Shown here: one piece after another, positions 1 to 64,000 of the stretch | Layout of the letters: every line of letters begins with the position of its first letter | Numbering within the stretch: the stretch's first letter is position 1 | Source: Squalus acanthias | Taxonomy: Eukaryota | Length of the DNA stretch: 64,000 nucleotides | Direction of reading: 5' to 3' | Assembly: GCA_030390025.1 (NCBI GenBank) | Contig: CM059432.1 | Span: forward strand, 78,618,001-78,682,000 | Notes under the pieces: model-generated | Seen by the model: only the letters and a program-made list of their open reading frames with translations | Database searches by the model: none | What the model was told of the DNA's origin: nothing | Translations under genes and position numbers: made by a program

Positions 1-500
1 CGCGGAGGGAGCGGTCCCTTCGGAATGCTGAAAGGGGAGGTGAGGGAAAGATGTGTTTGGTGGTGGGATCACGCTGGAGGTGGCGGAAATGGCAGAGGAT
101 GATCCGTTGAATGTGGAGGCTGGTGGGGTGAAAGATGAGGACAAGGGGAACTCTATCGTGGTTCCAGGAGGGAGGGACAGGGGTGAGGGCAGAAGTGCAG
201 GAGATAGAATGGACACGGTCAAGAGCCGTGTCAACCACAGTAGAGGGGAATCTTCGGTTGAGGAAAAAGGAAGACATGTCAGAAGCACTGTTCTTTCATC
301 CCCTCCCCCCTTTCCCAGCCCCTACACTTGTTTAAAAATCTGTTCCATTTCCTGCTTTTTTTCAGTTCTGATGAAAGGTCATCGACCTGAAACGTAACTC
401 TGTTTCTCTCTTCACAGATGCTGCCTGACCTGCTGAGTATCTCCAGCATTTTCTGTTTTTATTTCAGATTTCCAGCATCTGCAGTATTTTCTTTTTGTAT
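1..500. mobile_element. Penelope-like element fragment with inverted structure (1-~289 minus-strand coding remnant; ~290-500 plus-strand 3' terminal repeat), cut by window start
   Basis: 1-289 is the reverse complement of sequence homologous to ~37165-37420 (region upstream of the GIY-YIG domain). 290-500 matches the terminal segment seen at 2533-2641 and, inverted, at 1765-1960 and 37054-37160. Confidence 0.85.
364..399 (+). ncRNA. Minimal type I hammerhead ribozyme motif in Penelope terminal repeat
   Basis: agtt-CTGATGA-a-aggtc-atc-gacct-GAAA-cgta-act: catalytic boxes CUGAUGA and GAAA, stem II aggtc/gacct, stem I agt/act, loopless palindromic stem III (ACGT). Confidence 0.65.
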
Positions 501-1864
501 TTCAGCATGTTGGCTAAAGTGGAATCTTCAATTACTTGTGAATCCAGTGACACAGGGCAAACTAACTGGCTGCATTGAGCACAAATCAACACTTAAACCC
601 ACGATGAGGTTAGGGAGCATAGAAAATGAATGTGGTCTTTGCTTTCAGAAGGTTTTGCAGAGATGAAGGATGTCATTTAGTATGATCTTGACCTAACCAA
701 TAGCAGCATGCAAAACAATATGCAATGTGTGTGATATAACAGATAGGATGTCGGCTCTCAGGCCAGTGACCTGTCGTAGAGCCCATACCACACGCACGCC
801 CAGAAGACGTTGTCTACTGCAATGGTTCAAGCTATTCTGTCAATAATGCTCGATCATCCTCACACAACAAATTGTGTATTTCTGATGGAACAAAGTTCTT
901 TCTACTATGGGGAATCACGAGCATCACAGACAAAAACATGTGTACTAGATGAAAAGAAGCAGAAGCGTCACATGTTAAAACTACCTAAAAGATCCTGCAT
1001 ACATTGCAATACTGGATCACAAGTTATAAGTCACTTACAGTATATCCTTGTGTATATTGACTAGTTGGTGTTAACGTAACAACAAATATGCCATCATACA
1101 GGTAATGGGCAGAGATGGGAAGATTATTACCCACAATATATATGTATGGACAGATAATGGTAATTGGCAATTTTGTGCAATTGAAGAGATGTCTTATGCA
1201 AATTTACCAAAGACAGACAATGTGATTTGTGGCAGTCACATCAACACAAGTGATACCTTCAACCAAAATGCTGTTCAGTGAGGCTGACTTTAAACTCTTG
1301 TATCAGCGTAGATATATCCCCCACTACCCTAGTGCATTTCACTTCTCTCATTATCAACTGCACTTGGACATATAAATCAACCAACCTACCTTGCTTAAGC
1401 AACAGTGGAGGTCCAATTTCTGGTGAATCTTCTGACTTGCTGGCAGAGCACTGACCTCCCTCCTTAGCTTTTTAAGTGCACTGAGCTAGCTTAGCACATT
1501 AGCACGTTGTGACTTAAAATTGCAAGCACTTATACTGAGTTGACTGGCTCAGCCTTTGTTCATGGTCCGTGCTCCAGTTTGTTTTTTAAATCTAAGAATT
1601 TTTTTGTTCCCCATTCAGAAAGAGGAATCCAATCATTTATACTATCTCGTACTTAAATTCTGTTGTAGGTGCGTTGGAGGTAGATTTGGAAAATGGACTT
1701 CTGCACCTGTGGACCTACTGAAGAGCATAGACTAGTCTAAACAGGGCATAGCAATGTACACTAATACAAAATCAAAATACTGCGGATGCTGGAAATCTGA
1801 AATAAAAACAGAAAATGTTGGAAATACTCAGCAGATCAGGCAGCATCTGTGGAGAGAGAAACAG

Positions 1865-1901
1865 AGTTAATGTTTCAGGTTGATGACCTTTCATCAGAAC
1901 T
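1865..1901 (-). ncRNA. Hammerhead ribozyme motif (degenerate copy)
   Basis: Reverse complement reads agtt-CTGATGA-aaggtcatcaacct-GAAA-catt-aact; one stem II mismatch and GT->AT in stem III. Confidence 0.5.
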
Positions 1902-2540
1902 GGAAAAAGTTAGAGATGTAACAGATTTTAAGCAAGTGCAGGGGCAGGGGTGGAAAGAACAAAAGGGAAGGTCTGTGATAGGGTGGAAGGCAGGAGTGAT
2001 TAAATGACAAAAGGTATGATTGTACAAAGCAAAAGGAGATGGTAATGTGACAAGTAAAGAAACAAAAGATGGGTCTAGAAGAGGTGAAAATGGGAATAGC
2101 AGAATCATCAACAGCTGCCATCTGAAAAAATAGGGGTAGAGGTTATGGTCTGAAGTTGTTGAACTCGATGTTGAGTCCAGAAGGCTGTAAAGAGACTAAC
2201 TGAAAGATGAGGTGCTGTTCCTCGAGCTTACGTTAAGTTTTGTTGGAACAGTGTAAGAGGCCGAGGACAGAGGTGTCAGAGTGGGAATGGAGCAGAGAAT
2301 TAAAGTGACAGGCAACCGGAAGCAACACCTGCCCTTTTACCTCCTCCCTTCCACTGTCCATGGCCTTAAACACTCCTTCCAGGTGAAACAGCAATTTACT
2401 TGTATTACTTGCAATTTAGTATACTGTATTCGCTGCTCATGATGCGATCTCATTAGGGAGACCAAACGTAGATTGGGTGACCGCTTTGCGGAACACCTCC
2501 TTTCAGTCCGTAAGCATGATCCCGAGCTTCCGGTTTTTCC

Positions 2541-2577
2541 AGTTCTGATGAAAGGTCATCGACCTGAAACGTTAACT
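2541..2577 (+). ncRNA. Minimal hammerhead ribozyme motif
   Basis: agtt-CTGATGA-a-aggtc-atc-gacct-GAAA-cgtt-aact, all stems intact. Confidence 0.7.
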
Positions 2578-5407
2578 CTGTTTCTCTCTCCACATATGCT
2601 GCCTGACCTGCTGAGTATTTCCAGCAATTTCTGTTTTTATTATAGCAATGTACACAGTTGGTTCAGCACCAGACTTACAAAACCCAAGGCAAGTTTAAAA
2701 GTGTTTTACTGGGTGGCCTCATAATAACAAGATTGTTTAGCAAGCAGTACAACACAAAAAATTTATAGATCTTGGGTGGATCATATTGCAGAACATCCCA
2801 GATGGATCATGCATGCAAATCTCTGCTTGAATAAACCAATTATTTTCCCTCTTTGGAGAAAATTGATTTATACATCTCCTTATGCAGATGTTCAAGTGCC
2901 ATTTTGGGGTGAGTTGTAGGTGTCATGTGCCACAATTTCAGTGGTTAGCCATGTAATTGCAAAATCGATTGTCAGTTTGTTTTTCCAAAGGCTGGGAATC
3001 AATTACATCCCCCCCCCGTCCATCCGGCAGGAACAGTACATAGGAAGGGTTAAAATCACCTGAGCACACTGTTCCCACCTGACGACATTTTATCTTCACA
3101 GGCTCTGAAATTGGCCGATGCTCCCACTGCAGACAGGAGAGGGCCTACTTTAAATCTTAAAGTCGTAGCTTGATGATGTCATCTGTGGTGCGGCGGAATT
3201 TTAACTTCCCCATTTGGGAGGTCCATGCAGGGCCAACCCCAACACCTCAACCACGGCTGGAATATGCGGAGTGGTCAGAAGTTTGAAAAAGTAACTTTAA
3301 TGTGAAATCCTTGTGGGCCAGGGGGAGCAGGAGTGCTCCTCCCACCCCAGAGGCCACAAGGATACCTTGGGCCTCCCCTTCCCCAGGCTCCCACTTGCAG
3401 CCAATTCCCTTGTACTGGTACTTCCTCAGTAAACTTATTTTTTCCACAAGGCTGATTGCATGGTCGGTCACTGTGGACCTGTGATTTCCTGGGCAGTTCC
3501 TTATGCAAGCGCCATTCTGCGTTAGGAATGCTCAACCATGGAATGAGCTCTCCTGTGTCTCTGGACCTCCATTAATGACTCACCCCAACTTGAGCTAGTG
3601 CTGGAGCCTAAATTCAATGCTGTTCCCTCTTTCTCTTGACCTATAGCAACAGGAAGTGAGAAAATGCTGGAGAGAGGTAGGACCATCTCAGCATTCCAGA
3701 GAAGAGGTCACTTGACAACTCCACACAGTCGTACAATTGAGATCAGAAGCTCACCATTTGGGGAACTGTTGCTGCTTTACAACTTGCATCCTATTACTTC
3801 CCAGTGCAGCATATTGGAGCATTCCTTCAACTTAGTAATACTCGGCCTTGATGAAAATTTCTGAGTAACAACTGCTTTACTTTGAAGGATGTTACTAACA
3901 GACAATTCAAAGTATTTTCCCAGGCTGCCTCTGACCAGTTATAAAACACAGGAGAAATGAGAACTACAAGGCAACAACAGAGTGACAGATTTTAGTACCT
4001 TTAATATTATGTGGTGATTCAGATAAATGCAGCTTTCCCTCAGAAAGTGTTCTGCAAAAATTTAAGTGGGGTTATAAATTTCCTGAAGTGCCTCATATTA
4101 AATTGAAGCATCTTTACCGCTGTAAGCTTTGATGTAAATGATTGATGTTTTAATTCCATTGTATAATCAGTCTAAATTTAGGAAGACCTGATGTTTCAGG
4201 AGATTGTACCTTTGCTACAGTTAAGTTTTTAAGTTAAGTTAAGAATTTAAGTTCACAGGCTGTTATGATACGGATTTCAAAGTTTAAGTTCTTGAGCCTG
4301 GGGGCAGCTACTTTTTGTGAAAGGAATGATTCCTGTACAATCTGCACATTCTGTTTTAACAGACATTTTGTTGCGTGCTGTTTTTGCTGTGGATTTATTC
4401 AACATTTATCGGACACACTTTCATAACATGTAACAGGGAAAACTCCTCAGTGCACAAAAAAGGCTGCAAAACCTTCAGAATGGATGGTAAGTATCTATAC
4501 TGAGAATATTTCACAACATGAATCAAAGGTGTTGACAGCAGAGTAATTTACACCTCATGGCACACATGTGTGAGCGATAGGTACTAGTGGGGGTGTGTGA
4601 AAACAGTTGCAGGACCTTTCTGTGTATGACCATTGTTTACTATCTATAGAAATAGAGGCCCAGAAAACCCTAAAAGAATACAAGTGTTGTATTGTCTCTT
4701 ACCCTCAATCTATTATAATGGGAGGACAAACAATTTTATTTTTCTAATTCAAACCAGATGGAGAGAGTTAGTCTGAACAGCAGGGTTTGCATCGCAGATA
4801 CAGCATGCATTCAAAATGTACTGCATGGGCAACATTGATGTATACAATCTCAGATTTTTGGTAAATCTCATTGAAAATCAAGATTTTTTTAATTAATACA
4901 TTTTGCAATATATTTTCCCCAGTATGTGCAGCCTCTCACTGAAACTCAGATAGCATAAAGTTAAATAATATCATGATAATAATTCATTTCTCCTAAAACA
5001 CATACACAGTAATTTTAAGCACCTGAAATCTAATTTTTGTAGGTGTTGGGGATGAGGCTGGGGGTGTGGGATGGAATTGGCTTGCTTTGCTTAACATCTC
5101 ACTGGAATTACCTGAAAGAGCCACAGAAGAAAATGGGGGCACTTTAATAAGAAATAAAGTCATAGAAATACTGAAACCAAAAGATAGCAGTAAAAGGCAA
5201 GAAAATTCTAAGTATCCTCAAATATTTTTTTTAACTTAATTGTGGCTTATAAGAGATAATATCCTGTTTATGCGGTTACTCTGCTTCACCGGTGATGGTG
5301 GAAGAGTGATTCTGACAAGTAGTAGTTTCAAAAACTCCATTGCAGAGCTTTAAAATGTAAGTTACAAGTTCATAACATCGAAATGGTACAACGTGCATTG
5401 AGCTAAT

Positions 5408-6151
5408 GGCCCAAAAATTAGTCTCACTACGCGAGAGTACGCACTGTGTACTCTCGCGTATTCTGTCTCCAATTGCCGGTTTTCTGCATGCACTGCGCAT
5501 GCGCTGAAAACCGGCACTTGGTGATTTCAAAAGGGGGCGGTTCCTAAGTGAACCGCGTGCGCGCTACAGGCTGCGCGCACGCAGTGCACTTAGTGCTTTG
5601 AACGCGCAGGTAAGCATGGAAGATTTTGCACATAAAGAAAGGAGGCGTAAGACCCTCTTTTAACAAGGTAAGTAGTTAATTAAGTATTATTTTGAATTTT
5701 TTTCAACAGGTATATCTTTTTTAGAGACTTTAAAGAAAGGTAAGTTTATTTTTATAACTTTTAAAAAGATTTTAAATTTTTTCAAAAATTTAATTTTTTG
5801 TTTAAAGTGGTTAATTTATTTAACTATACTTATTTTATTAATGTGATGGTTTTTTTTTTTAGTTTAATTGAGGTTTAGCTGTTCTTTTGGGGGGGTATAG
5901 ATTCATAGCTTTCACAGCCCTTGCTGTGAAAACTATGAATGAAAGATGGTGTGCTGCCATTGGCTCTAACTGAATCACGTGATCCCACAGCTCGCACGAA
6001 TTAACTGCGTCTGTGGGATACGCAAGCACTGCACAGCTGCAGTCTTGAAAGTAAAGTTCGTGTGAGCTCGGAATGAAAAGGCAGGCGCGCAGTGAGATAT
6101 CGCGGGGAAGCCTTACCCCCGCAGGAAGGCTCCGTCTTTAATTTCTGGGCC
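5408..6151. mobile_element. Non-autonomous TIR element (MITE, probably PIF/Harbinger), 744 bp
   Basis: TIRs GGCCCAAAAATTA / TAATTTCTGGGCC (12/13 match); 3-bp TSD AAT (5405-5407, 6152-6154); CpG-rich subterminal hairpins; no ORF. Confidence 0.85.
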
Positions 6152-6559
6152 AATATTCTGGCTGCCATCTTTTGTTTTACTCAGTTGAAACTGTAGCTCT
6201 TGATAGTGCTGTCTGCATGGTTACAAAGTATGTTTTCCACCAGATGGCTGGCGAAGATAGTTCCTTCGACATTAAATAGAATCTTGATGGCTACTTGTAC
6301 TGGCATACAAGTGACACAGTGCTGAACTGGGTGGAGGGTGCTGGTAAGATTAGTGGTTTGTTGAGTACTACTCACACTCTCTGCCTTCATTTGAATCAAA
6401 ATTATACTAGTAATACCAGTAATGGCTCCTTGTGCATTATGACTACTAGCCTAGAAATTCCTACAACACCCTGCTGAGGACAGATTAGGAACAGAGCAGA
6501 ACTTCTGTCCACCCCATTGATATTCTCCTGACTCCATCCCAAATCCAGGTTATTAAAAA

Positions 6560-6652
6560 AAAGAAAAATCTTCCATTTATATAGCACTTTTCACAACCTC
6601 AGGAGGTCCCAATGAAGTACTTTTGAAGTGTAGTCACTGTTATAATGTAGGG
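6560..6652 (-). mobile_element. 3' tail fragment of DeuSINE-like SINE
   Basis: Homologous to 54110-54220 (catttatatagcac...aatgaagtacttttga.gtgtagtca). Confidence 0.7.
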
Positions 6653-8269
6653 AAAAGAATAATTTGTGTGGGTACCTGTGCCATTTTTGCTGTATCATCA
6701 ATTGCTATGAGGAAGTGGTCTTTGAAAATAATGGTGAGCCCCACTTCTGCCAGGAATAGGACCTGTTTCATGCAGGCGTACACAGTGTTGGGGGAAAGGG
6801 AGGTAGAACTGATGAGAATTCCTGTGGATAATATCATTCCACCAATCCCACCTCTTTCTGTGATGCATGAAGTGCCCACTTCAAAACAAAAATTTCTTTA
6901 AAAATTAAGTTAGATGGAATGTTCCAGATTCCATATGGAATTTTTCCCACTAAGCCTCAAACTGCCCACTAAGATCTGTTGCGAGAGGCACCTCATTTCT
7001 CCACTTGGCATCTCAGGAGGCCATCGAATGGATAGCCAAACTAGACATCCCATTATAAGCTTTCCCCGTCATACGAAACAACAGCAACAGAACAAGATGA
7101 GCTCACGTGCTGTCTCACTTACATACGGCTTTGGCACCACCTGTTCCACCTCCGCACTACAAGGTAAGTACGAATGAGAAAGATCAATCTGACCATCCTA
7201 GCTCAACCATCCAGAAAGAACCTAAAGTTTCCCCATCACAACATACAACTGTTTCTTAAACAATTCCAAGGCTTTTGCCTCCACTAATCTACCAAAGTCC
7301 ATTCAACATGTTGATCATTCTTTGTGTGAATAAACACCAAAAAAATAATTTCAGCACTTGGATGAAAGTTGGCTACAATTGTCCCTGAATTTACTCTTGT
7401 ACCTCCAAGTATACAAATCCAACCCAAAGAGAATATTCTTGTCTCTGCATAATACACACGGAAGAAAACATAACTTTATGATCTTGTAATTGAATAATTG
7501 GACCAAATATACTATTTCCCTTAAGACCAGAAAAAAAAAAAACAGATTTTTCTCTTATTTGTTTTTTCATTTTAAGTTACAGCTCTTGCTGTCTGCCACC
7601 TGCTAATGCAATCTAAGCACAAAGGGAATTTCCATTCACTCTTACCTCATTATATTGCTACATGGTGCTACTAATTGTGGGGGCCATGCCAATGCACAGC
7701 TAAACACCTACAGAACATGTCACAAAAACAGCACAGTTGTCAAATTCAGCAAAAGGAAAGTGGGCACTGTTAAATCCCTCCTGATAATGATACCAATACC
7801 ACTGCCAACAAAGGATTACCTCAAAACTGCCAGGAAAGCCAACTGTATTTATCAAGGTGAACCCTAGAGGTCTTAAGGATAGTTAATTTACTCCTTATCT
7901 AGGAAGATAGCACGGCTATAATTATTATAATATTCGGCCCATACCATTAGAATTCTAAATGTCTACTCCCTTTTAAATACTATTCGTACAACCACAATAC
8001 AAATTACTGTAAAGCACAGAGAAAGGAAATAAATTAAAGCCTCAGATAATAGGAACTAGGCCAACAACAACCGAGGAGAAATTACTTGAAACCAGGGTTC
8101 TTAAAACCATCTTGCTTCACCATGCTTTTTCCTGAAAAAGCGTTACCAAATTTCAAAAGAAACATAGATGTGTCAGGACATTCTGTTTTTAATTATTGAG
8201 AAACCTCAGTGAAAGGCCAAGGCCTACAGGGCAGGACATCAACATTGAAAAGCTAGGAGAGACAACAGA

Positions 8270-8360
8270 ACAATTACATAGGATATACGGCACAGAAACA
8301 GACCATTCGGCCCATCCAATCCATGCCGGTGTTTATGCTCCACTTGAGCCTCCTCCTCTA
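8270..8360 (-). mobile_element. Short CR1 3' end
   Basis: gcacagaaacagaccattcggccc motif matches the CR1/HER1 3'-UTR terminus seen in the other copies. Confidence 0.6.
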
Positions 8361-8580
8361 GTAGCCGTGTAAAGCCAAGCTCAGATTTTACAATCCTATA
8401 GATTGTGGAAGGAAGGAAAGAATCAGTGAAGTAAGAATTTCCACAGTTTACAGTCCTGGGAAAGAATAAGCTTGAGTATCAGACAGTGCGTTGAATCTTG
8501 ATTTAACAGAGTGATGGTGGAGACAATAAAACAGAGGATGGGACAGTGTATTTGGAGCTTAGAAAGAACAAGAGAGGAAA

Positions 8581-8750
8581 ATAGAATCATAGAATTATAG
8601 AATGGTTACAGCACAGAAGGAGGCCATTCGACCCGTCGAGCCCGTGCCGGCTCTCTGCAAGGGCACTTCAGCTAGTCCCACTCCCCTGCCCTTTCCCCGT
8701 AGCCCTGCAAATTATTTTCCTTCAGGTACTTATCCAATTCCCTTTTGAAA
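8581..8750 (-). mobile_element. Short 5'-truncated CR1 3' end with (ATAGAATC)n tail
   Basis: Octamer tail repeats plus cacagaaggaggccattcg; close homolog at 46429-46602. Confidence 0.85.
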
Positions 8751-9989
8751 ATTCCGAGGACCAATGACCGTGATAGTGTTGATAAAATAGATTAAGACAA
8801 AAAGTTGTAATATGAAGAAAGGTTTAGAAGCTAGAGACAAGAGAAGCATTGCCTGTCAGACAATGAGCATTTTTTGTACCCTGTCCAGGACTGTAAGAGA
8901 TGTTAGAGCTTCCCTAGATATGGGAACAGTATTCAACACTTGGAGAAGGTGGGGATTGTGTAAATCTAAGAGTAGTTGCAGGGAAAAGAAGTGCTTGGCA
9001 TGAAAGAGGAAACTGATCTTATTGGGAGTAATTTTAGGATAGGAGGAGATGTGCAAGTTGCATTTGAGATCATATCAAGAATGACATTCAAATTGCCATG
9101 TTGTTAGGGATTCAAATAAGCAAGGTCTGAGAACCAAAATACAGCAAGAGAAGAGTCCTGTGGGCAAGGCTGATATTGAGAAATGATCACAGCTGATGGA
9201 CAGAGCAAAAAATAAGGGATAGGATCAGGTTTGAGGTTAGAGACTAAATGAGAAGTAAGTACAGAAAATTAAGCATGAAAAGCTGAAGCTCAGTACCAGA
9301 ACCAGGAGAAATCTGATTTAATGCTATGTAGACTATAGCCAGGGTTGACATTAGTGGGAACAAGGTATCTGTGAGCACATGCAGAGCTTGAAGGATTGAT
9401 CCAATAAAACATGAATTATTTTCCTATCCCTCCTGCCTCTGCTTCCCATCTCATCTGGTCCACACTCTGCTCCCTAAAACTGCACAGCATGGCCAGTGTT
9501 GCTTCCAGGAATGTTCTTTCTCCCTCTTATAGCAAGAGCCAGTGAGGGAACACAACTAGCAAACATGGCTATCCCAACAAGAGAAAGGTCTTTTTACGTA
9601 AAATGCCATTAGCTTAGAAATAGCTGTTGGGGTAAACCTTTCCATTTTTAACACTAATATTGCTGAATGGCACTTTAAAATGTGAGTACAATGCACTCAA
9701 TTTATGTTAGGACAGTTATATTGGCAGATTCGGCACCAGACAGAAGACCCCATATTACAGCAGTATCACATCACTGGTGCTATTATTCATCTCACACAAA
9801 TGGAAAAAATATTATTTAAAGGCAAGTTGGTTCAAATTTTCTTGTCAAGCTACATTGATCGCTATATATCGTTACTATAAAGGTATGATTGTAGAACTCC
9901 AGACTAAGATATTTCAGTTTGAATCCTAATTTTGCTTCCTGTAGGGAGCAAATGTCATTTGAAAATTGACTGGCAGAGCCTTATTTAAC

Positions 9990-10515
9990 ATTGTACAAAT
10001 CAAAATTTAAGGTCCTCTTCCTTGCTTTCAAACCCTCATCGTATCTCAGCAATCTCCTCCACTCATACATCCTGTACACACTCCCTGCTCTTGTGACACC
10101 AGTTAATTCCTCATTTCCCATTCCCTCTCCTGTAATCAGCAGCTGCTCCTTCATCCACTATACCTCCATCTTCTGAAATTGTCTCCTTAAACACCTCCAC
10201 CTTGTCACCTGCCTCCCTGCTTTCAAAGATTTCCTAAAGAACCTGCTCTTCAATTGTGCTTCCACTTCTCCCCATCCCTCTCTTTGCCTTTCTCTCTCCT
10301 GCTCAATATCCACTCCTTTGGGGTAATCTTGATTTGGGTGATATTTTTATTTCAATTGACTTCAATAAAAATGAAAATCGGGAGAGATGTATAATGGGTA
10401 GTTGATCTGACATTACCCATTTTACACTATTGGCCAAAGGCAAAATGACCTCCTTTTCATCAGTGCGCTGAGACATCTTGCTCTAAACTAAGGAGCGCCA
10501 TAGAAATACAAGATG
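9990..10515 (+). mobile_element. Old L2-like LINE 3' end, apparently interrupted by a ~130-bp TIR element (~10320-10452)
   Basis: Degenerate 'KFKVL..FK..PSYLS.LL' frame and pyrimidine-rich L2-style 3' UTR; weak TIR ggggtaatcttg / caaaatgacctc. Confidence 0.45.
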
Positions 10516-11153
10516 TAAGATTGCAAATTACAGGATTCCATAGTCCCAAAGAATATTTGTCTAATTCAAAAGCATTAGTTTATTTATGTTGGCACCTTCC
10601 ACTACCTGGGGCCCTAAAGCCCAGATTACAACAAGAGCCCTGACTATAACATTTTTAGTACCACAAGGGAAAATAAAATAGTTTAAAAATATTAAGTTAT
10701 TTAAAAAAAAAACACTTTGACAAAGAAACATACATTGTTAACACATTTATTTCTAATTGACAATATTCTGCAGTACAATTATATAAAATTGACTTGGTAT
10801 ACATCTTATTCTATATTTTAAGATTTAGAGCGGGCATAAATTGGATAGCCCCCGAAAACGAGCGTGGGAACCGCGATGCACGATTAACCCGCACCTGTTG
10901 ATTGAAATGCAGGCAGCGCGCCAACTTGGTACTGCCTACTCATTAGAAAGATTTGTACGTGCAGCCAGCACTAACAGCACTGTTCATTGGCTGCGCGCAT
11001 CAGCAGGGGGCCCAAAATTGCAACTTCCTAGCATCACTTAAAGCTAGCCTGCACTGCTTAAAGCTAGCCTGCACCGCTTAAAGGGAGGTGCATTTTGGTT
11101 GGAGCAAGTACTGGGAGTCATGCAGGAAGTGACTGTCTGGGAAACAGTGAGGA

Positions 11154-13008
11154 ATGGCACAAAATGGCAGAGAGTGGGCTCCAGGATTTTTGGACGCTGT
11201 ACTGGATGTCTTGGTGGAGGAGGTGGAAAGGAGGAGAGATATCCTGTATCTACAGGAGGACAGCAGGCCCTCCAGACACACAGTCAAAAGGCAGTGGGAG
11301 CAGATCGCCATGGAGGTCAATGCCAGGAGTCAAGCACCGAGAACCTTATTGCAATGCTGCAAGAAGTTCAATGACCTCACACGAGTAGTCAAGGTGAGTG
11401 AATGCATCTTCAAATGTCATATCCTACCAACTGCACCACGAGCCTCAGCCACTGCTCAATTCACCACACCCCCATCACTCACCTACCAACAATCTCTATC
11501 AATCAGGATGCATACCTCACATTCATAGCTTCACCTCACCCTCACACACTTAGCACTGCTGCAAGCCTCACACCCACATTTTCCAGCTTGCACACACTGC
11601 CAGCTATTCAACCATGACAGCCACATCACTCAAACAGATTGCACGACACTCACTGACACACTTCCCTCTCTCTTGCAGGACAAAGTTTTACACAACCGGA
11701 ATCAGCAGGAGCTAACCAGAGGGGGACAGCCATGACCTAAACTTCATGGAGGAGATGGTGCTGGCCATTATTGGAATGGTAATTGGTGAGCCCATGGCCA
11801 GTGGCGGGGCTGAAGCCATCGAAGATGATGGTATCCCCATATCTAATCCTCCTTCTCACAGCCCACTTCACCCACAATCTCTTCTGATTTACAAGATGCA
11901 GCTGGTGTAAGCATGCACCTCTCACTGCCCCCTCCCTTCCCTCACCACAGCCTTACCCTTGTGCCTTTTTCCTTTCAGACACCCAAGAAGTGCAACCTGG
12001 CCAGACATTGGAGGAACACCAACAAGCGAGCAATGATGAAGACCCAGCACCGTCACTTGATTCCGCACTCGCAGCCACCAGCTCAGATACTGACACTGCG
12101 TATCTTTGATGATAGATTAGAGGTGGGATCTGCACATGGTGAGACACCGGGCATGAGTGGGCTGCAGTCAGGGCAGGAGGAAAGGGTAGCACAGTTGCCA
12201 GCTCGCCAGAGGGCAAGATGGCACATGTGCTTCGCTGCAGAGGACTCAGCTGAGGACTTCGATGGGGCAGCCTACAGAAGAACGCTGTTGGGTGGGTACG
12301 CACAACGAAATGCTTGGTGCCTTGGGAAGCTTGCCGGAAAGCCTCCATTCAATGTCAAGGAGCATGGAGGAGTCCAGCGCCAGCTTGGCAGAGCTTGCAG
12401 CGCATTCTTTCCAGCATGGAAGTGGTGGCCAATTCCGTTCACACAATTGTGGACCCAACCATGAAGCAGCATCTGATGGCCATGTCACAACTTCCATTGC
12501 AGCACAATCAGCAGCCACCCAATGTCTGAGTGCTGCAGTGGAAGCTCAGAGTGCTGCCATCATGGCTGCGGGTTACAGTGTTCAAAGGGGCTTGCAGGGG
12601 GTCACAGTAGTCCAGCAATCTGTCCTCCAACAGATTACTAGGATTGCTGAAGCACCACCTCAGGGGAGTGGCAGTGGTGCCATGGAGCATGAACCTGCTG
12701 TCCTCTCTAAGGAGGACAGCATTCGCTTTCCCACCCCTCCTACTCCGCCATTGCCCTTGCTGTTGCCCATCAGCCAGCCAGCCTAGACTGCTGGCGCTCA
12801 TGCTGAGGTGGTGCAGTCTGCAGCCAGGCCTTCTACACCCAGTGCTGCTTGAGGTCATCTTCCAAGGTCATCTGCAGTCTCCTTCACTGAAAGTCAGCAG
12901 CCTTCCACCAGCCATCCTGCAGCCACTGGGGTAGCACTGTGTAGGAGCACTAGGACAGGCAAAGGCACATGAAAGACAGGCACTAAGGTAATGTACAAGG
13001 ATGATTAG
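11154..13008 (+). pseudogene. Harbinger Myb/SANT-like DNA-binding protein, 3 exons (exon 1 11154-11393; exon 2 ~11679-11830; exon 3 from ~11979), frameshifted
   Basis: Exon 1 reads ...WEQIAMEVNA..RTLLQCCKKFNDL..K followed by GTGAGT; acceptors ctctcttgcag and tttcctttcag; exon 3 split over several frames. Confidence 0.85.
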
Positions 13009-13259
13009 TTTATGTTTGTATGCAATATGGCAAGATTTCAGTTATAAATTTGGTTTGGAATGTTTATTTTGTGGTGCTTTTTATTTTTGCATTGTGGCCA
13101 AGCAGACATTGTGATGGTCAGTGCCAGAGGGAAGGCAAGGTTTGGGACTGTTGGTGAATGGGGAATTAGGGTTGCGGTTACTGGTATAGCACTCAAATTA
13201 GATCTTCACAGACAGCCCAAGCAGAAAGGGGCTAAGTCACCTTCTCCTCCTCCGTTTCC

Positions 13260-14195
13260 TCCCGTATAGCTGGTGGCAAGGGCTGCCCTCATGATGACGA
13301 GGTTGTGCAGCATGCAGCAGACCACCATGAATCTTGACACCCGCTCTGCCGAGTACTGCAGGGCTCCTCCAGAGCGGTCCAGGCAGCGGAAGCATTGTTT
13401 CAGTATGCCATTGGTCTACTCTATTACATTTCTTGTGGCAGCATGGCTTTCATTGTATGCATACTGCGCACATGTGCATGGGTTGCACACCGGAGTCATG
13501 AGCCATGTCATCAGCGGATAGTCCTTGTCCCCCAGTAGCCACCCTTTGGTTTGCTGCGGTGGCTCAAATGCAGATGGCACAGTGGACTGCCACAGAATGA
13601 TGGCATCATGACTGCTGCCAGGATACCAGGCATTCACCTGCAAGATTCGCTGTGTATGGTTGCACAACAGCTGGACATTGAGGGAGTGGAATCCCTTTCG
13701 GTTCCGTTATATGGCAGAGTTGACATGCGGCACCCTCAAAGCGATGTGCATGCAGTCAATGGCACCCTGCACCATGGGGAAGTCTCCAACCTAGCAAAGC
13801 GTAGCACTCGCTCCACCTGCTAGTATCTGGCAAGAGAGAATTAAATGTAGTTAGCTGTCTTTGAATAGAGAGCCTCAGTGACCTCCCTTATGCAGCAGTG
13901 GACAGCAAGATGCATAAAAGTTCATCACCGCGGTTGCAGTTGTGGCTGCAGCAGGTGGAAAATTTCAGTGAGGACATGCTAATTGAAGCACAAGCGTCTC
14001 TCACATTGTTCCTCGCTGAGGTTCAGGTAGGAGAATTGCTCCCTGAACACCCTGGGTGGATATGGCCTCCTGCTGAGAGAACTTCTCGCCCTCCTCCTCC
14101 TCCTGTCTTCGAGCAGCTTGTCCTGCTCTGCGTGGCCTCTGTTCATTCTCCAAGTCATGCTGTATTCCAAGGGGAAAGCTTACTACTTTACCGAT
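13260..14195 (-). pseudogene. Harbinger (HARBI1-like) DDE transposase remnant
   Basis: Fragments [47 protein letters not shown] motif; stops and frameshifts. Confidence 0.9.
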
Positions 14196-14768
14196 GTCTG
14201 GGAGCAACAGGTTTTTGCAGAAGCCTTGAAGTCAGCAAAAAGTCGTTCAGCACCTGCCACACGACTCCCTGTAGACTTTTACAACTTGAAAGAACTATGG
14301 AAAACACCAAACACTTGTGCAATCAAAGCCAGAAGAAATAAACCAGCAACTAAACTTTAAGTAGTTGATGATCCCTTTAAATAGCGCTGGTGGGGGCTCC
14401 TTCCTGCTGCTGAACACGTGTTCAACTGTGAGAGGTTGGATGAAGCGTTGAGCTCAAAAATGGCACCACTGGCATCAAATCAGCATTGCACACTGATTGA
14501 CGTCATGACCTGCCTGCTTTGCATACTTCCGGTGGACGTTAGCTGTCACCAATATGGCATCAGGCCGATTGACAGCAGAAGCGTGCGTGCGCGCATCAAG
14601 TGCTGTTTTGGTCCCCGAACGGCACCCGTTGGCCCATACAACGGGCACTAAGCCCAATTTTGCGCCCAAAATGTTTAAAGACATTTAAAGAAAGACAATT
14701 ACAAGACAAAATGAAGAGTAGAAGCTTAAAGGGAACAACTAGGGACACTAATGTTAATGTAACAATAT

Positions 14769-17700
14769 GGAACGGTAGCATAGTGGTAATGTCACTAGGC
14801 TAGTAATCCAGAGGCCTGGACTAATGATCCAGAAACGTGAATTCAAATCCCACCACGGCAGCTGGGGAATTTAAATTCAGTTAATTAAATAAATCTGGAA
14901 TAAAAAGCTAGTATCAGTAATGAAACTATCGGATTGTCGTAAAACCCCATCTGGTTCACTAATGTCCTTTAGGAAAGGAAATCTGGCCTATATGTGACTT
15001 CAGACCCACAGCAATGTGGTTGACTCTTAACTGCCCTCTGAAATGGCCTAGCAAGCCACTCAGTTGTAACAAACCGCTACGAAACACAATAATAAGAATG
15101 AAACCGGACAGACTATGGACATGGTAACGGCACACCCAGCCCAGTCGACCCTGCAAGGTCGTCCTCAGGGGACTTGTGCCAAAATTGGGAGAGCTGTCCC
15201 ACAGATTAGTCAAGCAACAGCCTGACATAGTTATACTCACAGAATCATACCTTTCAGCCAACGTCCCAAACTCCTCCATCTCCATCCCTGGGTATGTCCT
15301 GTCCCACCAGGGGTGGCGGCACAGTGGTATACAGTTGGGAAGGAGTGGGCCTGGGAGTCCTCAACATTGACTCCAGACCCCATGAAGTCTCATGGCTTCA
15401 GGTCAAGCATGGGCAAGGCAACCTCCTGCTGATTACCACCTACTGCCCTCCCTCAGCTGATGAATCAGTACTCCTCCATGTTGATCACCACCACTTGGAA
15501 GAAGCACTGAGAGTAGCAAGGGCACAGAATGTACTCTGGGTGGGGGACTTCAATGTCCATCACCAAGAGTGGCTTGGTAACACCAGAGCTGGCTGAGTCC
15601 TGAAGGACATAGCTGTCAGTCTGAGCCTGCGACAGGTAGTGAGAAAACCAACGCTAGGGAATAACCTACTTGACCTTGTCCTCACCAATCTACCTGTCGC
15701 AGATGCATCTGTCCATGACAGTATTGGCAGCAGTTACCACCGCACAGTCCTTGTGGAGACGAAGTCCCATCTTCACACTGAGGACACCCTCCATCGTGTT
15801 GCGTGGCACCGTGCTAAATGGGATAGATTCAGAACAGATCTAGCAGCTCAAGACTGGGCATCCACGAGGCGCTGTGGGGCAGCAGCAGAATTGTATTCCG
15901 CCACAATCTGTAACCTCATGGCCTGGCATATCCCTCACTCTACCATTACCACCAAACCAGGGGACCAACCCTGGTTCAATAAGGAGTGTAGAAGAGCATG
16001 CCAGGTGCACCTAAAAATGAGGTGCCAACCTGGGGAAGCTGCAACACAGGACTACATGCATGCTAAAAAGCAGAAGCAGCATGCTATAGACAGGGCTAAA
16101 CGATCCCACAATCAACAGATCAGATCAAAGCTCTGCAGTCGTGCCACATCGAGTCATGAATGGTAGTGGACCATTAAACAACTAACGGGAGGAGGAGGCT
16201 CCATGAATATCCCCATCCTCAATGATGGTGGAGCCAAGCACGTGAGTGCAAAAGACAAGGCTGAAGCGTTTGCAACCATCTTCAGCCAGAAGTGCTGAGT
16301 GGATGATCCATATCGGCCTACTCCTGGGGTCCCCACCATCACAAAAGCCAGTCTTCAGCCAATTCGATTCACTCCACGTGATATCAAGAAACGGCTGAGC
16401 GCACTGGATACAGCAAAGGCTATCGTGCTGAAGACTTGTGCTCCAGAACTAGCCGCTCCTCTAGCCAAGTTGTTCCAGTACAGCTGCAACACTGGCATCT
16501 ATCCGACAATGTGGAAAACTGCCCAGTTAGGCCCTGTCCACAAAACGCAGGACAAATCCAATGCAGCCAATTATCGACCCATCAGTCTACTCTCAATCAT
16601 CAGCAAAGTGATGGAAGGTGTCATCGACAGTGCTTTCAAGCGGCACCTGCTCACTGATGCCCAGTTTGGGTTCTGCCAAGACCACTCGGCTCCCGACCTC
16701 ATTACAGCCTTGGTCCAAACATGGACAAAGGAGCTGAATTCCAGAGGTGAGGTGAGAGTGACTGCCCTTGACATCAAGGCAGCATTTGACCGAGTGTGGC
16801 ATCAAGGAGCCCTAGTAAAACTGAAGTCAATGGGAATCGGGGGGAAAACTCTCCACTGGCTGGAGTCATAACTAGCACAAAGGAAGATGGTTGAAGGTCA
16901 ATCATCACAGCCCCAGGACATCACTGCAGGAGTTCCTCAGGGCAGTGTCCTAGGTCCAACCATCTTCAGCTGCTGCATCAATGACCTTCCCTCCAGCATA
17001 ACATCAGAAATGGGGATGTTCGCTGATGACTGCACAGTGTTCAGCGCCATTCACAACTCCTCAGGTAATGAAGCAGTCCATGCCCGCATGCAACAAGACC
17101 TGGACGATGTTCAGGCTTGGGTTGATAAGTGGCAGGTAACATTCGTTCGACAGAGTGCCAGTCAATGACTATCTCCAACAAGCGAGAGTCTAACCACTGC
17201 CCCATGACATTCAACGGCATTACCATCGCCGAATCCCCCCCCATCAACATCCTGCGGGGTCACCATTGACCAGAAACTTAACTGGACCAGCCACATAAAT
17301 ACTGTGGCTACAAGAGCATGTCAGAGGCTAGGTATTCTGCGGCAAGTATCTCACCTCCTGACTCCCCAAAGCCTTTCCACCATCTACAAGGCACAAGTAA
17401 GGAGTGTGATGAAATACTCTCCACTTGCCTGGATGAGAGCAGTTCCAACAACACTCAAGAAGCTCGACACCATCCAGGACAAAGCAGCCCACTTGATTGG
17501 CACCCCATCCAACACCTTAAACATTCACTCCCTCCACCACCGGAGTACCGTGGCTGCAGTGTACACCATATACAAGATGCACTGCAGCAACTCGCCAAGG
17601 CTACTTCGGCAGCACCTCCCAAACCCGTGACCTCTTCCACCTAGAAGGACAAGGGCAACAGGCGCACGGGAACACCACCACCTCCAAGTTCACCTCCAGG

Positions 17701-17924
17701 TCACACACCATCCTGACTTGGAAGTATATCGCCGATCCTTCATCGTCGCTGGGTCAAAATCCTGGAACTCCCTCCCTAACAGCACTGTGGAAGTACCTTC
17801 ACCATACGGACTGCAGCTGTTGAAGAAGGTGGCTCACCACCACCTTCTCAAGGGCAATTAGGGATGGGCAATAAATGCTGGCCTTGCCAGCGACACCCAC
17901 ATCCCATAAACGACTAAAAAAAAA
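14769..17924 (+). mobile_element. Apparently full-length single-ORF LINE (APE endonuclease + RT, CR1/L2-group) with tRNA-like 5' head and short poly(A) tail; ORF disrupted
   Basis: EN motifs (PDIVILTESYL, VGDFNVHH, LDLVLTN) and RT motifs (NYRPISLL, ALDIKAAFDRVWH, GVPQGSVLGP, FADD, YKAQVRS). Likely stop TAG at 17859-17861; 3' stem-loop gctggc-ctt-gccagc; A-tail 17916-17924. Confidence 0.9.
14776..14851 (+). promoter_or_regulatory. tRNA-derived internal RNA polymerase III promoter (A box and B box) at LINE 5' end
   Basis: A box TAGCATAGTGG (14776-14786); anticodon-loop-like CTAGTAA (14800-14806, Thr-AGT-like); B-box-like GAATTCAAATCCC (14839-14851, one deviation from GTTCRANNC). Confidence 0.7.
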
Positions 17925-18511
17925 TTGGTAACTTGGCCAACAGCCCATCTAGAAATGAATTATATTTATTTTAGTCTGACAGCATGAATCAGAGCCTCTA
18001 ACTTAGATGACCCGATTAACTTGAAGGCATCAGAGTGACCTTTCTATTCTTATCAAATGAATCAGAAATACCAACTTAGGGCAAAATAAAAAGAAAAAGA
18101 TTGTTTGTTTAACATGCACTACTTGTACAGGAGCATATCCATTATTTCTATTTATCTCCTATGATAATTATTTATGTATTTTTTATGATTCATTCCCTAT
18201 TTTCTCCTATTGGAAGTTACCCCACCACCTTCTCAATTCATATTCATCTCCTTTAAGCAGGATGGCTCTATCCAGGAAACTCTCCACAGCTGCTCTCAAT
18301 CATGTTTATTGATCAACCTTAGGGTGCAAGCTAAGGCAGTACAATGTCAAATCAGGCTCTGCCAGTCAATTTTCAAATGGCATTTGCTCCCTACAGGAAG
18401 CAGAATTAGGATTCAAACTCAAGTAACTTAGTCTGGAGTTCTACAATTATACCCTCATAGTAACCAAGTAATTGCTGCCATTTTATTTTGAATCAAGTGT
18501 TGCTCGATCAG

Positions 18512-18830
18512 ATCACAGAATCACAGAATCACAGAATCCCCACAGTGCAGATAGAGGCCATTTCGGCCCATCGAGCCTGCACCGACCCATATCCCACCCT
18601 ATCCCCGTAACCCCACGTATTTAATCCCCCCTAACACTAAGGGTCAATTTATCATAGCCAAATCAACCTAACCCGCACATCTTTGGACTGTGGGAGGAAA
18701 CCGGAGCACCCGGAGGAAACCCACACAGACACGGGGAGAATGTGCAAACTCCACACAGACAGTCACCCAAGGCCGGATTCGAACCCGGGTCCCTGGCGCT
18801 GTGAGGCAACAGTGCTAACCACTATGCCCC
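18512..18830 (-). mobile_element. HE1-type V-SINE (tRNA head, V-domain, CR1/HER1-like tail)
   Basis: B box (rc of ggattcgaacccggg); V-domain ggaaaccggagcacccggaggaaacccac; tail (ACAGAATC)n plus gaggccatttcggccc. Confidence 0.9.
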
Positions 18831-20434
18831 ACACAGATGGTGTGGGGCTCCCAGCCACCGACAGTGGAGGGCATCACAAGTTGCTGGTATGGGATCATTT
18901 AAATAGTCAGGTGGGCGACTGCTTCAAAATGGGTGTAACTGAGGCACGTGCCCCACTGTCAACCACAAAATTGGAGAGGTGCCATACTGCTCCAATGGCT
19001 GAATGACAGGCCCTTACAGGTTCGAAGAGAAAATAGATTTTTTTTCCTTTCCCAAAGAGAAACATGGGCCTTAATTTGGAGGTCATTGATTACTTATCCC
19101 TGGGGACTTTTAGGTGCCTTTGGAAGGCCCATTTCAAAGCTGATGCCTGCACTCAGCTGGCATGCTTTTGATTGGCTTATGGAAGATATGCTGGACAGAA
19201 TTCTTCAGGTAGCCTGGAAAAGTTCCCGGACACACCCCAAAGCTGTGTTCTGATGTGGAGGGGTTCAGAAGAAAGAATCATCCACTCCTCCCCCAACCAG
19301 AATTTGGCCAGTATGTTAGACGAGGTGGAATCCCAGAGGATCCGGGTCTCACCCCAAATTGCCGCTCCTCCTTGTGTGATCCACCTGTCTGCCCCCTGAC
19401 ACCACACCAAAATTTCGGCTCCTGAATGTTTTAAAATTGTAAACATGTTTGTGTATTGAGATCAAGGTGCATTTTGATTGTAAATCGTAATGGAATGTAT
19501 GTATAGATTCAGAGATTTATATAGAATACACACATCTTCAAATTCCTTATTAATCTAAAAAGTCAACATTGCCCTCCCTCATTGCTTTCTTTGGCAGCCT
19601 TTCCCCTTAAGCAAATGATTAATATTTCAAATCTCAGCCAGCTAACTTATCTTGAAGGGAGCTATGCTCACTCTCCCCAATTCTGCCTGATTGAATAAGT
19701 CATTAACTTAGCTGAGTTACCTTACTGGAAGGGAGACATGCTATCCCTTATAGAATTAATTACAGTCACTAAGTGGTGAAGTCGAAGTCCGATTATATTG
19801 GGTTTTGTTTGGGCGAGCACACTGGGAGCTACAATACAAATTAGGGCTATGTAGTAAATGCCTGCAAATCAATTTAAAGGAGTGATAATTATTTAAAAAA
19901 GGAAGTACTTAAACAATTAGCAACATAAAATTACTTTATTTTTGATTAATCATTTATTCAATCAATAACTTGGAATGTTAGAAAACAGTCAGACTTCTCC
20001 GGCAAACCAAACCTAGATCCTAAACTAATTAAAAGTCAAATTCTGTGTTCTTTGCCACTATCTAGCTAACTACTCTTGAAGGAAGTCATATTTTCTTTTA
20101 TACTGTTCAAACCAATTAGAACATTAATTTAATTATCTTTCATACCTCAAACGGAGTAACACATCATCCTTCCACTCTAATGGAGCAAATCAGGACCATC
20201 AATTGTTCTCAACAGTTGGAAGAAGCTGTGGAATTGAAGCATTAAACAAAATAAATAAATATACTTTAAAGTTCAGCCTAGATGCAAACTGAATGGATAA
20301 TTTATAATGAAAGACCATTTTTAAAGGGATTGGAGATAAATAAGTTTACGACAACTTGATTAAAAATGAGCAAACTTCAAAGAAATCATTTTAGACGGTG
20401 CAAATCTTTTCTGTATTCTTTGTATGTCATCTTT

Positions 20435-20530
20435 CAAGAATAACTTGTATTTATATGGCACATTTAATGTAGAAAAATGTCCCAAGACACTTCACAGAGG
20501 CGTGATCAAAAAATGGACGCTGGGCAAAGA
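20435..20530 (-). mobile_element. L2-type 3' end fragment
   Basis: acttgtatttatatggcacatttaatgtag...cacttcacag resembles the L2/DeuSINE 3' terminus. Confidence 0.45.
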
Positions 20531-20654
20531 AAGCAAGAAAAGACTTGAAATGACAATGTAATGATTGATGCCCAACAATCGCTCAGTAAGTCTAGCCAGC
20601 GAATAGCTGAGTGATTCAGACCAAGAAGATGGCAGCACAATTATTTTTACCGCG

Positions 20655-20832
20655 AGTACAAGAACAGCACAAAAGGAGGTCATCCAGCATTCCAAAACAA
20701 ATCCCACTGCCTCACACTCTTCACATAGCCTTGTACCTTCCTCTGCTTCAAATATTTATCCAATTTTCTCTTAAAAGACGCAATGGTCCCTGCCTCAACC
20801 ACTCCGTGTGGCAAAGAATTCCACATTCTAAC
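20655..20832 (-). mobile_element. Old CR1 3' end
   Basis: Minus frame VRMWNSLPHGVVEAGTIASFKRKLDKYL is the CR1 ORF2 C-terminus. Confidence 0.8.
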
Positions 20833-21342
20833 ATCAATGAAATAAAAATTGGTGAGTTCTCCAACGGACCAACGAGCCAATCAGGCAGATTACTGCCCAG
20901 GTGCTTAAAATAAATAATCACCCCCGTGATGACTTCAGACTCTCTTTTCCCTTTCAAGTTATTATTTATCATCTGTTTCTTAATGTGAATTAACCAGTTT
21001 TGTACATCCTATTTTTCATTGTGGCATTCTTGTTATTACATGAGGTTGCAATGGTAATTAATAATTAATGAAGTTCCATTGCAATTTATGTATCACAATT
21101 TTTTTTAACTTCAATGACTAAAAGAAAAAATATACATGAATTTGGATAAGTGGATAAAACAATATAACACTGGGTACAGAGACTAAAGTTAAAGTTAGCA
21201 AAGATATATTTTAAAATCTGTGCTAGAAAAAATAAATAAAGCACCTTGTCCAAAACAATGGCTGTGAAATAATCATTAGGCTCTAATGTGTGTTTAGCTG
21301 CCTCTGGACTTCTGTATTATAGCCTTTTTTATGTGAAACATA

Positions 21343-23581
21343 GGCTGCGATTTTATCATTGGTGGCGGGTTGGGTGCAGGTCAGGTGGTCGGCGGGTTCC
21401 AGTCCCGCCGACGCTTTCAGCCAGTTAGAAATTGGAATTTTACCTTAATTGCCCTATAGAATCCCTGCGTGCGCGCTACCGGCCCAATCAGTGGTTTCGG
21501 GTCTGCTGCTCGCCTCTGCTGACGTCTGTCAGCCAGCTTCATTTAAGGGGCCTATGCAGCCTTCTTTCAGTCTTATCCTTTTATGTTGGTTTTCATGCTG
21601 CCAACTGCTCGCATGACCACTGCAAGAGCCAAGGCCTCTCCCCACTTTGATGATGACTCCCTCCAAGCTCTTGTGGATGAAGTGAGAGGGCGCCAGGAGG
21701 TAATATTCCCATCCTCTGGACGAAGGAAGCCTCCTCAGCAAAGCAAAACAGCCTGGCTGCAAATTGCTGAGGAGGTCAGCTCCAGATCATTGTGTGCTCG
21801 CTCCTGGGTCCAGTGCAGGAAAAGGTTTAATGACCTGGTTCACTCAGGAAAAGTGAGTATAACATCACACTTATACTCAATCTGCTCCCCATCTCCTCTC
21901 ATCACCAGCACTCTGCATTGTCAACCTACTCCTGCACATCCCACTTTACCCTTACATCCCTTGCACCCTTAACCATCCCTCTCTCTCTATGTACAGACTC
22001 ACTCCACTATTCGACTATGCTGCCCTCACACTCGCTATCACTGTTATGCAATGCCAACAACTAACAACGCACAGGGAGGGCCCTTGGTCTTGGCACCTCA
22101 CTCCATCTTTGTCCCCCTCTAAGCATCTATGCTATGGCTTCTCTACACTCACTCCATCATTCTCACTCAAACTCCACTTGTGTCCCTCATTGCAGGAAAA
22201 GAGAGCCCACAATAAGAGGGAGAGGGCTAGGACAGGAGGAGGGCCACCTTCCATTGCCCACATGATCAACGCTGAGGAGACGGCCCTCAAAATAATTGGA
22301 GGTGATGAGGATCTGGAAGTGGGGGACGGTCAGACGGGCGCAGCAGAGCAAGCTGGTGAGAGAATAGATTTGCATCTCTCTCATTTACATTGCATGAGTG
22401 ACTGATATGGCATCTGATGCTCATACAGATTGACTTATGATCATCTGCCCAAGTTGATGTGCATGCTACGTTAATATCACATATTTAACGCATGCCTTTA
22501 CTCCCCCACAGGACCATCAAGAGCCCCCCTCCCCACTGTCCAGGAGGAAGAGCGTGAAGACTCCTCAGAGGAAGCTGCAACTTCTGAGGGCGCAGCATCA
22601 GCAGAATTAAGCGCACCCGGCACCAGCGCAGATATGCACACCTCGGTGGGACCTTCGCGAGATAGAGTAGTGTTGTCACCTGGTGTATCACAGCTCACAT
22701 CAGCAGATGGTGGAGACAGGGACAGCAGTGGAGAGTCTTCGTTGGAGGCCGCAGGGCTCTCCCAGCTCTGCTCAGCTGCAAGTGGACCCTGTGCCTCTGG
22801 GGCCATCCAGAACGAGGGTGGTGCTGGAACTCCAGGAACAAGTGCAGGAGTCTCTGGCATGTTTTGCATCCAGGGTTACTGCGAGTGTGGAGACGATGGA
22901 GGAGTCCATGTCTAACATGAGCAGTGCCTTTGTGGAGGCAATGGCGCATGAACGCACCACCACGGAAAGGATGGCAACCTCCGTGGAAACGATGGCTACG
23001 GTAGAGGAAAGGATGGCTACGGTCATGGAGGAAATAAGTCGCCAGAGTCAGGGAAACATGGTGAATGTTCAGAATAGATTAACATCTCTGGAGGAGAAAT
23101 GGGCAGATATTGAGCAGAGAAACCAGAGCTTCATGGAAGTCTTTTTGAGGAGAACTGCCAGTGCAGATACGGGTCCTCATGGCTCCCCTGATGTGCAGCA
23201 AGGTGCTGTCCAGCCACTTGCTGGCACTGAAGTGGGGCTGACCCATGAGAGGGATGTTGGTGGCAGGCAATAAGGAAGTGGGGGCTCCTCTCCAAGCGCT
23301 CACACTCCTATGCCACTACGGAGCCCTCGGTCAGAGCCCCACCAGAGTCCTCACCCAACTGAGATGGGCGTCTCAGCCGCAGGAGGAACAAACTGTCAAC
23401 TGCCTTAAGGGCCTCTCCCGCCGCTTGGTGGCGGGACTGATCGGGACTCCCACAGCCGGCACTTGGGAAAATTGTTTGGAGGCGGGTTGACGGCGGGATC
23501 GCAACCCGCCGTCAATCAAAAAGATTTTAATCTTTGACCCGCCTCCAAACCCGCCCTCTGAGAGCCGATAAAATCACGGCC
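21343..23581. mobile_element. Non-autonomous Harbinger copy B retaining only the Myb-like gene
   Basis: TIRs GGCTGCGATTTTATC / GATAAAATCACGGCC (13/15); repeated subterminal GGCGGG motifs; no transposase sequence. Confidence 0.88.
21613..23273 (+). pseudogene. Myb/SANT-like gene, exons 21613-21852, 22196-22355, 22512-~23273; frameshift near 22700
   Basis: WLQIAEEVSS..RSWVQCRKRFNDL; canonical GT-AG sites; exon 2 contains RTGGGPP; small deletion relative to copy C breaks exon 3 frame. Confidence 0.85.
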
Positions 23582-25097
23582 AAAGAATCACAGCAGCAAT
23601 ATCACAGATTCTTAATGTTAAATTTAGAGCTAGATTGCACCAAAAATAAATAAAGCTAGACTAGTTTCTTTAATCAATAGCTGAAGTAATTCAGTAAATT
23701 AAGTTGATCAATAAACACCTTTATGAGTTGTATATGGACAATTGCCAGCCATCAACAGCATACTGATTCTCAATTTTGGCCTGGCATAATGAATACTGAA
23801 TATAAATAAGTGGCAGACATCACTCCAAGTCATCAAAGTAGCCAAGAGCAGCCAGTGATCTCGCAAATCACTTGGGCTACTGCCCTTGGGTAGAGAAGGA
23901 AGGGTATAGATGGGAAGGGAGTAGTAACACTTTGCTCCATCTCCACTCACTGACCATGTGCAGGGGAAAAGATTTAGCGAATAGCAGAAAGTGGATTTTT
24001 TTTTAAACTTGAATAAATCCAGATTTTGTGCATATCTAATATAAGCAAATATGAATGTTGTAACTTCAGTACTGATCCAGAGCAGATTAGAACATTTATA
24101 CTAGAATAAACTTAAAACTATAGCAGTGATTTAAATAGGCTAGTAAGCCAAATATTTACCGATACAAACATCTATGTTACAATTTCAAGTCTGCTGTAGA
24201 TACATTCTCTGGTGTGCTTTTTCAATCACTCTGAAGGCAGACTGAGCAAACACATATACAGACAAGGTGAAACACAAATCATTAGGTGGATTTATTTCAC
24301 AGAACGTGAATCATACTTAATTCAATCTTCACACTTATTGTCACATAATAATACAAAATAAAGGACATGTCACACTACCCCACATCAGTCAGCCATCTTT
24401 CTTGACTTAAACAAGATGGCTTCTAACTATCCTCCAGCATTTTTAATCGCTTTGCCTCAGCAAAAACTCTAACAACTTTTTCTTTAACAAACCTGATGGC
24501 CTTCATAGCCATCCTATTTTAAGAGCCAAACTGCCTGCCCGTGTCACTATTTCTATTTTATTTCTCACTGTTCATAGCCAATAGGACCATTGATTTTCCA
24601 ACACAATGGGTGTGAGGTTAGTTACAATTACCAAGTTGAACAATTGCTTGTTAGTTACAGTCTATGAGGAAACAACATAAAAGCTAGTTCATCAGCATCT
24701 TAACTATCTATCATCTCAGATCTCTGTAATTTGTGTGAATACACCATGCCTTAAGCCACAACATTTAAAGTAACTCTTTTTAGATTGAGTTACATCGGGC
24801 TGAATTTTACTTTTGCGTGGGTTCAGGTGCGGGGGTGGGGGCGTGTAGCAGTTCACCATCACGAACAGTCCATCAGCACCGTGTGTTTAACTTAATTAGA
24901 TCACTTGACTGAGTCATGCAGGGTTCCCAGCCAATTAAATGGAGCGGGTCTGATGGCGTCACGGATGACTCGATTTCAGCTCACCTATTTAAAGGGGCAG
25001 TAGACAGATGAGAGTTGAAGGTTGTTGGAGGTGCCTGTCGGTGTTACAGCCAATAGTTTGACTTTGACAGTGAGGGTGCAATCATTTAGAGGCAACG

Positions 25098-26962
25098 ATG
25101 CAGTCTCAGCGCCAGAAAGCTGCGCTTAGGTTTTCAGATTCCTCCCTGGAAATCCTGCTCCAGGGAGTGAGACCAAGGAAGGAGGTCCTCTTCCCTGGTG
25201 ACAGCAGGAAGAGGCCAGCCAGTGAAACCAAGAGGGCATGGCTGGAGATCGCCCAAGAAGTGAGCAGCAGTGGTGTTATCAGCTGCTCCTGGATTCAATG
25301 CAGGAAGAGATTTAATGACCTCATGAGGTCAGGAAAGGTGAGTACAATACCAGATTCAATTACATCCTGATGTGCATGTCACCTCAACCCCATCACTCTG
25401 CCTTCCCAAGCCTACTCCTGCACATCACTCCTCACACCAACTACCATGCAGGGGCACCCATCCCTCACTGTCTATGCACCTACTCACGTCCCTATCTGAC
25501 GATCCACCACTGACACACACCCTCAGCCTAATGCAATCATAGAAAGTAATGCCATAGAAGGAGGCCATTTGGCAATGTCACACCATTCCCTCATAGTCAC
25601 CCTCTACAGATGTAGCCCATCCATCCCCAACACTCATTCCATCACTCTCACTCAAAGTTCTCTTCTTTCCCTCCTTGCAGGAGATGAGAGCCCAGAACAA
25701 CAGGGAGAGACTGAGAACCGGAGGTGGTCCTCCAATTTACACTACATTGATGCCAGCAGAGGAGGAGGCACTGGAATTAAGCGGTGTGGCAGAGCTACTG
25801 GCGGTGGGAGATGGAGAGAGGGGGACCTCCCAGCAACCTGGTGACAATTGAATATCATACAGCCACATGGCATACAACAGTCACTCATGGTGACTTAATG
25901 TCAGCAGCCAGTGAAATATCATGATGTACATAATGGTAAAGTTAAACATTCTTATCATAAGAGTTCTAATTCATGTCTTTACTCTCCCACAGGCCCATCA
26001 AGTGCCCCCTAAGTGTCCAGCTGGAGGAGGAAGATGACTCCTCAGAGGAAGCTGCAGTCTCTGAGGGTGCACCGTCACCAGACCCATGCGCACCCAGCAC
26101 CTGCGCAGATAGGCACACTTCGGTGGGTCCTGCGAGACATAGAGTAGTGTTGTCACCTGGTATCTCACACATCACAAGTGAGCAAGAGCAGATGGTGGAG
26201 ACAGGGACAGCAGTGGAGACTCCTCACCGGAGTGTGCAGGATGCTCCAAGCTCTGCTCAGCTGGATGCAGATGCTGAACCTCGGGGGCCGTCGACAAAGA
26301 GGTTGATCTTGGAGGAGCAGCAACAAATGTGCGAGGCTCTGGCAGCTTTTCCAGCTGCGATGTGCATGATTGTAGAGAGAATGGAGGAGTCCGTCTCCAA
26401 CATGAGCAGCACCATGTTGCAGGCGATGGCGACGATGTGCTCTTCCATGGAAAGGGCGGCCACCTGCATGGAGCAGCTAATGCACCAGTCAAACGAGAAC
26501 ATGCTTGCTGTGAACAACAGCTTGCAGACTCTTATTGAACTCATCTCTAGGAGGGATACCAACGTAGACTTGGGCATTTATCGCCCCACTGATGTGCAGC
26601 AAGATGCTCGCCAGCTCCTTGCTAGCAGAGACGTGCAGGTGGCCCATGAGAGGGATGATGGTGAGAGGGCACATGGAAGTGGGAGCTCTGCTCAAAGTGC
26701 TCCCACTTCTCCCCCATTACCTCCCCCTCAGTCAGAGCCCCACATGCTGCTTCGGATCCCGATGGCCGAGTCTGCCCCTGCACAGTTGCTGGAGGAGCAG
26801 TCTTTGGCGGGTCCCTCACAGGCTCCAAAACCCAGAGGACGTCCACCAAAAGTGTCAAAGCAGTCACAGCAGGGAAGTGGGCACCCTGCCTCTACCTCTG
26901 CTGAAGCCACAGAGGGTGCACCTCATAGAAGCATTTGGAAAAGAAAAAGGACACAATCGTAG
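25098..26962 (+). pseudogene. Nearly intact Myb/SANT-like gene, exons 25098-25337, 25681-25840, 25993-26962; single apparent 1-nt frameshift in C-run ~26005-26009
   Basis: Exons 1 and 2 are open with canonical splice sites. The spliced frame hits TAA right after the C5 run, while the long ORF 25973-26962 is open in the adjacent frame. Confidence 0.8.
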
Positions 26963-27259
26963 ATGCACAAGGGTATGCACATGGGTGTTTGCCAAAATGT
27001 TAGTATTAAGTTTCAGTTCTATTTATGACGCACATAAATTTCTTTCTTTCGACCACTTTCCCGTATTGTCCATTTTTGCCTGCTACCTGGCCTTGTCATT
27101 TGGAGTGAATGGTGAGACATTACTTAACCTCGAGCAATGGGTGTGTGTGTGTGGCAGGAATGGTTTGGTCATTTTGGGACTGCTTTGTGGTGTTGGTGGC
27201 GGGGGGGCGGGGGATGGGGGGGAGTTGGTACAGCATTTGGGAGTCACTGGTGCAACTTA

Positions 27260-28480
27260 ACTAAATCGTGCCATTATGGGGCTATCCCGGTTCTCCCGGG
27301 CAGCAATGTGCACCGCTGCTGGTGCCATGTCCATCTTATGTTCCTCCTCCTCCTCCTCCTCCTCCTTGTCCTCCTCCTCGTGTTCCACCTGCTCCTTCTA
27401 CTCCTCTGAAGAGGCTGTTCGCTCTGCACCTTGCTCCTCCTGCAGCTCCAATCCTCACTGCTGCGCTATGTTGTGCAGCGTGCAGCATATGATGATCATT
27501 CTGGAGACCCTGGCTGGTGCATACTGAAGGGCTCCTCAAGATCTGTCAAAGCATCTTCAGCATGCCGATTTCTTGCTCTATGACACATCTGGTTGTCATG
27601 TGGCTTTCATTTTAGCGTTCCTCAGCCTCATTGCTTGGCCTCTTCAAGGGTGTCATCAGCCACGACTTCAGTGGATAGCCCTTGTCTCAAGCAACCAGCC
27701 GGTAAGTCTGGTTGGATGTCTGAAGAGCTGAGGGAGGGTGGACTGGCACAGGATGAAAGAGTCATGACAGCTGCCAGGGAATCTGGCGCACACATGCATG
27801 ATGATTTATTTTGTGGTTGCAGAGGAGCTGCACATTGAGGGAGTGGATACCCTTCCAGTTCACGAACACTCCTGGGTGATCTGGGGGTGCCTTGATGGCC
27901 ATATGTGCGCAGTCGATGACGCCCTGCACCTGTGGGAAGCCAGCCAGAGCCGCAAAGCCACACACCATTCAGTCGCACTGCCTTCATCAGTGGCAAAGTG
28001 CACATAAGTGCCTGACTTGTGAAATATGGCATCGGTCACCTGGGTGATGCATTTGTGGGTGGCCGACTGCGAGATCCTTCGAATACCTGCTGCAGATTCC
28101 TGGAGGAGTCTGAGGTGAAGAAGTTGAGGGCGGTGGTGACTTTGACAGCCATTGGTAAGACATGTCCACCAGGTCCACTCGGCAGCAGGTCTTCTTCCAG
28201 TATGCTACAAATGTCTGCCGCGATCTGGCGCAATAGCTTGAGACTCCTGAAGCACTGCTGCTCAGTCATGTCCAGGAAGCTCATCCTCTGCCTGGATACC
28301 CTGTGTTGGGGGTATCGCCTCTGGCGAGGTGCACCCCTGTGCTGATCCCCTCTCTCCTGTGAAGCATCAGGTCAGTGAGGAGAAGACTGCTGCTGCTCCT
28401 GCTGGTGTTGCTTGTGTTGTTGGTGCTGGGGCTCATCTTGGTCCAAATCTGAGGTCCATGTGAAACAGCATAAGCGGCAC
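27260..28480 (-). pseudogene. Harbinger transposase remnant (copy C)
   Basis: [43 protein letters not shown]; many frameshifts; acidic C-terminal tract. Confidence 0.85.
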
Positions 28481-28819
28481 CCTTGCTGATCTGATAGATG
28501 CCAGGTAAAGTGGAGATCAGAAGCACAATCCTCCAATGTAGTGAGAGTGACTTGCAACGTGGTGAGAGTGGCTTCCAAGGTTGCAGAAATCACCTGCAAA
28601 CTCCTGAAATCAAAATCTCTGCACCAAAATGTTGTCAGCAAGAGCCTTTCCTTTAAGCATGTATAAGGTGTGAGTATTTATGTGCTTTTTCCAGCTGTCA
28701 CTTAATGAACTCGCACAATGGCCACTGAGCTCTCGCCTTGCCTTCACAGGTGAGCTTCAGGAAGTCCGTGAATCCCGTACACAAGCAGTAAAAGCTGAAA
28801 CGTTAAAAAGCCTCTTATA

Positions 28820-29195
28820 TTACCCTTGTCTACCGTTTCTGTTACTTCCCCAAAGTATTCAATAAGGTTCCCTTTTAAAATCCATGTTGTTTATTCTATT
28901 ATATTTTTGGTCTCTAAATGTTTTTCTATTACATTTTTGAGTAAAGAATCCATTATCTTCCCTACCACCGACGTTAAGCTAACTGGTCTATAGTTCCCTA
29001 GATTTGTTCTATCTCCCTTTTAAAATATAGGAATAACATTAGCGGTCCTCCAGTCTTTTGGCACTATTCCCTTTTCTAATAAGTTTTTATATATAAGTAA
29101 TAGTGGCTCTGCTATCTCTTCCCTAACTTCTTTTAATATGTGTAGATGCAATCCATCTGGACCAGGGACTTTATCCTCTCTAAGTTTGATTAATT
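28820..29195 (-). mobile_element. CR1 RT fragment
   Basis: Minus strand encodes a GNYRPVSLTSVVGKIM-like motif. Confidence 0.8.
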
Positions 29196-29934
29196 AGTCT
29201 TTCTGTGGAAAAATGCTCAAAAGATCCCAAAACATGACAATCCTTTAACAAGATCATGTCAAATTGGTTATAGCAAAGCTTTTTAATTATACAATTAGTT
29301 TGATTTGACAGAGACTAGAAACTGCAAGAGGCTTAAAATAAATGAGCAGAAACAAGCTAGGAACACAAAACAGATGAACGAAAACCACAAAAGAAATTTA
29401 AACTATCCTAGCCGACTTTACAAATCTCTTTAAATGGCTGCTGAATGGAGAAGAATTCACTCACTTTTTCTTGGAAGGTTATACTTCTTTGGGAATACGG
29501 CCCTGTACATGCATACAGTATGATGAAATCACACACATTTTGTAGCAAAATGCATACATCATGCCTCAATGCAGAAAATCTCAAATTGTGGGGTCTATCC
29601 AACTAGTGAGGTGAGAGCCTGTCTAGGTGGGCACAGCAGGGGTTTGTCAATGTTAAACCTATTCTCTTGTCCCATTCAGACATCATTATGACTAGAGCAG
29701 CTTGCATTTGGTCTCTGGTGGCTTTTTTTTGGTAACTAGTCTATTTCCATCAAGCTTTTGAGCTTTAATTATAACTGGAATTGACTCTGAATGACAGATA
29801 AGGTATTAAAGGTTGTGATTTTAGTCAACAAATGGTGACTAGATTCATTTCCCTCTATATTGGCAAATACAAAAATTGGAAAAGTTAGTTAGTGACATCA
29901 ATAAAAATTATTTTAATTATGGATTGAATAAAGG

Positions 29935-30230
29935 GATTCTCAGACTAGGGGGCATAGTCTAAAAATTAGAGCCAGCTCTTTCAGGAGTGAAATTAGGAAA
30001 CACTTCTGCACACAAAGGATGGTAGAAGTTTGGAACGCTCTTCCGCAAACGGCAATTGATGCTAGATCAATTGTTAATTTTAAATCGGAGATTGATAGCT
30101 TTTTGTTAACCAAAGGTATTAAGGGATATGGGCCAAAGGCGGGTATATGGAGTTAGATCGCAGATCAGCCATGGTCTCATTGAATGGCGGAACAGGCTCA
30201 AGGGGCTGTTTCTATGTTCCTATGTTCCTA
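29935..30230 (+). mobile_element. CR1 3' end with (CTATGTTC)n tail
   Basis: TRGHSLKIR...HFCTQRMVEVWNALP-like frame; tail tctatgttcctatgttccta. Confidence 0.85.
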
Positions 30231-30629
30231 AAGTAGACAAACTAACTGTCCAAAACCTTTGGTCACAATATCTGACAAATAAATTCTTGTTTTCTGAACT
30301 TCATTTCTGTTTGTCTTTTCTTAATTTAGGCAATTGAAAAAAGTTGTCGTGAAGAATTAATCTTATGCTGACTTTATCCTAACGTAATAGAGATTTGGAA
30401 GAAAAGGAATACACATAAATTTACATTATTTCCAATAATGAAGCATAATAACTGAATACATAAATTTACTTAATTTGTGGAAATGATTCTAAGTATAGGG
30501 TGTATTGAGCGGGTGATTTTGTGAAACCTGATTTCATTAGTGGAAATGACAGAACATGGCACATGTAGTAATGTTCCGTTCACATTTCTAAAGTAGCTAA
30601 ATAAATAGACACTTAACCTGAATAACTGA

Positions 30630-31980
30630 GTTTGGGAATACAACAGCAGCATTTTGTGCAGTCAGTTACCACCATGCACACAACATTGAAAGGTGATCTC
30701 CATAGTGTGGGGACTCCAACAGCTAGATGTGCACTGTTGTCTCCCACGAGTGATGTTATGGAGCATCAGTTGTCTATATGTAGCCTATCATTGACACATG
30801 CAACACCAGTGGCACCTACAGTGGAGTCCTCAGTTTCACTGGTCATGAGCACTGTAACAGCATCTCTCATGAATGCTCCCACTGCTGCTGTGCAGATATT
30901 GGGAATCCAAACTCCAAGTCAAGGCCAGCTCCACTCACTTGATGAGGAGAAGTTTAGGCAATCATGATGCAGAAATTTTTGAAACCTCACAGATGCACAT
31001 GTTCTATGCTCACACAAATCAGTGGGCATCACGAGGAGATGCCCTCAAGTAGTGAAAGCCATGTTTCAGTGATATTTCTGTGCCATCACACAGACAAATT
31101 GTTGTTGTTGTTGTGTCAGTAGGTGCCTTCTACAAAGGTACTGAGTCCACAGCGACTACCGCTACAGAGACCAGAAATTGCAGGTGCATTCCGATTAATC
31201 ACAAATTGAGGTAGAGGGCCTTCAATTTCCCCTGACCTCACCAATTAGCAATGCAGCCATCCACCATTGCTATTCCTCTAACTAGGTGAGCATTCATAGT
31301 AGGGCAAATCTACAACCTCAGTTGGAAGTACACAACGCACAAAGGGCATATGTAACAGCCAAGCATATTAACCATGTACAAATTCACACCGCACAACCAA
31401 ATAATATACCTGGCTGGTTGTCACTTGCCCCTGTGCAGAATTAAAATCTTCAGATGCCCAAAATGTAAATGAGCAAAGTGACTGACTCCTGAACTGTCCG
31501 CTGTAGGTGTTTGGAATGTCCCTGTGGCACACGAGATGAGGACAGTGTTGATTTTCACCACCACTGGTGATCCATGGAGATGGCCGACAGCCCCTCCCGG
31601 TTTTCATGGACCAGAGGGTACACCTCATTCACAACCTCCCTCTTTATACACTACCCCACTAAAGTGCTTAGTTAGTTGACTTTGTTGTGGTAGGCCCATT
31701 GCCTCGTACAATACCTGTGACTTGTGTGTCTTCCTTGCGCTCCGCATTCCCAGATCACGGTCTTCTCTTGTGCCACTGCAATATGCAATTTCCAGTTTTA
31801 ATAATTGTGCATTATAAATAGGAGTTCTTAAAAAATAAACAAGTTTTCATTGACAGGACACAAGAAGAGTGGCAGCAAATAACCACATGGATCAATTCTG
31901 GTGCATGACTACAAGGACCATTGAGGAGGTCTGCATAAAGCTCCATGACTTGAAAAAGACAACTAAAGAAAGAAAATCAG
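30630..31980. mobile_element. Highly degenerate Harbinger-related remnants including a Myb/SANT fragment at ~31852-31978 (+)
   Basis: RTQEEWQQITTWINSG / MTTRTIEEVCIKLHDLKKTTKERK across one frameshift; remainder only weakly similar. Confidence 0.45.
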
Positions 31981-34900
31981 CCTGTCTTCATTTTGAAATT
32001 AAGGACTTTTTCTAGAAAAATAAAATAATTCTAGGACCAGCTGTTTATTGGTACTTTAGTGGAATCTAAATTTATTTAAATAAAAATTCTCTAAGTTAAG
32101 AAATCAACATGTTTAATAATTATTGAGAAGCAACGAGACCAAATTCAGCAAGTACAAACTATTAAGTTCTTGGTTTGCATAAACCATTAAATAAACATTC
32201 TGTGAAATATATATATTTAAAACAAAAGAGTACCCTCTACAGGGCTATTTCTACAATTTATGGCTTAATGAGCAGTAATTGGCCAGCACAAAGTTGAAGA
32301 ACTACCTCCTTTTACCCCTCCCTTTACTTCATCTTTCGTGAAGACTCGTGGGGTACAGCTCCCATGGGTCGTGATAGCCCTTCAGTGCCTCACCCAAATG
32401 GCCTCTATCCATGTTTGAATATAGATAGGAGGCCATCACAGCCAGATCCAGTCTTAGCCTCACCCACAGTCAAACATACACAGTTTCAGGAGGGGTCACT
32501 AGAAAGCAATTCATAGTCTAGGGATGTTTTGGCCATATTATAGCACAGCTGTGATTGGCACAGACCAGCGATTAAACCTGGGATCTTCCGGGTTGATATA
32601 CCCCACAACAGAGGGAAATCATCATCTGGAAACAGCAAGGATCTGATCCCTGCTGAATCAATGCAGCTGACAACATCCATAGCGAACATCACTGGCATGC
32701 ACACAAGTATCCCTTCAACCTGAAAGACTGAGTACTCTGAGGCTCTAGTGAGATCACAGGCTACGTAAGATATCTCCTAATAGGAGTTCTTAAATCAAAA
32801 ATACTAAAAAAGGAAAATACTTTGCGTTGAAATTATCTACTTGTAGAATATTCCTTTTAAATTATAAGCTACCTTCATCTTATAACTTTTCTTATAAATT
32901 CAGTGAGGCGTAAAATGACATCTATTAGGAGGGTTGACGCCAGTAGAATAAAGAAACAGCACACAGATATAGACAGAAGATTCAATTCTCTGTCTAATCA
33001 ACATTCTGGAAAAGCAAATTCCACCTGCATTCTCTGAACCTAGAAATAATCCATATATGGTAATACCTGTTACTAACCTCATTAAAAGTTAATTGAAGAA
33101 TGGTCTGGAGACCCAGGGAAAGGAGGATAAGAGCAACTTGCTTACTTTAGCAAGTTGGGGAATTGATAACGGGATGATTGAAGGTTGAGTCAGCTTCACC
33201 TATATCAATGTATCATGCGCATTGTAGCTCAGAAATGTAAAGTTTCATGTGAACAAGGCCTAATCAGGTTATGCTAGGCACAAAAGGGCATTTTGTTAAG
33301 AAACTTGTAAGCAACTCGACATATATTGGAATATTGTAACAGGAATTTTGATTTGAGCCAGGTAGGTTGAGCTCATGAATTGCAACTGCAAAGACATGGT
33401 GCGCAAAATTCGGATCCGTAGCACATGTTTTTTGTGCTCTACGAGTGCACGTAGAGGTCCAAAATGGCGTCGGTGGCACGCGTGCACACTTCTGGTGCGA
33501 ATTGCACTGGACGCCATATCGGAGAGGGCATTAGCACGCGTGAAGTGACCGTATGTCGGAAGTATGCAGAGCAGGCAGATCATGAGGACAATCAGCATGT
33601 AACACTGATATGACGCCAGCGCTGCCATTTTGGAGCTCAACGCTCCAGCTAACGTCCTCTGTTAAACTTGCACAGCTGAACACACGTTCAGCAGCAGGAA
33701 GGACCCCCACCAGCACTATTTAAAGGGATCATCAACTACTTACAGGTTATAGAATCATAGAATCATAGAAATTTATGGCGCAGAAGGAGGCCATTTGGCC
33801 CATCGTGTCTGTGCCGGCCGTAAAAGAGCTATCCAGCCTAATTCTACTTTCCAGCTCTTGGTCCGTAGCCCTGTAGGTTACGGCACTTTAAGTGCATATC
33901 CAAGTACTTTTTAAATGTGATGAGGGTTTCTGACTCTACCACCCTTTCAGGCAGTGAGTCCCAGACCCCCACCACACTCTGGGTGAAAAAGGTTCTCCTC
34001 AATCCTCTCTAATTCTTCTGCCAATTACTTTAAATCTATGCCCCCAGGTTATTGACCTCTCTGCTAAGGGAAATAGATCCTTCCTATCCACTCTATCTAG
34101 GCCCCTCACAATTTTATTCACCTCAATTAAGTCTCCCCTCAGCCTCCTCTGTTCCAAAGAAAACAACCCCAGCCTATCCAATCTTTCCTCATAGCTAAAA
34201 TTCTCCAGACCTGGCAACATCCTCGTAAATCTCCTCTGTACCCTCTCTAGTGTAATCATATCTTTCCTGTAATGTGGTGACCAGAACTGCATGCAGTACT
34301 CTAGCTGTGGCCTAACTAGTGTTTTATACAGTTCAAGCATAACCTTCCTGCTCTTATATTCTATGCCTTGGCTAATAAAGGAAAGTATACCGTATGCCTT
34401 CTTAACCACCTTATCTACCTGTCCTGCTACATTCAGGGATCTATGGACATGCACTCCAAGGTCCCTCTATTCCTCTACACTTCTTCGTATCCTAGTATAC
34501 ATTTATTGTGTATTCCCTTGCCTTGTTAGCCCTCCCCAAATGCATTACCTCACACTTCTCCGGATTGAATTCCATTTGCCACTTTTCTGCCCACCTGACC
34601 AGTCCATTGATATCTTCCTGCAGTCTACAGCTTTCTTCCTCACTATCAACCACACGGCCAATTTTTGTATCATCTGCAAACTTCTTAATCATGCCCCCTA
34701 CGTTGAAGTCTAAATCATTGATATATACCACAAAAAGCAGGGGACCCAGTACTGAGCCCTGCGGAACCCCACTGGAAACACCCTTCTGGTCACAAAAACA
34801 CCTGTCAATCATTACCTTTTGCTTCCTGCCACTGAGCCAATTTTGGATCCAACTTGCCACTTTCCCTTGGATCCCATGGGCTTTTACTTTTCTGTCCAGC

Positions 34901-37117
34901 CTGCCATGTGAGACCGTGTCAAAAGCCTTGCTAAAATCCATGTAGACTACATCAAACGCACTACCCTCATCGACCCTCCTTGTTACCTCCTCAAAAAACT
35001 CAATCAAGTTAGTCAGACACGACCTTTCCTTAACAAATCCATGCTGACCGTCGTTGATTAATTGGTGCCTTTCTAAATGACGATTAATTTTTTCCAATAA
35101 TTTGCTCACCACCGAGGTTAGACTGACTGGCCTATAATTACTCGGTCTAGCCCTTTCTCCCTTTTTAAACAATGGTACAGCATTAGCAGTCCTTCAGTCC
35201 TCTGGCACCATACCTGTAGCCAGCGAGGATTGGAAAATGATTGTCGGAGCCTCTGCTATTTCCTCCCTTGCTTCTCTTAACAGCCTGGGATACATTTCAT
35301 CCGGGCCTGGTGATTTATCTACTTCAAAAGATGCTAAATCCCTTAATATTTCCTCTCTCACTATGTTTATCTCATCTAATATTTCACATTCCTCCTCCTT
35401 AACTACAATGTCTGTATCGTCCCTCTCTTCTCTGAAGACAGACGCAAAGTATTCATTAAGCTGAGAGGTGATTTAGCCAAAGTGGACTGGAGACAGAAAC
35501 TTGAAGGAAAATCAGTGTCAGAGCAGTGGGAGGCATTCAAGGAGGAGATAGTGAGGGTTCAGAGCAATATGTTCCCTTAAAGAAAAAGGGTGGGACTAAC
35601 AAATCTAGAGCTCCCTGGATGTCAAGGAGCATACAGGGTAGGATAAAGAAAAAAAGGGAAGCTTATGACAGATACCGAGGACGCAATATTGCAGAAAGCC
35701 GAGAGGAGTATAGAAAGTGCAGGGGTGAAATTAAAAAGGAAATTAGGAAAGCAAAGAGAGGGCATGAAAAAATATTGGCAGGTAAAATCAAGGAAAACCC
35801 AAATATGTTTTATAAATACATTAAGAGCAAGAGGCTAACTAAAGTAGGAGTAGGGCCTATTAGGGACCATAAAGGTAACCTGTGTGTGGAAGCGGAAGAC
35901 ATGGGTATGGTTCTTAATGAGTGCTTTGCGTCTGTTTTCACAAAAGAGAGGGACGATACAGACATTGCAATCAGGGAGGAGGAGTGTGAAATATTAGATG
36001 AAATAAACATAGTGAAAGAGGAAGTATTAAGGGGTTTAGCATCTTTGAAAGTGGATAAATCCCCAGGCCCGGATGAACTGTTAAGAGAAGTAAGAGAGGA
36101 AATAGCAGAGGCTCTGACCATCATTTTCCAATCCTCTCTGGCTACAGGTGTGGTGCCAGAGGACTGGAGGACTGCTAACATGGTACCGTTGTTTAAAAAG
36201 GGAGAAAGGGATAGACCGAGTAATTGCAGGCCAGTCAGCCTAACCTCGGTGGTGGGAAAATTATTGGAAAAAATTCTGAGGGACAGGATAAATCTTCATT
36301 TGAAAGACACGGATTAATCAGGGACAGTCAGCATGGATTTGTTAAGGGAAGGTCATGTCTGACTAACTTGATTGAATTTTTTGAGGAGGTAACAAGGAGG
36401 GTCGATGAGGGTAGTGCGTTTGATGTAGTCTATATGGATTTTAGCAAGGCTTTTGATAAGGTCCCGCATGGCAGACTAGTCACGAAAGTAAAAGCCCATG
36501 GGATCCAAGGGAAAGTGGCAAGTTGGATCCAAAATTGGCTCAGAGGCAGGAAGCAAAGGGTAATGGTCGAAGGGTGTTTTTGAGACTGGAAGGCTGTTTC
36601 CAGTGGGGTTTTGCATGGCTCAGTACTGAGTCCCTTGCTTTTTGTGGTATATATCAATGGTTTGGACTTGAATGAAGGAAGTATGATTAAGAAGTTTGCA
36701 GATGATACAAAAATTGGCCGTGTGGTTGATAATGAAGAAGAAAGCTGCAGACTGCAGGAAGATATCAATGGACTGGTCAGCTGGGCAGAACAGTGGCAAA
36801 TGGAATTCAATCTGGAGACGTGTGAGGTAATGCATTTGGGGAAGGCTAACAAGGCAAGGGAATACACAATAAATGATAGGATACTGAGAAGTGCAGAAGA
36901 TCAGAGGGACCTTGGAGTGCATGTCCATAGATCCCTAAAGATAGCAGGACAGGCAGACAAGGTGGTTAAGAAGGCATATGGGATACTTGCCTTTATTAGC
37001 TGAGGCATAGAATATAAGAGCAGTGAGGTTATGCTTGAACTGTATAAAACACTAATAACAACAGAAAATCCTGGAAAAACTCAGCAGGCCAGGCAGCATC
37101 CGTGGAGAGAGAAACAG

Positions 37118-37154
37118 AGTTAACGTTTCAGGTCGAAGACCTTTCGTCAGAACT
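37118..37154 (-). ncRNA. Minimal hammerhead ribozyme motif
   Basis: Reverse complement agtt-CTGACGA-a-aggtc-ttc-gacct-GAAA-cgtt-aact; variation versus other copies only at the variable core position and loop II. Confidence 0.72.
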
Positions 37155-37180
37155 GGAAAAAAGCAGGATTCCCCTCTACT

Positions 37181-37888
37181 GTGGTTGACACGGCCCTCGA
37201 CCGTGTCCGTTCTATCTCCCGCACTTCTGCCCTCACCCCTGCCCCTCCCTCCCGGAACCACGATAGAGTTCCCCTTGTCCTCACCTTTCACCCCACCAGC
37301 CTCCACATTCAATGGATCATCCTCCGCCATTTCCGCCACCTCCAGCGTGATCCCACCACTAAACGCATCTTCTCCTCACCTCCCCTTTCAGCATTCCATA
37401 GGGACCGCTCCCTCCGCGACACCCTAGTCCACTCCTCTACCACCCCCAGCACCCCTTCCCCTCTGCCCAGCACCTTCCCATGTAAGCGCAGGAGATGCAA
37501 CACATGCCCTTATACCTCCCTTCTTCCCACTGTCCAGGGCCCCAAACACCCCTTCCAGGTGAAACAGCGATTTACTTGTACTTCCTGCAATTTAGTATAC
37601 TGTATTCGCTGCTCACGATGTGGTCTCCTCTACATTGGGGAGACCAAACGCAGATTGGGTGACCGCTTTGTAGAACACCTCCGTTCAGTCCGTAAGGGGG
37701 ACCCCGAGCTCCCGGTGGCCTGTCACTTTAATTCTCGTCTCCAGTCCCACTCTGACCTCACCGTCCTCGGCCTATTACACTGTTCCACGGAAGCTCAGCG
37801 TAAGCTCGAGGAACAGCACCTCATCTTTTGTTTAGGCACGCTACAGGCCTCTGGACTCAACATCGAGTTCAACAATTTTAGATCATAA
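37181..37888 (+). CDS. C-terminal part of Penelope-like ORF: Cys-rich linker plus GIY-YIG endonuclease (5'-truncated, no RT)
   Basis: Open 235 codons: CKRRRCNTC linker; NLVYCIRCSRCGLLYIGETKRRLGDRFVEH; terminal GLN motif. Confidence 0.85.
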   Translation: MVDTALDRVRSISRTSALTPAPPSRNHDRVPLVLTFHPTSLHIQWIILRHFRHLQRDPTTKRIFSSPPLSAFHRDRSLRDTLVHSSTTPSTPSPLPSTFPCKRRRCNTCPYTSLLPTVQGPKHPFQVKQRFTCTSCNLVYCIRCSRCGLLYIGETKRRLGDRFVEHLRSVRKGDPELPVACHFNSRLQSHSDLTVLGLLHCSTEAQRKLEEQHLIFCLGTLQASGLNIEFNNFRS

Positions 37889-39033
37889 CCTCAGCCCCTA
37901 TCACATTTATATTTTATTTTTTCATCCACCCTTTTGTTTGCCCCCCCTTTTTTTTTCCTCCCAGAAGCTGGCAGCTGTCCTTCATTCTGCCAGCGCATTT
38001 CACACTTCATTTAGCCTCAACCTGTCACATTAACACCTCCTCTTGCCTTGATTATCTCTTAATGTCTCTCAATGTCTCTTAATCTCTCCTTTTGTTCTTT
38101 CATCCCCTCCCCCTTTTCCCACCTTTATACTTGCTTTAAATCTATTTCATTTCCGGCTTTTTTCCAGTGGGTGGTGGGGGTCTGAAACTCACTGCCTGAA
38201 AGGCAGAGACCCTCATCACATTTAAAAAGTATTTGGATATGCACCTGAAGTGCCGTAACCTACAAGGCTACGGACCAAGTGCTGGAAAGTGGGATTAGGG
38301 TGGATAGCTCTTTGTCGGCTGGCATGGACAAGATGGGCCGAATGGCCTCCTCCTGTGCTGTAAGTTTCTATGATTCTATGATTAAGAACCATACCCACGT
38401 CTTCCGCCTCCACACACAGGTTACCTTTTTGGTCTCTAATAGGCCCTACTCTTTCCTTAGTTATCCTCTTGCTCTTTATGTATTTATAAAACATCTTTGG
38501 GTTTTCCTTGATTTTACTTGCCAATACTTTTTCATGCCATCTCTTTGGTTTACTAATTTCCTTTTGAATTTTAGCCCTGCACTTTCTATACTCCTCTAGG
38601 CTTTCTGCAGTATTTAGCTCTCGGTATCTGACATAAGCTTCCCTTTTTTGCCTTATCCTACGCTGTATGCTCCTTGACATCCAGGGGGCTCTAGATTTGG
38701 AAGTCCTGCCCTTTTTCTTTGTGGGAACAAATTTGCTCTGAATCCTCACCAGCTCCTCCTTGAATGCCTCGCACTGCTCTGACACTGATTTACCTTCAAG
38801 TAGCTGCTTCCAGTCCACAAATCACATCTCAGCTTAGTAAAATTGACCTTTCCGCAATTGAGAATTTAGTTAGTTGCTGATTGATTTCTAATGGCTGTTG
38901 CTACGATTGTACAAGTGTTTGGTACTTTCTAGTGTTCTTTAAAGTTGCTAAAGTCTACAGGGAGTGGTGTGACCGGTGCTGAAGAACATTTTACTGACTT
39001 CAAGGCTTCTGCACAAACCTGTTGCTCCCAGAC

Positions 39034-39918
39034 ATGGGTGCAGTAGTAGGCATTCCCCTTGGAATACAGCATGACTGGGAGAATTAACAGAAGTGACACA
39101 GAGCATGGCAAGCTACAAGAAGAGGGAGGAGGAGGAGGGGGAGAAGGACTTTCAGCAGGAGGCCATATCTGCCAAGGGAGTTCAGGGAGAAATTCTCCTA
39201 CCTGAACCTCAGCGACGAACAGTGTGTGAGATGGCTGTGCTTCAGTAAGGACGTCCTCACTGAAATTTGCCACCTGCTGCAGCCACAACTGCAGCCTCAG
39301 AGGAAGGCAAGGACTGCATTGTAAGTGACTGTGAAGGTGACCATGGTCATGAACTTTTATGCGTCAGGCTCCTTCCAGGCTGGAGCAGGAGATATTTGCA
39401 ACATCTCGTGCTTCGCCAACCACCGTTGCATAAAGGAGGTCACTGAGGCTCTGTATTCCAAGAGAGCTGATGACATTTCATTCTCTCTGGCCAGAGAGCA
39501 GCAGGCAGAGTGAACCAAAGGGTGGCTACTGGGCGACGAGGGCTATCTGCTGAAGACATGGCTTATGACTCCGGTGCGCAACCCATGCACATATGGGCAG
39601 CATGCATATAATGAAAGCCATGCAGCCACACAAAATGTGATAGAGCACACTATTGGTGTGCTGAAACAGCGCTTCTGCTGCCTGGTCCACACTGGAGTAG
39701 CTCTGCAGTACTCGACAGAGTGGGTGTCAAGATTTATGGTGATCTGCTGCATGCTGCACAACCTCGCCATCATGAGGGCACAACCTTTGCCACCAACTAT
39801 ACAGCGAATGGCTGAGAAGCAAGACCAGGTGGAGGAGGAGGAAGGGACGAGGCAACCTAGACAGCCTCTTTCTGGCTGGGCTGACTGTGAACAACACATC
39901 CGACTGCACTACCAATAA
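39034..39918 (+). pseudogene. Harbinger transposase remnant (copy D) with internal deletion near 39515
   Basis: VKVTMVMNFYASGSFQ, then a jump to [38 protein letters not shown]; region with first catalytic Asp absent. Confidence 0.88.
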
Positions 39919-40069
39919 ACACAACCGCAATTCCCTATTCACCAGAACTTCTACACCTTAACTTCCCTCTGTTACAGTCCATTACAGCGTCCGCTTGGAC
40001 ACAATGCAAAAATAAAAACCAACACAGAATAAACATTCCAAACCAAATTTAAAAATCAAAGCATGCCAT

Positions 40070-41199
40070 TGTTGTGGCTGCCGCGAAGCACGAATTGAGG
40101 CCGAGTCAACATGTGAAACACATAGGGGTAAAAATTCAGTTGGTTGCGCCTCCCGTTAGCGCCTTAAGAGGGCGCTAATGGGGCGCAAAGACGCTAAAGC
40201 CCGGGTGCAGCGATGTTTGCGCCGCTCGGGAACTTAACTAGAGATTGTGCGGCGGCGCTAAAACTTACCACTGCGACCTCCTGCGCGCGCAGATTGTGAC
40301 GTCATTCCATGGTGCAACGCCCTTGTGGCGCCCCGGAGCGGAAATTGAGTGGCGCCCCCTGCCTTACCGCCTGGCGCATCCAACGACCAGAAGACTGGAA
40401 CGCTATCAATCGCTGTGGGGCTGGGGGGGGCGCTATTTAAAGGGGGCCTCTTCCTGTCTTTTATTGTTGGTGGCATTTTTGAACTACGCATTCTGAGAGA
40501 GAGAGGGAGAGACTTCTGGAGAGATTCAACGTTGTGTGAAGGAGTTTTGGGTACTGAGCAGCACTTTGCAGGTTCATTTTGATTTGCCATTCCTTGTATC
40601 GATTTAGCAGAGACTGTGGGAGCTGCACTCTGAGCTCTTTGCCTGGTACTCTCCATTGTTCTTTCCAGCACATTTGATGTGCAGGTCTCTCCAGGCCGAG
40701 ATTCAAGGCTGCAATGAGCAGGATGTGGATGGAAAGCAAGATTAACCATCCCCTTTAAGAACTGGCCCGTGCCATTGTGTGTGTGTTCCATTGCTGACTG
40801 ACATTACATGAGCTTCGCCAGCGCTCTGAGGTAGCGCCTCGCTCCTCGGCCTTTGCGCCTTAAGACAGGTGTGAAGCGCCTGATTTAGCGCTCCACTCAC
40901 CTCCCGGGGCGGTAAAAGTGAAGTTTCCAGTCAGTGCCGATAATTAGCGCCAGGCGCTAATATTTGCATCCAGACGATATTTGCGCCCCAAACGGGGCGC
41001 GACCTCATTTTTACCCCATAGCTTTTAATCACATCTCTGCTCAAAATGGCTGCAGCCACATTTCTCTGCAAAAACCCAGAGGCCACGCCCACTCCTTTTT
41101 TCCTGCCTTAAAGGCAAGGTGCCTTAAAGGCAAGGTGCCCGATTTATTGTCCACGGACGCAAAAGTGGATTGCGCCCGTTTAGGTGGCGATCAGCCGCA
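40070..41199 (-). repeat. 3' LTR (interrupted by MITE 40125-41017; 16-bp tandem duplication at ~41105-41136)
   Basis: Matches 45050-45267 apart from about 6 substitutions, the duplication and the insertion; PPT GGGGGGAG at ~41204-41210 on minus strand. Confidence 0.92.
40125..41017. mobile_element. Non-autonomous Harbinger-type element, 893 bp, inside the Gypsy LTR
   Basis: Perfect 11-bp TIR GGGGTAAAAAT / ATTTTTACCCC; TSD ATA; the other LTR shows the empty site (aaacacATAgctttt). Confidence 0.95.
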
Positions 41200-41342
41200 C
41201 AGCTCCCCCCAGAATCCGCTTAGGAGGTGTGGACGAGACGGTGCGGTGGTCTGATGGGCCGGCCGGAGCGGCTCTTGTAGGACGCCGGTGGACGTGGAAC
41301 GGCCGGGCGTGGAGCAGCCGGGTGAACTGGCTTGAGGGCAGG

Positions 41343-41970
41343 TCAGCCGCGTGGCGGTGGACGAGCTACCGGGACCTGCTCACCAGGCTCCGAGTGTGCT
41401 GGCTTGAGTCGGTCAACCGACACTTTTTCGGTCCTGTCGCCCACTTGGAGGGTGAAAAATTTGTCCCCAGCCTGTAGCACCTTGTAGGGCCCGTCGTACG
41501 GGGGTTGAAGTGGTCCGCGGTGGGCGTCGTGCCGGACGAAAACGAACCGTGCCTGGTGCAGGCTTAGTGGGACGTGTGAGGTGGATTCGCCGTGTCGGGC
41601 AATGGGCACCGGGGCGAACTGTAGCACCGGTGAGGCGAAGTCATGGCGTTGCTGGTCGGCTGACCAGGGTGTCGTGGCGGTGGGCAGGAACTCGCCGGGT
41701 ACGCGCAGCGGCTGACCGTACACGAGCTCTGCTGCCGATGCGTGGAGGTCTTCTTTAACCGCAGTACGCAGGCCGAGGCGGACCCATGGGAGTCGGTCGG
41801 TCCAGGCGCCGTCCTGGAGGCTGGCTCGAAGAGATGCCTTCAAGGATCTGTGGAACCGCTCACACAGTCCGTTGGCTTGGGGGTGGTACGCTGTGGTGCG
41901 GTGAATGGTCACCCCGAGATTGCGTGCGACGGCGGTCCAGAGTTCAGAGGTAAATTGCGGACCTCTGTCC
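41343..41970 (-). pseudogene. Gypsy integrase C-terminal half, out of frame with upstream pol
   Basis: DRGPQFTS, TTAYHPQANGLCERFH, GPY/F motif PYDGPYKV. Confidence 0.9.
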
Positions 41971-44900
41971 AAACCGTGCGACCCAGGTGCTGACGAAAGC
42001 TCTGGCAATGTCGGCGGTGGTGGTAGAGGTCAGTGGAATTGCCTCGGGCCAGCGCGTAGTGCGGTCAACGATCGTCAGCAAATGCGTGTGGCCTTGCGAC
42101 GGCGGCAGGGGCCCAATGATGTCCACGTGGATGTGGTCGAATCTACGCGAAGGGACAGTAAACTCCTCGAGGGGTGCTTTCGTGTGTTGCTGCACCTTGG
42201 CCCATTGGCAGGCTAGGCAGGAGTTGGCCCAAGTATGCACATCCTTGTGAAGGCCGCGCCAGACAAAGCGGTTGGCTACCAATTTGATGGATGCGCGGGC
42301 GCCGGGGTGGGAGAGGTTGTGAAGAATCTCGAATACCCGGCAGCGCCAGGACGGTGGGACGACGGGCCGAGGTTGACATAGGGATATGTCGCACTTGACC
42401 GTGACTGCGGTCGGGCCCCAGGCGACGTTGGCCAGGCGTAACCCTGGTAGGTTGGTAGGTGCGGAGAGCAGATCAGGGTCGGTGATCTGGTCTGCTGTGA
42501 GTTGAGCGTAGTCGACTGCCAGGTGTGCGGCGTGGATGGTGGGGCGGGAGAGGCAGTCGGCTACCACATTGTCTCGGCCGGAGACGTGTTGGATGTCCGT
42601 GGTGAACTCGGACACTGCCGCGAGCTGGCGCTGCTGCCTGGCGGACCAGGGGTCGGTTGTCTTTGCCATTGCGAATGTCAGGGGTTTGTGGTCGACAAAC
42701 GCAGTGAAGGGGTGGCCCTCCAGCAAAAACCGAAAATGGCGGACCGCCAGGAACAGCGCGAGGAGCTCGCGGTCGAAGGTGCTGTACTTGACCTCCGGGG
42801 GGCGTAGTTGGCGGCTGAAGAAGGCAAGTGGTTGCCAGGTGCCGTCGACCCACTGCTCATACACGGCGCCGACCGCGTGGTCGAAGGCGTCCGTGGTGAG
42901 CGCTACCCTGGCATTGGGCCGTGGGTGCGCGAGCAGGGTGGCGTTGGCGAGCGCGGTCTTGGTGGAGTCGAAGGCGGCTGACGCGTCTGCCGTCCATTCG
43001 ACCACCATCTTGCCGCTCCTGCCCCGGAGGGCTTCATACAGGGGCCTCATGAGGGGCGCCGCTTTGGGGATGAAGCGGTTGTAGAAATTCACCATCCCGA
43101 GGAACTCCTGGAGGCCTTTGATGGTGGTGGGGCGGGGAAATTGTTGGACGGCCTGCACCTTGGTGGGCAGGGGAATGGCCCCAGCATGGGTGATGTGGTG
43201 GCCGAGGAAGTCGATCTTGTCCAGGCAGAACTGGCATTTGGCTGGGCTGAGGATGAGCCCGTGGTCGCTGAGGCGCCCGAACAGGATGCAAAGGTGTTCG
43301 AGGTGTTCCTGCTTGGAGGAACTGGCTACCAGGATGTCATCCAGGTAGACGAACAGGAACTTCAGGTCCCGAAGGTCCGAGTCCATGAGCCGTTGGAATG
43401 CCTGGGCCGCGTTTTTGAGGCCGAAGGGCATCCGCAGGAACTCGAAAAGGCCGAAGGGGGTGATTACGGCCGTCTTGGGGACGTCCGCGGGATGGACGGG
43501 GACTTGGTGGTAGCCGCGCACCAGGTCTACCTTGGAAAAGACTGAGCGGCCAGCCAGTCTAGCCGAGAAGTCCTGGATGTGCGGCACGGAGTACCGATCA
43601 GGGGTGGTGGCATCGTTGAGGCGGCGGTAATCCCCGCAGGGGCGCCAACCCCCGCCTGGTTTGGGGGCGATGTGGAGTGGGGAGGCCCAGGGACTGTTGG
43701 AGCGGCGGATGATGCCGAGCTGTTCCATGGTGGCAAACTCGGTCCGCGCGATCTCCAGTTTGGCCGGGTCCAGCCTGCGGGCGTGGGCGTACACTGGGGG
43801 GCCTGTGGTGGGGATGAAGTGTTCCACCCCGTGTTTGGCGGCCTCCGCGGAGAAGGTCGGATTGGTAAGGGCTGGGAATTCGGCCAGGAGTGTCGAGTAG
43901 TCATCCGTGGCCCGGGCGTGGCACTGTGACGCCATGTCGGCAGGTTGACGGGGGGCCAGGGCGCCCAGGATTGCGGACATGGTGTTCATGTCCACGAGGT
44001 GGTGTCGAGGGATGTCTACCAGTAGGCCGTGGGCGCACAGGAAATCTGCGCCGATGAGAGGGGAGAGCACCTTGGCAGTGATGAACTCCCATCGGTAGCG
44101 GCGACCAGCGAGGTCGAGGGTGACTGTCCGGGTGCCGTACGTCCGGATTTCCGAGCCGTTAGCAGCAGCCAGCGCCGGTCCTCGTTTGCCCTTTTCGATG
44201 TCGAGGGTGGAGGCCGGGATGATGCTGTGCTGAGCTCCAGTGTCGCACAGGAACCGGCGGCCAGTTTTGTCATCCGTGACGTACAGCAGGGAGCCCGCGT
44301 GGCCCACGGCCATCGCGGGGGCTGGTACGGGGACGGACTTGAAAGAGCAGGGAGGTGTGCACCGTTGTGCCCTGGCGCCGAACCGTGCGTGGTAGTAACA
44401 GTGGCCCGGGTTAGTGGGGCGCGAAGGCCCCGTGAGCCCGGTGGCTGGGCCTTGTGGCCGCGTGGTGGCTGGTGAGGGGCGCGCCCAGGCAGTGGCTGCC
44501 AGGTCCGGAGTGACGTCGAGGCTGGAGTGAGCGGACAGCAGCTTGTCGGCCTCATCGGCCAGGGCTTCCAGGTCCGTGAGGCCGGACGCCACGATTGCTG
44601 GGCAGATGCTTAGAGGTAGCTGGCGGATGAACAGCGTGCGGTAGAGGGATCCAGGTGGGCTCTCGTCGGTGAGAGAGAGCATGTGGGAGAGGAGGTCTGA
44701 CGGTGAGGCATCACCGAGGCCTGGAAGGTCGAGGAGGTGGCAGTTTTGCTGGTATGTCGAGGCCGTAAATTTTTTAAGGAGCGCGGCCTTAAGATGTGCA
44801 TACTTGCCCCCCTCTGGTGGGTTCTGCAGCGCTGTCCAGACCTTCGTAACTGTGGAGCTACCGAGTGATGTGACGAGGTAGTCGTACTTCGTCCCATCTG

Positions 44901-45009
44901 TGGTGATTTGTTGCAGCTGGAATCGGGACTCGGCTTGGAGAAACCAGGCTTCGGGCTGGTTTTCCCAAAACTCCGGCAGTTTCACGGAAACTGCGTTCGT
45001 GTCCGCCAT
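41944..45009 (-). CDS. Gypsy gag-pol polyprotein (Gag, protease, RT, RNase H, integrase N-half), 1021 aa, ended by frameshift
   Basis: KLPEFW..PEAWF Gag start; C-X2-H-X9-C-X3-C knuckle; FLCDTGA protease; YLDD RT; RNase H (YSTFDRELLA); HHCC and HVDIIGP integrase motifs. Confidence 0.93.
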   Translation of the reverse strand: MADTNAVSVKLPEFWENQPEAWFLQAESRFQLQQITTDGTKYDYLVTSLGSSTVTKVWTALQNPPEGGKYAHLKAALLKKFTASTYQQNCHLLDLPGLGDASPSDLLSHMLSLTDESPPGSLYRTLFIRQLPLSICPAIVASGLTDLEALADEADKLLSAHSSLDVTPDLAATAWARPSPATTRPQGPATGLTGPSRPTNPGHCYYHARFGARAQRCTPPCSFKSVPVPAPAMAVGHAGSLLYVTDDKTGRRFLCDTGAQHSIIPASTLDIEKGKRGPALAAANGSEIRTYGTRTVTLDLAGRRYRWEFITAKVLSPLIGADFLCAHGLLVDIPRHHLVDMNTMSAILGALAPRQPADMASQCHARATDDYSTLLAEFPALTNPTFSAEAAKHGVEHFIPTTGPPVYAHARRLDPAKLEIARTEFATMEQLGIIRRSNSPWASPLHIAPKPGGGWRPCGDYRRLNDATTPDRYSVPHIQDFSARLAGRSVFSKVDLVRGYHQVPVHPADVPKTAVITPFGLFEFLRMPFGLKNAAQAFQRLMDSDLRDLKFLFVYLDDILVASSSKQEHLEHLCILFGRLSDHGLILSPAKCQFCLDKIDFLGHHITHAGAIPLPTKVQAVQQFPRPTTIKGLQEFLGMVNFYNRFIPKAAPLMRPLYEALRGRSGKMVVEWTADASAAFDSTKTALANATLLAHPRPNARVALTTDAFDHAVGAVYEQWVDGTWQPLAFFSRQLRPPEVKYSTFDRELLALFLAVRHFRFLLEGHPFTAFVDHKPLTFAMAKTTDPWSARQQRQLAAVSEFTTDIQHVSGRDNVVADCLSRPTIHAAHLAVDYAQLTADQITDPDLLSAPTNLPGLRLANVAWGPTAVTVKCDISLCQPRPVVPPSWRCRVFEILHNLSHPGARASIKLVANRFVWRGLHKDVHTWANSCLACQWAKVQQHTKAPLEEFTVPSRRFDHIHVDIIGPLPPSQGHTHLLTIVDRTTRWPEAIPLTSTTTADIARAFVSTWVARFGQRSAIYL

Positions 45010-45034
45010 TGCAGTGCTCGGAATACGTTCTGAG

Positions 45035-45048
45035 CGTCGGGGTCACCA
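45035..45048 (-). other. Primer binding site complementary to tRNA-Trp 3' end
   Basis: TGGTGACCCCGACG one base inside the 5' LTR. Confidence 0.88.
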
Positions 45049-45049
45049 A

Positions 45050-45267
45050 TGTTGTGGCTGCCGCGAAGCACGAATTGAGGCCGAGTCAACATGTGAAACA
45101 CATAGCTTTTAGTCACATCTCTGGTCAAAATGGCTGCAGCCACATTTCTCTGCAAAAACCCAGAGGCCACGCCCACTCCTTTTTTCCTGCCTTAAAGGCA
45201 AGGTGGCCGATTTATTGTCCACGGACGGAAAAGTGGATTGCGCCCGTTTAGGTGGCGATCCGCCACA
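45050..45267 (-). repeat. 5' LTR, 218 bp
   Basis: TGTGGCGG...CACAACA on minus strand; direct repeat of 3' LTR. Confidence 0.93.
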
Positions 45268-45294
45268 CCATATTGCATACAAACGTAAACTAAT

Positions 45295-47271
45295 CACCCT
45301 TGTGCATTTCCTTAGAGCTACTCTTTCGTGCGCCTAGTGCTCCTACATAGTGCTACCACAGTGGCTGCAGAATGGCTGCTGGAAGACTGCTGACTGTCGG
45401 TGGGGGAGACTGTAGATGGCCTTTGAGGACGACCTCAAGCAGCTCTGGGCCCAGAAGGCCTGGCTTCGAACTGTACCATCTCGGCAGGGGCAGCAGCAGT
45501 CTGGGCTGGCTGGCTGACAGGCAACAGCAAGGGCACCGGCGGAGTGGCAGTGGTGGGAAGTCGAATGCTGTCATCCTGAGAAAGGACAGCAGGTTCGTGC
45601 TCCACGGAGCCACTGCCACTCCCCCGGGGCGGTGCCTCAGCAATCCTAGTAATCTGTTGGAGGACAGATTGCTAAACTGCTGTGACACCCTGCAAGCCCC
45701 TTTGAACACTGGTATCTGCAGCCATGATGGCAGCAATCTGAGCTTGTATGACAAAAGTCTGGGCTTCCACTGCAGCACCCAGACGTTGGGTGGCTTCTAC
45801 TTGTGCTGCAATGGGAGCTGAGACATCAGCCATCAGATACTGCATCATGGTTGGGTCCGCAAGTGCGCTAATGGAGTTGGCCACCACTTTCATGCTGGAA
45901 GGGATCGGGTCCAAGCTCTGCACAAAGCCCTGTGCCAAGTTGATGCCGGACTCCTCCATGCTCCTTGACATTGCGCGCAGGCTTTCTGGCAGGCTTGCCA
46001 ATGCACCAAGCATTTCATTGTGCATACCCATCAGCCTTCTTTTGTAGCCTGCCCCATCAAAGTGCTCATCTGAGTCCTCTGCAGCAGAGCTTGTGTGCAA
46101 GCTCGCCTTCCAGTGAGCTGGCACCTGTGCTACCCTTGCCCCCCTGCCCTGACTGCAGGCCACTCATGCCCGGTGTCTCACTACGTGCAGATCCCGCCCC
46201 TAAGCTATCCTCCAAAGACATGCAGTGTCAGTAACTGAGCTGGTGGCTGCGAGTATGAAATCGAACGACGGTGTTTCTTCATCATCACCGTATTCTTGCT
46301 CTTCCACCTGTTGCTCTTCCACCACTGCCTGGCCAGGTTGCAGTTCTTGGGTATCTGAAAGGAGAAAGGTACAGGGTAGGGTTGCGGTGAGGGGGGGGGT
46401 GAGGGGAAAAGTAAGAGGTGCATGCTTAGAATCATAGAATCATAGAATGGTTACAGCACAGAAGGAGGCCATTCGGCCTGTCAAGCCCGTGCCGGCTCTC
46501 TGCAAGAGCACTTCAGCTAGTCCCACTCCCCCATCCTTCCCCCGTAGCCCTGCAAATGTTTTCCTTCAGGTACTTATCCAATTCCCTTTTGAAAGCCACA
46601 ATTGCTTACACCATCTGCAGCTTATAAATCAGTAGAGATTGTGGGATAAGGGGGAAGTGGGATGTGAGGAGAATTAGGTATGAGGATACCATCATCTACT
46701 ATGGTTTCAGCCCCGCCGCTGGCCATGGCCTCAGCAATGGCCACTCCAACGATGGCGAGCACTGTCTCCTCCAACGACATGCAGCTATGCCTGTCCCCTG
46801 CTGGCTATCATGGTTGAATAGCTGGCAATGTGTCCAAACTGTGAGATGTGGGTGTGAGGCTTACAGCAGTGCTAAGTGTGTAAAGGTGAGGTGAAGCTAT
46901 AAATGTGTGGTATGAGTCCTGATTGATAGAGATTGTGGGTAGGTGAGTAATGGGGGCGTGGTGCATTGAGCAGTGTCTGAGGCTAGTGGTGCAGTTGGTG
47001 GGATATGGCATTTGAAAATACATTCACTGACCTTGACAACTCATGTGAGGTCATTGAACTTTGTGTGGCACTGTATTCAGGTCCTCGTGGCTTTACTCCT
47101 GGTATTGACTGCCATGGCTATCTGGTTCTACTGCCTTCTGAGAGTTTGTTTGGAGGGCCTCCTCACCCCCTGTGGATAGAGGATCTCTCTCCTCCTCTCC
47201 ACTTCTGCCACCAAGACCTCCAATGCAGCGTCAGAAAATCTTGGAGCTCACTCTCTCCCATGTTGTGCAAT
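45295..47271 (-). pseudogene. Myb/SANT-like gene remnant of Harbinger D (exon 1 47271-47032)
   Basis: Colinear with copy A gene; start codon ATG->ATT; in-frame stops. Confidence 0.82.
46429..46602 (-). mobile_element. Short CR1 3' end in intron 2 of Harbinger D Myb gene
   Basis: TSD TGCTTA (46423-46428, 46603-46608); empty site seen in copy E at ~54031-54048. Confidence 0.88.
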
Positions 47272-48632
47272 TATTGCATCTTTTTTCATGTCAGAATGAG
47301 TTTCGCAACGACTTCCACCACCTGCTCCAGCCACAATGCACCTCCTCTTTAAGAGGTGCAGACTGGATTTAAGTAGTGATCGCAATGCACGATTAACCAG
47401 CGCCCATTTTCAAGGGCTATCGAAGTTAGGCCCCATAATTTCCCCAACTAAGCTTGCTTAATTGTAAGTACTTACCTTTATTTAAGGTATACTTTAAATA
47501 TATTAATTTTATTTGTGAGCATATTGTCTTGCAAGCATTGATCTTGCATAACTACATTGACTAGTTTACAGAGGGAAGTAAACTGCTCGCTGCCTTGATT
47601 TATATAGATCCATGGTGGTGAGCTCAGTCTTCAGGAAAGGCAAGTTGAGCATTTGTTTCGAATGTAAATCACCACTCAATAAATGTCTGCACCTTTTGTA
47701 TGAATTTTAAACTGTAAGAATATTCCCCTATTTAGCCAAGTTCTTAAGTGTTCTGCCCCACAGGCAAGACACAAACAATTTTAACAAACACAGTATAGGT
47801 TGAATTGCTTTTTGTTGAAACATTCATCATATATTCTCATGACAATTCATGAATCAATGGACATGATGAAACAGTGGTGATGAATCAGAAGATGCAAATA
47901 ATTTAATGTATTGCATCTGTTCCCCGACTGACTCACATGCTGAGTAAGGTAATTACTGAACATCTCCTAATGCACAGTTCACTAACAAAGCAGGCAAGTC
48001 AACATCATGGTCCTTTTGAATTCACATTACGTTGTTGGTTGGCTTCAGGGAACAAGATGGCATGCAACCTCTGAAAGCATCGCCTTAAGCCTCTCCATCT
48101 CCTGGACTTGGCAGGGGTCGGAGAATATGAGTTGGTCTGACCTCCTTTAGTAGTCGTTCTCTCCGTCATATTATGTACTGTCTTTCCTACAAAAGCAGAA
48201 GCAAGCATGGATAAACTAACATTACCAGCATGAAATCTCACAACTGCAATGTGAAGAAAGAAATGTGAAACTGGTCATGGAAGGAATTGGTAATTTTAAT
48301 CACCTGAGTGTTGGATTTAATTTAAATGTAATATTTCAAATATCAATCATATCAAGATCCTTTCTGTGGAAAAATGGTCAAAATTTCTGAAATGTAACAC
48401 CGGACTAACCGTTTTGTTGGATAGTTCTTCATAATCATAGTATGCCATCAACACCCACCAAGTTGCCACCAACCATAATTACAGGTATTATTGCACACAC
48501 CTGCCAATGGCTGTGAGGAATTGTCTGCTCAGAAGCAGAGCTGTGCTATCTGCTGGAAGGAGACCTGTTGCCAACATGCACCATATGACTCACACAGCCA
48601 GTTACAAAATAGGTCAGCTGCAGCCATAAGCC

Positions 48633-50843
48633 TTTTTTTAATTCATTCCTGGGATGTGGGCGTCGCTGGCAAGGCCAGCATTTATTGCCCACCCTTAATT
48701 GTCTTTGAGAAGGTGGTGGTGAGCCACCTTCTTGAACTGCTGCAGTCCGTGTGGTGAAGGTACTCCCACAATGCTGTTAGGGAGGGAGTTCGAGGATTTT
48801 GACACAGCGACGATGAAGGAACGACGATATATTTCCAAGTTAGGATGGTTTGTAACTTGGAGGGGAACTTGCAGGTAATGGTGTTCCCATGCGCCTGCTG
48901 CCCTTGTCCATCTACGTGGTAGAGGTCACAGGTTTGGGAGGTGCTGCCGAAGTTTGGCGAGTTGCTGCAGTGCATCTGCAGCCACGGTACGCCGGTGGTG
49001 GAGGGAGTGAATGCTTAAGGTGGTGGATGGGGTGCCAATCAAGTGGGCTGCTTTGTCCTGGATGGTATCGAGCTTCTTGAGTGTTGTTGGAGCTGCACTC
49101 ATCCAGGCAAGTGGAGAGTATTCCATCACACTCCTGACTTGTGCCTTGTAGATGGTGCAAATGCTTTGGGGAGTCAGGAGGTGAGACACTCGCCACAGAA
49201 TACCCAGCCTCTTACCTGCTCTTGTAGCCACATTTCTGATGACCCCCCCAGGATGTTGATGGTGGGAGATTCAGCGATGGTAATGCTGTTGAATGTCAAG
49301 GGGCAGTGGTTACTCTCACTTGTTGGAGATAGTCATTGCCTGGCACTTGTGTGGCGTGAATGTTACTTGTCACTTATCAGCCCAAGCCTGAATGTCGTCC
49401 AGGTCTTGCTGCATGCGGGCATGGGCTGCTTCATTATCTGAGGAGTTGCAAATGGAACTGAACACTGTGCAATCATCAGCAAACATCCCCACTTCTGACC
49501 GGTGAAGGGAAGGTCATTGATGAAGCAGATGAAGATGGTTGGGTCTAGGACACTGCCCTGAGGAACTCCTGCAGCGATGTCCTGGGGCTGAGATGATTGA
49601 CTTCCAACAACCACAACCATCTTCCTTTGTGCTAGGTATGACTCCAGCCAGTGGAGAGTTTCCCTTGATTCCCATTGACTTCAATTTTACTAGGGCTCCT
49701 TGATGCCACACTCAGTCAAATGCTGCCTTGATGTCAAGGGCAGTCACTCTCACCTCACCTCTGGAATTCAGCTCCTTTGTCCATGTTTGGACCAAGGCTG
49801 TAATGAGGTCTGGAGCCGAGTGGTCCTGGCAGAACCCAAACTGAGCATCGTTGAGCAGGTGAATAAGTGCCGCTTGATAGCACTGTCGATGACACCTTCC
49901 ATCACTTTGCTGATGATTGAGAATAGACTGATGGGGCGGTAATTGGCTGGGTCGGATTTGTCCTGCTTTTTGTGGACAGGACATACCTGGGCAGTTTTCC
50001 ACATTGTCGGATAGATGCCAGTGTTGTAGCTGTACTGGAACAGCTTGGCTAGAGGCGCGGCTATTTCTGGAGCATAGTCTTCAGCACGACTGCTGGGATG
50101 TTGTCGGGGCCCATAGACTTTGCTGTATGCAAGTGCTCAGCCATTTCCTGATGTAACGTGGAGTGAATCGAATTGGCTGAAGACTGGCTTCTATGTTGGT
50201 GGGGACCTCAGGAAGAGGCCGATATGAATCATCCACTCGGCACCTCTGGCTGAAGATAGTTGCAAACTCTTCAGCCTTGTCTTTTGCACTCGCGGCTGGG
50301 CTCCGTCATCATTGAGGATGGGGATATTCATGGAGCCTCCTCCTCCCGTTAGTTGTTTAATTGTCCACCACCATTCACGACTGGATGTGGCAGGACTGCA
50401 GAGCTTTGATCTGATCCGTTGATTGTGGGATCGCTTAACTCTGTCTATAGCATGCTGCTTCCATTGTTTAGCACACATGTAGTCCTGTGTTGCAGCTTCC
50501 CCAGGTTGGCACCTCATTTTTAAGTATGCCTGGTGCTGCTCCTGGCATGCTCTTCTGTACTCTTCATTGAATCTGGCTTGATGGTAATGGTAGAGTGTGG
50601 GGTATGCCGGGCTGTGAAGTTATAGATAGTGGTGGAATACAATTCTGCTGCCGCTGATGGCTCACAGTGCCTCATGGATGCCCAGTTTTGAGCTGCTAGA
50701 TCTGTTCTGAATCTATCCCATTTAGCACGGTGGTAGTGCCACACAACACAATGGAGGGTGTCCTCAGTGTGAAGATGGGACTTTGTCTCCACAAGGACTG
50801 TGCGGTGGTCACTGCTACCAATGCTGTCATGGACAGATGCACA
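48633..50843 (-). mobile_element. 5'-truncated second copy of the single-ORF LINE family at 14769
   Basis: Colinear homology with ~15702-17924; poly(A) tail seen as T-run at 48633-48639; fragmented RT ORFs. Confidence 0.92.
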
Positions 50844-51881
50844 GGGACTTTCTTTCCTTGGTTTTATGCTGTTAACCATCTGCCCTTGCAGCTTTGGCAA
50901 AGGCTCCTAATGGATTGAGATAGCTTTTGAGTCTTTTTAAATGCTTCCAGAATTTTTGTACCATAGTGATTATCTAATATTATAGTTGATTATTGTTCGT
51001 AGTTAACATTTCAGTGATATAATGCCTTATCGTTCTAGGACATAGTTGGCAGTAAGCTATGGCATGCCTGTGTTTTTTATCCATTTCCACAGGTTACCTG
51101 GTTGTAAAAAGGTCAGTAGACTCAGTCTCCATTCTGTGTTTCCCTGCAATAAATTATGTTCCTTCCCCCACATACAGATGATGTGACCTTATTGTGTTAA
51201 TATTTTGATACATACCAAAAAGGTGGGTTTTACTTAATGCAATTTAATTAGATTTGTGGAACTAAAAGTTCGATAGCGTAGCGCCCGTTGTTTGGGTGCT
51301 ACGGCTGCCGTTTTCAGTTCGAGTCGTGCGTGCACAATTCTGGTGTGGGCCGTGCCAGACGCCACCTTGATGAAGGCATTAGCGTTGGCGATGGAAGCGT
51401 GCGCCAGAGTATGTAGAGTAGGCAGATAGTGACGTCAATCAGCGAGCAACGCTGATTTGACACCAGCACTGCCATTTTCATTCTCAACACTGGAAATAAC
51501 GCCCTGTGTTCATGTGTTCAGCAGCTGCAAGGACCCCCTACCAGCAATATTTAAAGGGATCATCAACCACTCTCAGGTCAGTTGTTGATTAATTTCTACT
51601 GGCTCTGTGTAAGATTGTGGAAGTGTTTGCAGCTTTCTAGAGCTGTTTAAAGTTGGTGAGGGAGTGGTGGTGCAAGCGGATAAGGCCTTACCTCTGACTT
51701 CAAGGTTTCTGGTCAGACTACTTGATCCCAATCATGGGCGATGTTCCCGTTGGAGGTCGCGCACAGGCCGCTTGCCGGCTTCACAATGGGAAAAATCGCA
51801 CGTGCACGGAAATTTGAATGGGCCACGCAGCCCCTTAAAGGAGTCGTGCACCCAAAAAATAAATTAAAGGGAACATTGGTC

Positions 51882-53081
51882 ATGGGTGCTCTACATCCTC
51901 CTTGGCCTGCAGCATGGCAAGGAGGTGGAGCAGAAGCAGCAAAGAAGAGGACAAGCTGCTCACAGAAGGAGGAGGAGGGGGAGAAGAGCTCTCAGCAGGA
52001 TCCTTACCCACCTAGGGTCTTCTGAGAGCAATTCTCTTACCTCAACCTGAGCCAGGAGCAGTGTGTGAGGCGCCTGCGCTTTATGAAGGAGGTGCTCACA
52101 GAACTCTGCCACCTCTTGCAACCAGACCTGCAGCTTCACACCAGGGCAAGGACAGCGCTGCCAGTGGCTGTGAAGGGGAGCGTGGCCCTGAATTTCCTTG
52201 CGTCGGGATCTTTCCAGGCTGGAGCAGGCGACATCTGTAACATCTCCCAGTTCACTGCATTAGAGAGGTGACAGACGCTCTTTATGCCAGGAGAAGGGAC
52301 TTCATTGTCTTCTCTCTGACCAGAGAGAAGCAGGCGGAGCGTGCACATGGCTTTGCCAGGATAGCGGGCTTCCCATGGTGCAGGGCACCATCAACTGCAC
52401 ACACGTGGCTTTGCGGGCACCACATCTAAATGCTGAGATGTACCGCAACCGCAATGGTTACCACTCGCTGAATGTGCAGTTGGTGTGCGACAATGGTCAG
52501 CATACCATGATGGTGAATGCCCGGTGTCCTGGCAGCAGTTATGATGTTTTTATTCTGTGCCAGCCCGCTGTTCGCTCAGTCTTTGAGCCACCACAACAAA
52601 CTAGAGGGTGGCTACTAGGCGACAAGGGCTATCTGCTGACAACCTGGCTCCTGACTCCACTCCGCAACCCAACCACATGTGGGCAGCATGCGTACAATGA
52701 GAGCCATGCTGTCATATGGAATCTGATAGGGCAGATCATCGGCGTGCTTAAGCAATGCTTCTGCTGCCTGGACCGCTCTGGAGGATCCCTGCAGTACTCA
52801 CCAGAACACTTCTCAAGATTTGTCATGGTCGGTTGCATGCTCCATAACTTCGCCTGCATGAGGGCACAGACCTTGCCACCAGACATACGGCGACCAGCTG
52901 AGGAGGAGGAGGAAAAGGAGGAGGAGAAGGAGGAGGAAGCGGAATAGGAGGAGGAGGAGGAGGAAGAGGAAGCGAAGAGGAGGAAGCAGAAGAGGAGGAA
53001 GCGGAAGGGAGGAGGCAACCCAGACAGCCCCTTTCTGCCTGGGCTGTCCGTGATCGGCTCATCCAACTGCGGTACGCGTGA
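51882..53081 (+). pseudogene. Harbinger transposase remnant (copy E)
   Basis: ALNFLASGSFQ, GTINCTHVAL (catalytic D->N), WLLGDKGY, CMLHN; frameshifts; long Glu-rich tail. Confidence 0.88.
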
Positions 53082-53227
53082 ACGCAACCCCAATTCCCCA
53101 ATCAACATTTGTCCCACACCTTACCTTCCCTCTGTTACTGACCATCACAGCATCCTCTTGGCCACAATGCTGAAATAAAAGCCACCACAAAAGAAACATT
53201 CCAATCAAACTTTATCCATCAATCCCT

Positions 53228-55155
53228 CAGGATGACAGCAGTTTTGTCCTTCACGGAGCCAATGCCACTCTCCTGGGGCGGCGCCTCAGCATTCTTAGCC
53301 ATCTGTTGGAGGACAGATTGCTGGAATGCTGTGACACCCTGCAAGCCCCTTTCCACACTGGTAAACCCAGCCAAGATGGCAGCAATCTGAGCTTGTGTGG
53401 CTGCAGAAGAGCAGTCTGAGCTTCCATTGCAGCACTCAGATGGAGGGTGGCTTGTCCTTGTGCTGCAATGGAGGCTGAGACATCAGACATCAGACGCTGC
53501 ATCATGGTTGGGTCCACAAGTGCACTAATGGATCTGCTCATGCCATCCTGCTGGAAAGGATGGGCTACAAGCTCTGCGCAAAGCCCTGTGCCAAGTTGAT
53601 GCCAGACTCCTCCATACTCTGTGACATTGCACTCAGGCTTTCTGGTAGGCCTGCATGCCCATCAGCGTTCTTCTGCAGGCCGCAACATCAAAGTCCTCAT
53701 CTGAGTCTTCTGCAGCAGAACTCGTGTGAGACCTCGTCCTCCAGGTTGCTGGCACCTGCACCACCCTTTCCCCCTGCCCTGGCTGTAGCCCACGCATGCC
53801 CGGTGACTCACCATGTGCAGGTCCCGCCTCTAAGTTACACTCTAAACTCCATGCAGTGGCAGTATCTGAGCTGGTGCTGCAACTGTCAGATCAAGTGACG
53901 GTGTTTCTTCTTCATTATCACTCTCCTCTCCCTCTTCTTGTACAACCACTGGCTGGGCAGGTTAGATTTCTTGGGTATCTGAAATGAGAAAGGCACAAGG
54001 TTGTGGTGAGCAGGAGTGGGGGAAGCAATAGGTGCATGCTTACACCATGTGCAGATTGTAAATCAGAAGAGATTGTGGGATGAGGGGGAAGTGGGATGTG
54101 AGAAAGAAAGAAAGAAAGACTTGCATTTATATAGCACCTTTCACAACCACCGGACGTCTCAAAGAGCTCTACAGCCAATGAAGTACTTTTGAGGTGTAGT
54201 CATTGTTGTAATGTAGGAAACATGGCAGCCAATTTGCACACAGCAAGCTCCCACAAACAGTAATGTGATAATGACCAGATAATCTGTTTTTAGTGATCTT
54301 GATTGAGGGATAATATTGGCCAGGACACCAGGGATAACTCCCCTGCTCTCCTTCCCTCAGTACTGTACTGGAGTGTCAGCCTAGATTTTTGTGCTCAAGT
54401 CACTGGAGCGGGACTTGAACCCACAACCTTCTGACTCAGAGGCGAGGGTGCTACCCTAATGTATGAGGATGCTGGCATCTTGTACTCTTTCAGCCCCATT
54501 ACTGGCCATGGGCTCAGCCATACCCCTCCCAAGCATGGCCAGCACTGTCTCCTTCAAGGGTGTGAGGTGATGCAGACGAGCCTGTCTCCTACCGGTTAGG
54601 TTCTGCTGGCACTGGTTGCCACCTTCTCCTGCAAGAGAAAGGGACGTGTGTCAGTGAGTGTGGTCCAATGTGTTTGGGTGATGTGTGTGTCATGGTTGAA
54701 TAGCTGACAGTATGTGCGAGCTGTGAGATGCGGGTGTGAAGCTTACAGCAGTGGTAAGTGTGTGAGTGTGAGGTGAAGCTATGAATGTGAGGTATGAGTC
54801 GTGTTTGATAGAGATTGTTGGTAGTTGAGTGATGGGGGTGTGGTGAATTGAGTAGTATGTGAAGCTGGTAGTGCATATGGTGGGATATGGCATTTGAAGA
54901 TGCATTCACTGATCTTGGCCACTTGTGTAAGGTCATTAAACTACTTCCTGCACTGCGTCCAGGTCCTCGGGGCAACACTGCTGGCATTCACCACAGTGGC
55001 TATCTGCTCCCATTGCACTTTGGTCTGATGCCTGGAGGGCCTCCTGGCCGCCTATGGAAAGAGGACTTATCTCCTCCTATTGACCTCCTACACCAAGACC
55101 TCCAGTGCTGCATCGGAAAACCTTAGTGCGCACTCTCTCCCCTGTTGTATCATCA
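53228..55155 (-). pseudogene. Myb/SANT-like gene remnant of copy E
   Basis: Homologous to the A/D Myb gene including introns; exon 1 donor mutated. Confidence 0.78.
54102..54456 (-). mobile_element. tRNA-derived DeuSINE (SacSINE1-like) with internal deletion, in intron of copy E
   Basis: B box (rc of gggacttgaaccc); Deu-domain-like ggtgtcctggccaata..cagattatctggtcattatcac; (TTTC)n tail. Family name is from recall, not a search. Confidence 0.75.
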
Positions 55156-55816
55156 TGAATTGATTTTTTGCACTGTCTTCCTCAGCCAGTTGAATGATGA
55201 TCTGCAGGCAGAATGCACCTCCTCTTTAAGAGGTGCAGACTGCCTTTAAATAGTGCAGGCTAGCTTTAATTGGTGCTAGCCTCGCACAAACTTGGGTCTC
55301 CTGCTGAGCATCCAGAGACTCAGCAGTGTGTTCAGCGCTGGGATGAATGCCAATCATGGAACTGGCGCGGGTTGCTAGCGCATCGCGATCCCTGCACCCG
55401 TTTGTGGGGCAAACGAATTTCTAGGCCGTAGTGTTTATAATGGTAAACACTGGAGTCAAATTGGCTGATTTCATTTTTAGTTGACTTGGTTCCCATTTGC
55501 CACTTTAAACATGGTTTAAGTACAAGGCTTTTTTAGTCAGAATAAAGATCTGTACAAATCTACCTTCACCACATTCTGATCTCTGAGGTTATCTCAGCAT
55601 AAAGAACCACCATCTCAGGGGTAATTTTCTAGCCAGAATTAATTCCCATACAGGTTCATAGTGGGCTTATAAAAAATATAATTGGAAACATTTTCCAATC
55701 ACTAACGTTGATATCAGAAGATGGGGTGAATAACTCGATCGTAGGTGTCTGCCCTTAACGCACAATGCTGGCACTTCCAGGCAGATGAAACTCTGAACAA
55801 AAACATGGAAATGAGA

Positions 55817-56528
55817 CATAGAAACATAGAACAGTACAGCACAGTACAGGCCCTTCGGCCCTCGATGTTGTGCCGAGCATTGTCCGAGACCAAGATCAAG
55901 CTATCACACTCCCTATCACTCTGGTGTGCTCCATGTGCTTATCCAATAACCGCTTGAAAGTTCCTAAAGTGTCCGACTCCACTATCACAGCAGGCAGTCC
56001 ATTCCACACCCCAACCACTCTCTGAGTAAAGAATCTACCTCGGACATCCCTTCTATATCTCCCCCCATGCACCTTATAGTTATGCCCCCTTGTAACAGCT
56101 GCCTCTACCCGAGGAAATAGTCTCTGAACATCCACTCTATCTATCCCCCTCATCATCTTATAAACCTCTATTAAGTCGCCTCTCATCCTCCTCCGCTCTA
56201 AAGAGAAAAGCCCCAACTCCCTCAATCTTTCCTCATAAGACCTCCCCCCCAAACCAGGCAGCATCCTGGTAAATCTCCTTTGCACTCTTTCCAATGCTTC
56301 CACGTCCTTCCTATAGTGAGGTGACCAGAACTGCACACAATATTCCAAATGTGGTCTCACCAAGGTCCTGTACAGTTGCAGCATAACCTCACGGTTCTTA
56401 AACTCAAACCCTCTGTTAATAAACGCCAACACACCATAGGCCTTCTTTACTGCTCTATCCACTTGAGTGGCAACCTTCAGAGATCTGTGGATATGAACCC
56501 CCAGATCCCTCTGCTCCTCCACGTTCCC
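55817..56528 (-). mobile_element. Young 5'-truncated CR1/HER1-like LINE, open ORF2 C-terminus
   Basis: 7-bp TSD AATGAGA (55810-55816, 56529-56535); uninterrupted frame EEQRDLGV...LVRPHLEYCVQFWSP...FKRLLDKHM. Confidence 0.92.
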
Positions 56529-56715
56529 AATGAGATTGAGGTAAATGTATATGCAACATCCCGTAATGCTTACAAGGAATGCACTGTCCATCAGTGTTAC
56601 CAGTATAAAGCAGGCATTGCAGGAATGGCCTTTCACAAAGTCAGCATTTAAAGGAAAACCAGTAAAGGTAACTAGCTGAAGAACAAACTACAATTTCAAT
56701 GTAGATATATGATAC

Positions 56716-57720
56716 TAAAACAAAAGCAAAATACTGCGGATGCTGGAAATCTGAAATAAAAACAGAAAATGCTGGAAACACTCAGCAGGTCAAGTATCAT
56801 CTGTGGAGAGAGAAACAGAGTTAAAGGCCCCGATATTTATGGGGAGGGAGCGGGGGAGCGTGTTTGCTGGGGGGAAACCTGGGAATGCTGGGAATGTGGC
56901 AGTACTGCTGAATTTAACAGCAGGACCATGTTATAAATTTTTTACTCCGGTCTCACCTGGCAACTGGCCAGATTGACAAGCTGGCCAGCTGCCGGCCGGG
57001 CAAGCCAGCAGTCGAAGGCTGCAGCCGGGGATGCTTGGGGACGGTCCCTGGCAATTGGAAGAGAGGAGGAATTTTGAATCATCGCGATTTAGAGGGAGGG
57101 ATCAGCCGATCGCGGCACAATATTTGCTTAAGGGGCCGGGGGAAGCACTCCTGTTTCTCCTGGCCCAAGCAATGATATAAAAAGCACTTAGCTGCTAGAA
57201 TCCAGCTGCTCCCATCTCCCTTTAGCTGATAGGTTCCCAAGCCCTGGGAAAACTGTCCAGACAACATTAAATTTAAATGGCTGGCAAAATATCAGGAACA
57301 AAGCCTCATTTACATATTCTAACCACATACCCGTCTCTCTAGATCGGGTTACTCGGACACAGCCAATCCCATCGCAGTTAAAAGGGAAGCAGGCGTGTTG
57401 GGGTCGGGTTTTGTAAATTTGCCAATGTTTCATGTCGATGACCTTTCATCAGAACTGGAAGATGTTAGAGATGAACAGCTATTAAGCAAGTACAGAGCCT
57501 AGGAAAAGGGGCCGAGGAGCAGGAAAAGGACCAATGGGAGAGGTCTGTGATAGGGTGGAGGGCAGGAGTGATTAAAGGGACGATAGTGCAAGGCAAATGA
57601 GTTGATAAGGAGACAAGTAGAAACAAAAGATGTGTCCAAAGGAGGTGTAAATGTTTACAGCAGAATAGCAGAGTACGAGGGAAGCATGGAAAATCTGGCA
57701 AAGAGATGGGTCCCATGGCT
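56716..57720 (-). mobile_element. Penelope terminal-repeat fragment split within its hammerhead by a ~600-bp insertion (~56826-57423)
   Basis: 56716-56824 and 57424-~57720 rejoin to match 1765-2100; the insertion starts with TIR-like GGCCCCGATATTT. Confidence 0.75.
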
Positions 57721-59439
57721 CAGGAATGTGATGGAAGAAAGGTGGGTAAACCCCAGGGATGCGGAGCAACTGGCTGTGTATCAATAGGGGATCCCCACCC
57801 CAAGTACCAGCCCACAACTCCTCCACTTCCAGTGGCTCTGGTGCAGCCATCCTCCATTACCAGCACCTGTTGTCTGACAGAAAATGGAAGTGGTGGTTAG
57901 ACCCAGTGCACCCTCCTGTAAGTCACTAGTTAAGTCCTCCAGGGTAGATAAATGGTGCGGTGCTTGCAGCTCTTAGTGACCGGAGTTATTCACAAAATTT
58001 ATATAGGTTTGATCCCAGAAGATTTGGCGGGATCAATCATCCTGCATTCCCACTCATTTGGTGAACATTGCAAAGAATACACCCAACTGTGTAGGACAGG
58101 AGTGGGGGTTTACCAAAATGAAACATACGTTTCTAGTGCAGAATTGGGTAAGGAGGAATCTATTTAAGTGAGGCGTATAGTTAAGCAAAATATCTCACCA
58201 TCTATTACTGCAATAAACTGGACCAGACTCCTACTTAAAGGGGAAGAAAATTCCATGTAAAGTACTTTCTATTCAAAGTATACGCCTATGTTGGTGTAAT
58301 AAACAAATATAAAGGCCAACTTTCCTTCTCTTTCTCCCCGCTCCCCCCCCCATCCCCACCAGCCTGAGCATGAGTCAGACGGAGTGCACACAGGCTCCGC
58401 TTGACCTGAATATTCCCTGTGTGCAGGTTGAAGGCTGTCCGGACATACCCCATGTGTAGGTCCACTCCTTGATATGGTCTTGCAGCTAGAAATGGGGCCA
58501 CAAATCCAATCACTGACTCTGAGGCCTGCATCAGTAGTAATGGTCACTGGATTTGGGGCCTTTTGGCTTCTGTTCCAAAACAGAAGGCCTCAGCCCCAAA
58601 GATCCAATGGGGAATATAAATAAAATTGACCTTTACCTTCTTGGGCCCTCCGTAGCCTTGCTGCCTGACCCTCCTTCACAGTTCCTCTGATCTGTTGGGG
58701 GTATGGTGCAAGTACCAAGGACCTTTATTTGTCTCCCACCTCAGTTAGCTAGGTCTCTGTTTGGACCTTTGCCGAGCAGACACCTAGGAAAGTGAGACAG
58801 ATGGCATGGAGACATCCCTCTCACCTCATTTGCATGGCCTCTGAACCCTTGCGCCTGCTACAGGAACAAGAACTTGACCCGCCTTCAGGAGAAACCCTGG
58901 AAGTACGAGGGCAATGCAAAGGGGGCGCAGACCTGCCGGGACAGATCTCCATTCCTTTTTCCATTGGCTTGGAGTCAAAAAACGCAAACATTTCCTGACT
59001 ACAAAACAGAGGGAAATCTCTTCGATACCGTTATTAAAATACTTGGGATTACATTTGACTGAGCTGCTATGAATTTTCAGCATTTACCTGTTTTTATTTT
59101 GCAAAAATATTCTTTGCCCTTTTCAAAATACCTGGACCAAAGGAGACCACCATTTCAGTTTCCTTCTCTCCAGACACACAATGGTAACATTACTGATGGG
59201 AAGGGCCTACCATTGTTCCAAAGTGACTCCAATCTGTTTAATGTGCATGCAACCTGGAAACCTAACTGGAGCCACCCAAACCCTAGATAACCTAATGCTG
59301 GTTGGGTACTGTTGCATAAGAACAATGAATATGTTATATCTTTTTAACATTTACATTGAAAGAGCACTTTGAACAGAATGTATTCCCCCAAGACTGTCCT
59401 TGCTCTTTTAATTTGACTACACCAGTTTAAAATTCTCCA

Positions 59440-61441
59440 GGGGTGAAATTCCACAGTGTTGACAAATGGGCGCAGGCACCATGATGCGCCATATGCCAAC
59501 GCCCATTCAAGGAGCGCAGGCAGCACGTCAACTTCATGCTACCTGCTAATTATAATGATTGCAGCGCACAGCCTAGCATTGAATGCGCTGCTGACAGGCT
59601 GTGCATTCAGCAGGGGGCCGAAGCTTGCAACGTTCAAGTGAGGCTACTTAAAGCTAGCCTGCGCCTCTTAAAGGCAGTTTGCACCTCTTAAAGGTGAGCT
59701 GCCTTCTGCTGATCAAAAATGGTAAAAATGCTTCAGCACTAACCCAAATGGCTCAACAGGCCAGGGAAAGGGCACCCAAGGTCTCGGGCGCAGCAGTCAC
59801 GCTTTGTGCAGGGGGTGAACACTGGAAGAGAAGTCCTCTACCCTCTGGAGGCCAGGAGGCCCTCCAAAAAGAAGGATGTGGGACCAGATCGCCAAGGCGG
59901 TCACTGCCAGCAGTGTCCCCCCACCCCGCCAGGACCTGGCTCCAGTGCCCAAAGAAGTTTCATGACCTCAGACGAGTGGCCAGTGAATGCATCTTCAAAA
60001 AATATCTCCTACCAACTGCACCACTAGCCTCACACACTGCTCAATGCACAACACCACCACCCCCCACCCACCCCCCATCACTCACCTACAAACAATCTCT
60101 ACCAAACACAAGGCACATCTCACATTCCTAGCTTTACCTCACCCCCTTGGAGGCTGGCCATTCTTGGCAGGGGCATGGCTGAGCCCTTGGCCAGTGGCGG
60201 GACTGAAAGAATACAAGATGCCGGTATCCTCATACGTTATCCTCCTTCTCACATCCCACTTCACCCTCATCCCACAATATCTTCTGGTTTACAAGCTGCA
60301 CATGGTGTAAGCATGCACCTCTTGCTTTACCACCCCTCCCCTCACTACAACTCCACCCTTGTGCCTTCCTCATTTCAGACACCCAAGAAATTCAGCCTGC
60401 CCAGCCAATGGGTCAATAAGAAGGGGGAGAGGACAATGTAGAAGAAGAAGAAGAAACACCATCACTCGATTTCACACTCCCAGCCACCAGCTCATCGAGG
60501 TCGTCCTGCAAGGCTATCTGCAGTGTCCCCCACTGAAAGTCAGCAGCCTTCCACCAGCCATGCTGCAGCCACTAGGGTAGCACTGTGTGACATCACCAGG
60601 ATAGGCAAAGGCACACGCAAGACACTCGCTAAGGGAATGCACAAGGGTGGTTCATTGATTTTTTTGATGTAATATTGGATAGATAGATGTATAAAGTTGG
60701 ATTGGAAAGTTTGCTTTATGGTGGCTTTTATTTCAGCTTTGTGGCCAAGAGGACGCTTTGATGGTCAATAACAGAGGGAAGGTAAGGTGTGGGACAAATG
60801 TTGAAAGGGGAATCTAGGTTGTGTTCACTGGTACCGCAGGCAGATGATTCGATCCCTGATATCCTGACTGTCTGGGTTGCCTCCTTCATTCACTTCCTCC
60901 TCTTCTGCTTCTTCCTCCTCCTCCTCCTCCTCCCTCTGTGAGCAGCTTGTCCCCTTTGCTGCCTCTGCTCCATCTCCATGTCATGCTGCAGCCCAAGGGG
61001 GACTGCAACTAGAGCCCCCAGAACTGGAAGCAAGTGGTGTTCTCAGAGGCCTTCCTTTAAGTGCCAAACGTCCAGCAGCACTCCCTTCACACTTTAATAA
61101 CTTTTTAAATGTATTACACCAAGCCACCACTCCAATAAAATGTAAAGAAACCAGTACAAAAACAAAAATCTAAACTTACCTCAAAGTTGCCTGTGTCCCT
61201 TTAAGAAGCGCTGGTAGGGGGTCCGTCGTACTGCTGCACACACATTCTGCTGTGCCTGCTTTGGAGAGGGTGCTAAAAGGAGCGGTAACATCCAAAATAC
61301 CAGATTCTCCTGATTGATGTCACGATCTGACTAACTTCCATATCTGGAGTGAGCGCAAGCAACGGTAGCGCTGTCGGCCTGCCCAAAATGGTCATCTAAA
61401 CCAGACTTAACGACCTGCGTGAACAGGACGAATTTCACGAT
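59440..61441. mobile_element. Harbinger copy F, internally deleted (Myb-like remnant + from 59748; only the extreme ends of the transposase)
   Basis: Ends ggggtgaaattc / gaatttcacga; RTWLQCPKKFHDLRRV; patchy colinearity with copy A. Confidence 0.78.
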
Positions 61442-61522
61442 GTCCAGGTTTATGGTGGTATTATGTTTGAACTGGTGCCATCAAAGGCACATCAGGACTT
61501 CGAATAAAATATCAAATACTAT

Positions 61523-62222
61523 GGGGGAAACATTCAGTGGCGCCCCCTTTGGGGCGCTAACGTCGCCTGGTCGCTAATTTTAGTGCCCCAAAAAAGTTAG
61601 CGCCTCTGCTCCGTAAATTCAGTAGTAGCACCCCAAGCAGGAGGCGGGGCGCTACTGGAAAGCGTTCCCCCTCCTACCTGGGGTGCTACCAGTGAATTTC
61701 ACGGCGCTACCTGCAACAGCACCACACGAGGTGGCACCTAGCGCCGCGTCATTGCAGGCCTCCTCTCCCGATTAAAGGGGAGGGGCCTAGTGCTGCGTGC
61801 ACCGGGGCCCTGCTGGACCACCAGGGAGCGGGGTGCCGGGAAAACAGCCCGGCATTCAAGAGGAGTGCCGGGCTGAGCGGTCGCGGCCGGCACCCCGCAA
61901 ACAGAGGTAAGTAGGAGCAGGTGCTGGCAGTCGGCCAAAAGAAAAATGGCCACCCGGCACCTGCCCTTTAATTTGCGCCGCCGCTGCTGCCAAAACACCT
62001 CCTGAACCAGTCAGACATATCATCCAGCGATAGGTCAGGGGGCACAAGGGAAGTTTGCGGCCGGGGCGGAAGCAGGGTGCTACCGGATACCGCCACCGCT
62101 AACCTCCCGCTGAATTTTGCGGGAGACGTTAGCGGCGTCGCGCGGGGCGCTAGGGTCTTTGTGCCCCGTTAGCGCCCCCCAGAGGCACTAACTTGAGGCG
62201 TAAAGCAACCCAATTTTTCCCC
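61523..62222. mobile_element. Non-autonomous Harbinger-type element, 700 bp, related to 40125-41017 in opposite orientation
   Basis: TIR-like GGGGGAAACATT / AATTTTTCCCC; TSD TAT (61520-61522, 62223-62225); both subterminal regions homologous to the 40125 element. Confidence 0.88.
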
Positions 62223-63489
62223 TATTTTTTGAAAAAGTCATTACACACAAACAGCCGATGGTGATTTACATTGAGCTGTGACTAATTCTGCTGAATTGGA
62301 ATGTTGCCAAGATAATTACTAAGTCCAACTAATAGTAAAACATAAATAACACACTGATAGATTAAAATGAACTTCTAATGAAGTTGTAGTTAAAGGAAAA
62401 CACTTGTGGGTGAATTCACCAATCCCACACAAACAGCACAAAGCTGTGCTCGAAGGGAGTTTGGGTCAGAAATAGGGCTGCAACACTCCCACTGGAAGCA
62501 CTGGATCAGTAAATTCACCCTGGAGTTTATTAAACTAAAATTAAATATTTTTCTTTTGTTCACTTGTAATGTGTATACAGGGTGGAGAGAGGCAGGACCT
62601 GAAGGAATTCCAGCATGGAAAATCCTTCCTGTTGGTCTGAAAACGTTTGGGCCTGCTCCACTGGTATAAGTGCGGCAGAGCGAGCACTGCTGACCTCTGC
62701 TCCTGATCCTGCCAGAGTATCTAGGGTCAGGACAGGGTCAGCTCATTTTAATACCTTTGGCAGGCACCTCAGGTATCTACCGGGCTGGGAGAAAAAAATG
62801 ACAGGATCCTGGAACCCGTCCTGTTCAATCAGGTCTCTTAAAGCAGTTATCGGGGGGGGGGGAAATATCCCTTTTTTTGGTATATTTTGCCGTATGTTGT
62901 TCCCAGTTGCTCTTGCTGGAAACACTGCCATTTTCATAATTTTTCTTTTGTTGCTACCAGTGCTTTCCTTCAGTAATCGTGATTGCTGCAGGCATTTAAA
63001 TAGCTTTGTACAAAGTGGTAAACATGAACTTTCCTTGCCAGTTTCTGAATGAGGAAGAGACGTTCATGAGGACCACTAAGTGCTGGTGCAACAACACTTG
63101 AAGCATTCCGTTCGCACCCTCACTACCTCAGACTCATGTTTACAGATCCCTGCCATGTACCACCAAGGAGACCTGTCTTCATCATCTCCACTTCACAGGA
63201 CAGACAGACACAGTTGTATCTGTTACGTTTTTGACTCCTCTCCACCCTTCTTCTAAAAACTTTAGTCCTACATTTTAGATTACTCTCATAAATATTCTCT
63301 GTTCCTCATGGCATTGAGATTACTTTCATTGGTGTTGATATCCAAATACGATTTTAGTAACATGCCCAAGATAATGAGCAGCAAACCTTTCTGAGAATTA
63401 GCTTCAGCTACTGAAACTATCTTTTGCATTAAGACAGAATCCATGTCAATAGAGTGAAGAAACAGGAAGGGAAATTGTACAGTGGTACA

Positions 63490-63600
63490 ATTTGAAAGTG
63501 TGGTGAGGAGGCGAAAAGGGAGATTAGAAAGTCTAAAAAGAAACATGAAAAGTCTGGCAGATAATATAACAGACAGCAAAGTTTCTCATATGTACTCCAA
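63490..63600 (+). mobile_element. Old CR1 fragment
   Basis: aaaagggagattagaaagtctaaaaagaaacatgaaaag resembles 35730-35770 (KEIRKAKRGHEK). Confidence 0.45.
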
Positions 63601-64000
63601 GGTCCTACATGGAAAGAAAGGGCTTCTACGCAATTATTGTTCAGGTGGTATCTTGCCACCAAAATATCATTACCTACTTCAATGACTATTGTCCAGGAAA
63701 CAGCCCTCATCCCATAGCAAATGGTAGTCCAAGATTTTTTTTTGGAAGGAGAAGGAACAGTGGGGGGCGGGGGGGTGTTGTCTTTTAGGAGACCAAGGTT
63801 AATAGCTGCACCATGGCTCCTAACCCTAGTGAGAAACCCCCTAACAGCAGAGGAAGGGGCTGGCCACAATGAAAGAGTGTGTGCAAAAGTGTATGGTTGT
63901 TTTTGAAATGGCACCTCGCAAAGTGTGCAAGAGATCCCATCTTAGGTTATTGCCATCCTTAATAGGCCCTACAAGAACACATTATTACCTTCCTCCTGAT

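Follow-up and report, generated by a model that had tools for sequence, protein, structure and literature searches.

A tRNA-headed, ORF1-less Zenon LINE of sharks and rays is a candidate for transcription by RNA polymerase III

LINEs are taken to be RNA polymerase II (Pol II) transcripts, and elements with a tRNA head are taken to be non-coding. A locus in the 64,000-nucleotide stretch of Squalus acanthias DNA analysed here (the window) raises the question of whether a single element can depart from both rules: a tRNA-like head runs directly into the coding region of a LINE. A sequence-only reading had proposed an autonomous family that RNA polymerase III (Pol III) would transcribe, with a coding sequence selected against runs of four or more T (T4). 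The parts of the element, and a second copy in the window, are as follows.

14769–17924, plus strand: copy of the elasmobranch Zenon LINE, full-length but decayed; identity to the family majority 96%, length of the family about 3315 nt
14769–14856, plus strand: tRNA-like head; weak Rfam tRNA alignment over 14775–14854, better in the intact copy L267
14776–14786, plus strand: A box, TAGCATAGTGG, a sequence retained in the four subfamily majorities and (by eye) in the consensuses of five species
14841–14850, plus strand: B box, its first G mutated to A in the window copy; GTTCGAATCC in three of five species' consensuses, the ray consensus being one base short
14857–15069, plus strand: SINE body serving as 5′ UTR, with several upstream AUGs; 97% to the local SINE majority (family positions 1–342)
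15032–15078, plus strand: candidate anticodon-mimic hairpin, a speculative start-site element from the local minimum-energy fold; loop CUAGCAA at 15048–15054, complementary to an in-frame GCU at 15076–15078
15070–17861, plus strand: endonuclease–reverse transcriptase ORF that spans 973 codons in the family and is broken in the window copy; GDFN at 15543, FADD at 17019
17862–17924, plus strand: short 3′ UTR with AATAAA at 17870 and A tail at 17916–17924, common to the SINE; last 128 nt 98% to the SINE majority
48633–50841, minus strand: second Zenon copy of the same family, 5′-truncated, its sense strand without T4

The window copy is dead. Its two longest open stretches measure 189 and 190 amino acids, and it carries 12 deletions of 6–26 nt each relative to the family. 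The single endonuclease–reverse transcriptase ORF that had been described here exists at the family level (973 codons) and not in this copy, where no open piece exceeds 190 amino acids; its start had been placed after about 400 bp, but the frame opens about 330 nt in. The leader is the whole front of a SINE, namely the tRNA part and about 250 nt of body. The family majority sequence, built from 110 copies, is 3315 nt long and consists of the tRNA-like head, one ORF at 329–3250 (973 codons) and a short A tail. The natural copies L141 and L142 give Pfam matches to both the endonuclease (Exo_endo_phos) and the reverse transcriptase (RVT_1). The family is very large in this 3.7-Gb genome, with 34,905 first-look candidates, 40 of which were scored. 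Small deletions are frequent at the 164 family loci (654 of at least 5 nt, 1.6 per kb); they often lie between short direct repeats and recur at the same sites, a trait either of the Zenon reverse transcriptase or of host repair.

The head belongs to the family. The 23 distinct full-length copies (24 rows) begin at an identical base, usually after a G, amid unrelated flanks; these 5′ ends are sharp and lie 7–8 nt ahead of the A box. A short A tail closes the copies, and the 24 full-length rows gave no convincing target-site duplication. When loci were sought with the head only, 28 of the 29 non-self loci continued into the ORF and one was a SINE, in a ranking that favours heads similar to that of the window. 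When they were selected by protein only, 19 of 28 copies extended into the leader and nine were truncated within the first 200 coding nt; flank comparisons, in which a few flanks share old repeats, revealed no alternative 5′ end among them. The junction also occurs on one contig of another organism. The head–ORF junction is thus a family trait and not a chance adjacency: it is common to dozens of loci and to five species, and the head forms, as had been claimed, the genuine 5′ end of the family, which is autonomous and occurs from sharks to a ray.

In PMC13343379 (2026) the family has its counterpart in the elasmobranch Zenon LINE (CR1 group); according to the main text there, Zenon elements of sharks, rays, coelacanth and hagfish have poly-A tails and no ORF1. 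Both traits are found here: the family has no ORF1, a single ORF with endonuclease and reverse transcriptase, and an A tail. The published SquAca_Zenon-1 is 3314 nt long, compared with our 3315 nt, and the first 400 nt given for it agree with our majority almost base for base (by eye). The absence of ORF1 had been noted correctly, yet it does not point to a Pol III hybrid, as it is ordinary in Zenon, an ORF1-less group. Within the first 400 nt given per consensus in the supplement, the A/B-box head and the same body open all seven elasmobranch Zenon consensuses, from five species including a stingray, and none of the three from hagfish (two) and coelacanth (one), as judged by eye; a 15-mer from the core of the SINE body occurs in the seven elasmobranch Zenon rows and in no other row. 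The terms tRNA, polymerase, Pol III, promoter and start codon do not occur in the main text of PMC13343379, and its account of Zenon does not discuss the head, the T-run deficit, the SINE derivative or the missing AUG. The family was therefore already catalogued, and its tRNA-type head apparently went unnoticed. No report of a Pol III LINE was found in the literature searched, a search that lay outside Repbase, Dfam and most subscription journals.

Beyond elasmobranch Zenon, the closest full-length proteins, from amphioxus, sponge and further contigs of 3.3–4.1 kb, are 35–42% identical, and fragments 72–90% identical occur in several sharks. In a tree that contained no named Zenon references, the family falls in a clade with the amphioxus and sponge proteins (35–48% identity). 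Eukaryotic LINE contigs (L291–L370) also turned up in many prokaryote species-representative genomes, probably through host contamination.

How good is the head as a Pol III promoter? The A box proposed at 14776–14786 is perfect in the window copy. The B box, proposed at 14839–14851, lies at 14841–14850, although the window copy has an A for the first G of the family GTTCRA. The window head scores 16.1 bits with the Rfam tRNA model and the intact head 21.7 bits, both below the cut-off of 29. ARAGORN found no tRNA in the window and none in the loci of 56 relatives, which says little, because it also misses the Zenon head. As in SINE2 elements the head is tRNA-like with A and B boxes, though under the Rfam gathering score; the other SINE2 property, being short and non-coding, holds for the deleted derivative and not for the LINE with its 973-codon ORF. 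In the consensuses of the five species (by eye) the boxes are retained though adjacent bases differ, the B box of the ray consensus being degenerate. A loose A/B-box scan of the relatives gave matches at chance level and no convincing head.

T runs are scarce in the element, but what this means is less simple. The plus strand of 14769–17924 holds no T4 and eight TTT runs, as had been read by eye, and 14 runs of four or more A, tail included, where about 13 had been counted. The interval 14658–17969 is the longest T4-free stretch in the 64-kb window. The contrast drawn with CR1 holds, a CR1 family of the same genome having 11 T4 in 2064 coding nt, and the consensus is likewise free of T4, with none in the family majority or in the four subfamily majorities. 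T4 is absent from 119 of 164 family copies and none of 158 common variants creates one, while dead copies acquire T4 at an ordinary rate (C>T 0.018 versus 0.023). The absence of T4 has P = 0.02 against base composition, but P = 0.11 against synonymous shuffles, 0.14 under a third-position model and 0.24 under a dinucleotide model; for the leader alone P = 0.32. TTT is more telling: the ORF holds five runs, where 11.2 (P = 0.005) or 15.2 (P = 0.0004) would be expected, and synonymous shuffling shows no depletion of A, C or G runs. The idea that the coding sequence was selected against Pol III terminators is thus not carried by T4 (P = 0.11 with synonymous shuffles); it is the depletion of TTT that reaches significance (P = 0.005).

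We compared the family with relatives from 160 loci in metagenomes and contaminated MAGs, of which the 129 with an ORF of at least 450 amino acids were used and 31 dropped; one dropped locus, L331 (429 amino acids), has no T4. T4 occurs in every one of the 129, at a median of 6.7 per kb, and none of them is as poor in T runs as the family. Its observed/expected ratio for TTT, 0.44, is the lowest of the 130 sequences, the next being 0.69. Relatives are nevertheless imperfect controls, being distant and mostly far richer in T, and seven of them also show a TTT deficit at P ≤ 0.007. Phenylalanine makes up 1.85% of the family ORF; across 120 homologs it averages 4.2%, and just one of these has less than the family; in the inner clade it ranges from 1.5 to 4.2%. 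The only inner-clade relative with DNA, L291 (33% identity), has 20% T, 2.2% Phe and one T4 in 953 codons; it has an AUG, with T5 and T6 runs in its 3′ UTR, its 5′ end lying outside the covered sequence. Because this closest relative is also T-poor, low T may predate the head. Such a pre-existing poverty may have allowed a Pol III head to be captured in the first place, more T runs being purged later. As a mark of Pol III, the T-run signal is suggestive, not decisive.

Other T-poor sequences were seen alongside. In the window, a Gypsy-type ORF has 17.4% T, lower than Zenon, yet five T4. A Gypsy-type LTR element lies at 41343–45042 (minus strand); its gag-pol frame is open over 1032 codons, and the integrase end is in a different frame. 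The minus strand of 11286–13916, a GC-rich repeat, runs for 2.6 kb without T4. Among distant, T-richer relatives, T4 is also deficient at L353:3001–5034 (1 versus 8.8 expected), L332:2905–4986 (4 versus 11.9) and L331:568–1854 (0 versus 4.9); no head was seen at these three loci, two of which are 5′-truncated. T4+ runs stand directly at the A tail in three of the 23 full-length copies (L141, L159 and L065), the position expected of a Pol III terminator; decayed tails are another possible source. The window further holds a Penelope-like fragment (37124–37888, plus strand; weak GIY-YIG match below the cut-off), a Harbinger-type transposase fragment (52264–52947, plus strand; DDE_Tnp_4) and a CR1 copy (35300–35460) whose 5′ end is an inverted piece of its own interior. 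Scans of viral contigs found nothing.

The ORF has been maintained. Changes at the subfamily level are 22 synonymous to 21 other, compared with 2126 to 5075 among private changes (non-CpG, p = 0.004). Purifying selection thus acted on the ORF as long as lineages were active, and this enrichment for synonymous changes identifies the headed element as the coding, active unit. Its translation start is unusual. In frame, Met first appears at codon 287, beyond the endonuclease domain, and a stop lies ahead of codon 1. Cap-dependent scanning fits badly, because none of the nine AUGs in the first 360 nt leads into the ORF; the one closest to it, in the +1 frame, has been lost from 19 of 91 copies that have other changes in common. 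In all five species (by eye) the frame is open from a GCU codon on, with A-T-K..N-E-T in four. The A-rich linker measures 18, 18, 18 and 15 nt in the other four species (by eye); it is 17 nt in the published dogfish row and 18 nt in 48 of 64 copies in the genome. Linker lengths within the genome are multiples of three in 58 of 64 cases, a weak test, given that AAT repeats slip in steps of three and that an open frame was the reason for choosing some of the copies. Because the five-species open frame begins at GCU, the start would lie near codons 3–4, at the end of the SINE body; an AUG is absent there, and the ORF would thus start without one. R2 elements provide a case of uncapped, non-AUG translation. 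Two other routes seem less likely: read-through of an in-frame AUG-GCC-UAG mini-ORF, which meets a second stop in the dogfish family and is off-frame in the whale shark consensus, and frameshifting from the +1 AUG, given its loss in those copies and the lack of any slippery site by eye.

A candidate hairpin in the leader might serve such a start. Its 7-nt loop, CU-AGC-AA, resembles an anticodon loop and is complementary to the GCU over a variable linker of 6–7 nt, and loop and GCU are invariant in the five species (by eye). Copies differ at the loop's U, with 62 T, 14 C and 8 G. The fold (z = −0.75) is no stronger than shuffles. Loop and codon can pair in 89% of cells, and the 68 distinct copies contain no compensatory change, hence no covariation for the candidate pseudoknot. 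A post hoc scan gave three loop–codon motifs versus 0.19 expected, all in the leader, one of them the head's own anticodon arm. An Rfam IRES search with the intact head returned no match up to E = 10, and the one leader folded, which carries a deletion, was no better than shuffles (z = 0.91). In the PKI domain of the dicistrovirus intergenic IRES, the available text of PMC3517527 gives a viral linker of 6–10 nt and three pairs as sufficient; the Zenon leader is similar in its possible anticodon–codon mimic, its 6–7 nt linker and the lack of an AUG. It differs in lacking the triple-pseudoknot domain, no upstream pseudoknot having been identified, and in showing no covariation. We offer the anticodon-mimic hairpin as an IRES-like start only as a hypothesis.

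The SINE partner of the LINE clarifies its history. Over family positions 1–342 the SINE majority (20 copies) matches the family at 97%, and from 3188 to the end at 98%, a shared tail that takes in the last codons of the ORF; the local SINE, about 475 nt, is the Zenon element minus about 2.85 kb. Its junctions vary between copies, SINE copies with the Zenon head are abundant, and joints from head to tail that skip about 2860–2960 nt were found on contigs of all four other organisms examined. Since head and tail are shared and the junctions are several, the local SINEs are forms of the headed LINE that have undergone internal deletion or an exchange of ends. The body is putatively Deu-domain-like, and the local SINE may resemble SacSINE1, a Deu-SINE. 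As presented in the available parts of PMC5499810 and PMC3747384, SacSINE1 and LmeSINE1 likewise join a tRNA head, a body and a LINE-type tail in sharks, with SacSINE1 copies of up to 463 bp (PMC5499810), near the size of the local SINE; unlike the headed Zenon they are non-coding, and their tails are assigned to L2-2_CM or CR1-4_DR-like elements. The same SINE front is reported there from chimaera and coelacanth (PMC5499810), so that capture of an older SINE front by Zenon would be the simpler history. Persaeus, a SIDE of lepidopteran Zenon, and the bipartite SINEs of Kojima 2018 are also short, non-autonomous products of internal LINE deletion, according to the available text of PMC6740152 and PMC5786205; Persaeus, however, has no tRNA homology or Pol III promoter, and in Kojima's scheme it is a deleted LINE that receives the head, and 'SINEs cannot encode a protein', whereas in shark Zenon the coding parent is itself headed.

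Which polymerase, then, makes the RNA? On the features of head, T runs and leader, we judge that the headed Zenon is probably transcribed by Pol III. It is possible, though we doubt it, that Pol II makes the SINE-headed Zenon, either from a promoter active within the captured body or by host read-through, the boxes persisting via head exchange with abundant SINE RNAs and the T-poverty being inherited within the clade. An AATAAA near the 3′ end, ahead of the tail, fits Pol II polyadenylation; the absence of T4 is not significant once codons are controlled, low T and low Phe (1.5–4.2%; L291) extend to the inner clade, and LINEs are treated as Pol II transcribed in the available text of Kojima 2018 (PMC5786205). 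Against Pol II speak the sharp 5′ ends 7–8 nt before the A box, the retention of the boxes in five species while adjacent bases differ, a TTT depletion that is the strongest of 130 sequences and the lack of any AUG usable by scanning.

The ORF might also be a passenger, in a giant non-autonomous SINE mobilised in trans by a Zenon whose own 5′ end is normal. None of the copies recovered is open throughout (819 and 815 amino acids for the longest natural frames) and the ORF lacks an AUG, as such a passenger would allow, but the synonymous enrichment at the subfamily level, the frame open past GCU in five of five species (by eye) and the lack of any other 5′ end among protein-selected copies make this very improbable. 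The abundance of SINEs with the same head could suggest that the LINE came to lie beside one by chance, or inserted into one site-specifically; we reject both as having a negligible chance of being right, since the junction is shared by dozens of loci, five species and one contig of another organism, 5′-truncated copies are headless and no SINE remainder follows full-length copies.

Under Pol III transcription, the course of events would be as follows. An ORF1-less Zenon would have taken up the whole front of a tRNA-derived SINE before the shark–ray split, perhaps by template switching. TFIIIC bound to the internal A and B boxes would direct Pol III through the whole 3.3 kb, a distance it could span because the sense strand lacks T4. 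The uncapped RNA would be translated from a non-AUG start near codons 3–4, at the end of the SINE body. Target-primed reverse transcription is established for LINEs, and by this route the Zenon protein would copy its own RNA from the A tail. Internal deletions that keep head and tail give rise to the SINEs, with their several different junctions. The most far-reaching version, a Pol III-transcribed autonomous coding retrotransposon whose SINE body acts as a cap- and AUG-independent ribosome entry site through a dicistrovirus-like anticodon/codon mimic, we consider unlikely.

A family that joins a coding LINE to a tRNA head from sharks to a ray challenges both of the rules with which we began, and its RNA would be a natural 3.3-kb Pol III mRNA. 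Two questions become testable with small reporters, namely the function of the SINE body and uncapped, AUG-less translation. Even if the RNA is made by Pol II, SINE and LINE ends exchange in both directions and SINEs arise by deletion of a headed LINE. If the ribosome-entry version were true, the conserved SINE body, long unexplained, would gain a function, and the shark SINEs would be deletion products of a coding parent.
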